Of a stretch of DNA of 64,000 bases, positions 1 through 64,000 are shown in pieces; the first letter of the stretch is position 1, and each line of letters begins with the position of its first letter. Made by a program: the position numbers and the translations under genes. Source of the stretch: Marsupella aquatica (lineage: Eukaryota; Plantae; Marchantiophyta); the NCBI GenBank assembly GCA_973895155.1, contig OZ316893.1, positions 25,347,520 to 25,411,519 of the forward strand. The letters are read 5' to 3'. The notes beneath the pieces were generated by a model, which was not told where the DNA came from, searched no databases, and saw only the letters and a program-made list of their open reading frames with translations.

Positions 1-2225
1 TAATGGGGTATGTGGCTTGATGGAAATATGGCTGTTGGACGACAAAAACTATAGCCTATTTTGCCAAAAGTGACAAAGACTTTAGAGAGGTAGAATGTAT
101 CCAATTTTTGAAACTAAAAAAAGGTGGTCCTGGCCCTTTCGATTTGTTTTCTTTGCGTCCACTGGTTTTTGTCGGGGTGGCCTTTGAATGCAATCGGTGC
201 TCTGTCGGATTCCGTCTCCTTCTTTAAACAGAAAAAATTGAAGGCAAGTCAGTTTGAGTCACCTTTGTGCTCTCTCACAAGATTTGCAATAAAAGGTATC
301 TTAATTTGAAAAACAACATGTGATAAAAGGGAACTTTACATAAACCGAGCTGTGTTTAAAAGATAAGTTTGTTTGGAAGATTAGATCACACCATAGGATT
401 TCTGTTTGGGGGCTGAGTTCACTTTACACGAACTCAGCAGCGCAATGTGGTTTGGACACTCCCCTTTCCTCCATAGATGCAAGTGGGGCCCAAAACTATC
501 CTATGTGGTAGGGCACTCGGTGGTGTTTTCTAGACCATCTTTAGAGGAATAGAGGTGGTTCGCTGAGAGGACATCCTGGTTTTAGGGGGGAGGTGGGACC
601 TGTAATAACTTTTGGTTTAGAGTCTATATTTAGGTGGAACATTAGTCCACTCGTTTTGGTCTGGATGTCCTCTCGTTTTTGACGGTTTAGATTATGTAAA
701 GTGTAACTAAAGAGTTAGTTTCTCCCGTGTGTTGGGTTTCCTGCCTTTAAAACCCTGTGTATTGTTGTGGCGCTTATTGGTCTTTGTCTAGTTCTAGGGA
801 TGATCCAACGGTCACTACATGTGGAAGACCGATGGTTTTTACTCAGTTTCCATTCAACATTTAGTAGACTAAGGACCTCATCGAATGGACCAAACGTGTC
901 AATCCATCGCAAAAAATGATTAAATTTGTTTTTTTCTTTTCCTCTACCTGCTTTTTGAGTTTCCGTTTGCACACTTCTTTGGAGTTTGGTATTTGCACGC
1001 TTTCGACCCTGTTTGCTATTTCCTCATTGTCCTTTTTGTGGCACTTTTTTTGATAAACTCTGCCCAGTAATGATCTAAGTATGATCCAACAAGTCCAGAA
1101 AAGATCTCTGTCTGATATGAATGGCTCAATTTGACTTGCATTCCAATTTAGTGACATTTCAAACACAGACCATGATAAAGAAGGGAGCAGATTACATATT
1201 AGAGTATTTAGATTAGATTCAGGCTTTGGAAATGATTTATTCCCAACAACAATTAGATAGTGAGTAGGTTCAATATGTGTTAGCGTCCTATCGCATCATC
1301 GTTCCGAGTCACAGGTACTACACGGGGATTAAGTGTCAAACGGTTCCTTCATTGCTCTCATCACACCCTTGGGTGGTATTTTTGTTGGGGGGCACTGGGC
1401 TTTCTTGCTCCTATCATCATGTAAAACCTCGTAGGGTCATGCTCTATTCCCAAACCGAAGATTGCTCCGTAGGTATTTAAGTTCACCCTTCTGGGTGAAT
1501 GTTTTTTGGGGCTCTGTCCTTCTTGTCCTAAAGGGAAAACTGAACAAACTTTTACAAGCCTTGAGCACTTTTGGGGGTTTGTATTTGCCATCTTCTTTTG
1601 CATTTTGTGTTTGTCGTCCCTGGACCTCTTTTTCTTTTACTCATTGTCCTTTGTTTGGCCCTTTTAGAAAATTGGTCGTTCTTCCAAAAGTTCATTCACT
1701 AGTTTTAGGCGTGTCTTCCATGCTTCACATGTACTTTATGAAAGCTTGAACCTACCTTTTGGGCTCAAGTGATGACTGTTCTTGTACTGCATTGTACTGT
1801 GCCTAGGCCTGTAAATTAGCAAGATCACCCATTCATTGAACAGAAAAAGAAGTTTACTCTACATCCATTCACTTAACCCCACCCTCCTCACCCCCAACTC
1901 ATGGTACAGAGGCTTCACTCTACACAGGAGTCCTTGAGTCCTAGCTTTGCATTGCACTTCATTTAAGTAGTTAAATTAGCCATTTTCCCTTCCTGACAAA
2001 GGAGGCAAAAGTTCCTTAAACAATTTTATTGAAGTCTACCATAGTTCAACTGTAAGTCACCCCTCCTGTACTTTTGTCCTTATATTTCTATGGGTGGTAA
2101 TGAGCCATAAACCCCTGTCAGCCTAGCCTGGGATTTATGACATTTTGGTCCCCTTGGCTAGCTCCCATGTTAGGTTATCCATTTTCAAGTCATAAATAGA
2201 GTAAAATTACACTCTGGGCTGAATT

Positions 2226-2672
2226 AAAGCTTGCCCATCCTTTCCTTGCTCAAGCAGCAGTTTTTCCAAAATTGGTGAGTGCTAATGGTGGATGTTCAGT
2301 GGCCATGGCTGTAACCCTCTCCGGCTCACCGCCCACTGGAATTACATCCCGCAATCCCCTCACGACCATGGGTTACCCTACACCTTTTGAAGCTTGACCC
2401 TCCTTTTCTCGCTGAAGCACTGTTTTTCCCAAAGTTGGCAAGTGATAATTGTGGATGTCAAGTGGCCATGGCTGTAACCCTCTCACCCCTCTCTGGAACT
2501 ACAGTACATCCAACAACACTACAGTCATCCCACAAGACAACCCCCCTTTGCAACCATGGGCTACCCTAAACCCTACACTTTTTCGAATGGAAGCTTGACC
2601 CTCCATTTTCTCATTTTCTCCCTCAAGCACTGTTTTCCCCAAAGTTGGCTCAGAGTGAGTGATAATTGTGGA
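2226..2672. repeat. Tandem repeat, ~2.5 units of 160-200 bp
   Basis: aagcttg(a)ccc...aagca(c/g)..tttt(c)ccaaa.ttgg...gtggccatggctgtaaccctctc...accatggg.tacccta repeated. Confidence 0.75.
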
Positions 2673-3699
2673 GGAGTACGTTCTACTCGTGTCCCTCTCA
2701 AACATCCCGGCAGAGCATGCAGCAGGCTGTTCTTCACTTCTCTGACAGACAACGAGGCCCCGGGATGTGGCAACAGGAGACAGCCGGTCGTGAGAACCCC
2801 GTGAAGCCAAGACGTCTCACGGGGACGGTTGTCGGGAACTCGGGCGTGCAACGTCGCCATCCCCCCGTCGATCTACATACCCTCCTCGCATACAGCGCTC
2901 CATGCATTTCATAAATACGTACAGTCGCCCGCCCATACGTGCAGGGGCATACCCACGGGGTGAAAGAGTCGCTCTCTATCCGTCCAAGAAAATCTGTCCT
3001 CCCATATATTCCAGACAGGGACCGCGCGCCTCCGATATATCAGAGTTTGCACCTATGCCGAGGCTGCGCATAGCCTACTTATCGATGTTTTGCACGGGGT
3101 AAGAATCAGAAGTCACTTTGACCATCGTCCTCGTACGACGGTCTATACGTATGGTCGAGAGACTACTCGAGACCAACCCCGTCGTCTCGGTCCACGCCGG
3201 TCAGTGGAGCTCTTCGTCCATGGGCATATGGGTTCATGCGTTCATGGACTCCGTTTGTTCCCGGTACAGGCTACTGTCCCTGAACAGAGCTGAGGTACAC
3301 GGGCGGCCCGGCAGAGGGAGCACTTTTCGCCGACTGGGTACTGGTATCCCCTGGTGTCATCGGGATGAGCCTTTCTGCCACAAGACAGGAGTGATTTACA
3401 GGGCCCTGGGCTTTTTAGGATGCCGGCCAATTCTGTGAGGTAAATGACGAAACGCACTCAGAAAGCACGAAAGACAATCACGAATGGTGGACCCATATAA
3501 TCAGCATGTCTTAAAGTATAGGATAGGGAGTCTCAAATGTTAAATTGTTAAAAGAAGCAGGCTTTCAGTTGGGCTGAGACTTTGCGGTGCAGGATTCAAA
3601 CTTAAAACGTGGGGTACACTGAGTTGGAGGCTTTTATGCAAGGGCTCTCTCGCACATGGCAGGCCAACTCGCTAGCATGAGCCCTCTCAAAGTTCACCC

Positions 3700-5750
3700 C
3701 TTGACCACAAATGCCCCAAAACCACGTCCCGGCTGTAGTCTCAGCCACAATTTTTTGCGGTCAGTAGCCTTGACTATGAACGAGAAGTACAAAGAGTGAG
3801 ACACCCTAATAATGTCCTAGTTTCATGGCATTGTGGGTAAATTACAATAGAAAAACCACCAAGGACATTGAGCAAACTGGAGGATACTTCTTAGTCTAAA
3901 GATAGAATCCAGACCAGAAAATCTTGTGAAATCAAGTTCAATAAATGCAATCCCTTGAATGAAGGAGCCAAAGTTTCTAAATGTTTGGATTCTAAACTTT
4001 GAGACAAAAAAGCACCTGGCATCAGCATTTCCTTGGGCCCGCTTCTCGCCATCCAGGATCAGCAGACACCATACTAGAATGGCCCCCAAGTGTGAAGCTG
4101 TTCCATTCATTATAGGGTCCAAGTTTAATCTCAGAGGGAATGAAAAACAATGGACCTCCAACCTCTTGTAAAGCCACTCTTAAGACAGAGAGTGAATTGC
4201 CCGAGCTTCAAAGGACTTGTTGTTGGGTTTCATGGCTCAGGTTGCGTTTCCCTTCCTTTCCCAACAAACAGGAGTGAGAATTGTCACCTTGTCAATCTTA
4301 AGGTGGTATACTTGTCACTTTCTTGCATAAGTGCCTCTGAGGCTAAACCAACCAATGTTGGAGCCCATGTTTTCAAAGAAACACCTTCTTGGTTGAGAAA
4401 TTCTTCACCTTGAACTCTTCATCCAATCTAGAGAGCTCATTCAACATTTGCTTTGATAAGATTTAGTTTAGTCCCGCAGGGCTTATGTTCTTCATTTCAA
4501 TATTGATGAGCAATATTGGAGGTTATGTTGTGCAACACAAGTCCCCAAGTACTATCCTTTGCCACAACGGAGAGCACCTATACACTGAACTGCCAGATCC
4601 TCACAGCTCCCCCTCCCCCACCTTCCACACCCCTCACGAGGGCAGTAGTTATAGTCTTCTTTTCTGATTTTTATTACATATGAGGTGGCAATACTGATCA
4701 GGCGAGGAGAATGCTGGGATGGGTTTCCTTTTTCCATTGTCGCCAAAAGTTGGTCTGACATAACTTTATCGATATTTAAAATCTACTTTGAGATTGTTCA
4801 TCTCACACTTGTACCTCGTTTATTAGAAGCTGGAGGAGCACACACTGTGTCACTGTGAGGGTCATAGTCCATGTGAGTCATTCAAAGGTCTGAGCACTCC
4901 AGATCAACCTGAGTGTCAGACTTTCTTCAATGGAACATAAACGTTCAAGTTGCACCATGACATGATTGTAGTGAATGATTTCAAGGCTACAAGACCTGTC
5001 TAGAAAGCTGGATTTGAGGTGCTCCATGTGTAGAAGACTAGAGCATGGGAACTACTGTATTTGTACCCCAACGAACCAAAGATTTGCTCCCTCCACATGT
5101 ACAGAACCTCAACGTTGAGAGTACAATCGTCGCCATCTGATTAATCCAGAGTTGAAACATAGTGGACTAGCCTTTCCTAAGGCCGACAGAATCATCAAAT
5201 TTCAAAGCTGGTAATGGCCCCTCTCTTTCCTTCGTTGACAAACAACGGATTACGAGCAAAGCAAGCCAAGAAGTCTAACTAATAATGTAGCTTTTGGTCA
5301 ATCCCACACCCCCATCTGGCCATCTCCAGTGAAGAAAATCCTCCATTCCAAAAACCAATAAAAACAAATCTAGTGGGTACAGCTTAGCACAAAACACGCA
5401 CACATTCTCCTTACACGCCAGGACTGAAGAAAAACTGACAAAAAGGAAAACCATGTCCTGCTTCTAACCCTCCCCTCAAGATGGTCAGAAACCACCTTGG
5501 CATCTGTTCGTCAGAAGCCCATTATTAATATTGCTCCTCCCCACTAGACAGCCCTTAACATGACCCACTTCTTACAGCTCACATCCAGTCGTCCATGGAT
5601 CCCAATCAACAGCCCAGATCCCTCCTCTGCTCAAGGCAAGAGCACCCCCACGACCATCGATTGATCCCCATCACCATTAATGCCTTGTCCAGGATTAATA
5701 AGCTTCGCTTCTTTGCCGCTTACCCTCCTTAGCCAGAGAAAGTACAATCC
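3700..5750 (-). mobile_element. Highly decayed L1/Tx1-like LINE fragment (APE-endonuclease region)
   Basis: Scattered minus-strand remnants in plausible order (GVG ~5300, LDR ~5000, SD ~4755, VQGEE ~4405). No ORF; boundaries approximate. Confidence 0.3.
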
Positions 5751-8700
5751 CAATCCCCTTCTTTCTCAGGTGCACCCCATCATTCATTGCCACTCGAGTG
5801 GTGGCTTGGCCCTTGCCTTCATAGGTCAAAAGCAGGGCAGAATATTTCAACGTTCATTACAACGGCGACGAATTCACTACCTCACGGGGGTCATGAAGTC
5901 ATTAATTGGGGTGATTCCATAACCAATAATGTGGCACAACATTGAAGGAGGGGCTCCTGTAGAGTGGAGACAATTCCCATACCCATTCAATAACGACTTT
6001 GATCTCCCCCAAAACTACCCATATCAGGCTTTTATTTTCAGGCGAAAATTAGATGATTCCACCTCTATGAAAAGTCTTGGACACTTTTGACTAACACTGG
6101 CTAGATTCCTCCTCTCTTAACCAGTTTTGGCTGAAATTTGTTAAGCTTATTTTGTCTTCCAGTAGCCCAAGTTATCACCTAGCCACAAACTTTGGCCAGA
6201 AACTCATGATCATCGGTCAATTTCATGACCACTCTAGTCCTTTTTGAGAACCGCATATCCTACATGTTATGCAGTGGCAACGCCATCCTCACACAATGAA
6301 AAGTTTGGGGGTAGCACTAGTCCGTGTGAGTGACCACCCCCACAAGATATTCACAATCCTTAGAGGTGTTCTGGACTATTTAAAATATAAAGTGTGGACA
6401 ACCTTGGAAGTGCTCTGGGCTATTTAAAACATAGAGAGTGAGAAATCTAGGGGGTTGAGTAAGTTTATGTTTCGGCAAGCACATGCACTCCTAGATTAAC
6501 TATACTACCCACATTTTGTGACGAGAATAGTTATCTTACAAATATCTTTTTTTGATAGTTAAATGGAAATTTCACTTTGTGCGCTTCACAAAAATTTGGT
6601 CCAATTTCATGATAATAAATATTCTTTATGGCATGTGGTTCAATTTGTTAATGTAGTTGACCCTCCAAGAGGTAAATTCATGTCTTTGCAAGGTTGCTTT
6701 AGACCTTCTAGGCCCTTTCAAGGCCCACACCAAACCAAAAGGAGAAAGGTTATAAGGTAATGAAGGTTTTCTTCATGACATCACAAAAAAACAGACACAT
6801 TACATTCATCATATACCAGGAGATAGAAAATCTATCCTCAAACCTTATAGAACTAGAAGAAGGAAATTACAAAGCATTTCCCCTCTACTTCCATTCACAA
6901 GAATAGAAAACCTAACACATCAAGGTACCATTACACAAGTGCCACTTTGGAAAGTAACACACTTAAGACTGGAGGCCTACACTATACACTTGCTCTACAA
7001 ATTCATGTGTACCCCTTAAAATGCCACACTACAAGTGGAGCCTTGAAGAAGTTCCGTGAGTGGCAAGCAACTGAGGACTAGTGAGCCTGTACACTGTGTA
7101 CTTGCCCTACACCCTCTATATCCAAAGTATGGTCAAAGGGGAATTCTCTTATTTCAACAGAAAACCAGGAGCCATGTATTGACCCAGTTACTGCAAGGAA
7201 AGATTTACAGTCCAAGGGGTGCAGAAAAGGCAAGACAATGAACCTCAATCACAACACCTTTGCAACTGAAAGTAAATAACAGCTGCACAAAGCCTATTTA
7301 CAAGAAGAGGACAACCAAAGTACAATGTAGAAGAAGCAAAAGAGGCTCAAAGCCAACAAAGACTAAACTCAAAGGAGGTGTGCAAAGAGCAAAAGAAACA
7401 AAGAGCAAGGAGCAGGGAGGCAGTATAAAGCCCATTCAAAAGTAGTTTGTCAGCAAAACAATCTGATGCTAGATACAAGACGCAAGAGTTCCACAAAGCA
7501 GCCAAATGTTTTAGACTCACAAAGTCCCGCACCAGGTCCCGCACTACCAGCAGCAGGTTGTTTGGGCTAGAATTGCATTTCTTTTAGTACCCTGGGAGTC
7601 TAAGGACCTCACATGCAGGCTTTGCTTAAGTATGTGTGGCTCTATACTTGTCTCTATGGCTGTTTGTGACTCTTTTGGCTGTGATCTGGCTACTAACCAA
7701 GCTATGGTCTGGGGGATACAAAGGTTTACAACTCCATTGCGCACATATCATTTCATTGTGTAGATTTTTGTCATTGGTGACTTACATACATTTGATATGC
7801 TATGGCTACAATCAAGGTAACTACAATACTATATGTCCTGAAGATGGTCATGCAGGGGTCATGCTGGAGGGCTTTGCCTCCAATGTACATTGGCATGTCT
7901 ATTGCATGCCTGCTCACTAGTTATGTAATTTAGGTGGTTATTTATTGGGTTAGGTTAGATGTTCTTGACTTAAGCTTGGATGTCCTCAAAGCAGAAGAAT
8001 CTCTTATAGGACGGGGCTGGGCTACTTAGGGCACCACTTCTCTTCATTTCAACAATTTTTCTTGAGTGATTGTTGAGGCAGCATACTTCTGACATAGCTT
8101 GCCACTCCACACAGAGAATTAGATGGTGGTTTATTAGATGCTCCTCAGCAACATTGGCGTTAAGACCAAGTTACATTCTGGTTTCACTAGAGTTGTTTCT
8201 ATTGCGGCTCTTATATATAGAGGTTTACACCTTTACTACATACATACCATTTTTCTCTATAGACATTTATGTCATTGTTGGTGACTTACATGTTTCCATA
8301 TATTGTAGTATGATACTCTATGTTAAACCAGTGAGATACATTTTGCAAGCACATATTGTGACATACATTTTGCAAGCACATATTTTGTGACATCCATTGC
8401 TAAGAGGAGTGATGATTTTTACGACAAAAGTGTGTGGAGAATAATGGGTTTTGTCTCCTGGACTGTGGTCTGATCCGGCCTGGAGCCACGTGGTTTCTAC
8501 GTTGTGGTGAACATCATCTGTGCCTGGTAGCGTATGTTTGACCTTATTGTGTTTATAGACTCCTTTTTTGCCACAGTCATATTTTGGAATTTGACTCATT
8601 GCTTACCTGGAACTCATAAAGTAATGTATGTTTCTCACATGGTTCTTATACTAACCACAGTCATGGCAAAGTGGGCATCTAATTGCAAACAAGATTGAAA

Positions 8701-9389
8701 GATGAGGCTTCCATCCTATAACTGCCTAAAGGAACACATATGGGCTGATTGGGAGGAATAGCTTCTCAACGGTGGCCCCTTATCTCTACATAAGTGGTGG
8801 CTAGTGTTGGCTGCCATGTTTGGCAGGAATGACACCCGGAGAGAGTGTCTCTATCCTGGCTTGTATTACACCTCTGACAGAGATTCCACCATATGTCATA
8901 AGATCCTGAATATGCCTGAGATTGGGTATGCCAACCTACCATTTGGAGAGGATAGAGGTCACAGGAGGGGGGAATCTCTGGTGACCGCACCCAAGATGAA
9001 GGATTTGCTAACCTATGAGCCTCTGAATGAACATCTGATTTTTCTTTTTAGCATTTATTCACCTCTTTGTTCCATCTTTGGTATCTAGCATAGCCATTGA
9101 CACATTTATTAAGGATCTCTGTTTTATCTGGTATATGAGGGGCCTCTACATTCACCCTCAGATGTCACATTTGCTTGTATGTCCTTTTGCTGGAACCTGG
9201 TTCCCATGTTTCACTAGGACTGTCATGTGAGGGCCAAGTGAAATGAAAATTGTGATGGACCCATGTAAATAGGACATCTTAGAGAGAGAGTGAGGAAGCT
9301 ACAACCCCACGGTTGATACTGTAACTACAGTAGTTTGAGTGTGAAATTAGTGTTGCTAACTAGACGATGGAAATAGGGCTTTTCTACAC

Positions 9390-9545
9390 TAATTCAATCA
9401 TGCTAGGGCCAAGGATTTCATTGAGAACCTTGGGCACCCACCTTCTGCGCATGGGGCAGAGATTTTTATTTCCAATCCATGGATTTTTAAATATGGGTAA
9501 CATAAATTCATGAATGTAGCAACTAATTTGTGTGACCTGATGTAG
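9390..9545. repeat. Dispersed repeat shared with ~14750-14915
   Basis: ctagggccaagga...gcacccacctt...gcatgg.gca...ggtaaca.(a)aattcatga...aacta.ttg...acctga at both loci. Confidence 0.55.
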
Positions 9546-12500
9546 TGTGAGTAACACTCATTGTCATAAACAGTGTATAAAATGAGAGTTGAAAAGGTTA
9601 AACTTTCTTACAATAGATAAGTGCTATCTGAGTGTAAACTGGATTTTTATCAGTCCATCTGGGTTGTGCTGGTCCATCCAGGTCCATTGTCAATCTCGAC
9701 AGGTCCAGTTAGGTACCTCGGTAAATCTGAGAATTATGTAAATAATCCATATCATTCCTTAATGTCACCCATTACGTGTGTTAGGTCCATGAGGTCTTCA
9801 AATAAGGTAGAGGTCAATCAAGTTTGATGTTTGAGAACCCCTAAAATGCACTGCCATGAAAGCTAGCCCCTAAACACAACCCCATGGTGCTGTATTCGAG
9901 TAGTGGGCCATGAGGTAGTTGGAGGCCTTGTGTTAAAAAGTGGACGTTGTGTTCAATATTGGGGTTATCATATGATTCATGACTTTTGTTCCTGTCGTGC
10001 TCTATATAAACAATTTTAGGCTCAAACCTTGAGCACGATTTCCAACTCGAGCACAGCACCCACACATTGTGTTGAACTGAAACACAAAGCCCGGATATTC
10101 TGTTAAATGGACGTCATGTCTGAATTAAAATATTTTTCTGACATTAGACCCCAAATTTGCATTTTCGAACATACCTCATTACCTGTTCTCATTACCTCCA
10201 TGACGACATGTTCGGGAGAAGACACTAGTCTCCACAACCCTGAACGATGAGGTGTAATTATTTCAAATTCTTGCCTCCTATGAGCACTTCCCTTCACTAC
10301 AGTACCACTACTGTGAAGTCGTCCATCACTCACTGAGTCACACAGTCACACTGCACGTATGTGCTTTGAGATGCAAAGTTTGATTGATGGGATCTGACAT
10401 CTGGCTACTTTTTAATAATTACGATCAAGGGAGCGATGGAGGCATGGAGCTTTGAAGCAAACTGCAATCAATGTATGCGGCGAGATACCCCAGAAGAATT
10501 CGTTGAAAGTGTTTGTTTCTCCTCAGTCCACACACTTAACTGTAACAGTAATCACATGGCCTTCTCATTGAATAGGAGGCAAGAAAAGTCAAGTCAAAGC
10601 TGGATCGAGTCCCAATGCTCCGTGCAGAAAACACTATTATTGGCAATCCTTCCCATCCCTTTAAGACCTTTCCTCCCTTATAGGTGTGTCCCTCACACGA
10701 GTTTTGTTTAACGCCGTTCCATTCCACCCAACACCAGGTGTTAATTTATTATTATTATTCTTTCGAGCATCTCGTCTCCTTTATTTCGCACCAGTACTTC
10801 TCCCAATTCTAGGATGGCAAAATATCCAAGGATCTAAGCTCATGGGAACACAAGGACCAAACATGGTCACATTCATCGCAACGAAATTGGGATCCTGGCT
10901 GGCTTCTTATACTTTGGTCCGTGTCAATGGTCGGTGTCAATGGTCACATTGAGTATCTTTGCTCAATTTCTCCAAAAGAATCATGTCACCTTTACATGCA
11001 TCGGACACTTAGGCTAGGGGCTTCTATTTTGGAACGGTAATTGTGAGCTTAGATCTTGTCAATAAATGAAAACTCCCCATCATGAATTTTGAATGGTGTG
11101 TACCATAGCATAATAGCAATGCCTTCCATTAACCTCACCGACCTCGGCTTACCCTGTCCCTCAATACTTAAAGACACCCAAAAGGGCTTTGGTGTTGAAG
11201 GGTTCCGTTGCACAATCATCTCTCTCGTTTCATGTGATTGGGTGCCCAACTTCCCATGTGTAATGGAGAAATATTCCTCGAGGTTTTTCATGTGGAAGGA
11301 AGGATTTAAACAACACCTCGACAATAGTGTTCACACTTCACATTTATCTTGGATTCCATGGACAGTTTGGATTGAATGAGCATCGAAAGACTCTTGTCAC
11401 CATGACGAGGGCAGCATACTCAGGTGTACCATCCTTAATGTACCTCCAGGGGAAATTGGATGGAATGATGCCTTGAACTAAAAGGGGACTCAAATCTCCC
11501 ACATAATTATGGGTAAATGGTGTGAGGAAATGAATGTTTTTACCGTTGTTTCAAGTCCACACATTCCCAAAATTGGATCAATGGGGGGCACGTACCAAAT
11601 GAGCCAAGTATTTAAAGGGAGCCTCACATTTGGACTGAAAGAATTGTGACAACAACTCCCTGTAGGTGGCTCCCTAAATCCTAAATGAGACGATTCCCAC
11701 ACCCAACAAGACTTAGCTGGCTAAGTTGTCACCTCTTCGAACTACTCATCATTTAATCCTCCTGAAATCTCACCATGAGTATTTGACTCAACAGCTAACC
11801 ATTCCTGGCATTTGTGCATAATCACCACCATACTGGCGCATCAAAGCCCTGCAGCATGATTCAAAATTCATATATTGAAAATATTTTCACACTTGAATAT
11901 TGTCGAATATAGGGCCAGAAGACCCAAGACAAACTACATGCAAGATGTGTTTGAGCCTCCCCAAAATCCTAAACCAACTATCCATGAAACTACTGCCTAA
12001 ACTTGCAAGACTTGTCAAGCCCAGACCTGCTCAACATCCTACAAATAAATTGATGACTTAAGGCTTAATGTTTCTGCACAGATTCTCCTCAAATCCTTTT
12101 TTCACCTGTACAGTTTCCTGGCCACGTTCTGGGAAAATTTTCAAACGGACAACAACTTTACATGGAGTCTGAATCCATGCTCCACACGTTTAAAGCACTC
12201 CCGTTTCTTATGCTCCACAAGCACTTAGAAAATCTTGCAGTCTTGATTTTTGGACGGTTCCCTTCACTGCTCACCCAATCCCTCCCCCAACATCCTCAAA
12301 ACTGCTCAGAAAAAAATCAGCAGCAAACCCTACTCACTATAGCTGTCTCGCAGCCTCCTAGACAGACTGGAGCTGTCTCGACCAGTATGGCTGCTCAATT
12401 CCTCTCCACAATAGTAACATGCTTTATTGACAAGTTGAATTTTTTTCCTGTTTCCTTTTTTTTTGGGGGGGGGGGGGGGAGAGCAAAACAACAACTCTTT

Positions 12501-15500
12501 CAGGGGAGTTTTCTAATTGTTTTTGTTTCTAATTAGTTTTATTATTGTTTTGAGAGCAAGCCTTGTTGACAAGTAAAAATTTCTCTTTAGTATTCTTTTG
12601 TTTTTTGGGGGTGGGGAGAGAAGCAAAACAAACATTTCTCCAAGGAAAAGTTGTGGCTTAGCTCTGGGGCTTAGGATTGTGGTTTTATTTGGCTAGGGAC
12701 TTTGTATTGATTTCTCTAATTTGGTTTTTTGTGGGGGGGGGAGATGCAAAACACCTTTCCAGTGGATATTTGCGGTTTGGCTACTCGGCTTTGTATTGTT
12801 TTTCCTGGTTTATTCATTTGGGAGGTGGAAGAGGCGAAAGAATAGCTATTCAAAGGGAGATATGTGGTGTGGCCTGGGGCTTCGTATTGTTTTCTCATTA
12901 TTTTTGTTTTAGTTCTTGGGGGGGGGGGGGGTTGGTACGAGAGAGAACAGAAATAACACATATCCAAGGGGAGAATTAAATTTTGGCTATGGGGCTTATT
13001 AGGATACTTAGGAAGCCAGCTCGTGGACGGTTGCCTGAGGGGAAGACTGGGTCTCGTCATGATGAGCTGTGTGGGCCGTTCGACAACCTTTTTTCCCAAA
13101 CCCCCATTATTCATGTGTAAATATATAATAAAAGTACCCATTATAAAATGCCGTACCAACCAAAAGCAGTGCATGTTGATGTACAGTGAATGAACTACAC
13201 CTCTTTCGGTCAAGACCAGAAGATATTAAACATGGTAACTTTCCCCATAAAGGGCCTGGGGCTTCGCGCCATTCATCCTGGCCCCACCACCGCCTTGGGG
13301 AAAAAAATAATACTGTTCGCTAAAACCAAAACTTGGCCAGCACATTCTCAACCTCGCTCCCAACCTCCCTGGTTACCATACCCCTTGCCCATACAGGGCC
13401 AGACTGTACCCACTCATCGTGGTGGAGGGAGTGCCACCATCGAGTTTACACAAACACAGTGCTTCGTTTTGTGTTATTACCATAAACAATCATGAATCTA
13501 AGTATTATCAATCTCCTGGGAACCTACTCTTCAGGGGCCACAGGGTCTAGAGTCTAGAGTGAAGCCTCTAGGTAGTGAGTCCGCCTCTAGTGTAGATAGT
13601 GACTCCGGAAGTGTAACTGAAGTTAAGGGTGACCGTGGAAAATGGGAATTGGGGGCAGGTTGAGTTCTAGAAATGATACAACACGCTTGAATGTCATGCC
13701 CTCTATTGAGGTTCAACTAACCGGCACCAACCCTGCCTTTACAGAAACACTGGTATTTGGGCCTTGTTTTTAATATGTAGTAGGGATAAAACCAATCATG
13801 ACTCAACCAATGTAATACCAATCCTGCCCAAACTTCTCCATTTTCTGTTTAGGAATTGAGTTGTGCGCGGGAAGCAATATGGATGGTGGAGATGATCCTT
13901 TTCTGTCACCATTGGATCGCCTCTAGACCCCTCCAAAGCCTGCCTGCAGCCCGGTCTTTAGTTGGTCTGGTCTGGGCTGTGCCTCCCCCATCGCCCAGGG
14001 TAACATCTTAGAATTGTGGAGTCTTGTCCTCACTTGCCCACCCCCCCCCCCCCCCACCACCTAAAACACACACACACCAAAACAACGATAACAACTAAAG
14101 TTTGTGTACCCACTGAAGGCGGTGGGAGGGATGACACTTCTGGTGAGGAAATTTCTACATTTTGTTTCCAAAATGTCATAGGGTCACAATGAAGTCATAT
14201 TTGGTTGGACCACTATGTGTAACCATTAACAAAATGAACCTGGAAACTAAGTGCTAGCTCTACTTTCCATCTGGCTCAAAAATTGTATTGCTGCATCATA
14301 TCTCCTATGCACACACCTCTTTATTATATTGTCTTCTTGAGTTTAAGTGACAAACAAGCTCCTTCTTTGTTGGTGGTCACCGAGTACTGGTGACTGCTTC
14401 CAACCTGCAACACATGCACCTTGCAATCAGTTCAGTTCAAAGTGACAATCACTGGGATGTCTCTTGAGCAATTTTATTAGGTTGAGGTCGTGGTGGTGAG
14501 GTGCAAGGAGTCCATGAAAAAAAATCAATGCTACTGTTGCCTGGAAACATTTGTCCACAATATCAATCCATCCCCTTTTTGCCAATTTTTCTGATTACTT
14601 TGTCTTCAAGTGTCCTAGGAACTTAGTTGTCTCTGTGTAATCAAATAGCTACGCCCCTCACCACTCTTAGTGCTATCATAATATTAGCGTAAGTGGGAAT
14701 TAATGTTAGTAACCATAAGAGGGGGCCCAGGGGTTAGGGAATTTCTGCGCTAATTCATGCATCCTAGGGCCAAGGAGTCTCACCTAGATTTTCATGCCAA
14801 ACCTGCAGGAGCACCCACCTTGCTGCATGGTGCAAAAGACAATTGTTCGAGATGCATGAATTTTTATTTAGGTAACACTAATTCATGAGTATAGCCAACT
14901 ATTTGCTTCACCTGAATGAACCTACTTGAAGAATTCTAATTGAAAGGAATAGTGGAGTCTTCGGTTTATAGACTACTTTGATAAAGGGTGAGAGAGAGAT
15001 TTACTGTCCCAACTCTCAAGGTTGCCAAAATCTTGTTTGGACCTTCTTTTCTAACTGACATAAAGGTGTCCTGACACTAACCACCCGACTATAACCATAT
15101 ATGATATATCACACTATGTCTTTAGCACATCGAGAGCACCACTACTCCAATTACTATTTCAGTTGTTTGTCCTATCCATTATCTTCGGGCACCCTATCCC
15201 AAAACGATTTTGGAAATCACTGCATTTCCAGCATACGGATAGCTGCCTATGGGGTTTTCTCCATTTCCTGCACTTGTTCATTAGAAGACAAAAGAAAGAA
15301 GAAATCAAGCCTGGAGAACTATAGCATCGACAAACAACTTGGATAGACCATCACAACCAGGATGGACTATTTTCAAACATTGCTCTGAACTCAGATAGTA
15401 TGATTCCTTTCTATAAATATTAACACTCTCATGGGTCTCTAAAGCTGCTAGCTCCATCCAAGTTTCATGATTGTGGTCCATGTAAGCAGTATATGCAGGT

Positions 15501-16099
15501 TGCCGCAGCCCATCTGATCATCAAGTCAAACATTGTGGTTTATGGCATCTCCTGTTTCTAAGTGTCCTCCTGGTAATTGAACAAAATATGGTCTAATACA
15601 TCACTCCATACCATGATAAACCTAATGATTCTGTTCAAATCACTCAGTGTGATTAGTAATACATTGTACATTGTCATATTTTGATGTGCAATTACAAGGA
15701 TGCCAAAACGCCCTACTCCCCTCCCCCCACTTCCCTGACCACAAAAGGCTCCAAACCCCAAGTTAAGTAACCAACATATATAATTGTCTTGAGTATGGTT
15801 GAGTCCAAGCATGTCTCACCTCCTCTATTGTCACCTTTGTGTCTTTCTTTACACTGAATGTTTGTATTACTCTGGTGTGATCGGCTGTTGGTTTCCTGAC
15901 TTGTTTTGAGTGATCTACAAAGTACCTGATTGGTCCCACATTGTCCGAAGTAAGACTGCTTGACATTTCTCTCCCCACTGTTTCATTTGTTATTATGGTC
16001 TCTTGAATTTTTATGGTGTGACTCTGGGTATCCGTCACTGCAACCAATGGACTTCTAACTCCTTGCATTAGGTGCAGTGAATTCTACTTGCCCATTTTT

Positions 16100-16547
16100 T
16101 GGGGTAGTGAGGATCATCAGTTATCACTGGCTGTTACCTGATATCAGTTATCAATTTTGTCGCCTTGAAAATTTTGAATCTCGGCTGAGCAGCTGAGATG
16201 GGGCCTTCACACTTACGCGCATCTCAACTGACCTCGCCAAGATTGGCGTACGGACAAAAAAATGGAAACAAAATTAAAAACTATTTTTTTGAAAAATTCT
16301 CCAAAAAACTTCCGGCAAAATTCCATGTCCGTACCATATGGACACCTGGCCATCTCGGCTGGTCTCGCCGAGATGTGGTATCTGTATGGTACGGACACCC
16401 ATAGTGAAAAAAATTCCAAAAAAAGTTCTTTTTCTCCATCAAATTTTGCATTTGTTTTGGCACCGCAACTTGGCGGTCTCTCTGAGATGACGTGCTGACT
16501 GATATCAGCTCAACTGATGGAGATGACTGATAACTGATGATATAACC
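16100..16547. mobile_element. MITE-like foldback element
   Basis: Inverted ATCATCAGTTATCA / TGATAACTGATGAT near the ends. Internal inverted blocks such as gtccgtaccata/tatggtacggac and catctcggc/gccgagatg. Flanked by direct repeat CTACTTGCCCATTTTT (16084-16099, 16548-16563). Confidence 0.65.
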
Positions 16548-16671
16548 CTACTTGCCCATTTTTCAATACAATGTTTTTAATCAGGATCCAAAGATATCTT
16601 TATTTGTTTGCTAGGGATGGGGAGTGAGGCAAGGAACAAGACACATATTTGTAGGGGTTGGAGTGTCCGTA

Positions 16672-16937
16672 CTTCACTTTCCAAGACCTCAGGGGCCATA
16701 AAAGGATTCCAATAATGCTCTCAGCCCCATGACACTAAATTTGAGTGTGAAATGAACTCCAATTTGCTTTGGTGAAAAAACTTCATTAGAACACGACTTA
16801 GAAGATGTTGGGGGCACTTATGAGGTTTTTCCACCAAAGCAAATTGGAGTGCCATTTCACACACTAAATATAGTGTCCGGGGGCTGGAATCATGTTTTGG
16901 TTCCTTCTATGGCACCCAAGGTCTTGTAAAGTGAATT
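16672..16937. mobile_element. Palindromic MITE / long hairpin
   Basis: Arms of roughly 110 bp: ttcactttccaagacc...actccaatttgctttggtg versus caccaaagcaaattggagt...ggtcttgtaaagtgaa. Confidence 0.7.
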
Positions 16938-17137
16938 ACAGTCAGTGGTGTCAGGTTAATGTTTTAAAAGACAGATTGGGGACCCATTTAACCTGAATGT
17001 CAGGGTATTCTTTGGCCAAAGTCCTTGTAGATTTGACAAGAGGAAATCTTATGAAGGACCTGTGGGTCACCTTTTAATGCAAATGAATTTCAAAATAGGA
17101 ATGTACCAAAGGGCAAGAAGAAGAGACCTCCATTAGA

Positions 17138-17290
17138 GGTAGTTCAAAATCTGGTCAGTTGACCAGGGGATTAGCCTTGCTAGAACCGGAGGTCCCAGGT
17201 TCAATCCCCCCTCCACACGCAAGGGGTGGAGGGTATGTGTGTATGTGTGGGGTGGGGTGGGGTGGGGTGGGATGTAGTGGTGGGAGTCCT
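17138..17290 (+). mobile_element. Possible tRNA-derived SINE head followed by (GGGGT)n
   Basis: B-box-like GGTTCAATCCC at 17198-17208 with an upstream A-box-like segment. No intact cloverleaf. Confidence 0.35.
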
Positions 17291-18539
17291 GGTGTCTCCT
17301 GAGCCCCTGGCTGGTCCACTTTGGAGTCCTGGCTCAACTCTCTCTCCCTCCTGGTATGGGTCGCTGGTGGAGATCTGGGTATCTCCTGGCAGCATGTGAC
17401 ACATAAAGGAGTACAATTCCCCTCCAAAGAATTTACTTCATATTTTCCACATGCTTTTCAATCAACACCATAGTCTGATTGTCACACTAACTCACCTTTT
17501 CTTACAGAGCCCCATTGAGACTTGCCGAATCTTCTCCAGAGGTCATTGTGAATTAATGAGATATGCTTGATGGACCCCTTCCAGTAAATGGACCCCTTCC
17601 AGTAAAAGTTTACCTGATGGACCCACACAACTTTTTTCAAATCTAAGTGAGACATACAATGTGTTCTTATAGGGGTTCTTCTAAAGTGAGATATTGGATA
17701 CTAGGACCAAACCGGGTTAACCATGACTACAGACTTTTGAACCATGAACTCTCTACTCCGTTGAACCATGCATGATTATAGGGTTTTTTTACCACAAACT
17801 GTGCGCGGCCAAACCGCATGCGTTGAATGGCGCTCGTCGTCGACATTGTTGTTGGTACAGGCCACTCAGTGCCATGCCGTCCAAACCAAAAGTGAAAGAC
17901 ACTGATGTGAATGCCTTCCAATTTGTAAACCTCATCTATAATCCACCATTTTACCCCTGCCCAACAAGCAAATGTGAGCAAAACGCCCAAGAGCCAAAGA
18001 AAAATGCAAAGTATCAATTGGAGTCAATCTCCATGTTAATTTTCAAAAAATACAAGTTTTGGTCATTGACCCCTGCTCTAACGGTACAAGTGAGCCAAAC
18101 ACCAACGAGCAATTAAATTGAACTTATTGTGCCGCTGAAGACTGTCCACATTTTCTTCCAAATTGACCAGCCTTGGCCATTTACCACCACAATGAACTGC
18201 CCAACTACATGGTAAGTCAGGGCAAAAAAACAGTGCAATTTATTTTTTAGGCGAACTCACCATATACGGATCATTAAGAAGGTGTCCAAGTTGCAAAAAT
18301 AGTTTCCTGACTTTCCATCAAGTATAAGTTTAGTGGCAGGCCTGGGGTCCATCAAGGATATACCTGTTTTGAGTTGCCTAGTTCTCCTTACCATTGAGAG
18401 CCTATGGTCTAGATTGAAACCTCTAGACCTTGACTATGGGGGTGGAACTGGAGTTGGGGGTGCAGTTGGAAAAGAGGGGCAGAGAGATCCTCTGATATTA
18501 AATGGTGCAAGGTGTGAGCAATCACTGGAAACCAATTGA

Positions 18540-19135
18540 GAGTGAATGGGTGAACCAACAATGGGCTTGAATGTTGTCACCTCTATTTATGTTGAAAGAA
18601 CTGGCAGTGAGGGTAGTTCCTTGAAAGGACAGGAGTTGGTGATTGGGGGATGGGCTTAATGTACTCACAGATATCACATTCAAACAATGAAAGAAAGGGT
18701 AGCAAACCTAATTCCTTATAAAAACATGAATTGGTCAATGGGCAATGGACTTGAATGTACTCACCTCTCTTTACATTATTTCAAAGAATGTCAAAGTAGT
18801 TCCTTAAAAATTTGGAATCAGTGAATGGGCAACGGTGGCTTGAATGTCCTCACCTCTGTTTGCCTTCAAATAATGGGCATTGAGGATAGGTCCTTAAAAA
18901 AGTATGAATCAGAGAGTAGGCTTAATATTTTGCACCTATATTTACATTCAAAGAACATGTAGTCAGGCTAAAATAATTAAATGTGAATCAGTGAAAGGGC
19001 AAAGGGGCCTGAATGTCCTACTTACTTTCAAACAGGTAGTCAAGTTAGTTCCTTAAATAAAGTGCTTGATGGACGCAGACAGGCTTGAATGCAATTACCT
19101 CCATTTATGTCAAAGAGGCAAGTCAAGCTCGTTTC
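18540..19135. repeat. Degenerate ~85-bp minisatellite, about 7 units
   Basis: Repeated gtgaatgggc..ggcttgaatgt.ctcacctct..ttcaaaga..tagttcctt. Confidence 0.7.
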
Positions 19136-20959
19136 TGGAAAAATGAACACTGTTCTTTTTGATAGGTATTACTCATACTTTTTCTGGCTCAAGAATTAGT
19201 GTTATTTCGGTCTCATGAGGAGAATAATTTGAAACAAAATCTTTGAAAAAATTCACAAGAATTAGTGTTATTTTAGACTCATGATCAGCCATTTTTACTA
19301 GTAGGGAGTGGAAACACCTACTTGAAAAAACCGGCAAATATTAGTGTCAATTTGAATAAAGATCACTTTCACCAAAATGAATGTGAAAACGCTAAGTTTT
19401 ACATGCACTAATTAAGCTGAAGAATATTTTGACATCCAAATAATGGGAGTTAGGCGAGTTCCTTTTTCAAATTCTTCTACTTACTTACAAAAAACGGGCA
19501 AAAAAGCTACTCTAGTGCCTGAAACGGGTAAACGGACTAATGTAGTTTTCTTTAGTGACAAAAGTTTGCCAAATTTCATCTCCCCAGAAATCTTTTGCCA
19601 CTTTTGGCAAAAACCTGCTACTATTTCTATTTTCTCTGTCTCATTAGCCGGTTCCACATAATCACAGACCTCATTAGCCAGAATGTAATGGTCCGCCTTA
19701 AATCCAGGCAGATCCGACGGTCATGAATCAATTGAATAGTGAATCTTTTGAGCATATTCTCCTTCACACACCATCCATTCTCCATTCTAGTGAAAAAGAA
19801 AATCCTTAAAAAATACGCTGTTAAACACTTAACAGGCTAATGTAGTTTTCTTTTGGAAAACACCTGCTGCTTTTCAAAGTCCTGCCAACCGGTTCCCTCG
19901 GGCATCGGACTGTTTGTTCCTTGGACCGGGTCAAGAGCTGCCCCATTACCCCAAGATGCACGCACTTTCGACGGCCCCGCGATCACCGGCCCGTCTTTCG
20001 AAAAGAAATGTTTTCGTTCGAGGCTGAGAATGGAGCCTTTTTTAGTCGTTTCTTTCTTTTGTTCCGATGTTGGCGTTGGGTTAAAGCGCTAAATAATTCC
20101 GACTGCCCGGTTGGCGCTATCCTCAGATGGGCATGACTTGATTTATAGCCCCGGATGAATTGAATGACGCTTTGTCTTATTAGGAGAGGCCGCATTTTAT
20201 TTGGTGTGCTGTTATTAAGGCTCCCGTACTTTGTTTTAGTACTGTCCGTCATCTGTGCCGCACACTCGAGTCAACATAGCTTTGACTGGGGCCCCAGACA
20301 AAATAACCATGCTATGCTCTAAGGTTTAGGGTCACCTTATGAGGAGGAGAAGATGCTACGAATGTATATAATTATCTTTTCTAGACTAAACTTGAACCCT
20401 TATATCTCCCTGTTTTCGATTGTTAAGACGGGGTGGGAAACTGGCTAGTGGGGGTTGTGGCGGGGTGTCTAATGTAGTTAAATATAGCCAATTTTAGCGC
20501 AAAGTGGCTAATGCTTTTTAGAGAGGTCAGAGGTGCAATCTAGCAAATTTTCACACAAAAAAAATTACTGTTTATAGCTCTCTAGTGCCATTTTACCGCA
20601 CATTTTCTTTAAGCCTGTTTCTAGCTGGGTATGGCATTACAATGTTCACCTCAACCTGTGTTACTGACAATGTTCCTCCTTAGTTACTATCTGAGGTGAA
20701 TATTGAAAAGCCCTCCTAATTACTCACCCTGAAATTTTATTTACCTTAGAGAAACTAATTTAGAAGTGTAGATTTCTATATACTGACCAGTTTACTCCAC
20801 AATTGTTGCCTAATGGAAAGGAGGTGGATGCCCCAGGTTTGGCAGAACATCCTTACCCCTAGTATGATCGAATATTACTGTTAGTAAACCTAATTTCCCA
20901 CTCACAGTACTTGGATGTGAAGACTAATAGAGGTCCTTTGTGTGGGGCTCTCAGGCACT

Positions 20960-21216
20960 TTGATTTGTGGTCGTCATGGTGATTTCCCCTTGGTTTCCCC
21001 GTTTATTGGGTCTTCTGCCTTTTGGAACTTGTCTCCTCGTTAGGTATTTTAGTCTGTTACATTATCTTACATCTTATGGCTGCCACTGGCTGCCTCCTCT
21101 TCCCATCTCCACCAGCGTATCTTCTTTTTGCTCCCTTCTTTTGCATTTGGTTTTGCCCACTTGGGACCTCTTTTGTTTATTCTTTTGTACTCTGTTTGGC
21201 CCTTTTCTATAAAAAG
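20960..21216 (+). repeat. Dispersed copy of the CRE-like 3'UTR
   Basis: cttcttttgcatttggttttgcccacttgggacctcttttgtttattcttttgtactc closely matches the reverse complement of 23100-23160, followed by an A-rich end. Confidence 0.65.
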
Positions 21217-23059
21217 TCTGTGTATGTTTCTAAGGGTTAGTTTTCTTATGTGTCTTTAGGGATGTAAATATGTTAGAATAATTTTTTACCCTTAAGATCT
21301 TCCTAGATTTTCTGGAAACATATGCCGGCTTTTTAGGCACGACAACCTGGAAAACTTTGTTTGATGGAAATCCTGAAAACACATGTGTTCGCTATGCGTG
21401 TCAGCTAAATACCAAAAAACCTAGATTGCTTTTCACTAAGAGAGCTCTGTAGTATAGGTTAGAGCATTTTAGAGGCAATGATAAGGACTGTGAGTGCTGG
21501 CCTATGAGGACCCCCTGGCCTGACTAGTGCCATTCATTGGGTGTGTCTCTACCTTTGTTGGTCGTGTTGTTTAGGCTTTTGTCCCCTTGGGTGTTATTGA
21601 CAGCCCTGCACCCCTCCCCGCATCCACCCCCCTAAAAAAACATTAAAAAATAAATAAAGTAGATTGAAAGTATTTGGCTGGGACCTGCCAAAGTCTATAA
21701 CCAGTTTAAAGTAACTCTCTACAATCTAACAAGGTTACAAGCTAAGGTATGCATTAATCAATGAGATAGGTGTCGGGGCCTCAGAGAGGATTCATTGAGT
21801 GCAGATGTTGGATGAGTGAGCTTGGTAGAAGGTAGACTACGAGTCTCTACCAAAAAAGTTACTGTAGATTTGGATGACATTTCCTGTTGCAATGTTAAAG
21901 GAATTTGGAACAAGTGTAAACTCTCCTATCATATGGACAAAGACTTTGTCTCAAACTTTAATGCTTTCAATGGGAGGTATGTAACATTGCATGAATCATT
22001 CCGATTCTCTAGAGTAAATGCTATCATGTGTATTGCAAAGAACTTTTGGGTTTTCAGTGTTGACCATTACCAAAAACATTGAACCCACAGTACTTGAGTG
22101 CCTCCCCTGCCTTTACTCAATCTATGCTCAAAATAATTGACATTTAATTACTTCTATGCTATCGAGAATTTTTGAAGATGAACAATTGAATCCACCAAAA
22201 CTTTCATTCGACATTGATCTGCGATTGAACAAACTTGAGTGTATAAATTCTCCAAACATAATCAGTGTAGTTTGATCATTAAATCTTAAGAGCTGATGGA
22301 TGGATGATGGAAAGAAGGTTGGTGCCCCAGATTCCACATGTAGGAAACAGTGTAGAAAGGCCCCATTCCTCTTTTATTGTTAGTGACACCAATTTTCCAG
22401 TTACTCATTAGATGCTAACACTAATAGCCATTAGGGGTGTTAGCATTACAATTTGGAGTCATAAGTTCAAATGATCTCCACCAAATCCTTCAGCTTGGAT
22501 GGCATATCAAAATGCTTGGGTATATGCTTGATGGGACCCTTGCCAAAACAAATTTACATGATAGGCCCTCACAAAAAAATTGTTACAAACTAAGCCCCCC
22601 TAACACTTTTGTTTCAGATGTTCTTGTAACAGTTCCTATAAGGAGTTTTAGCTTGATATTATCACCAATAAGAGCTATCTTAAAGTGAGTCAAACCGTAC
22701 TAAATAACTACAGTGGGGGGAACCACGAAGTAGCGGTGGCCATTGTACGAGCTACGAGTTTCTAAGTGAAGACAATATGGTTCATGTGTTGAACTTTAAA
22801 TTTCTACCATACTGTCTGTCTCAGGTTCTTCATGCAACCTTTGCACAGGGTTTGCATGATGTTTGATATTTGTACTTGTGCTTTGTCTAAGTATGGAATG
22901 AATTCTCTACTTTGGCCGTTGGCCCCTACCGCAACATTCAAAATTGTCCAAATGTAGAACAAAGACAACACAGATGTTGTTTTTCACATCTAGACTCCAA
23001 ATTTGTCTAAGTATGGAAGAAACCAAGGATCTTTTATTTTTGGTTGTTTGTCTTTGTTT

Positions 23060-24450
23060 TTTTTTTTGAGTACAAAAGAATAAACAAGAGAGGTCCAAAT
23101 AGAGTACAAAAGAATAAACAAGAGAGGTCTCAAGTGGACAAAACCAAACGCAAAAGAAGTGAACAAAAGGAAACCCTAAAAACCAAGAAAGAGGAACTAA
23201 AAGAAGTGAGCAAAAGGAAACCCCTAAAAACCAAGAAAGAGTAACTAAAACTACCGCAAATGGACCGAGGTCCTCATCATACCTAGCAAATGTGGCTACA
23301 AGCTAGTGGTCTACATCAAGTGTCGAAACTAGATCGGCAAGTGGGACAGGAATGTCCTCTAGGGGGGCTAGCCGCTGCGGAGTCACACTAGCACCCACTG
23401 TTAGAGATCGACGATAGACGGCCCGAGCTTGAGCACGCTGTAAGGTGACTGAAATGCGTTGGCGAAAGTGCGTGGTCAAAACAGATAGCGGGGGCCCGGT
23501 GGGACCCATCCGGCCGTGAACATCCCGAGCAGCTTGGCGAAGAAGCCCGTCGAACTGATGATGGAGACGCCCAAATATCTCAAGAGCAAGGGGCAGGAAG
23601 CTATCAGATGAAGCTCGTGCAGCATATTTGGCCTCCTTCGTTTGTGCTGCTCGTGATGCTGCTGCCCCTGCCGTTGTTGCCGCTGTCCCAATGATGTCTT
23701 GGCGCAATGGGTTTGCCACCACTACATCTGCCAAAGTACGGTGACCGTCACGGACCATGGTAAGATCCACCCGTAACCGCTGTGATGGAGGACCAGGTAA
23801 CTCGAGCACCACCTCCCGCCGCGCGCAGACCAACGAGCCAGAGAGAACCTGAGCAGTCGCATCTCTCACAGCGTCGTGAACAAAAATGGTTTCGCCGCCC
23901 AAACTGCATCGAAGAAGATGGACACCTGTGGCATCACAAGGCTTCCCACAAGTGCAAGTAGGAGGTAAACCAGCAAGAAGTGGGTGGGGCAAGCCCATAC
24001 AAAGACGCATGGCTGTCGCAAACTCCGCTGAAGACATCCGCAGGTGAGGAATGACTGGATTGGCCTGAAGCCAGCCTCCTGCGCCCTTCCCTCCGGAAGA
24101 AAGAATCCGAGCTCGGTCCGTGTCAGGTGCCTCGGTGAGGATGCTGGAGAGGGTGAAAGCGTGCATACGCCCAGCAAGGTCTGCCTGAAGACGGACGGGG
24201 TCCAAGGATAAAAACTCCTGGAATGAAGGTAACGCAGCTCGAACAGGATCGGGTAATGATGACCGAGCCGTGCGCAAATGATCTGAAATGGGAGGGAACC
24301 CTCCTCGACCTCCATGAGAGATGAAAGTAAAAAAGGTCGATCCTCAGTAAGGAAACGATCTGCCAACAATGAGAAAGCGGCCGCCCACGCGCCCAAGAAG
24401 GCCAAAGGTGCAAGGCGCTCAGTGGAAGTAAGCCCAAAACCACCGTGAGG
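23060..24450 (-). mobile_element. 5'-truncated CRE/R2-like non-LTR retrotransposon (restriction-like endonuclease type)
   Basis: Poly(A) tail (T-run 23057-23067) and a pyrimidine-rich 3'UTR. Candidate TSD CTTTGTTT at 23052-23059 and 24451-24458. Coding sequence starts abruptly at HGGFGL. Confidence 0.85.
23303..24450 (-). pseudogene. C-terminal ORF fragment of the CRE-like LINE: RT thumb end, CCHC knuckle, REL endonuclease
   Basis: HGGFGL..LAFLGAW, then a frameshift near 24280, then GAGGWL..P, CTCG....GVHLLRC, HDAVRD, RVDL..LADV, KEAKY, FLPLALEIFGRL, ISVTLQRAQA. Confidence 0.88.
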
Positions 24451-27400
24451 CTTTGTTTCAACTTTTAAAATGTGTCTAAGTGTGAAACAAAAACAACACA
24501 AAGTCAATCCTAATGGGCGTATTTCACTAGCCTGCAAGAATTAGACTAGGTGTTATGCAAACCCGCTATCATGTAGCAATGGATCCATTAGGTAAAGCTC
24601 TATAATCATGCAAAGGCATAATCCATTATGTTTCTAAGCATAGATGCACACGGGGTGGACCATGATGCGGTGCAGGGTGATGTGTGGTGGGAAATGTATG
24701 ATTGACCATGTAGTAGACACCACATATAAGATCCATATGTACGGAATCTGTTAGGGGGCCTAGTTTATAATTTTTTTTTGTGAGGGCCTAGTTTATAAGA
24801 ACATTTTTGTGAGGGGGTCTAATTTGTAACAAAAGTTTTGTAAGGTCCATCTTGTCATAACAAAAGTTTTGACAAGAGTCCCATCAAGCCTATACTTCCA
24901 AAATGCTCTTTGAATGAAAATTAGAGAATCTACTTAAGTCTAGTAGACTATGTTATCACATTTTGATGTGCAATGAAGCTTACAATATACTGTACAATCA
25001 TTACCATGATAATCATGATTAGGTGTCAACTGGTTCTTTGAGAACGCGAATACTACAGTGCATGTAGGACTGCATGCCAAAGTTTGCCGACAAGGTTGAT
25101 ATTATTTTGACCAGGAGCCTATGATCTACTGTACAATCATTACCATAATAATGATAATCATGATTATTGAAGATAGCAATTGACACACGATGTGTAAACT
25201 GCTTCGTTGAGAAAGCCAATACCATAGTGCTTAATACGATATACCGACTGGGTTGATATTTGACTGGTATAAATGTGTAGAGTCGAATCTTTTAAAAACT
25301 TCGTTGCACTAGACTTTTAATTTCAGATCTGGTGTAGTAGCGGAAGAAAACATACACTGTACATGACTGTTTTAGGGGCCCACCACGTTCTTACTGCTAG
25401 AGGCCTCTGAACTATAGTAGGTTGAAAAGTTCACTGCAGTAGACTTTATTTGCAATTCTGGTGTAAACCCTGGGCAAGTGGAAAAGCGGAAGAAAACATC
25501 CACTGTTCATGAATGTGTCAAAGGACCCACCATGGTCTTATTGCAAACTACAGTATATATAGCACTGCAAAGGAACAAAAGGAGGCAAACGGAGAGACAG
25601 GATCCCAATGGCCAGACAACCGAATAAAGGGGGGAAAACAACGAAGAACCCTAGGAAGACTGTTATGCCAAACAAGCCCAAGAATCTAAACAAAACCCGA
25701 CAGAGCTCCAGACTAAGACCCAACTGAAACCCTGTAGGGCAGCATAGGTGAAGCTTGGTAAAGCTCAGGAGTGAACTACATAGGAGGGTCACCAAAAAAA
25801 TTCTATTTGGGGACCCTGAAAGTAAACCTCACCCTATGCAGAACAGTCAATGTGTGAGCCCTCTTTAGAGTGACACACACCCATTGTTGAAAGAAGGCAA
25901 TGGGAACGGAAATCGAGTGATAAGAACTCCCTTTCAATGCAAAAAGCAACATAAGACCCAAAGAATTAAACGAAGATAGGGAGGAAATTAAAGCAACTGA
26001 TGTAAAATTTTCGATAAACCTTCTCTATAGCACTTTATTTTCCAGTTGGAGTGTAAACAATTTGCAACGTGTAAAAGCAGAAGAAAACATACACTGTACA
26101 TGACTGTGTTAGGGACCCACCACGGTTACTTCTAGAGAACTGCGAACTACAGTAGGTGTAAATGATTAAAGCGGATCTGCTGCGCAGTTGATTGATGTGG
26201 TGGACAGTCCGGGCACCAAGGTCGCAAAAGCGAATTTTCCAAACGAAAAACAACAAGCCGCATTTTTGCACCAGCCTGCCCCCCGCCCCCGGCCCGGGAT
26301 CAAATTTTTCCACAGACAAAGAAGATAGACCGCCGGTTATTAGTTCAGCGATTCAGCCCGTCAGCCCAAGCGGAAGCCTTATGTGGGTATCAACAGTAGT
26401 AGAGACAAGTTATGGTCTGTACAGGTATCGTGTACGGTACGACCGTGAAAAAATTTTCTCATCGAGTATCTCCCTGAAAAGCTGGGGCTGGGCAGACGGG
26501 CAGAACGCTACGGGCTGCCTACTAGTGGACCGTCGCCGAGAAGGGCAGGGATGGGAGACGAAATGCAGAGCGGGCGGGCAGGGCAAGTTGCGGGGAAAGA
26601 AAGAAGGACCAGAACCATCATTCTAATTGAGGGACAAGAGTCTGTCACCTCAGCTCAGCTCACTTCAGCCCGGCCCGTCTCGTCTCTCGGATCTGGTCTG
26701 CCCGTCAGCTGGGGCTCTAGAATGATGTCGCACTTATTATTGGGGCATCATTCAAAGGGCAGGGCACAGAATCATTCTTTCGCGCAAAGGGCAGGGGCAC
26801 AGAATCATTCTTTCTCGGCAAAGGGCAGATGAGCAGAATAGCAGATAGAATGATAGAGGGAGGTTGATGATGAGTCATGACTGTCTCCTGGGCAGTAGAT
26901 GGAAATAGTTTATTCGGGAGAAGGAGAGGGCAGGATCATGCGAAAGGACATCCCTCTCTTTAATTCTGCAGAGAGCTCTCGCTCTCCTCGTGTTTACAAT
27001 TGGGGGAAAGGAGGTGTCATTATTCACGAGGGGGGTTGCTCTAGTAGTACTGCCCTGCACAGCACTGCCCTGCCCCTGCGCTGCCCTGCCATGGGGGTTT
27101 GATGTTTCTATCTAATCTTCCTTTTCCCGTTTTTTTTAAGGAATTGAATGTGCATGTCTTTGGTGCCCAACCCACTGTTGCCCGCCGTACTGACAATCAA
27201 GGGTTTTTTTTTCTTGCTTTTTTTTCCTTGAAAGGTTCCCACTTCTGACATTCACGGTCAGCAGGCCTTTGGAGCTAATGAATGAATTTTTTCATAGTCC
27301 TGACACTTCAATCTGTCATCAATCTCGAAAACCAACAGCCCAGATCGAGAGCTCTTTCCAAAACCCTATTCTAAACTATTCTTTTTCGTCGACAACGACA

Positions 27401-28144
27401 ATCAATAATTGCATAAGAAGACCGCTACTGTACATTATTTTTATGTTCGTGTAAATGTTGTCAGTACGTTATCTACTGGAAGGGTCCATTTTCGATGCTT
27501 TGCATTTGAAAAATAGGAAAGACTGGAAGCCTTTATAATTATGCTTCTTTTGTCCGTAAGATAGTACATTAGATCAGTTCACCGGACCGTCACTTATTTT
27601 CCAATTATTTCAGTGTAAAACATTGACATTTATGTGGAATCAGTATTAAATACGAATGTAACCAATGAAATGATAACAAGATTACAAGTATCTTCAATGT
27701 AAGCTCTGTTCACATTCTTCATTCAGCTGGAGCTTTTATGAAACCAATAAAAGAAGGGCTAGACTCTTTCTTGGGGTGGAAGGGAAGATCTGGGATATGA
27801 TATAATAATGCCCGTTGCCCGTACTTTTCCCTTTTTCTGACCGGGGAATCATCCAAGTAAAATACAATTTCGTAACAGTCTGAAATGGGAAATGGTAACA
27901 TCACTTTGTCAGCTCCAACTTTCGATATTTTGGTTTAAAGTAAAGTGACATTTCCTACAAGACTGGCTTGTCTCCTGACCATGTGTTTTGTTGTAGGGTT
28001 CCTACACTGTTGCCAGAGAATTAGACCAGTGTTATTTTTGTTATTTAAAGAGTTTCCCCCATCCTCGAAATCCTATCCAGGCGGTGCCCTACAATCATGG
28101 AGACGTGCATCTGTTGTCATAGTTAGTGGCTCATTTGTTGTTTC

Positions 28145-28474
28145 CTGGGCTAATTAATTAGGAGACCTTGGCACTTACTACCTTCCATTCCCAACTTGAT
28201 AGGCCTAATTAGTTAGGAGCCATCTGAACTTACTACCTTCCATTTTGACTTGCTAGGCTAAATAGTGAGGACCCCTTGGAGCCTGCTACCTTCCATTTCC
28301 AACTTTTTTTCTGATTTGTTAGAGCTAATTAGTAGGAACCCTCTTACTTCCATTTTTTTACTTGCTAGGGCTAATAGTCAGGAGCCCTTGGACCTCACTA
28401 CATTCAATTTTTGAGTTCCTAGGCAAAATAGCGAGGAGCCCTCAAAACTTACTACCATTGATATCCAACTTGTT
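28145..28474. repeat. Degenerate ~60-bp tandem repeat array, left part
   Basis: Recurrent ctaattagtaggagccct...acttactaccttccattt...acttgcta units. Confidence 0.85.
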
Positions 28475-28804
28475 TGTGACACGGGTAACGTGTCACTTAA
28501 CCAAACGCAGGTCCTAGATTAGGACTTATACGGTCATTAGGACCATAACCGTAACGTAGAATAGCACGAGTAGCCGTCTTTGCCATTATGAATAGATTAG
28601 GAGTAGGTTAGTTGACTGAATGATTACGAATTAAAGAAGGGGATTATTACGATCGACCGAGGTACGGTGGCGGCGGCGGAGTAAAAATCCGTTAGGAGAT
28701 CACGCTTGGACCGAGACGCCAACTTCAGCTCATTATCAATGACCAAAACGGCCTTGCCCTCTCACGCTCGAGCTCACCATGGCACCTCCATAAGAGCCGA
28801 GTCG

Positions 28805-29671
28805 ATGGCGCTGTGGCCCATTTGCTCATTTCTACCTTTCGAAATTCGCGGACGCTGCCAGTCACTCTTGCCTTTTGGTCACATCAAGCTACCTTTTACG
28901 AGGAACTTATCGAGGGTTAAGAGCGGATTGTGGAGGAATTTAGTCAGGGCGAGTAAGGCCGCCACCAGCAGACGGATTTGTCGGGCGGGAACGCGGACTC
29001 AACGAACCAGACCACGAAGGTTAGACGACCCTTATAGCCTTGGGATTTTGGACCTTGTTTGGTGAGGTAGCTGCTAAGTTCTCTGAGACTTACTAGTACT
29101 CTTGCCCCGAGAAAGCCGCTTACGAACGAAGATACGCGAAGTTGGTGGCCGAGGAAGCGCAGGTTAGTTGTGAGAAGACGACCATCACCAGAGATTCCAG
29201 TTACAATGAACTGCGGGATTACATCACCGAGCTATATATCAGCGAGGAGGGGTTTCGATCGGTAGCAGAGGTGATTCTTGAAGTCCCCGCGAAGTTCTTT
29301 AGGCTGAGGGGTAGCCAGAGACTGACTCCAATGGAGCTCGACAAGATTTCAGGATACATCGACCAGCAGATTGCAGCCGAGAAGCGCGAAGAAGACATCA
29401 GCAGACAACAGGAAGCGGCGCGTAATCTTACATTCCTCGGGGAAAGCTCGAACGCCTTCAAGTGGGATATGGCTACCCCGACACCACCCCCAGCCCCTCA
29501 GCCGATGACCACAGGCGTACCACCTAACCGGTCTCAAGTCCGACCCATGAATAACACCGAGTGTTCCTCAGGTTCCGAGCATGTTAGTCCGCAGCTTGAG
29601 CAACGCTCTTGAAAGCGGGCAAGGGCGACGCCGGCCCCTGGGCCGACAATGCGAACCAACGTCGCCCCTAC
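28805..29671 (+). pseudogene. 5' part of the element A ORF (homologue of the element B ORF)
   Basis: LWPICSF and GFWTLFGEVAAKFSETY*..EKAA align with element B WWLICEH and HFWGCLFERATEYIKTY..ERAA. Truncated by the CACAA insertion. Start position approximate. Confidence 0.6.
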
Positions 29672-30168
29672 CACAACTACATTTTTGCATTTCAGGACCA
29701 GGTTTAACCTAACCCAAGACGACGTTCCTTCCATTTACGATGGACTATACGTCGTTAAGCTCCGGACTGTTGTCGGATGTCGTTCGGAGTTCCGACGGGA
29801 TCGGATAATGTCAACTTGTGTGACGTTAACTTTACGTCCTTTAAGACACAGTAAGTTACCTCGTATATCACGTTGTACCTTACATTACGTCTTACTAGAC
29901 GTGGTAACTTACCTGTTCCCGGAAGACGTAAATGAGAACGATGTATAGGATGACATTCTTAAGTTTAGGCATTTGGAAGGACGTATCTTCAGATGCATCG
30001 TCATAGAATACCATATGTGCATCGGGAAAAATGACGTTAATTCCACATATCAGTGGAGGACAGATTGAACTATAGGCGGGAGGCTCACTATAGCCTACAT
30101 TCCCGAGTGAAGACATCAAAGGTCCTTAGTGTAGAGAAGTTGAACCGTGGGAGGCAAAGTGTTCAGCT

Positions 30169-30729
30169 ATGGTGCGAAAGTTCTTTGCAAATGTGCATTG
30201 TTGTTTCCTCCCGCTTGGTGAGGAGGAGAAGATGGTTCGAGGGTTCTTTGGCCGTGGAGGGCTTGTTGACAAGCTATGTACCTCACAGACCGATTTCTTG
30301 ATTGTAAATACGTGGAAACAGGTTGTGGAGCACTTCAGTGACTATGCTAGCTTGATCGAGCATTTCGCTGAAACCGTGCATTTCATCTCTACTCGGTGGG
30401 TAGAGTGCTCCATTCTTGCCAGCAAGCAGTTGGATCCAGGAGAGTTCTTCTTGCATCCGAGCAATGATCGTGGTCTAGAAGATTCGCCCGAGGATGATGA
30501 TGGTGAGGCCTACCCTCCCACCTTGTCTAAATGTGACCTGTCACCCACTGAACTTCAGATTGCTATGTTTGATTACAAGGAAAGTTGTGCAGCCAAGGTG
30601 GAGGCTCAGAGGCTACAGGCCGGTGAAGCTGTTGTGCGGAAGAATTGGAATGCCAGCCAAAGGCGTGCTTCGTACAAGAAGAGGAAAGCAGACGAGGAGT
30701 ACTACTGGTCTGATGAAGGGACTCCTTAA
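30169..30729 (+). CDS. BRCT-domain protein (186 aa) carried by the outer element, convergent with TnpD
   Basis: FFANVHCCF...FFGRGGLV...TDFLIV...VHFISTRWVECSILASKQLDPGEFFL fits the BRCT pattern (GG-x-V, T-x-F-L-I, W-V-x-x-S/C-I...L). Basic tail KKRK. Lies inside the TIRs. Confidence 0.75.
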   Translation: MVRKFFANVHCCFLPLGEEEKMVRGFFGRGGLVDKLCTSQTDFLIVNTWKQVVEHFSDYASLIEHFAETVHFISTRWVECSILASKQLDPGEFFLHPSNDRGLEDSPEDDDGEAYPPTLSKCDLSPTELQIAMFDYKESCAAKVEAQRLQAGEAVVRKNWNASQRRASYKKRKADEEYYWSDEGTP

Positions 30730-31379
30730 TCAACATCAGTCTGGAGGGAGGGTGTAGAGGGATGACCATGACTCATGTAGGCTACATTTACATTAGAAAG
30801 GATGGTACAGCTATTGTGTATCTCTATTTGGTCTATGTGCAGCAATAAACACATCCATGAGTGCTATTTGTCGCAACAATTGTGTGGTTTGAATGTTGTA
30901 TCTTTTTCCTATGATTAACGTCGAAGAAAAATTAGTACGTTGACTGAACCGTCGTAGCTAATTATTAACGTTGTTCTACTCGAGGTAATATATTTTTGTC
31001 GCGCCATACATCGTTAAGAACGTCGTTTTCACCGTGTTACGACGTATAGAAGGACGTTAATAAACCCTTATAATGTCGGCTGATGGTTCGGTACACGACG
31101 TTAACTACCATTACATTGAATTGGCGTAGCTATAAATGACGTTAGAGAATTTGGTATCGACGTAAATTGTTTCGGACGACGTTAATGACAATTATCCCTT
31201 GTAGCAGAAGGCCGAGGGATCATGTCCATAAATGTATGGTTATTACTTGCTTCTTTACCAAGTGATTAACAAGCCCATCCCACTCTGCAAATTGATAGAT
31301 GCCTAGGCCATGAAATATGTCTGTTTATATGCAAACCGTGACAACAGTCAATACAAATGGGGATAGTGAGTCTATCATG

Positions 31380-32253
31380 TCAATCCTCCTCGTCTGTGAT
31401 AGCTGATGGCATGAAACATTTCCTGCGGCGTGGAAAGATGGGAATCACAATGGACCATCCTCCCATGTTGTGCATCGGAACCATAATGCATTGATCCACT
31501 TGGCTAGGAAAAACTATAGTGTCACTAAACTCAGTCCCGCTTGGTGCAACACGGGTCGTGTCCACACGATAAAATCCACACTCATCCTTCACCATGGTAG
31601 CTCTTGCTGGAGGTGACATGATGGACTTGTGCCACCTCACCTCTAACACCGTGGTGGTAAACGAGCCAAAATTAACATCCAAAATATCCAGGACAATGCC
31701 ACAATAAGGAACCTCAACATCACCTACATCGGTCACCATATATACTCCAGAGTTACAAGTACTCTTCTTCATATGGTCCGTCCTCCAAGTCCGAAAGTGG
31801 TTCCCTGACTCATACATGTGAGTATGACTCATAGCCCACATCGAAGGCCCCCTAATGATGGTCTGTACATCAATGGGAATGAGTGTAGGGCCATGCACTG
31901 CAAGGAGCCCCTCCATGCGCTCCAAGGCCCATATGCGAAATGATGCATGAACACAGTCTCGTACTGCCCTATCCGCTGCTGCTCCACCCATGCCCTGCAA
32001 GTACTGGGTCACATATACATTAGATCCCAATATGTGCCAACCACCTTGAATGTACATTTCAAATCTAAGTAGGACTCAACATGAAGGATTACGTCCCTAC
32101 CTATACAACTCTCTCCAATCTGACATCTCGGTGCGGTTCTCCAACACATAATTGTGGATCTGTCGGCGAAAAATGTCATCATGTAATGATCGCTTCTTTG
32201 ACGCGCCCATCACTCGCAACCCACCATTATCATCATCTTGTGCCTCTTCCCAA
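31380..32253 (-). pseudogene. TnpD transposase of the outer element, 3' part (DUF4216-like)
   Basis: GNHFRT, NSGV, PYCGIVLDIL, VRWH, DECGFYRVD and FPSQVDQC parallel the C-terminus of the inner TnpD (GRHFRI, DECGFTRL, FPSHLEQC). Continues the frame across the CAA TSD. Confidence 0.88.
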
Positions 32254-33008
32254 CACTACTACATATTGGCCCCTTTTGTGAAGCTTTTTTTTGACGCCGG
32301 GATGGTCTTGCGATGTCATCGACTTCAGATATTTTGTGATCAAACACGCATCACAATAAACCATGCTCACAGGTTCGCAACATGGTGTTGCGAAGCTAAA
32401 TACCTCGCAATTTGTTTGAGATCGGATTGAATTCGCAACTCTTTCAGATACTATTCGTCTCGCAAAGTATTTGTGGATCCGCGACCATCGCGACTGTATT
32501 TGGATCTCTTTTGTTTCATAATTTAGCGATAATAATGTACTCAAATATATATTGTGAACCTATTAGCTTCGCACAATATTGTGAAGCATAAATAGTCGCA
32601 AGTTACCGAATCCAGTTGATTCGCAAAGTTGAGAACACATTGACATCACAATTACCGATGGTGTGTTATTCACAAAGTGTTCAGAAGTTGCTTCTTGACA
32701 AGCTTGAAAATGTTTTGCAAAGAGAGTTGTTTGAAAATTTTGTAGAATGGAAATGTTTGAGAGAGTTTCTTTACAAGATGGAGAATGCATGTGTTTAGGT
32801 TACAGCTAGGGTTTTCAAAAAGGTGGCATGCATGAGGATAGCTTTGGAAATGGCTAAGGTTGCATATATAACAGTGAGATGAAATTTCAAAGTCCAATTA
32901 AGTGTTTGTAAAACAAAAGAAGAAAAGTAATATGTTAATATAAATAAAACCATGATAGTTAGTTTAGGGTCAAATTCTGGGCCCACAACAAGTTTTACTA
33001 CTAGTGCA

Positions 33009-36000
33009 TCAAACCTGGTCCTCATCCTCGCCTCCATTTGACACAATAATAACGTCAGGTTTTTCCGAGATAATGGAACGGGACCGTGGCACATACGGTA
33101 TAACAACTGACCACTCTAGGTCTGGTGGGTACGGAATATAGAAACACTGCTCAAGGTGACTTGGGAATGTAAATGGTTCAGATGTTTGCCAATGAGATGG
33201 TTGAAAGCTAGTTGCTGATGTCTTCAGTCGAGTAAACCCACACTCATCAAGAAATACCGTGCGATTATCACCAACCAGGTGAATTTTGAACCACTTACAC
33301 TTGAAGACATACTCTTCAAATTTGGAATCGGCATCATAGGATATGATCAAGATCTCCTCAATCTTCCCATAGTGAGGCACCACATCTCTGATCACATTAG
33401 TGTCATGACGGCTACTTTGTGAATCTTGCATGAACTGCCCTTGAACTCCACAATCAAAAGTTCTTCCCCTCTTCTCATCAAGGTCAGAAATCCTGAAATG
33501 CCTCCCTTGTGTCCACATTGCTGTTCTGGTTTGAACAAGTCTTAAAGGACCATGAACAATTGTTCGAACCTCAGGAGTCATATCTGGAAAATGTGATACA
33601 TTCTCACCTTGGGCCACCATAGCATCCAACTGAAGTACTTTCTCCTTCATATACTCAAGGAACTTTGGAAAGATCCTTGGGCGACGACTCTCCCTCTTTG
33701 CATCCTCATAAAACTCTCTCCAATCTTCCATCACATTGCTGTTACTCAACATGAAAGTACTAACCTGTGTCAACTCCACTGCGGTTAGTAAGCGTGTTTT
33801 TTTTGCACCTGTTAAACGGTCCTCCTCCACTTCCCTCTCTTCCATCCAAGTGCGTGGAAAACTAGGATCAATGGTAGCTAAGATGTTACTACAATAAAAC
33901 ATACTCTCAGCTGCCAAGTATCCAGTTGCCATGCTCCCCTCCACTCGTGCACGGTTCCGTACATAAGCCTTTAACACGGCCATATACCTTTCCAGCCAAT
34001 ACATCCACCTACAATGCACCGGACCGGCAATGGCAACCTCCCTCACAAGATGAACGAGAAGATGCACCTGACAATCAAAGAAGGAAGGAGGGAGGGCCTT
34101 CTCCAACTTGCATACCACCTCTGCTGCCAATACCTCCATCCGTGGTATCTCTTTTTCATATATTTCCTTTGAGCATATCCATCTCAACAAAGTGCCCAGT
34201 GACCAAAGGGCGTCTTGCACTTCTTCACTCCCCAAACCTATGATTGCCACAGGAAGTATATGTTGTAGTAAACAATGATAGTCATGTGTCTTGAGATACA
34301 TTGGCCATTTATGACTGTCCTCCATCCCAAAAGCCTTACGTAGATTGGCACCATAGCCTGTAGGAAACCGCATCTGCCCTATGCGTTGTCGAAACTCTCT
34401 TCTTTCACCAACACTCAAAACCCATGGAGCTGAAGGACGATGTTCCATCCCTGTGGATTCATCAACTGTTATCCATACATCTGGATGTCGTTCTAGATCC
34501 TGGCATGCCTCCCTAAAATTAATGTTCTTTTCCCCATAAAAGTGCTTGATCAAAGCCTTCCCAACATTTCCCTCTATATGCATGGGGTCTAACAAGTGAT
34601 GAATCTTCAACTCAGGCCAATAGGGCAAAGTGGCCAGTATACCCCACCTTGTCAATCCACTACCATCAAATCCCATGGCATCTTCAGGGTCTGCCACCCT
34701 ATCAGCTATGGACTTCCAATACGAAAATGTTGTGCGGTCAGGTATCTCACGCTCATCACCATTGATCATGTCAAAGTCTGAAAACAAAAGGGGGTCAGAC
34801 CTCATGTGATGCCCAAGTGGAAGAAACTTGGTATGACCAAGGTAGATTATCTTGTGCAGCCATTTTGAGTACTTGGCCATATCATGAAGGCTTGGACCAC
34901 AAGTGGAGCATGCCTTGTACCCTTGAGTTTGGAACCCAGAAACAAACCCAAACCCTGCTCACAAAATAACATTCTCAATTAGAGTCAAAGGAATTGAAAA
35001 GTTCATGTACATAGAATTAAAGAGGGACTTCCTTCCAAAAAAACTTGATCTCCAATACATGAAAAAAATACAAATCCATACCACTCACCTGGATAGTCAT
35101 GCATGGTCCACATAATGATTCCCTTCAATTGGAAGACACGTGGTAACCCTCCTGTAGTTGTCCGACCATCATATGCCCATACACCCCCCCATAATTTATG
35201 GAGTTCCCCAACCAAGAGCGCCAAGTAGATGTCCATGTTTTTTTACCTTAGATGGACCTGGGATAATCAATGATAGCAATAAGAATCCCTTTTTCATGGA
35301 CAACCATGGGGGAAGGTTGTAATTCATAACAACCACCGGCCAAACCGAAGTAGGGCGCCCTTTCCCTCCAAGGGAGTGTGGGCTTACCCCATCTGAGCCA
35401 ACCCCAACCTCACATGACGAGGGTCACGTGCAAATTCTGGCCATTGTGACTCCACATGCTTGTGAGCAGGGGAATCAACTGGCAACCGCATGACACCGGC
35501 CTCTGATCGATGTGTCTTATGCCATACCATCAATTCTGCCAAGTCAGAACATCGGTACATGTGCAACAATCAAGGAATAATAGGAAACCAACGAACAGCT
35601 TTTCTAGGCACCTTTGAGGTCAACATGTTGGTTTCATATCGAGGCTCTTGACAAATTGGACACTCAGTTGCGCTGGCATTGGTCTCATGATAGAGAATGC
35701 AGTCATTCACACAAGCATGAATGATATGGTATTCCATGCCAATGGATGATAGAACCCTCTTTGCCTCCTTCCAAGTTCTTGGCAACACATTTTCACTAGG
35801 TAACAAGAGATCATGGCAAATTGCAAACAAATCCGATAGTAGCGCATTGCTTGCCTTGTGTTTTGCCTGAAGATTCATCAATGCCAAGATGGCAGATAGT
35901 CTATTCAAACGAGCACCCCCATAAATAGGTGTTCTAGCATGTGCCTCAGCTTCTTCCCATTGTTTTTGTCCTTCAGGTGTACGTTGAGGCCTTGGATCAT

Positions 36001-36277
36001 GTGCAATATTTGGTGGAGGGTCTCCTTCATTGGGTGGGACACCTCCTTCACCACCAATGTCTACACCAAACCAATCTGTCATGAAGTAATCCATGGCTGA
36101 CTCTTGGTCTTGCATGACCTCATAATCTGTCCGAGGTGCCCCTTCATCTGGGCTGTCATTATCATTGTCACTTGATGAGGAATCTGCTGATGATGTTTCC
36201 CCGTCTTGTGGCAAGCCCATTTCTTGATATGTAGCTCTCAACCTCCTTGGCAACATATCTTGACTAGGCCGCACATT
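33009..36277 (-). pseudogene. TnpD/Tnp2 (Transposase_21 + DUF4218 + DUF4216-like) transposase of the inner CACTA
   Basis: Motifs HACVNDCILY..CPIC.EPRY, RWFPIIP, DSPAHKH..DPRHVRLGL, WTMHDYPG, LDPMHIEGNV, PPSFFDCQVHLLVHL..GPVHCRWMYWLER, FKCKWF. Nonsense TGA at 35570-35572, frameshifting near 35240-35390, intron ~35087-34956. Confidence 0.93.
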
Positions 36278-36427
36278 CTATAGAAAATACAATAAAGTAT
36301 TCACAATGAAATTAACGCCAAATATAGTAGTGCTCGAAACATATTATTAACAATATAAAAAGAACATGTCATTACAAAACATACGTTCACATACGATGAA
36401 CGTATAATACATGTCCCTAAAGTAATC

Positions 36428-37589
36428 CTAATCCCATTCATAATGTGTAAACAACTCCTCTCCAACCAGAATGGTCCTATTAGCTACAACTAGACAATGG
36501 TCATGATGATATCTCTGCCCATAAGGGGCTGGAGGGGGACCATCAACAAAAACCCATTCACAGTTTTTCCTACGCTTAGGCCGGGTCCCCACAGTACTGT
36601 TGATGAAACCGGCAATATTCCCACTACGGATGGGATCACCATCAATTATACGCTGGTCACAATACTTTCTGGTGCAACCATCAAAAGTATCCATGTCCAA
36701 TGCATAAGTCTTCCACTCAGGGTGTTGAACAAGGATCATGTTCCAATGTCTCCTCTTGTAAATGGGTCCACCATACGGGAACAACGTTGGTCCATCTGAA
36801 GAGCGCCCTGTTCCACCCATATCATCCACAATAATGTCCTGACAAGAGAAAATCCCATACCCATGCCTCTCCCCTAGGGTCAAACTCTTGACAACCCAAC
36901 GTCTTCCCCAAACTTCTATCTCATCACCATAGGTTATATCACATGGCAAACCAAGGCACTCCGGATTCCAATCCTTTATGATAGGAACACACTTCCCTGT
37001 GAAGGTACAAGGGCCCCATCTACCATCAACCCTACAAGTGTACTGATCCACTTCCCCTCTAGGCTGTCTTTCTGACTTTTTTTTCCCTCTTGTAACAATA
37101 CCGTCACCCTTAATTGTCCCAACACTACCTTGCCCTGCTGCCACTAAACGAAAAGCTTGTGAAAGTGCCGAGCCTATAGCATCTAGAACTCCTTGTGAGG
37201 GAACATAGGGTGTTGGTGTAGTGGGTGTAGGCCTACTGGATACCTATAGGAAGAAATGGAACCAAGTGAGTGTGATGAACCTCCCAAATTTTATTTTATG
37301 CTACCTAGCAAGATTTACAAAATAAAATGGAAATCACAGTAAGTTTACAACTCACCATACGGGATGAAGAAGCTCCCGGTGTAAGACCTCGATGTTGGCC
37401 ATATCGAGCAATGTGCTCCGCACATACATATGACTTTTGGACAACCATCCCCACACATTTTTTACAACCACAAAGTTGGCGTGGTGGACCACTAGGTCGA
37501 CGTACGGTTGGTTCAGGTTGAGGAGGAGGATGACTTTCTTCATCGGAAGAGGAATCTGATGTGGTGGAAGTTGTAGAGGATGAAGACAT
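36428..37589 (-). CDS. SET-domain protein with N-terminal CxCxxC..H (transposase-associated-like) exon, inner CACTA; apparently intact, ~349 aa
   Basis: Exon 37589-37356 (LCGCKKC...EHIARYG; donor ATG|gtgagt) joins in frame to exon 37243-36428 (acceptor cctatag|). SET motifs: HGYGIF, YGG, IDGDP..GNIAGFINS, ANRTILVGEELFTHYEW*. Confidence 0.85.
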
Positions 37590-38021
37590 CTGACAAGTAT
37601 AGCAATTGGAAGGCGATTAGTAAAAACTTCACCAAAACCATCATTGATAATCCCTACCTAAACATATTAAAAAGAATTGACAGAAAAATACCTTTATGAG
37701 ACCCGGGCTTAGCAATGCCTTGACAGATCTTGTGGCTCAAATTTCATGAACCAAATCTGGAAGGAGGGGAAAATCTGCCAATATACAATGAATTAAGCCA
37801 TGCCTTATGGTGAACCAGAAAAAAAGGATGATAGATTGTAACCCTCCATATTTACAGCAATGACTAGAAATGCATGAGAAAATGTTATACCTTTCAGATG
37901 CCCGGGCTCTTGCAAGGCATTATCATGCATTAGCCAAAACTTTAAAAAACATGGGGAAGTGCCCTACAACGCCAAAGAGTTTTCCTCTCCATGTTAATGA
38001 GATAGACAAATAAATATAAGT

Positions 38022-38850
38022 AACCCAAACCCTACCCTAAACCCAAACCATGAAATGAAACCCTTCATTAAAACCTAACCCAAATCCCTCAATCACCCTA
38101 AACCCTTACCCTTATCCTAACCAATACCCAAATCCCTCATTAAAAATTCAAACCTTTACCCTAAACCCAAACCCCTACCCTAAACCCAAACCATGAAATG
38201 AAACCCTTCATTAAAACCTAACCCAAATCCCTCAAGCACCCTAAACCCTTACCCTTATCCTAACCAATACCCAAATCCCTCATTAAAATTTCAAACCTTT
38301 ACCCTAAACCCAACCCAAATCCCCCAATTACATATAAAACTCTTACCCTATCTACACCTTACTTTACCTATATAGGCCAACCCCCACCCCTATAGTTATT
38401 CTAAACTTCACCCTAACCCCTAAATTGAGGCCCTTTTTTAAAACTTAGGCAAAAATTGTACCCCCTCAATTAGAACCAAATCCAACCCTATATCATGTTA
38501 CACCCCAACCCAAATACTTACATTAGAAACCCAACCCCTTTAAAAAAACCACAATTAAACCCCCCAACTAAAAACCAAACCCAATCCCTTTAAAAAACAA
38601 CCACAATTCAACCCCTCAACTAAAACCAAACCCAACCCCTGTAATTACTCACAACCTAATGCAAACCTCTACCTTGAACCCTAAGCCAAACCCATTAATT
38701 TAAACCCAACCCTTTTATTCCAACCTAACCCAAGTTTTAACCCCCTTAATTAAACCAAATACTCCTAGATTAAAACCAAATATAAACCTAACCTTTAATT
38801 AAACCCAAACCTTTGTTAACTTATATTCTAGTTATCCTTACAACCCAGAC
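38022..38850. repeat. Degenerate telomere-like (CCCTAAA/CCCAAA) tract including a 143-bp tandem duplication
   Basis: C/A-rich strand with many aaaccct/accctaa words. ccatgaaatgaaaccc occurs at 38048 and 38191 (period 143). Confidence 0.8.
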
Positions 38851-39310
38851 ATCCATTGACACCCCTTCCATGTTACCTTATGGGCACTTAACATACCTTA
38901 AATGTCGTTTGACAAACCTTAATAGCCGTTTGACACCCCAAAGTGTTTTCCAACCCTAAACCGATAAGACCTGCCTCGCAAATTATTTCACAAGTTAGAG
39001 AATATTTCTGCGAACCTACGACCTTCGCACTTGCTTCGCAAAAACAGAGGCCGAGAACAATTTTTTGGGTCTTCTGCGGGTTGCGATGGCTTTGCGAAGG
39101 GAATAGATTCGGAAGTGCCTCGCAAGTTGCGAGACTATTTGCGAGGGTGCGGGCTTCGCAGTTTCCCATGCATATGTCATCGCAAACCCGTTTTTGAACG
39201 GCGTAAACATCGGCGGGAGCTCGCATTCGGGCTCATTTCAGTTTTTGAGCGAGACGAGAAGGGCCGGGGCGCGCGCAACAGTACGAGGGAGACTGTGAGA
39301 GAGGGGAGCT

Positions 39311-41357
39311 ATGGCTACCGGTGAGGGGAGTGGAGGGCAAGGTGGTAGTGGTAGTGGTAGTGGCAATGGGGGAAATCCAGAGAAAGAGAAGAATGCTTGG
39401 GCAGACTTAGTGGCCCAACATCTCAGTGCTGCACAATTGGGAGAAGTGAATCTCAATTCTCCAGCAGGGCTTGCCTCTTTGAGTGCCATTCTTGGACAGG
39501 TTTTGCAAACTGGGATTGTAGCAGGACAAGCTACTAGAGAGGGGGAGGAGAGGGCCGCAGCTGAAGAGAAGGCTAGAGAGAAAAAAAGGAAGAGAGAGGA
39601 AAGAACTAAGTCGGGAGTTGCCTCTCCTCAAGCCCTAGAGAAGCAGAAGAGAAGAGAGGAGAGAGATTCAATTCGAAAACAGAGGGAGGAGCAACGTCAG
39701 AAAGAGGAAGCAAGAAAAAAACTTCCATTCATTGCCTTGGAGACAAGTGGGACTCCAACTGAGCTAGCATATGCAGGGGCTAAGAGCACAATCAAGCAGA
39801 TTATCACAAGCAATTTCTCACGAGGCATGCAGTGGGGGAAGATTGAGAAGGCAGAGCGAAAGAGGGTCATCAACCAAATCAAGGATGCATTTCGCAATGG
39901 GCCTGACATAGATGAGCAATGGTTGGCAGATAAGATTTCAAATTCTATGTCTCAAATGCGATACCATGACAGGATGAAGATTAGAGCCCACCTGAAAGAC
40001 TTGAGATCATACAGGAACTTGCGCAGACCCCTCCACTTCACCGAGGACATCTGGAATTCATTTTACAAGATTGAGGTGCAAATTAAGGCAGCTCACGAGT
40101 TGGAAGAGTGGAAGGGCAATCTAGATCGAGCCTTGAAAGCAAAGGAGGCCGGGAAGCTCCCCCCTGACCACGACCTGAAGCCACTTGAGCAGAAGGTAGC
40201 TGAGATGCAGAAGGTGGCCGACCAGGAGGGAAAGCCACCCAAGCGTTTCACAGATGCAGCCAAACGAGTGAAATCCACCCCCAATCCAGTCCACAAGTTG
40301 GGTCAAGGCGGGCTCCCCGGCCTCAAGTCACACTTTGTGAGTGCCTCTTGCTCCTCCCTAACCTCTCTATTCCTTTCAGAGTTGTGCAATGCAAGTGAAT
40401 GACATCCCCGAAGGTTCTTGTTGTTGTGCATGCTTGCTTGGTTACTAGTTTAGGGCAACTCTGACACTTAGAATTTCTGGCAAATTTTTAAAAACTCTCG
40501 GGAACACAGTTTGCGAAGGTGTTGCGATGCGTATTTGTTCGCAAACCCCTCACAAAGTCTATCATAGACTTTTTCCATTTCAATTTTCCGATGCCTTTGC
40601 GAACAAATGCGCATCGCAAACTCCATCGCAACGCCTTCGCAAAAAAAGGTGGTTTGCAAGTTGCTATGCTTATAGGTTCGCAAATTTGAATTTAAAATTT
40701 TTTTTGGGTCATGTTTAGTAGTTGAGGATTTAGGCGTCACTTGTGGCTATAGGGTATGCTTAAGGGCAAATTTAACCAATTTTAATTGGTTTTATGCATG
40801 GCAGTATCGGAGGTACAAAAGGAAGATATCAAAAAAGCATATTGAGGTGGCGATAGAGCATGGACGAAAGTACCTCTTTGCGATGGTAGATGCCGAGTTG
40901 GCTACTGTAAGTGTCTAAGTGTGAACCATATGATTAGCATGCGAACATTGTGAGTGACCCTTTATGTCTTGCGGAAACTAATGATATGTAATGGATGCAG
41001 GATTCGGATGAGCCTGAGGGGTCGGGTGCTGATGTGACCAGTAGTGATGACGATGAGGGGGCTACTCCTGGTACTAGTGGTGCTCGGGGGGGGAGTAGTC
41101 GTGAGGTAGGTTCTTCCCATCGTGGTAGTGGTGGTAGTCGTGTGTCATCAGCACACGTTGATGACCAGGGGGAGGAGGAGGACCCTGAGGATGAGGAGGA
41201 GGAGCAGGAGGGGCAGGAGGAGCCAGAGGAGCAGCAGGAGCAGGAGCAGGAGCACCGACGGCCATCACGCACCCGTCACCAAGAGGATCCCCGGAAGGAT
41301 AAGGGCAAGAAGCCAGCCAAGAAGCCAACCAAGAGGAGCCGCAAGAGCCCATTCTAG
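39311..41357 (+). CDS. Second (TnpA-like) gene of the inner CACTA, three predicted exons
   Basis: Exons 39311-40336 (..HKLGQGGLPGLKSHF|gtgagt), 40805-40906 and 41001-41357, with canonical GT/AG sites in phase 0. Helical W..-W..-RY core, HxLGxGG motif and acidic/basic tail are typical of the CACTA second ORF. The TnpA assignment rests on position and motif, not a database hit. Confidence 0.72.
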
Positions 41358-42145
41358 TTATTTTGTAGAGATACATGCATGAGAGTGACTTGTCATGCCG
41401 GAGCTTAGGGTAGGAAGAGGCAGCATAGGTTTAGAAGGGCGGACCTAGCATCAGATATTTCCCCCCTCTTGTCCATGTATAGGGTTCTTTGAAGCCCTAT
41501 CATTTTGTTCATGCTTTTCCATTTTATAAAACAACAATTTTGCCTTCCACATTGGGTTCCAAGGAAAACCCCTCGCAAATAATGTATTGAATCCTGTGTG
41601 ATCATAATTTTGCGAACCCTTTAAGAACTCATTCCCATCGCACAATATTAACCCCAAGGCGTCACACTTTTTGAGTCAATTAACTTCAGAACTTCAGATC
41701 CAAATATGTCGGGTTTTTGTGATACTTCTAGGATCGCACTTTCCTAATCGCAACCGTTCACAAACTTCTGAAATCACCGGTATCGCTCTTTGTCATACAA
41801 TCCCCATCAAAACAATTGAACCAGTATCAATCGCAAATATGATGCGATGGTAAATCCGTCTCAAATATTGACGCCCGCGCGGGACGTGTGCGTGTATGTT
41901 TGCGAACCTTATGCGACTTATAATGGATCGCAGAAGTATTGAATATTGCGAACCTCTCAGCTTCTCAGTTTGCCATGATGTTGCGATGCCGTTGCGATGG
42001 TCCGCGTGCGAAGTTATTAGGTTCGCAAAGTGCGAAGGGGGTGCGATGCGTGTATGTTCGCAATAGCCAGAATTATGAAAATCAGGGGCTTGTTAGTTGC
42101 GATGAGATTGTCTTCGCAAAACCGGCCGATAGTGTTGTAGTGCAA

Positions 42146-45120
42146 GCTGTGGGAGCTTGTGTGTCCAAACTCCCTATCACCCCGCTTGAGTAGAACAGGC
42201 ACTCCGACATAATATACCCTGTTGCCATACTTCCCTCTGGTCAAGCGGGTTGGTGCACGCAAGGCTTTAGCACTTTCATGAACCGCTCTACCCAATACAT
42301 CCACCGCGCATGCTCTGGACCAGCAATGGCTACCTCATCCACCAGATGACATAGCAAATGCAACTGCATGTCAAAAATACATGGGGGAAACACCTTCTCC
42401 ATATTGCACATAACACGGGCAGACCGTTCCCTCATCTCGGGAATCTCACTCTCCCTTATTTCCTTGGCGCATACCCACCTGTAAGGGGTACTCAAGATTT
42501 TGTCAAATTATTAGTATGATAAACATATGCAATGATCATATCATAAATATATGCCAACAAGACTATGCTAACCTGAAAATGGAGCACAACTCATATACTG
42601 TATGTCGGAGTAGGCGTCGCTCTCTAGAATCATCCTAACAACGCAAGACAGCAGGTAACACATGCTGAATCAACTTGTGATAATTGTGAGACTTCAAGCC
42701 GATTGGGGGTATGTGGTCTTCCCTTGTAGTGCACCCACGGAAGCCGGCTCCGTAATGGCTAGGGAATTTCATTTCACATATCATCCCGTTCATCTCCTTC
42801 AAAATCTGTTTTGGCAAAACCCAAGGAGCAGGTGGCTTCTCCCCATCTCGAGTTATCCAACAACTCTTGACCACTCCAACCTGCTTTGCATCCTCTCGGA
42901 CCCCACGAGTATCATTCATCCCATAAATGTGCTTCACCAGGTTCTTGGCAACATTTACTTCAATATGCATGGGGTCCAACAACCATCGGATGTGGAGCCT
43001 CTACAAGATGAAGAACCAGGTTGTGCTAGTGAGAAACTCATAAATAGAATACTACAAGTCACTAACTTAAAATAGGTCCAATCTGATTTTACTTACCCTC
43101 CAATAAGGCAAGTCCCACAAAGCTGAGCGACGATTGACACCACAGTGCTTAGGTTGAAGTAACTTTGCCTCCACTTTCTCCGCCATTTGAATTTGACCCT
43201 CAGCTGAAGGCCCATTGGGACATGGCCTAAACTCAGTCTCAGCCCAATGTGTGGTGCTATGTCGCAATATATCGTCCATTGGCAAACGAACCCTACTGCC
43301 TTCATGTGTGGTTTTGTGCAGACGTTTGGAGTATCTCCCATGCAACTCAGGACCACATGAAGGGCAAGCTGAATAACCGGCCACTTTCAAGCCAGATATT
43401 GTGCCCATACCTGTCAATGACATTTAAAACATTCAGGCCAAAATCCATTGTCACATGCAATAGAACCATGCACAATGTATATCTCAATTATTTCTATGAC
43501 TGAGAATTACCTGGACCATCCGTGGTGCAATGGGTGATCATTGCTCTCATATTAAATGTCCTCCCATTATCCGGTGTACGAGTCACATCTGTGGTCACTG
43601 CCCCAAACTCCCATAGGTTCTGCAACTCTTCATAAGCTGGAGCCAAACAAATGTCTGGATTTTTACAGGCCTGAGGACCCGGAATGATAGCAAGGAGGAG
43701 AACATGACCCTTCTTCATCACCAACCATGGAGGGATATTTTGATTGAGCAAAAGAACTGGCCATATGGACTTAGGCTTCCGTCGTTGCTTGTATGGGTTT
43801 ACCCCATCTATTGCTAACCCAAATCGAACGTTCCTTGGCTCCCTAGAAAAATGCGGCCAAGTGCTGTCGATGTGCTTCCATGCTGGACTATCGTGGTGAT
43901 ACCGCATAATCCCTGGTGGAGATTTGTTCTCAGCATGCCATGTTTGAAGTGCTGATAAATGTTTCCGTCGATAAAGATGCTGTAGTCGGGGTGTGATCGG
44001 GAAATACCTGAAGACTTGCCATAAACAGTGTTACAAGCATCACTTCGACGTTAAATCAAAGTTAATGTCGTCTCACAAGACATAAATATACCTGTACAAT
44101 GTAACATACGACGTAAAGTTTCTCAGCGATGTTAGTAACGTCGGCTACTTCAGTTTACGTCTTAATTAACGACGTAAATATATGTGTACCATGTAGTAGA
44201 CGACGTAAAAACTACAGGTGATTTGGAGACGTAAGTTACATCTTTAGAAAGGACGTACGTGTGCGTACATCAGAAATGACGAGGAAAATGGGCAAAACTA
44301 CGTTCTAACAAACGTAACACCGCCAGGAGGAGGAGGACATCACCTTCTCTGGGAACTTTTTGCCGATGGTATCCGGTCGGTACCGTGGAAGCTTACATTG
44401 TGCCTCTGGGCACTCTGTATGCTCAGAGTATGTCCCTCTGTACAGGATGCAACCACTTGGACACATGTGGATAGTCTCTAAAGCCAATCCAATTGAGGTT
44501 AACAACTTCTTAGCTTCCCTCACACACCGAGGGAGAGTGTTTGGTTGGGGCAAGAGTTTTTTGTGGAATAGTGCATCTGTATGGACGTTTGAAGTGTTGA
44601 AAACTCCCTGCAAATTCAACATCAACAAAGTGGCACCCAACCTACATTTGTGAAACCAGGGATTTGTATGCAATTTGTTTGAGGTATGACATTGGGTGTG
44701 GTAAGTAATGGTCGAAACATTGGGTGTGGTAAGTAATGGTCGACACATGATACTATTCAATCATGAGACTTACCGTGATGATGGAGAATCCAGGAAGAGT
44801 GGAGTTCTGGCTTCCATTTCCAACTGGTCCCAATCTTCCTGGTCTACTTCCATGGTAGGCCTCTCGCCCCGAGGTGCATGTGGTCCAAAGTGAACGTCCA
44901 CAAGGTGGGCAAAAGCTTCCTCTTCAAGAATGGGTGCATCCCCCTCATCTCCACTGTCCTCATCAAAGTCTCCATCATATGCATCATGGTACTCCTCATG
45001 GTCACTATCCCCCTCAACATCTTCCTCATCAGAAAAGTGCAGAGTGGCCCGTAGGTGAAAGTCACGCGCTGACATCGTCATCATGGATGGGTGAGGTGTA
45101 GGGGTAATGTATGCACCATC
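42146..45120 (-). pseudogene. TnpD/Tnp2 transposase of the outer element, 5' part (multi-exon, disrupted)
   Basis: Motifs HMCPSGCILY..ECP...PRY, DSPAWKHID..EPRNVRFGLAIDGVNPY, LDPMHIEVNV, FPPCIFDMQLHLLCHL..WMYWVERFM. Interrupted by introns, frameshifts and the inner CACTA. Confidence 0.92.
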
Positions 45121-45224
45121 CTACAATTGTTTAATACAATATTATAATCAAACAAATAATAAAATATGATTTAATGCAATATGCAACAATGGGTCCATAT
45201 ATTCTGAATGTATCATGTCCATCC

Positions 45225-46686
45225 TCAATGCCAATCATAATCTACAAAAATCTCTTCCCCTGCTCGAATGGTGCGGCTAGCATGGGTCAAGATGTAATGA
45301 GTACAAGCCTGTGGCAAACGAGGGTGGGTCTGGTCATGGTACTCGTGCCACTCAGCGTTTGGCCTAAAACCTAAATGCCGACAACCCACAGTGCTATTGA
45401 TGTAACCTGCCAAGTTTCCAGTGCGGGGTGGATAACCATCCATCTGAGCATACCTAGGCTCTAGCTTGACAGACATGCCATATCGACCAAAGGTCGGACA
45501 TTGTCGAGACAAGATGCGCCATCGCTGTGCAGAATACTTTGGCCCATAGAATGGAAAGAGCTGAGGCAAGTCCTCGGGCTGACAACCATCAGGGACCACA
45601 ATATCTACAAGTGCAAATAATCCTAATCCTACGTTGGGGCCCAATGTGGAGGGAAGGAGGACCCAAGGGCGGCCCCAGACTATGATAGGTTCCCTGATTG
45701 GAAGGTCCAATGGGAGCCCAAATTGGGTAGGAAATGAGTCCTTTATGATGTCCAAGGCTCTCCCACGTAACTCTCTCGGTTCCTGGGCACTAGATGCATC
45801 AAGAAAAGGGCAATGGGTTGGCCTCATCCTAGGTGGACGAGACTCCAACGACCGTGGTCTAGTACTGACCACTACTCCCCTCTCAATAGGGTGCACCCGT
45901 GCCACCCTCACCCTATCAAATACACGGTCTATTGCCCGTAAGGTGGCATCTAGTGCCGATGGGGGGACCAGTGCAGAGAGCGCTCGACGTGCAACCTCTC
46001 TCATGCGGTCCTTAGGGGGAGACCGTACAATAAGAATCTGTTCCACATGTATGCAACAAAATTTCAGAAAGCGAGAAACATGAACATTGCTCAAGAAGCC
46101 AACCTACCTCAAAATGGTTGTGCAAAAGGATAAAACTTACCTCTGGTGTCGGTGGAACATAACGACCGTGGATCCCTAAGTGGCTAACGATGGTAGTGCT
46201 CTCGTGAGATACAACGCCCTTGCATTGTCTACAAGGGCAAGGCATCTTGCGGACTGGTCCAATACCATGAAGAGCAACCATGGCCGCTCCAAACCCCTCC
46301 TCCACTGGCAAAGGTGAGCTGTATGCCTGGGGCTCATGTGATCGCCGGCGACGGTGTGACCGATGATGGTGGCTCCTCTCTCTCCTTCCGTCCTCATGAC
46401 TGGGACGGTGATGACGTCAAGATCCACTAGTCGTCCTCCGAGGCAATGACTCATGACCCCTGCTCTCTGGTGAATAATCCCTCCTCTGCAGCAAATAATC
46501 CCTCCTATCCAGTGAGTCATCCCTCCACCTATCCGGCGTATAGTCCCTCCTCCTAACCAGCGAATGATCCCTCCTCCTATCCGGCAAATAGTCTCTACCC
46601 CTATCACGATGCCGGTATCTGGAGCCAAGACTCGTATCCCCATCATCTCTCTCATCAGACAGAGAGTCTGATGCATAGATCACCAT
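45225..46686 (-). pseudogene. SET-domain protein with RD-rich and CPCRQC..H N-terminal exon, outer element; one in-frame TGA at 46417-46419
   Basis: Exon 46686-46141 (donor GAG|gtaagt) joins in frame to exon 46037-45225 (acceptor aacag|). SET motifs: VGLGLFA, FYGP, MDGYP..GNLAGYINS, PNAEW, ASRTIRAGEEIFVDYDW*. Clearly homologous to the inner SET ORF. Confidence 0.82.
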
Positions 46687-48299
46687 GCCCTGCAACAAAT
46701 TGAACCGTCTTTGATTAATGCGTAGGGAAGGATCCAAACCTTAAACCTACCACACAAACCCTAACCCTAAAGTATAATGCCATACAGTACGTTACAAGGC
46801 CTTAACGTCATTTTTCGAAGCAACCCTAACATTTAACGTCGTCAATGGACCCGCAAACAATGACCTTTAAAACACAAAGGACGATGTTTATCTAGATTAA
46901 CGTCGTTAAGTACGATGTATTATGTACGTCATTTCACCTAACGACGTATGTTACGATGTAAAATCAGGAAAACGGCGGATCCGCGAGGTTAGGCATCCCC
47001 GGTCATTTCCTTTGGGAAACATCGGGGGAGTATCAAGGGAGTGTTTGAATGTGACTCACATTCGACATTCCCCACCTCTAGTCCTTACCTCTCCTTGCCT
47101 CCTCTACCTCACATAATTGCTCACAGAATAGTCTGCCATGTCGTATCCAGGCTATCTTCCCTGTAGTATGAACTTTGATGCACTGAAGCTGGGTCTGGAG
47201 GATCCAGAGGAGTTGGAGAAGGTGCATCGAGCCCTACGTTCGACACATTCACTAGTTCAAGCATTCAACCACAGTTGACAATTCATGGGAGGACAAGGAA
47301 CAAAGGCGTCCAGGTTCATAGAATACCTGGAGAGTATTGAGGCCAACACTCCTGCCGACGAGGAGGGGGCCGAGATTGAGGAGGGGGCCGCGATTGAAGT
47401 GACTGAATCCGCGCCCGAGCTTGATGGGGCATCGATTGATATGCTGCCTTCGTTCCCGAGTCTACCAAACGATGGTTGGGATGATCCTGGCTTCACTGGG
47501 ATTCAACTAGATTCTTAGGCAGCAGCTCGAACTCCTATCAAGAGTCAAGTGACAATCCCACATGAGAGATACAGGCCAGAAGATGATAGGAGGGACCATC
47601 GGCAACATAGGAGGAGGAGGAGGCGATCTCGTTCTTCGTCAAATAGCAGCACTGAAAGGAGAAGGCGAAAGGGGAAAGGATCCAATGACCACAATGCAGG
47701 CACTTCTAGCAAGAGACATAGGGGAGATCGACATACAGGAGCAGAGAGGAGAGAAGACCACTCACGATCGTTTCCTCCAGAGCGGCGACGTCCTTCTCAG
47801 CAAGCTGCAGCTGCTTCTGCCAAGAGGGAGCACCTTCCCACCATCACCCTTGCCGCTTTTGATGCTAGGCCGGACGTCATGGATGAGAAAGCACTCACGA
47901 ACAGAGTGCAGACGTGCGTAGCTAAACACTGTCCCGGTTGGACTACTTGGAAGGAGCTTGTGCATAACCAGAAGAAGTTCCAATTGCTCCTGAATGACGT
48001 GCATGCTGGATTCAGAAATGGGCAAGAGATTGACTACCGCCACATTAGGAAGAAGATCGTGAATCACCTAGCTGATCAACGTTTCAGGTGGAGAGCCAAG
48101 GTCCGAAAATTGAGATGCTTGAGGACAGGGGATTACAAGAAACCTGATGGGATGAGTGAAGAGGACTTCAAATTGGTTGTCTCCAAATTGGAAGCAGCCC
48201 TAGACACCCCAGTTGGCAAGCGAGTGCATATGGGAGACAAGGCCACTGCTGTTCAAAAAGCGAGTGGCAAGAAGGTGACTAATTTTGGGGGGCAGGGAG

Positions 48300-51200
48300 T
48301 GTGATGCCTAGACAGGAATCACTCGGCCAGTTAAGTGGGTAAAGCAGGAAGGCACCCTAGGAACACCTTAGTATAGGGACAAAACAAGGAAAATAAAAAC
48401 AATTAGGGGCAACCATGGAACCCGGGCCGAGGCTGGAGGTAAGGACGCTGAGGGTGAAAACTCGATTAGGGTTAGGGCGCGTTAAGCGTCGGCGGCTAGG
48501 AAGGATCAACGGGAAGAAGGACCGGCAGAGGAGAGGGGTAAGGAGCGCTTGCAGGAGATGGTGGCTCATTTGCGAGCACGAACTAGGCAGACGACTACGG
48601 GAGGCCAACTACTGTCAGCTGCTTAGGCAAGCACTCGGGGAGAGAGTAGATACCGACGATCGACCTAAGGAGGGTATGAGCAACGTCAATCAAGCGGCAC
48701 ATTTCTGGGGATGCCTGTTCGAACGGGCAACTGAGTACATCAAGACTTACGAGGACGAGGAATCAGAAAGGGCAGCTCGAGAATGGCAGGAGCTCGCTCG
48801 ATTGTGGGAGCTGCAGAAGACGGCTTTCTTAGGAGGCGAACTCATCAAGGACGAGTTCCTATGGACGCCTACTTCCAATCAACTCGACAATCTTCTGTTT
48901 TGCAAAGACAGCGTCGTCGGCATCCGAGAGGCCATCAAGAACTGCAACGACATACACTGGGAATTAAAGGGTAGCACGGAAAGGTGGACCCAGGCAACGG
49001 TGCTAGGAGAAACCTCCACGACAGCAGAGATGAAGAGGAAGGGAGCCGTCAACGATGAAGCCATCCCGGCAAAAAGAACGAGGTCGGCGGCACCAAAGAA
49101 GCCAGCCGAGCAGCAGAGCAGGAGGCAGGGAGAAGCCGAAGAGGAGGAGGTCGATCCCATCAAGGCCATTCCAACCAGGGATGACACCTGGAAGGGCTGG
49201 GCAGCAACCCTACCGGTGGAGGTGCAACTACATTTTGCACGGGAGGAGGATGCATGCTTTACGGCCATGCAGACCAAGAAGTACCAAGGCTTCATGGCCG
49301 GATCCGGCTTAGAGGCCTTTGTAAGATTACCATGGCTGAAGCCGGAGGTACCGGAGTCTGACCTATTAGAATTCGTGGGGTCATGGGAACCCGAGACCAA
49401 TTGCACGAGGATATATGGGAAGGATTTCTATCTTACTCCCAAGGTAATTGCCGAAGTGTTTGGCTTGCCGATAGGCAATAAGACCAAAGTTGATACCAGG
49501 AAGACCTTGCCTGACAAGGAGTTCCGGTCATTCCCCGGGCCATCAACGAAGAATGGCTTCTTCCGGAACACCTGCACCAACCCGCACATAGGAGAGATGA
49601 TCAACTTCTTGCGGGTGACCATGCATTGTAACTTGCCGAGGGCAGAGATCGGCAAGGCACAGGTCTATCTGGCAGAGAGGCCAGACCCAAGCCGGGACTA
49701 CAACGGGTACCTCCTCAACCAATTGAAGAAGATCTTAAAGGAGGAGCAGCAGGTAATCGGCATGGGGAGCGTGTCGCGGCTTGGCTATCACATGCCGCTG
49801 TTGTGCCGGTATGCCAGAGGTCAGATTTTTGCCCCAGTACTTCCCCTGCAGGTAAGGGCACCCAAGAAAGCTCCAACGCCGAGGCCGTTGGCTGAGAAGC
49901 CTCAACCACCTGTTAGCCCTACGATCAAGCAGGTGTTTAGACCCAGGAAGGAGGACTTGCCGATGCAGCAACCAGGCATGCAGAGTCTGCTGAAACTACT
50001 GGAGAAAGAAAAGAGATCGGCATCGGCAACAACAACGGCAACAGCAACAATGCAGGACACTACTACAGAGGTAGGCCTACACCGGCTCACAAGAGAAAAC
50101 CCCTTTGCTGGAGACAAGGAGAGAATCAGGCCGGAATCCAAGCCAGGTGTTCGAATGTATGTGGGAATCTCAAGCTCCGAATCTGAGGCAGAATTGCCTG
50201 AAGCTCCTACCGACGAAGAGGAGAGGGAGAAGTCGGACGTCCAAGAAGTAGAGGAGGCAGTGGAGGACTGCAGCCTTGATAATTCCGGCTATGGGTCGGA
50301 CCATCACATTCCAGGAGTAAGGACCTGTGGCCGGTTTGTCCCCACACTTCCAAGGGTAGTGCGAGGGGACCCCAACCAGCAGAGTAGCCCTGAGTCTCCC
50401 CCACCAGATGTTGCTCCCCCGAGCTTTGACGGCATAAAATAGACGGTGCAGGAATTTCAGGAGTGAATCAGGGAGGAAGAGGAGGCAGCCCTGGCTAGGG
50501 AAAAGGATTTACCAGGAGGAGATTGGCCGGAGGACATCAGGCGGCTAGCCGAAAAAGGAAGCAAACCTCTAGCCACGATTGAAGAGATCCGCAAGACGGC
50601 TTGGGAGCAGAGGCCGCGATGGGCGATGCCGATCACTTCTACTTACTCCACCTACGCTAAGAATAGAGCCATGGAGTATGGTGAGATGTGTGGGGAACTT
50701 GCACTCGGCATCTTTGGAGAGGAGTTGGAGGTAGGACCCTTTTTCCATAGGGAGCAGTTGGAGAAGCACCAATTAGAAGAAGCGGTGGCTTTAGAGAGAA
50801 GCAAGAAGGACGAGGTCATTCGGCGGCTTAGGAGGATGGAAGCCGAGATTGAAGATCTAAAGGCGGCCAAGAAAGCCCAAGATGAACTGCGGATTAAACG
50901 GCATGAGCTGAACATCATGCAGGGGCAGTTGGACACCGCGCAGGCTGATAATCAGAATATCAAGGATAAACTGACTCAGACGCAGGGAGAGTTGGCCGAC
51001 ACGATCAAAGAGAGGGAGAAGTGGAAGCGAGAGCTGAAGAATACAGAGGAGGCCCACATAACAGCCAACAGCCGGGCCATGGCGGAGACCCAAAGAAAGG
51101 AATGGGCGTTGAAGGGGGAGCTCGAGAAAATCCACGGAGCCCTTGAGCAGAAGGAGGCCGAGTTAGGGAATATCAAGGGATTATGGCGCTGCAGCAGGAG

Positions 51201-52969
51201 CTTGCATCCCTGACGGCCAGCTTCAAGGCCGACCTAAGGGAGAAGGACAAGATGCTCGAACAGATTTACGCCAAGATGAACCAGATGGAGTCTGTCATCA
51301 TTGCAGAGCTCGACAAGGAGCTAAGAGCAACCCGGGAGGAGAGGACTACCTTGAAACAAGAACGGGAGGAAGCCCAGAAGGAACTAGAGGAGGCGTGCAA
51401 GGACCTGGATGAGACCCAGGAGGAGTTGGAGGAAATCACGAGGAAGATGGAGAACCTCCAGCGGCGGGCCGACAACCAAACAGAGCGGCTGAAGAAACAA
51501 GCCGCAGTATTCAAGTGCTTGTCTTCATCAGGCCCAACTCCAATTGGGGCAACCAAGTTACCAGGAGTGGTACTGGCTGAAGAAAAAGCCGCGCCACCTG
51601 CACCAGTGCCGGAAGTAAGTGGGAAGGGGAAGGAACCAGCTGCCGAACCAGAAAAGAAGAAGAAGCCGAAACCTTCAGGGTCAAGGAGTAATCCGACTCC
51701 ACAAGCCGTGGTGGCCAAGGAGGTAGAACCAGCACCATCCTCCGGCATGAATACGGCAATAGATCCCGCTATCATCACAGATGGGGGTGGTGCGGCCCAA
51801 GCCGAACTACTCAGTAATGAGGCCGGTATCCCAGATCCGCCTCTTGAGCAGGCCGGGGAGACCGTAGCCGAGGCTGAGGCCGTAACCGATTCCCGAGCCG
51901 ATGCCGACGCCGATGCCGACGCCGATGGTGGACCCAGTCAGGCCGATGGAGAGTTGACTCAGTCAAGGGCAGGTAATCTGTCAGAGAATGAACCTACGGC
52001 AGTGGCTGAGGAGGAAGCATTGGGGGCGTCCATTAAGGATCCTCCACCGGTGTCATGATGGTGCAAGGGCGCCATTCCTTTTAGGGAGGGCGGACGTGGA
52101 GGGAGGAGGCGTGAGTGGGCAGGGCGGGCGCTGATCTCCAAGTTTAGGATTAGGATCAGGACCAGGAGCGACCCTGACACTTAGCTTAGTGGGATTGCGG
52201 TTCCACTGGTAGGAGCAACACTTGTGCTCCTGCCTTGCTGTACATAGGTAGATTCGGGCAAGTAGATTATTGTTAGGTAGATTAGGCTTACGATGCAAAG
52301 AATGGCGGATCCACTACCAGGATAAGTACCTGGGCAGCGGGGAGCTCAGGGCCTCTTCTTTAGCAAGTTTTTAGTTTGCACCAGCCGGGCTGGGATCAAG
52401 TAGTATGAGAAGCTCTCGGTTAGTCATACAGTGACCCTTGTGTATATTCATGTTTCCTCATGCCTAAGAGCTGAATAGAGTTGGCCTCACGGCTTAGTTC
52501 GTAGAGCTTGTGTATGAGATGTCCTGTTTGTATGGCAAGTGCATGGTATGACTCAGTCAGAATGAGTCATTTTGCTATTTGTGTGTCGCATTAACTTGTG
52601 TGAAGAGTGCCCACATCAACCAGAAGGAAGGAAAGTAAGCAGGGGAGTGAGAGTTGGATGTGTCGAGCTGAGAGAGGTCTTAGCGGCTTAACCAAGCCTA
52701 TTGGGGATCATTCCGGCGGCGGAATCCAAACATACCTAACAAGACGGAGGGGAAGACAGGGGAAGGCCTAGATTAGGCCGGCTACGTATCTCATGACCCG
52801 ATGAAGGATCTGTCCAGTATATATGTGTAAAATATTAATAGTAGTAGTAGAAGGTTAACAGCGTCCCATGCCGCTAAGCCGCGGAAACGGCCTCGCCAAG
52901 CGCGAAACCTGCGGGAATCGGCTTGAGCTGGGGGTTTCTTGGGTTTAGGGAGCCATGGGACGCACCACA
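48300..52969. mobile_element. Solo-LTR-like element B (4.67 kb, TG...CA ends, 5-bp TSD) inserted in the outer TnpA-like gene
   Basis: Ends TGTGATGC ... GCACCACA (7/8 inverted match). TSD GGGAG (48295-48299, 52970-52974). Removal restores NFGGQGGWGGFLATY followed by a gtaagt donor. No RT or integrase inside. Confidence 0.85.
48415..52058 (+). pseudogene. Long ORF of element B (~1200 codons originally): plant-TE accessory-ORF-like domain, Pro/acidic linker and coiled coil
   Basis: ORFs 48415-50442 and 50626-51213 are in one frame across two stops, followed by a frameshift into 51183-52058. Core GLEAFVRLPW..LLEFVGSW..IYGKDFYLTPKVIAEVFGLP. Heptad-rich E/K/L C-terminus. Confidence 0.75.
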
Positions 52970-54630
52970 GGGAGGATGGGGAGGATTTCTTGCAACCTAT
53001 GTAAGTGCAGTGACTCACTCTATACTCATTGAAGTCTGCATTCTGTGGTTGTGTGCTGCTGCGGTGAAATCCTGTGCTTTACGTCGTTTTTTAGTATTAA
53101 CGTCGTCTTGGCCGCACATTACCTTCCCTCTTACGATGTTTTCTTAGACGTACCTCACCTCTAACTACGTTAGCACTATATTAACGTCGTCCTGTCAACC
53201 TTAATACTATGGAGTCCCCCTGAACGTCTTAATGGACGACGTATGTATTAGTAATGTCGTATGATGATAGGTAAGTAACATCGCCCTGAACGACGTAACT
53301 TCCATTTGCTGCAGAAGCGGAAGTATGGCCAAGATGTCGAGCCAAGTGAGCATGAGCGGCTATACTCTAAGCGATATGGCCCGGCAGCCCTATGGGCAAA
53401 GCTTGACTCTGTTCCGGAAGACCACCCGGTAAGTGTGCTAGCTTGTTCAGTACCATTCCATAGACCTAGACTGAAACTATATCTTATGCAAACCTAGACT
53501 GAAATTGTATCTTGTGCACAGGTGGTTTAGTAGCACGACCCATTGAGGAGGATGAGGAGCCCAACACTGTAGCCCTGGAGGAGGGTACCCAAGAGGAGGA
53601 CCCAGTACCTTGCGGTCAGCAGGGCTCCACTTCTCGTGACCTTTTCCCTGCACTGGAGACTCATAGGGCCAGAGGACAAGGAAGGGAGAGACAGAGGGAG
53701 GAGGGAGATAGAGATAGAGAGAGGAGAAGGAGAAGTGGTGAGAGGCGGTCCACTAGGGTAACACGTAGCACCAGGCAGATAGTGCCAAAACCTAGAGGCA
53801 AGGCTCCACCCTCGGCTGCACCGGAACCAGAAGGCAGTAGCAGTGCCTCAGAGCAGGATGCCCAGTAGTATCAGTTGCGTTGGCGACGAGGCAGAGGATT
53901 GGGACGTGATAGGCCCCATTCTCAACGGCATTAGGTTGTAGGTATTTCAGTAGTAGGAGGTCCTCCATGCATTATGTACATATTTTTTGCCATTTTGATT
54001 CAGGCCACCCATTTGTGGTGGCACCTCATTCCGGGTTACAATATGTAAAAACACATGGTTATATTGTGTGTGAGCTGAACCCTAACAAGGACCCCACCCA
54101 GACAGTGCAATGTGTAATAGGATGTATGTACTCCCGTATACGTCCTCCTTTATACGACCTTTAACCACCACAGTACATCGTTGAGCCCTACATAAGCCAA
54201 CATACGTCGCACAACAAGAGCACGATACATCGTCCCCTACTATGTCAACTTACCCAAACGTCTCAAAAGAGGTCATAATATACCGGCCACGGACGACGCT
54301 AAAATAATACGATGTTTAGTGCATTGCACATTACAACGTACTAGACGTGGTTAATGTTTCATTACATAGCCTGACACGACGTTTATGGGTAAACTTACAC
54401 ACGAGCATTGGCCATATTTTACGTAGCCTAACACGTTGTAAAATCATATACCTCCTATTGTACGACGTTAAGAACAGTGTTCTGGACGTGATAAAGAGCG
54501 TCTCCCCAAACGTGGTAATTAACGTCGCTCTATTAACGTCGTGAATGAGGTCTTTCCTCCTCTGGCCATATACGTCGTGATTAACGTCTTCTAAAAGTCC
54601 GTTAATCAGACGTAAAATGTAGTTGTGTAC

Positions 54631-56249
54631 ACCTGCTCCGGCGAACCCCCTGACAAACCAGACCCGACGGCCCTCGCATAATCCAAAGTCTAACTTATTA
54701 TAGGTAATCCGCATCCCCGAGGTAGTCTGGATCACGATCAAAAAACTCAAACATGCGGACTATCTCAAGGAGCATCAGTTGGAACAGTACGCTCACTTGC
54801 TATGGAGACCTTGCGCAACTGGGCCAAAGGAGATTTATGAGTTCACATCCAACTTCGACACTGACGCATCGACCACCAAGGTTTCAGGACAGACCTTATC
54901 ACTCACGGAGCATCGGTTGGCACAGATCTTCCGTCTGCAACCTAGGCCGGTGTCGGTTGAACTCTGAATTTGGGATAAGGAGTATACGCCTTGGCACTTT
55001 AAACCCGAGGGTAAGACAGATAACGGGTACACAAGCAGGGGTCGTGCACCAATTTAATTTGTATGGAGCGGCTTAACTTCATACGGACTACCCTACACAC
55101 GATTGAGCCACGATCCGAGATATCCCTCTGTACGATCGTACAGGTGGAACAGTACAAACGGTGGAACTGGGCCCAATTCTTTTACCGCAGGTTCTCGGGG
55201 AGCTTAAGCGGGCTCAAGGAGGTATGTCTATCGAGGGAAGGACCTACCTCGGAAGTCACATCGCCATCATCCTTGCCTGGTACAAAGCGCGATGGGAGGC
55301 CAGGGGGAAGAATATGGCCACCTCAGCTCCGACTAATGTCACCCCCGCTCCGGAGGAGGCTACCCCGAGCAAACGGACTACCACACCTTGGGCAAACCCC
55401 GAGCCCACGGCCCCGACTAATACTCCGTCACCTCCTCCTGTTGAAATTCCGCCACCCCCTTCCGTCGAGCCTCCGCTACCCCAAGTACAACCACCCCCAA
55501 TCCCACCACCACCTGGAGAAACCTTCCCCTCCCCATTGCAGACTACGGAAGAGCTCGCCGCCCCGCCCGAGGAACCACCGGTGCCCGAGAGGATGGAGGA
55601 CTACCAAGTAGCCCCAGGAACCATGGCCTACGACCTGGTCAAGAAGTTTAGCCAGACTATGTCAGGGGAGCTGGCAACGTACATCGGACAACAAGTCTCG
55701 GCGTACTTCCAACCAGCCTTCTTCATGTTAGAGCACCAACCGCGGATCGTAAGCCGTTTGGAGGAAGAACTCATGGCAAAGGGGAACGAGATCGGGCGCC
55801 TCCAAATGCTAGTGGAACACCTTGAAGAGGAGGCCACTACCCGTTGTGAGGAGTTAGTCCGCACCATTGAACAACAGGACGGACTAAGCCAAGAGTTGAG
55901 CATGGCGCAAGCAGATCTCAAGAAGCTGGATGACACCGTGCTTTGGTTGCGCTCAAAATCCTCGGCTCGGGTTACCAGCTTGACCGACCTCAACAACCAA
56001 CTCCTGCAATCAGCGCAGCAGGTGGCTAGTCTCTTCGCTGAGCGAGATAAACTGCTGGTGCAGGACCAGGCCCATCGTGACTCCATCAGCCAGCTCAACC
56101 GGGAGGTAGCACGACTCCAGGTCAAGCCAATGAAGCTGCAAACGAGGCAGAAGAGGTGGTATGGGACAACAAGGTCTTGCACGACCGCATCACCCTACTC
56201 GTCCTCCAGCGGGCAAGACCTGGACCCACCTCTGAACAAGGCGGCTTGA
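54631..56249 (+). pseudogene. 3' part of the element A ORF (frameshifted), with Pro-rich linker and coiled coil
   Basis: LEQYAHLLW..IYEFTSNF..VSGQTLSLTEHRLAQIFRL, RLNFIRTTLHTIEPRSEI, YLGSHIAII and MSGELA match element B LEAFVRLPW..LLEFVGSW..IYGKDFYLTPKVIAEVFGL, INFLRVTMHCNLPRAEI, RLGYHMPLL and MCGELA. Confidence 0.78.
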
Positions 56250-57280
56250 GGTCTCGCCCCGACAAGGGGACAAACCCTGGCTCGACCACAGCATGCACTT
56301 AAGGGGTGGTTAGTAGAGGGTGTGAGAAGGCACCGTGCGGGGCAGTTGAGTCAGCGACATCTTTTGATTAGGCTTAACGACAGAATAGCTATCACTAGGC
56401 ACCGATTAGCGGCGCAGTAGGAAGCATTAGAACAGAATCAGTTAGGATCGGCCGGTGTAGGATAGAATCCATCAACGGATTAGGATTTTGGTCAGTAGAC
56501 TTGGCTGCTACCGCCCTGGTCAACGCCCCCGCCATTGACGGTCAACTGGTTAGAGGTAGTGCGGCCAGTTAGTCAGAAAGCAGTTAGTCAGTAGGCATTA
56601 CCCGGGAGGTAGTATCCTCTGGTGTAGTATTTAGGCTTCCCCTTCCGTTGTGGGAGGGGGGGAAGGCTTAGTTATTTCAGCGCAAGAAAAGGCGAGGCAC
56701 GGGGAGTCCCCGCCTGAGCAGGGTCAGAGCGCATTAAGGAGTGAGAGCCAGAGTCGAGCTTGCTGGGCAAGTGCCGGGCGGGGCCTCGTAGAGACTGGGC
56801 ATCGACTGTCTTAGGCCTGCTGACCCCGTTAGAAGTCGAGTCAACTATGTAAACTGATTCTCCGCTGAGTAAATATAGTCTTTTCCCTCTAATCCTATTG
56901 CGAGTAACTGGTGTTCCGTGTATGCTTTGTCTGGGCAAAGGCGCCATTTCAAGGGACGCACCGGGTGCAGACTAATGGTAGGGATTGCCACCCATCGCAT
57001 GTCACAGGGTTTTGTCACGTCGAAGGCTTGAAAGTCCCAAGCCGGGAGTTAGTCCGAGTCACTAACTATGGGAATATTCCAGCGGTGGAAAACAAACATA
57101 CCTATGACCAGTACGAGTTGCGTAAGTATTATACCGGTAAGTATATTGACTTAGGCTGACTTAGGGCTAATCAGGCCCACTACACACCTCCTTGCCCGAA
57201 CCCTCACCCCCACTGGTGGTTGTGGTTGCTCCAGGGAACTAACTCGGATTTAAGGCCCGGGTTATGGGCGCGACATTGTT

Positions 57281-57926
57281 TTTGCCTCGTTAGAGCTAAT
57301 TCGTAGGACCGTCAAAACTTACCACCTTCTATCTTTTACTTTCTAGAGCTGATTAGTTAGCAGTCCTTGGACTTCACTACTTGGCCTCCATATACGGCTG
57401 GCTAGGCTAAACAGTTAGGAGCCCCCAGAACTTGCTACCTTCCATTTCCAACTCGTTATAGCTAGTTTGTTAGGTGTGCTCGAAATGTACCACCTCCCAT
57501 TTCCGACTGGTTAGAGGTAAGTAGGTAGGAGCCCTCGACACTTACTACCTTCCATTTCTGACTGGCTAGGCTAAATACTAGAGAGCCCTTGGAACTTACT
57601 ACCTTCCATTTCCAACTTGTTTCCAACTTCCTAGAGCTAATTAGTAAATTTTCATGGAGCTTACTAACTTCCATTTTCAACTTTCTAGAGCAAATTAGTT
57701 AGGAGCCCTAGGCACTAGCTCCTTCCTTTACGACTCTCTACTAGGCTAAATAGTTAGGAGCCCTCCAAACTGGCCACCTTCCATTTCTGACTTGTTAGAG
57801 CTAATTAGTCAGGAGCCTTTAGACCGTACTACCTTCCATAATTTCAAATTTGTTTCTGACTTGTTAGAGCTAATTAGTAGAAACTCTCGGAACGTACTAA
57901 GTACTTCCAATTTTGACTTGCTAGGG
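57281..57926. repeat. Degenerate ~60-bp tandem repeat array, right part (same family as 28145-28474)
   Basis: About 10 further units of the same motif. Confidence 0.85.
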
Positions 57927-60900
57927 GTAACGAGGCAGTGTCTAACTAAGTAGATCAGCGGACAGATACTCCCAGGCTCGCACGGCCTTGCCATAAGCTG
58001 AAGCTACTAGGTCGGCACTCACTGAGCCTAGCTCGACCGCTCGTCCCAAACAGCCCCTCTACCGTGTGATGCCCAAGCTTCCCCACTTTCTCTGTGTAAT
58101 TGACTGACCCCCCTGCCTCTAGGACATGCCCAAGGCATGGCCAAAATAGCTAGCTTGTTTCAAGTGCCCGGACCAGCTCAGTCCCGACTCTCGCAACCAT
58201 CTCCATGGGTCTAACTGAACCAGGATCTTGAGGGCATGATGCACTTGGACCTCAACACCCAGGCCTACTCTTCAATGTCTCCCCAACACAATCTCTTGTA
58301 GGAATTGAACGCGAATTGGATGTTGTTTCAAGCAAGCAAGCAAGATTGCCCTTGAAAACTCTGAGTACCAAAGTCACTCCCAGGACAAAATTGATATCGA
58401 GAGGAGGTAACTCTCTTTAAGAGCTTTCCAACTCACCCAAGAAGTACTGCAGCAGACTTCCCGTTCAGAAAATATTGTCATTTTTATTTGGTGTTTCCCC
58501 TTAGAAGCGTGAACCCCCCCTCCCCCCCCCCCCCCGCCCTTCACAACTTGGGCTTGCCCTTGGCCCATAGGAGACACCACTCCCCTCATATATATATGCT
58601 GATGGTGACCTGCCACTCCTGGACCAAGGTTGGTCCCCTATTTTTGCCCCCCGCCCCCTACCCCACGAGGACTTTGACCAAGTCGACTGGGCACAAAGTT
58701 AATTTTTCTAGGCCCATAATTTTCTTGTGAAGCAGCCACATATGAATTTCCTTAGCCTATAGTGATTAAGCTGATGTGGTGCTCATGCCCGGCCCCTTAG
58801 GATTCATCCCCTATCAGGGGTCTCGGGCGGCTCCACCCAAGCCCTGCAAATTCTCATGCACTAAGCGTCTGTTCCGCATGAACCAAACTTCATTGCACTT
58901 AGGCCCAAGAGGAGTGCTCAAGTACTCAGAATCAAGAGTACATAATTCAAGGGTCTGGACAGTCCGCCCTCAGCCCGGCCCTTTTCGTGGCCCGACCAGC
59001 TCAGAACGCCAATCGGAGTCCTTTGTGTGCAACCCTAGCTCAGCGCATCACCTTTGCTAGAGTAATGCCTCCTTGCTCTCAAGTCTCCCCATAATTAGCC
59101 CATTCCGAATATCCATTTGAGATCGAGTGACCCGGCTAGTGACATGATTGCTTCTGAATACATAGAAGGTGAGAATCTCTCTATAACAGAACCTAGCTTG
59201 AACATGTTTTTCAGTCAGGTTTATGGAGTTTTTTTTATTGCACTTTCCAGCCATTCCCACATCAATTTTTTTCTGGAAAAGAATCAAAGATCTTGTCCCA
59301 TTATGTCAATTGACTTAGTAAAGACTCCTATCAATGCTATCAAGGTCATATTTCTGGGACCCTCCTAGATGCTGTTTACTACCGTGCTCTACGAGGCTTT
59401 TGGGTTTGTTGCTCAGTACTACTTTAATTACTCCTTTTGCCACATTGTCTAGTCTCTCCAGCTTTTTGGTTCTTTGGGCTTCTTGGGGTTTTCACTGGTT
59501 TTGTCCCGTTTACTGGATCTCAGGGCTGTGGGATCTTGTCTCCAGGTTAGGAGCTTTTTGTATCTTAGCAGCATGATATAATTATACTGTCATTGCTTTC
59601 AGGATCATATTTCAGCATATTTCTACGATGCAATATTACTTTGCGTGTATATTTCAGCACGCCAGCTCCCGACAAGGTGGGTCACTCCCGTTTGATGTCT
59701 GTCCCAACTACAAAAGCGACTTTCATTTCTGGCAAAAATTGCAAAAAGAGCTAGAGAGAGAGAGAGTCCAAGTCTCCCACACTCCAAGTACTGTTTAAGA
59801 CCTGGAGGATGGCCCATCAGTCTATCCTTCTCCGACCCACCACCGAAAAGGACACGACGAGATCTTCAACTACGTGGATGTCATGTGAAATTGCCCCAAT
59901 CTGTCTTCTTTCAAGAGACCACATCAATCATTTACGCTTTCTCTCTTTCCCTTGGGGTTTGGGGAGCAAAGCAAAGCAAAGCCTGGCCTGGCCTGGCCTG
60001 GCCTGGCTACGTTATGCATGACCCACGCAAGCCCAATGAACGCCAAGACAAACGTGCAAGTCCCTTTATAGATCCCCCTCCCAACATCCATCCGAGTCTG
60101 GGATTCATATATGATCACCTGCAGCCAAGGCAATGATCATACGAAGCGGACCAGCAAGCGAGAACGACGAGAGACCCACCGTTGCAAACTTTGCAATGCA
60201 ATGGCCCTTCCAATCATTTGTTCGTTGCTCTACTTGCGACATGAAAGTTTGAATCCCAGTACACACTTTATCGGCAAACAGTCCACACCTACGGAGCTGC
60301 ACAACTTCAAATACAAAACTGTTCGATGGTAGTGGAAAGCATGCTCAGTCTGAAATGTGTGGATTGCGGTGCCACACTCCTGTAGCTCGTTGAGATTCGG
60401 GACCCAGCAAGTTGAAACACGCTGTCTACTCGAACTTGCCCAAGGCAACGTTGATTGAATGCGTGAAGTGGAGAGCTGTGCGATGGAGAAAAAAGTGGAT
60501 GCACTTTACACTTTTGTTTCAGACAATATAATCAGAAGATCTATCGTAATCCGACTTTCTTGGGGAAAGCAAAATGGCGGAAAGGCTGTGACTTGGGTTC
60601 TCGTGGATGCTTGTTTGTAAAATACTGAATGTGCAAAGTGCGTTCTCAAGGATCATGTTTAGCACTTTAATGTGGCTTTACAAGAAATTGAGGGCCCATT
60701 GCTTCTCTTTATTCACTCTCACATTAAATTTGGACACTATAATGAGTGAAAATGGTTGTTGGCTTTACAAGTACTGGGCCCCTATTCAGATATGGTGTCT
60801 AGGGATCCGACATGACAAGTAGTGGCCTCAAGTAAATGCTACTATGGAGTGCTTAAGTTTGTCTAGAATTTAGACCACCTCCCAATGCAATCCAAACATT

Positions 60901-63407
60901 TCCAAACCTTGGCTCCCCTCTTTCAAGGGATTTGCTTTTGTTGAAGGATTTAAGGTCTACAGTCTATCATGACAACAAAAGGGGCACTCCAGTTTGTCAT
61001 ACTGAAAAGAAGTCACAAGTGCCCCGTACTTCTTGTAAAGCCACCCTTAACTGCATGAACCCTGTTTTGTTTAAAATTCCAAGCAATTGAATGGAGGAGA
61101 GTACCAACAAACAGATGATTCTCTATTCAAAAAAAGTACCACACTTGAAACGGACAGAATTGGACACTGGCTTCCTTTGAGAATATTTAATTGAGAAAAT
61201 CCCAAAATGTTCAGTTGGTATAAAGGGTAGGGACTCTTGCTTTCCATGCCAAAAATGGAAGGGTAGACAAACTTGTAACCAAGCACACTCAAATTCAATT
61301 TCTCTGCATGTCGTGTTGTCAGGGTGAAGTAAGCCCTCCTTGTGAGTCCTTCTTGGTGTTTTCAGTGAAGATTACATGGAGCAAGACCTCTTTGCCATCC
61401 TGGCCCCAAGATTTCATAATTTAAATATGTGTTATGAGATGGGTTACTGGCATGGAGCGAGGTACCCACTCCTTCCAACCATAAGTTTTTTGAAGACCCA
61501 AAATGAGGGTTGATGCTCAGTAACCAAAAGGGGTTATGGACTGTCACCCGCTCCAGCCCATGGGTTACCCTAAACATCTCTGGTGAGTTGAGGTGCTTTG
61601 CCCTTCTGTGTGCTTACACTGTGCTTCTTGGCATATAAGAGTTCCAATTTGCAAAACAAGGGAGGCAATACCAAATCCAAACAAATCCAACCCAAAGCAC
61701 AATGCTCCAAGGTGAGCTAGGACACAGACCAAGTCACAGGAAGACTGCAAGAATGGTCTATCTTTGTATGACTCCATGGTGCCCAAAACTATACACTGTT
61801 CACTGTAATTAGTCTCATCTCGGATTAGTGTTAGTCTGTGATAATGTTGGTAGTCCTGATTTAAGCGTGGGGCAGGTTTGAATACAAATAGCACTAAATG
61901 TGGTGGATTTTTGGGTTAAGACTATTTAGAGTTGGAATTCCCTAAACTACAATAGAGCACTTCAACTTGTCACATTGCTCGTTAAGTAGTGTAGCCCTAT
62001 TGAGACTCATTTCCCTAGGCATAACTTTTGTTTTTTTCTAGTGATCTTGGGTGCATGAGACACACTCTAGTTGTTGGCTCTTTGAGGTGAGAGCAATGTC
62101 TTTTGTATCTGTGCATTGGAACCCTCTCACTATTACTTGTATGAAGTACTAGACAGTCTCTGAAATGTGACTCCAAGCAAATCTCCAAATACAATTATCC
62201 ACAAATGGAATTAGTATTATCTTTACTCTCCAAATAGTGTTATGCCAAAACCTCAATTAGTATTACACTAATGGTACTTAATGCATACATTATTAGAGTA
62301 GCTCTAATGAAAGTGCTCTACTGTGAATTGAAAAGTAAACCCCCAAAATTTAGGCTACACAAGTAGTACGTACGACCAAGACTACCCTGGGCTGAGCAGT
62401 GTAGTTGCCCAACGATAATTTGAGGTATTTCCTTAATTGACCCCCAAAATGAAACTTGTTACTTGATCAATCTCTTGAAATCTATCAACGGTCCAGATCT
62501 GAGATCTAAAGGTCCATCAACAGTCCAGATTGGGGAAAAGCATGGAGGGGGTTGACTAAGCAAACTTTTTCAAGAAGGGGGTCTACTAAGCATATCTCTC
62601 ACGATATTTGTATGCAGTGAGGTTCTAGGCTTCACTTGGTTCACTCAATTGATAGACATTTAGATCTCAACCTGGAAAAGTTCAGAAACTTAGTGCATGC
62701 AGTCCCTTTTGAACTCACCCTAGTCCTCTCACAAGAAATCCTGCCTCTCTTTGGTGTGAGAGAGATAGATAGTCTCATTCCCTTCTTAGACTGCAGGTGT
62801 GTGTTGCACTATAGAGGGCTTATGCATTCACTATTCAGAGGAGGGCAAAGGTTGATGGTTTTAGGGTCTCTCCACAAATTTCTCTTCCATAACCCTTGTA
62901 TGCCATTTACCCCTGCACTTTAGCAAGGCTTTTCAGCTCACTGTTGAGTAGGGTTTTTGTTTCTTTGCTATTGGGTGGACTCTCAAGATTTTTGGCTTGT
63001 TAGTCTTCAAAGGGTATTTTCTTTGTTTTCTCCATTTTATTACGTAAATCACAGTGCCTAAGGACTAAAATGCCAAACCAGGAGACAGGGCTCCAATGGC
63101 AAAGCCATACAATAATGGGAGGGAGAGGCAGGGGACAAGGCCCCAAGAAGAGCAAAGTGGTCCAATCAGCCAAGGAATCCCCCACAACAACAAAAGAAGA
63201 AAGACAAAAACAAAGAACTCACTATGCAGCCAAGAAAACTAACTCCCTACAGGATGAAGAACTAAAATGCCTGGAAGCGATGTGGAGTAAACGGCATAAT
63301 TAGGGGGGTCGCAAAGAGAAATCTGTCTAGAGCCCTAAAACCAACTGCCTCGCCTCTATGGAGGATACTGAAAGCCTGAGCCCTTTGAAGTGCAAGGGGC
63401 ACCCTGT

Positions 63408-63450
63408 GTTACCTATAGAAGGTATTTGTGTTGGGTTTGATGAAATTGTT

Positions 63451-63496
<46 letters not shown>

Positions 63497-63656
63497 ATTA
63501 CCAAAGAACATAACCTATAGAAGGCATTTGTCTTGGGTGGAGAGAGATAGAGAGAGAGTACACAAAGTATATATCCCATTACCGAAGAAGGCACTTGTCT
63601 TGGGTAGAGAGATAGAGAGAGCGTGCACAAAGTTTATATCCCATTACCAAAGAACT
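63408..63656. repeat. Short tandem repeat with (GA)n microsatellite
   Basis: (GA)n at ~63453-63493. Units agaaggca(t/c)ttgtcttgggt...cccattacc repeated three times. Confidence 0.75.
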
Positions 63657-64000
63657 AAAGGTCCAGTCCTGGAGACAAAGCTACCAACGCAAGAGACCCA
63701 ATAAAGGGGAAAATAAGGCAAGAACCCCCAAAAGGCCAAAGAGCCAAAAAGTACTAAGTTAAAGAGATATAAAGAGGTATAGAATAAAGAAGATGCCATG
63801 TGCGTCAAAGTTTATCTTTTAGGAAAGATGCTGGGACTCTCTCCCAAGCTGGTCTCTCATTATCTACTCTGAATAGTGCACACTGAAAAAGTTTGCACCT
63901 CCTCATGGATAGAGAGAGAAATGTGCTTTTGTTTTGGATGTATATGAGAATTTATGTTTTACACTATTTGAACGAGGATTTTTAAATATGAACCAATAGA

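Follow-up and report, generated by a model that had tools for sequence, protein, structure and literature searches.

A SET exon within the transposase gene of two nested CACTA transposons of the liverwort Marsupella aquatica, with a predicted choice between two splice acceptors

We analysed a window of 64,000 nucleotides from Marsupella aquatica (contig OZ316893.1 of assembly GCA_973895155.1). Two nested CACTA transposons in this window, here called E1 and E2, each carry an exon for a SET domain within the transposase gene, and this arrangement is a real and conserved feature. The SET fold is that of lysine-methylating chromatin enzymes. In our estimate there is a probability of about 0.75 that one transcript of the E1/E2 type is spliced in two ways, the same first coding exon being joined either to the SET exon or to the transposase. 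We favour this two-acceptor reading, which rests on genomic sequence and predicted gene models, because E1 and E2 have three phase-0 splice sites in common and SET exons that are 33% identical and fall into separate clades.

Two nested elements and their genes

The boundaries of the two elements and the parts of their genes are as follows (positions are those of the window).

32254..42142, no strand: E1, a CACTA transposon inside the E2 transposase; ends CACTAC...GTAGTG, 3-bp target duplication CAA
29672..54627, no strand: E2, CACTA-type, defective, holding E1 and another insert; 14-bp inverted ends starting from CACAAC
37356..37589, minus: E1 first coding exon; Ser/acidic leader and CxCxxC...H...G module, phase-0 donor
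36428..37243, minus: E1 SET exon, 271 codons with terminal stop; PF00856 above cut-off
36278..36427, minus: E1 AT-rich spacer, 73% AT
35089..36277, minus: first exon of the TnpD-type transposase body in E1, opened by the phase-0 acceptor at 36277
33009..34954, minus: E1 transposase, last exon; PF13960 above cut-off, PF02992 and PF13952 below
39299..40402, plus: E1 divergent accessory frame in the TnpA position; no Pfam family
46141..46686, minus: E2 first coding exon, phase-0 donor; Arg/Asp-rich leader, then Cys/His module
45225..46037, minus: E2 SET exon; PF00856 above cut-off
44774..45120, minus: first exon of the transposase body in E2, opened by the phase-0 acceptor at 45120
42143..44641, continuing 32253 to 31380, minus: E2 transposase, further exons to the E1 insertion; PF02992
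47519..48304, plus: E2 divergent accessory frame

Both elements belong to the CACTA/EnSpm class by their ends, their subterminal repeats and their transposases. The terminal inverted repeats of E1 have CACTAC at both ends, while those of E2 start with CACAAC, a CAC...GTG variant, and form a perfect 14-bp repeat flanked by a 3-bp target site duplication (TAC). Motif-dense subterminal blocks are rich in TCGCA in E1 and, near both ends, in GACGT in E2. Each element encodes a TnpD-type transposase on the minus strand, matching PF13960 with 117 bits in E1 and PF02992 with 130 bits in E2; the two are 32-43% identical in three blocks. The accessory frames on the other strand lie head-to-head with the transposase genes and are similar to each other (E 3e-07), and a homolog of the E1 frame occupied the same head-to-head place in seven loci found in metagenomes. 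Neither frame matched any Pfam family, and both are no more than candidates for a TnpA-like protein. Between the two divergent genes of E1, positions 38000-38900 show a strong C/A skew, low complexity and a 143-nt tandem duplication.

Position 32250 was joined to 42143 in contigs of three public sequencing runs (X1, X2 and X5), with three letters fitting either side; because these contigs join exactly across E1, empty sites of E1 exist. E2 is a dead copy, since its transposase carries stops and the E1 insertion. From the ATG at 46686, the frame of its first coding exon extends over 182 codons; it contains one in-frame stop, near 46417, as well as an inner ATG at 46281. The present copy of E1 is also damaged, by a short shifted frame in the transposase (~35396 to 35238); in run X1, a contig of high depth has other letters at these two places and lacks the shift. 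Contigs of that run are 99% identical to E1, with a depth of 540-620 along the whole element. Depth is not copy number, but these contigs suggest that the E1 family is recent and present in many copies. The same run contained a high-depth joint, 35981>36470, which may stem from a copy with a deletion or from a sister family that has diverged.

Several further features of the window lie around the two elements. An insert of ~4.7 kb (~48305-53000, plus strand), with long coiled-coil-rich frames and no informative Pfam match, interrupts the divergent accessory gene of E2. E2 itself sits within another element, represented by long frames at ~28470-29670 and 54628-57020 and flanked by related arrays of ~55-nt repeats (28135-28475 and 57268-57925). 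In the left arm of E2, a 199-codon frame (30130-30729, plus strand) has a BRCT-like look and no Pfam match; atlas matches to BRCT clusters at 0.83-0.85 are a lead only, and if it holds E2 would have one more accessory gene. Finally, a 346-codon frame at 23303-24343 (minus strand), with no Pfam match beyond E 0.16, looks like a possible C-terminal end of a non-LTR retroelement.

Splice sites and their conservation

The layout common to E1 and E2 is an exon encoding a Cys/His module and ending at a phase-0 donor, a SET exon, an AT-rich spacer of 104-150 nt, and the transposase body. The SET exon and the transposase body are each opened by a phase-0 acceptor in both elements. In E1 the first coding exon runs from the ATG at 37589 to 37356 (234 nt) and ends at the phase-0 donor ATG/GTGAGT (the slash marks the junction). 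The SET acceptor, TAG/GTA at 37243, opens a frame of 271 codons that reaches its stop at 36428, and the transposase acceptor, TAG/AAT at 36277, opens a frame of 235 codons. The corresponding sites of E2 are GAG/GTAAGT at 46141 (phase 0), CAG/ATT at 46037 and TAG/GAT at 45120. In both elements, from the SET stop to a point 40-70 nt inside the transposase exon, no AG in phase 0 occurs other than the transposase acceptor, the stop codon of E1 itself excepted. Introns and spacers are 62-75% AT, as against 48-55% for exons.

A preliminary description of this stretch had placed all of these splice sites correctly, each being present and in phase 0 in both elements, and the CxCxxC...H...G pattern that it reported was also found in both. 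What it called exon 1 holds as the first coding exon; however, an acceptor-like AG precedes it in E1 and in E2, so a non-coding leader exon is likely and the Cys/His exon is probably not the first of the transcript. The LRAT motif that it noted near the start of both transposase exons is there, but at different offsets (residue 13 versus 23). The wider motif formed by E1 and its relatives is not matched by E2, and we have dropped LRAT as a weak argument.

On the two-acceptor reading, a promoter in the central spacer would drive one pre-mRNA. Use of the near acceptor, removing an intron of 112 nt in E1 or 103 nt in E2, together with a transcript 3' end formed within the AT-rich spacer, would give a module-SET protein (349 amino acids in E1). 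Use of the far acceptor, skipping 1078 nt in E1 or 1020 nt in E2, would instead give a normal TnpD with an N-terminal Cys/His module, at the place where flowering-plant TnpDs carry PF13963. The E1 spacer would then serve both as the 3' end of the SET transcript and as the branch and acceptor region of the long intron. The form with the short intron, encoding SET, would probably be made by default, and the transposase form less often.

The preliminary description had named conservation of the splice sites in other copies as a check, and for the E1 family this was borne out. A scan of metagenomes yielded 33 loci; almost all belong to one family, with proteins that match Sphagnum-named entries and are ~60% identical to E1, so that they amount to about one independent comparison, and locus L006 provides a second for the donor and the SET acceptor. 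The donor GT was in phase 0 in all 17 loci holding exon 1, and 21 of 23 loci had the SET acceptor in frame. For the transposase acceptor, 19 of 21 loci had AG/AAT at an unchanged codon position, and two had lost the AG. The introns had diverged: when three loci were compared with E1, alignment of intron and spacer gave z 1.4-3.3, whereas the exon-1 core, the SET end and the first 60 transposase bases gave z 12-34. Aligned to relatives, the E1 spacer scored z 1.4-2.9, against 12-14 for the next 60 nt. The ratio dN/dS was 0.21-0.24 for exon 1 (over 47 codons), 0.13 for the core of the SET exon and 0.07-0.10 for the transposase; each of these three coding parts is thus under selection, which for the SET exon is purifying. 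For other copies of E2, contigs of runs X2 and X3 align either side of 46067-46133, a single joint within the intron, with 93 other letters between.

In an unrooted (in effect) SET tree of 42 rows, E1 and E2 lie in separate clades with support of 100/100 and 100/98. Each of these clades has a Calypogeia member, and the layout is therefore likely to be older than the split between E1 and E2. Among named organisms, Calypogeia fissa (66%) and Sphagnum species hold the closest relatives of the SET exon, and in the E1 clade SET proteins of the liverwort Calypogeia and of peat mosses lie close together (P0001, P0003). Between E1 and the Sphagnum-like loci, most segments show a synonymous distance of ~0.9-1.8. 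Horizontal transfer among bog bryophytes is possible, to judge from these comparisons.

Gene models bear differently on the two joins. Of 45 close matches to exon 1, 25 continue into a Val codon at the donor, which is what a GT donor would produce. Sixteen of the 45 are gene models of Sphagnum or Calypogeia in which this donor is spliced to the SET frame (P0208, which enters another frame, is left out of this count). The join of exon 1 to SET is well supported. No model among 70 matches to exon 1 joined it directly to the transposase, although predictors would not be expected to skip an intact 800-nt frame. The claim that one exon 1 serves two acceptors is partly supported: it agrees with the conserved sites of the E1 family and the coding signature ahead of the transposase Met described below, and is not matched by any model, among the 70, joining exon 1 straight to the transposase; we regard that second join as a strong inference.

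Conservation of the transposase peptide begins at its acceptor, seven codons ahead of the first Met. In the comparison of three loci with E1, the 21 bases before this Met gave z 5.0-5.7. The peptide that they encode reads N-V-R-P-S-Q-D on one side of the comparison and N-I-R-P-S-E-D on the other, the changes being a two-base switch between Ser codons (AGT/TCT), one silent Asp change and two conservative replacements; dN/dS over these seven codons was 0.87, which is uninformative for so few codons. In Riccia gene models the start of the exon is recognisable as P-x-x-[DE]-M-[LY]-P-R-R, a pattern drawn after the fact on the same sequences and not matched by E2. The Met was replaced by Ala or Gln in seven of the 12 Riccia sorocarpa models matching this motif, the next Met lying 19-76 residues further on. 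These 12 are predicted models compared at the protein level, and the species name was looked up except for P0141. The Met at position 8 was kept in E1, in 20/20 loci compared and in one Riccia family. Because conservation starts before the Met, and because the Met appears to be replaced in the Riccia models, the transposase likely needs exon 1.

The transposase body of E1 and E2 has no Cys/His module unless exon 1 supplies one. PF13963 was present at the N-terminus in 12 of 14 flowering-plant-type TnpD matches, which came from a weak search of long proteins with the transposase exon and included no bryophyte-named full-length transposase. The preliminary description had likened exon 1 to this family, and both elements did match PF13963, but at 15.4 (E1) and 20.5 bits (E2), below the cut-off of 27.7. 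A profile of exon 1 aligned to TnpD residues 32-62 with E 6e-04 and a probability of 28%, and the Cys/His motif residues vary little or not at all. Prediction, without an alignment, of a complex of two exon-1 modules with zinc gave no answer (score 0.00).

Two other ways of expressing the transposase have to be weighed against the two-acceptor reading. A donor inside the SET exon would produce a fusion of the module, part of SET and the transposase, as some gene models draw: Sphagnum model P0027 runs from exon 1 through the SET frame into the transposase, and seven Riccia models reach the transposase only via 109-373 residues of SET-frame sequence. The donors used in the Riccia models vary from copy to copy, however, and the gene set to which they belong integrates ab initio with transcript predictions, according to the accessible part of its description (PMC11735767). 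A scan with a rough matrix revealed no phase-0 donor scoring at least 3 within the SET exon or spacer of E1, E2 and five loci. A weak donor would escape such a matrix, on which even the exon-1 donor of E1 scores only 3.6, near the threshold, but taken together we think this kind of fusion improbable.

SET and transposase might instead be tandem genes, the transposase having its own promoter in the SET exon or the spacer and starting at the Met eight codons in. That would fit the retention of this Met in E1 and the 20 loci, and there is precedent in Arabidopsis, where, from what could be read of PMC13547354, EN/SPM families have shifted between a spliced layout and a split, head-to-tail one. 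Yet the spacer is merely 104-150 nt, conservation starts at the AG rather than at the Met, and more than half of the matching Riccia models have replaced the Met. A transposase begun there would also be without the N-terminal module found in most TnpD matches. We consider tandem genes very improbable, slightly more so than the fusion.

The SET protein

Returning to the two-acceptor reading, the module-SET protein that it predicts would end directly after the terminal Tyr of the SET domain. Matches to PF00856 scored 24.5 bits in E1 and 24.2 in E2, against a cut-off of 22.4. A structure model built from 77 sequences reached pLDDT 91 (36 when built from 14 sequences) and matched solved SET domains with a best Z of 12.4 and an rmsd of 2.5 over 124-133 aligned residues, so that we assign the predicted SET fold with confidence. 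No class of enzyme stood out: Z was 12.4 for PRC2 and COMPASS, 11.8 for SET8 and 11.6 for SET7/9, and EZH2, Set1, SET8, SET7/9 and NSD2 lay within ~1 Z of one another. Because the classes score alike, the substrate is not readable from the fold matches. A profile search with SET returned 141 clusters at 50% identity; 20 were looked up, eight being from Riccia sorocarpa, one from Calypogeia and one from Ginkgo, the rest having no organism. The Ginkgo biloba protein (P0163) is a distant member of the family (E 3.5e-07), and because of it relatives may reach seed plants.

The canonical motifs for binding of SAM and for catalysis in SET domains are GxG, YxG, NH and a terminal Tyr. When residues were assigned by these canonical positions, three features were kept in 91-97% of rows: GxG in 69/72 of 73-74, the Asn in 70 of 77 and, in 67 of 70, the terminal Tyr. 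The NH motif was NS, with Ser in place of His, in 73 of 77 rows, and the Tyr of motif II was Phe in 19 of 77, including E2 and its clade. Because GxG, the Asn and the terminal Tyr are kept, methyltransferase activity is likely on the basis of sequence and model, despite the Ser at the usual His position and the Phe that replaces the motif-II Tyr in the E2 clade. The protein would then likely methylate lysine, either on histones at the element or on a protein of the element, and the shared module might target both the SET protein and the transposase to the same place.

The two changed motifs would also fit splicing as we propose it with a different role for SET, namely that the protein has no catalytic function and acts as a lysine reader or a scaffold, or that the SET isoform mainly serves to divert transcripts from the transposase. 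The retention of the other motifs argues against this, as does the dN/dS of 0.13, and the solved SET chain ranked first by sequence lacks the same His. We regard such a non-catalytic role as rather unlikely.

Relation to known systems

In maize En/Spm and in Arabidopsis EN/SPM3 and EN/SPM7, TnpD and TnpA arise from one gene by alternative splicing (the available portions of PMC13547354 and 10.64898/2026.08.24.746577). E1 and E2 are similar, as CACTA elements with a single transcription unit from which, by prediction, either the transposase or another protein is made. Unlike in those elements as they are described there, the second protein has a SET fold and is not TnpA, the common piece is a coding exon with a Cys/His module, and the opposite strand bears an additional accessory frame in head-to-head orientation. 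A SET domain also occurs in Plavaka PAG2 of red algae, in the EnSpm superfamily (10.1101/2025.02.11.637652). The likeness of that element is drawn from its description; its SET belongs to a separate accessory gene and is fused to an N6-adenine methylase domain, and an exon shared with the transposase is not described in the portion available. DNA transposons with captured SET genes further include HarbingerS and MuDR families of Phytophthora (cited in the part seen of PMC12730594) and SET-carrying Helitrons (cited in that of 10.1101/2025.02.11.637652), which differ from E1 and E2 in superfamily and host. Like VANC of VANDAL elements and the TnpA anti-silencing factors, the SET product would be a transposon protein acting on the chromatin of its own element; those factors, as far as their accounts were accessible, are sequence-specific DNA-binding proteins that cause hypomethylation, whereas the E1/E2 product would be a writer enzyme.

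An account of CACTA transposase introns, in the accessible part of PMC4158355, covers flowering plants only. A literature search that covered open papers and the main texts of preprints revealed no description of a CACTA transposase gene with an internal SET exon. SET-carrying transposons and the alternative splicing of En/Spm are each known, and their combination appears to be new within the literature searched.

A wider picture can be offered tentatively, and we hold it to be doubtful as a whole. A bryophyte-wide CACTA lineage may have lent the N-terminal module of its transposase to a captured histone methyltransferase through the choice of alternative last exons. The module would bring the enzyme to the element or the transpososome, the element would write its own histone mark, and the choice of splice site would balance the writing of chromatin against jumping.

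If the proposal is true, E1 and E2 would be plant transposons that encode a chromatin writer and not an anti-silencer that binds DNA, and annotation would call for care, since numerous gene models of Sphagnum, Calypogeia and Riccia labelled "SET domain" would be parts of transposons. In that case, insertion into a transposase intron, with borrowing of its first exon, would be a route by which a captured enzyme is recruited. The poorly understood PF13963 module would also gain a role open to experiment, and some mosses and liverworts of the lineages concerned are tractable in the laboratory.

Follow-up and report, generated by a model that had tools for sequence, protein, structure and literature searches.

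A SET domain as an integral module of a bryophyte CACTA transposon lineage and a likely alternative terminal exon of its transposase gene

Two nested CACTA/EnSpm transposons of the liverwort Marsupella aquatica each contain an exon that encodes a SET domain. This exon is almost certainly an integral module of a bryophyte CACTA lineage and is under purifying selection, like the transposase; its position and splice phases make it a likely alternative terminal exon of the transposase gene, rather than a free-standing cargo gene.

Both elements lie in the window, the 64,000-nucleotide stretch of contig OZ316893.1 that was analysed. The outer, CACTA-type element (29672-54627) contains transposase pieces and is bounded by perfect 14-nt terminal inverted repeats (TIRs; 29672-29685 and 54614-54627) and a target site duplication (TSD), TAC; the window contains 55 inverted pairs that match perfectly over 14 nt, and only this one has equal 3-bp flanks. 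Its terminus, CACAA, is compatible with the CAC..GTG ends given in the available part of PMC12730594, not with a strict CACTA; most plant elements have CACTA or CACTG. The inner element (32254-42142), whose TIRs (32254-32271 and 42124-42142) begin with CACTA and match at 16 of 19 positions with one gap by manual count, also has a 3-bp TSD, CAA, and sits within the transposase gene of the outer one: the tblastn match to the outer transposase runs up to 42151 and picks up again at 32216, and contigs from three of four sequencing runs bridge the insertion site. A gap-free automatic TIR scan missed the true ends of both elements. Among the 60 ORFs listed for positions 1-21000, the 43 that were scanned had no Pfam match. 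A preliminary description of this DNA had recognized a nested pair of CACTA elements with distinct TIRs and motifs, each with a SET gene, and the TIRs, the TSDs, the split transposase and the places of both ORFs bear this out; the intervals 36428-37589 and 45225-46686, which it took for the elements, are really the two SET genes, from exon 1 to stop.

Clustered subterminal motifs, a mark of CACTA elements, are present in both, and each element has its own: the inner element has 38 copies of TTGCGA versus 12 in the remaining 54 kb of the window, and the 10.4 kb that belong to the outer element itself contain 63 copies of GACGT versus five in the inner. Clusters of TCGCAAA occupy the inner promoter region, the ORF2 intron and the right end (38950-42142), with two more near 32460-32630, and 20 of the 25 matches in the window (whole-window expectation 5.3) fall in the inner element. 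CpG is enriched in the motif clusters (1.3-2.5 versus 0.3-0.5 in exons), which is partly circular because the motifs themselves contain CpG.

In both elements the SET exon is located between exon 1 of the transposase and the remaining transposase exons, all on the minus strand. Inner exon 1 (37356-37589, 78 codons) has a Ser-rich start, a Transpos_assoc-like CxCxxC...H...G motif that matches PF13963 under the Pfam cut-off (E 0.0086) and a phase-0 GT donor, and it is 59-78% identical to the N-termini of Sphagnum and Calypogeia SET models. The intact SET exon that follows (36428-37243, 271 aa) has a phase-0 acceptor and terminates in a stop, and beyond it lie the transposase exons (33009-36277, phase-0 acceptor at 36277), with DUF4218 at 117 bits, parts of Transposase_21 and DUF4216 under the cut-off, and a stop and frameshifts in the 5' half of the window copy. 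The outer element has the same order. Its exon 1 (46141-46686, 182 codons) combines Arg/Asp-rich repeats, a Transpos_assoc-like motif (E 0.00035 to PF13963, under the Pfam cut-off) and a phase-0 donor, with an in-frame stop at codon 90 in the window copy; its SET exon (45225-46037 within the ORF 45225-46103, 270 aa) is intact and has a phase-0 acceptor; and its broken transposase consists of a 5' part (42143-45120, Transposase_21 at 130 bits, phase-0 acceptor at 45120) and, past the inner insertion, a 3' part found by tblastn (31380-32253). Contigs from other copies connect the outer SET exon with its two neighbours, exon 1 and the transposase exon. Both transposases are of the plant Tnp2 type by Pfam (Transposase_21, DUF4218, DUF4216), and in both window copies the SET exon is intact whereas the transposase is broken.

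Since all three sites, one donor and two acceptors, are phase 0 in each element, exon 1 is likely to join either SET or the transposase, and alternative splicing to the one or the other is, from the layout of the sequence, very probable. A GT..AG intron leads from exon 1 to SET in 19 of the 19 loci listed, with the second acceptor intact, by eye, in 18. Among contigs from five sequencing runs, whose kind is unrecorded, none of the joints listed falls at the predicted splice positions, a result that has no bearing on expression.

Upstream, on the plus strand and in divergent orientation, the inner element carries ORF2 (39311-41357), likely in three exons, the first at 39311-40339; of the 13 loci with at least 1700 bp of room upstream, 11 have an ORF2 there. 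The outer ORF2 (47137-53868, plus strand, ends approximate) is split by a 4.67-kb insertion (48300-52969) with TG...CA ends and a 5-bp TSD, and is 25% identical to the inner one over 102 aa. The inner ORF2 had no informative Pfam or Atlas match, and its PDB matches were of low complexity only; we regard ORF2 as a candidate TnpA-like factor.

The two SET ORFs are homologous, as first described, with 33% identity over 256 aa (E 8e-34), and exceed the Pfam SET threshold of 22.4 bits (24.5 and 24.2). The motifs GxGxF, GNxAGxINST and GEExFxxYxW noted earlier are present in both; so is the reported lack of post-SET cysteines, since each ORF stops three residues past the catalytic Tyr, leaving no counterpart of a post-SET/cSET lid. 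Across a family diverged to about 25-35% identity, the catalytic Tyr268 is kept in 56 of 59 rows of the alignment, the SAM-binding Asn215 of motif III in 59 of 65, Tyr180 in 61 of 65, and the glycines of the GxG motif I in 60 (Gly128) and 62 (Gly130) of 64. The His of NHS is found in none of 65 rows, with Ser in its place in 63; the preceding residue, usually Arg, is Gly or Ala in all 65, and 24 of the 65 have Phe at position 157. The AlphaFold model confidently adopts the SET fold (pLDDT 91.8), with a best Foldseek E of 1.8e-7 and a VIA Z of up to 12.0 (rmsd 2.5, 124 residues aligned); an earlier fold of the whole ORF from 18 sequences (pLDDT 41) was set aside. The top solved SET domains are just 10-25% identical to the exon product, and the top eight structural matches lie within one Z unit, with H3K4, H3K27, H4K20, H3K36 and non-histone enzymes inseparable, so that structure does not tell whether the mark would be activating or repressive. 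By structure and by sequence alike, each of the best matches is a histone methyltransferase, a class toward which the PDB is biased. LegAS4 of Legionella was the best PDB sequence-profile match (E 7e-5), and a PDB profile search with a shallow alignment gave nothing significant. The phmmer list held no well-matched canonical host SET, and of 40 pattern matches in viral contigs none was confirmed.

Named relatives come from Sphagnum, Calypogeia and Riccia only, that is, from mosses and liverworts, and SET occupies the same position in both families of the window, in related loci from metagenomes and in gene models from Riccia and Sphagnum. Among 33 related loci, which mostly belong to one family as near-copies (median dS 0.05) and are hence not independent, exon 1 lies upstream of SET in 18 of 18 and the SET stop is retained in all 21 with the motif matched; on the question whether relatives adjoin Transposase_21, raised with the preliminary description, a transposase lies downstream in 18 of the 21 loci with room. 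Two Riccia models (P0111, P0123) join SET-family sequence to Transposase_21, and four further models contain transposase pieces. The inner element and locus L014 are closest in both the SET and the transposase comparisons, the inner transposase being frameshifted. No protein of 882-2515 aa turned up in a search of that length range, a result of little evidential weight, and PF01555 (N6-adenine methylase) had no match in the window ORFs or in 59 relatives. The SET dN/dS is 0.13-0.16 between window and loci (95% bootstrap upper bounds 0.21-0.24, at a dS of 1.3-1.6 that is close to saturation) and 0.26-0.27 between locus L006 and two loci (upper bound 0.41), compared with 0.10 for the transposase. 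The same position across families, dN/dS well below 1 and the lack of a well-matched canonical host SET uphold the original view of a conserved lineage module and not a one-off capture.

Our preferred explanation, held tentatively and with slightly less than even confidence, is that the SET exon yields, through alternative splicing, an active lysine methyltransferase that acts on chromatin at the element's own copies. A single promoter would give two products, exon 1 with SET and exon 1 with transposase, which would thus share an N-terminal Cys/His module. The SET product would bind SAM and methylate a lysine; the least certain step is the target, which may be a histone tail on the element or close to it, with the shared module, or ORF2 attached to the motif clusters, leading the enzyme there. 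The element would thereby be held open for transcription and transposition, with a histone layer added on top of TnpA-type DNA demethylation. Enzymatic activity is probable, judging from the conserved residues and the predicted fold and, given activity, the chances of a chromatin target at the element's own copies are even or a little better. The fullest version, a histone methyltransferase as splice twin of the transposase, brought to the element by the Cys/His module and writing a mark that overrides host silencing, is more speculative and somewhat less probable.

The architecture on which this explanation builds could be misread if SET were an independent gene starting inside the intron, as several Sphagnum and metagenome models that begin at a Met within the SET exon (P0005-P0008) would have it, or were fused to the transposase in the manner of SETMAR, as in the Riccia models P0075, P0100, P0121 and P0134, which extend from inside SET into the transposase exon. 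Either is improbable: the first Met in the window's inner SET exon does not occur before residue 143, a stop follows SET in both window elements and in the 21 of 21 loci, the fused models are automatic predictions that omit the catalytic Tyr, and the transposase, whose acceptor is phase 0, requires an exon upstream. CACTA elements frequently capture gene pieces, and a neutral passenger taken from a host gene would agree with the median dN/dS of 0.87 among near-identical copies; yet near-neutral drift in young copies is expected after insertion, the ratio between families is 0.13-0.27 and not near 1, the closest solved SET domains are too distant (10-25% identity), and the exon has an identical position in families about 33% identical. 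That explanation is largely refuted and very improbable.

Greater weight belongs to two readings that accept the exon and dispute what its product does. Many SET proteins have substrates other than histones, and an active methyltransferase might modify its own transposase, ORF2 or a host silencing protein and so tune transposition; the structure favours no class of histone enzyme, and a common exon 1 would couple the dose and location of SET to the transposase. Against this, the top matches are all histone methyltransferases, with the PDB bias noted above, and SET cargo in unrelated transposon superfamilies points to a common host target, and we consider the reading unlikely, if clearly worth keeping in view. 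Slightly less probable still is a catalytically dead or weak product, which would bind histone tails, or a silencing complex of the host, as a reader, decoy or scaffold. SET and PR domains without activity are known, for example SUVH9 and MLL5, and the His and Arg of NHS are missing throughout, as is the post-SET lid, with Phe157 in 24 of 65 rows; however, GxG and the Tyr and Asn that serve catalysis and SAM binding, respectively, are conserved at about 25-35% identity, and LegAS4 is active despite lacking the His. The doubt raised earlier over NST in place of NHS stands insofar as the His is absent throughout the family, and is eased by LegAS4.

The anti-silencing factors described to date from plant transposons (VANC, TnpA) bind DNA and rely on enzymes of the host. 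If the fullest version above is true, this would be the first land-plant transposon to write histone marks directly, using a lid-less SET family without a close host relative. Mosses and liverworts include transformable models and the SET catalytic core is a soluble-looking 210-residue domain, so that writing of histone marks by a transposon, and which marks, is directly testable. Some bryophyte "SET domain-containing protein" annotations are transposon exons, which would inflate host SET gene counts.

The preliminary description knew of no plant CACTA lineage with a SET gene. For land plants this holds, as we found no literature report of SET in their transposons or of the shared-exon design, but an EnSpm-superfamily SET lineage is known in red algae, and the novelty is weakened by SET cargo in red-algal Plavaka and in oomycete HarbingerS, MuDR and Helitron-type elements (10.1101/2025.02.11.637652, PMC12730594, PMC4067079; each available in part), proposed there from sequence only. 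The Plavaka gene PAG2 is a long-kept accessory gene and proposed chromatin modulator (10.1101/2025.02.11.637652), and the window elements resemble it as EnSpm-superfamily DNA transposons with a SET accessory gene. From the portion of that source available, PAG2 is a separate gene in a three-gene cassette, with a PF01555 N6-adenine methylase fused to SET, whereas here SET has no methylase domain, lies inside the transposase gene and accompanies a plant Transposase_21-type transposase. A transposon-borne SET gene is likewise present in HarbingerS and in MuDR families of Phytophthora (Kojima and Jurka, Repbase Reports 2014, cited in PMC12730594) and in an oomycete Helitron-Helentron intermediate, whose SET is reported to be 50% similar to Clr4 (PMC4067079), but they belong to other superfamilies and hosts, the available parts of the sources do not mention a shared exon, and the window family, unlike the Clr4-like one, has no close host SET. 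Identity with HarbingerS is ruled out, the window transposases being of Tnp2 and not Harbinger type.

SETMAR/Metnase is a host gene that acquired a mariner transposase as a fusion, with a SET exon beside a transposase exon; the window SET, by contrast, lies inside mobile multi-copy elements and is closed by a conserved stop, not joined in one ORF. Legionella LegAS4/RomA (PDB 5czy, 8swi) has INFS where NHS is expected and thus lacks the His, as does the window SET; it methylates H3K14 (10.64898/2026.05.29.728679, available in part), and four of its six listed active-site residues (Tyr135, Tyr159, Asn181, Tyr220) map, by our own mapping, to kept window positions. The two are only 22-25% identical, LegAS4 has a cSET helix and ankyrin repeats, its cSET lid Tyr231 has no counterpart in the window SET, and SETD8, EZH2, Set1 and others match equally well in structure, so that the likeness implies neither descent nor a shared substrate. 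A parallel in design is En/Spm, in which, according to the available parts of PMC13547354 and 10.64898/2026.08.24.746577, one CACTA gene gives a transposase and an accessory regulator, TnpD and TnpA, through alternative splicing. Clustered cognate motifs are common to both systems, and TCGCAAA, the motif of the inner element, is also the core of the sequence to which TnpA-Spm1 of Arabidopsis binds (10.64898/2026.08.24.746577). TnpA binds DNA and, in the accessible text of that source, recruits host DNA demethylases while H3K9me stays; in the window elements, the alternative product is instead a predicted enzyme of another fold, accompanied by a separate divergent ORF2.

The two CACTA/EnSpm elements in the window are nested, and each carries a SET exon inside its transposase gene. 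The pair of SET ORFs claimed in the preliminary description is real: both minus-strand SET ORFs (inner, 36428-37243; outer, 45225-46103) score above the Pfam SET cut-off, at 33% identity to each other. The coordinates previously proposed for the elements fit these SET genes but not the element limits, which lie at 32254-42142 for the inner element (CACTA termini, CAA duplication) and at 29672-54627 for the outer one (perfect 14-nt TIR starting CACAA, TAC duplication; the only pair with equal 3-bp flanks among 55 perfect 14-nt inverted pairs). The inner element interrupts the outer transposase, for which the tblastn match ends at 42151 and picks up again at 32216, and a junction spanning the inner element is present in contigs of three of four public runs. 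The clustered motifs differ between the two families, in keeping with the distinct subterminal motifs described earlier. In both elements the transposase is broken and the SET exon intact; the outer exon 1, the first transposase exon, has a stop at codon 90.

The outer CACTA itself sits within another repeat (window about 28100-57950, ends not found), whose 55-bp tandem units, at 28135-28480 and again at 57270-57930, are related to one another and whose ORFs (29097-29612 and 55107-56249) have no Pfam match above cut-off. The outer copy of ORF2, the second, divergent gene, is split by an insert of 4.67 kb (48300-52969) that is bounded by TG...CA and flanked by a 5-bp duplication. The insert lacks internal terminal repeats and may represent a non-autonomous element or a large solo LTR; its long ORFs (681, 248 and 303 aa) have coiled-coil character and no Pfam match above cut-off. 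Between the divergent genes of the inner element, 38020-38830 holds AC-rich repeats that are similar to degenerate units of plant telomeres and include a 143-nt duplication. Elsewhere, two overlapping ORFs of 346 and 224 aa (23303-24540, minus strand; no Pfam match above cut-off) resemble, on inspection by eye, the terminal part of a reverse-transcriptase-type element, and two long inverted-repeat pairs at 21122-23172 and 22520-24895 (82 nt at 89%; 30-43 nt arms) are possible traces of additional DNA transposons.

On the minus strand both elements show the order exon 1, intron, SET exon with stop, intron, transposase exons, with ORF2 oriented oppositely. The CxCxxC...H...G motif of exon 1 weakly matches Pfam Transpos_assoc, below cut-off (E 0.0086 and 0.00035), a domain that normally begins Tnp2 transposases. 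The exon 1 donor, SET acceptor and transposase acceptor are in phase 0 in both elements, and the simplest reading of the sequence is that a single transcript would be spliced to either of two 3' acceptors, yielding exon 1 plus SET or exon 1 plus transposase. No splice joints appeared among the contig joints listed from public runs.

A metagenome scan confirmed 33 loci out of 167 pattern matches, inner type throughout, which count as about two lineages because they are mostly near-copies of one family resembling named Sphagnum proteins (median dS 0.05), plus the diverged locus L006. Exon 1 lies upstream of SET in all 18 loci with at least 300 bp of room and a transposase downstream in 18 of 21; the other three, two of which seem to be one locus, have a truncated SET exon. 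ORF2 is present in 11 of 13 loci with at least 1700 bp of room, and a family CACTA terminus is visible in five. Exon 1 and SET are separated by a GT..AG intron in all 19 loci listed; 18 of these 19 also have an intact second acceptor, and the stop after SET is retained in 21 of 21. For the outer type, contigs of diverged copies from several runs link SET both with exon 1 and with the transposase exon, and two contig joints indicate deletion derivatives without SET. Independent support, from gene models, comes from Riccia P0111 and P0123, in which SET-family sequence is joined to Transposase_21; transposase pieces occur in four further models, and the Cys/His motif precedes SET in 11 of 161 proteins. 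One metagenome locus, L017, has 128-bp perfect inverted ends (1-128 and 5316-5443) flanking a fragment of SET and transposase; this is probably a foldback derivative or a feature of the assembly.

Word searches returned 40 and 30 relatives, and phmmer against 1.84 billion representatives gave 83 matches at E 0.001 or better; the hosts named (on 11 of 30 clusters looked up) are five Sphagnum species, Calypogeia fissa and Riccia sorocarpa, and a search of viral contigs for relatives found nothing. In a tree of 63 of 65 aligned SET cores (two short rows dropped, no outgroup), inner and outer fall in separate supported groups, while the Riccia rows occupy a further two. Identity to solved SET domains is just 10-25%, which makes it unlikely that the exon was recently captured from a host SET gene. 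In comparisons with P0001 and P0003, the inner SET shows 66% identity to a Calypogeia (liverwort) protein and about 60% to proteins of Sphagnum, far more than to the outer SET of its own genome (33%); this pattern fits either horizontal transfer between bryophytes or paralogous families of long standing. Distant, mostly short members on long branches (P0117, P0130, P0131, P0107, P0112, P0115) may point to the origin of the SET family.

The structure model of the inner SET protein (residues 62-271 of 271; 65 sequences; pLDDT 91.8) has the SET fold, bearing out the domain assignment made earlier: the best Foldseek E-value is 1.8e-7 and VIA gives Z 12.0 and rmsd 2.5 over 124 aligned residues, with Set1, EZH2, SETD8, SET7/9, NSD2 and LegAS4 tied. 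The family retains GxG, Asn215, Tyr180 and the catalytic Tyr268, and a non-aromatic residue stands two positions before this tyrosine in 57 of 59 rows, a state that permits multiple methylation in other SET enzymes. The histidine of the NHS motif is missing in all 65 rows, but the doubt about activity raised by NST in the preliminary description is eased by LegAS4 of Legionella, the best PDB sequence match, which has INFS there and is reported to methylate H3K14 actively (10.64898/2026.05.29.728679). Of six active-site residues given for LegAS4 in that report, four (Tyr135, Tyr159, Asn181 and Tyr220) correspond in our mapping to Tyr/Phe157, Tyr180, Asn215 and Tyr268. Tyr231 of the LegAS4 cSET helix has no counterpart, because the bryophyte protein stops three residues after Tyr268, and this is the main structural doubt.

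An element-encoded methyltransferase that would act on chromatin at cognate copies is the preferred, if tentative, account of these features. TCGCAAA, with 20 of its 25 window matches inside the inner element (5.3 expected across the whole window), also forms the core of the binding motif of Arabidopsis TnpA-Spm1, a factor reported to demethylate DNA at element ends while H3K9 methylation stays (10.64898/2026.08.24.746577); the clusters suggest a targeting route, and their candidate binder could be ORF2, for which Pfam, PDB and Atlas gave no informative match. That the enzyme has a non-histone substrate instead seems rather doubtful, and a product serving as an inactive reader or decoy is about equally unlikely.

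A gene structure other than the shared-exon design is improbable. Least probable is a SET exon carried as a neutral passenger. NG86 dN/dS of the SET core is 0.13, 0.13 and 0.16 between the window and three loci (bootstrap upper bounds 0.21-0.24) and 0.26-0.27 between L006 and two loci (upper bound 0.41), ratios that are rough because dS to the window is 1.3-1.6; this range of 0.13-0.27 is not near 1, in agreement with the conserved module proposed earlier. The transposase gives 0.10. Near-identical copies have a median ratio of 0.87, as expected of post-insertion decay.

The SET module is real, selected and structurally unusual, and transposon-borne SET genes are already known: in HarbingerS and MuDR of Phytophthora (cited in PMC12730594), in a Helitron-Helentron intermediate (PMC4067079) and, as PAG2, in red-algal Plavaka, a lineage of the EnSpm superfamily (10.1101/2025.02.11.637652). 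TnpA and TnpD are described as products of one CACTA gene alternatively spliced into transposase and accessory factor (PMC13547354). Full-text literature searches found no report of a land-plant CACTA with SET, although an annotation could exist in Repbase, subscription journals or supplements. Distinctive among these systems are the host group, the likely alternative transposase exon and the lid-less SET family.
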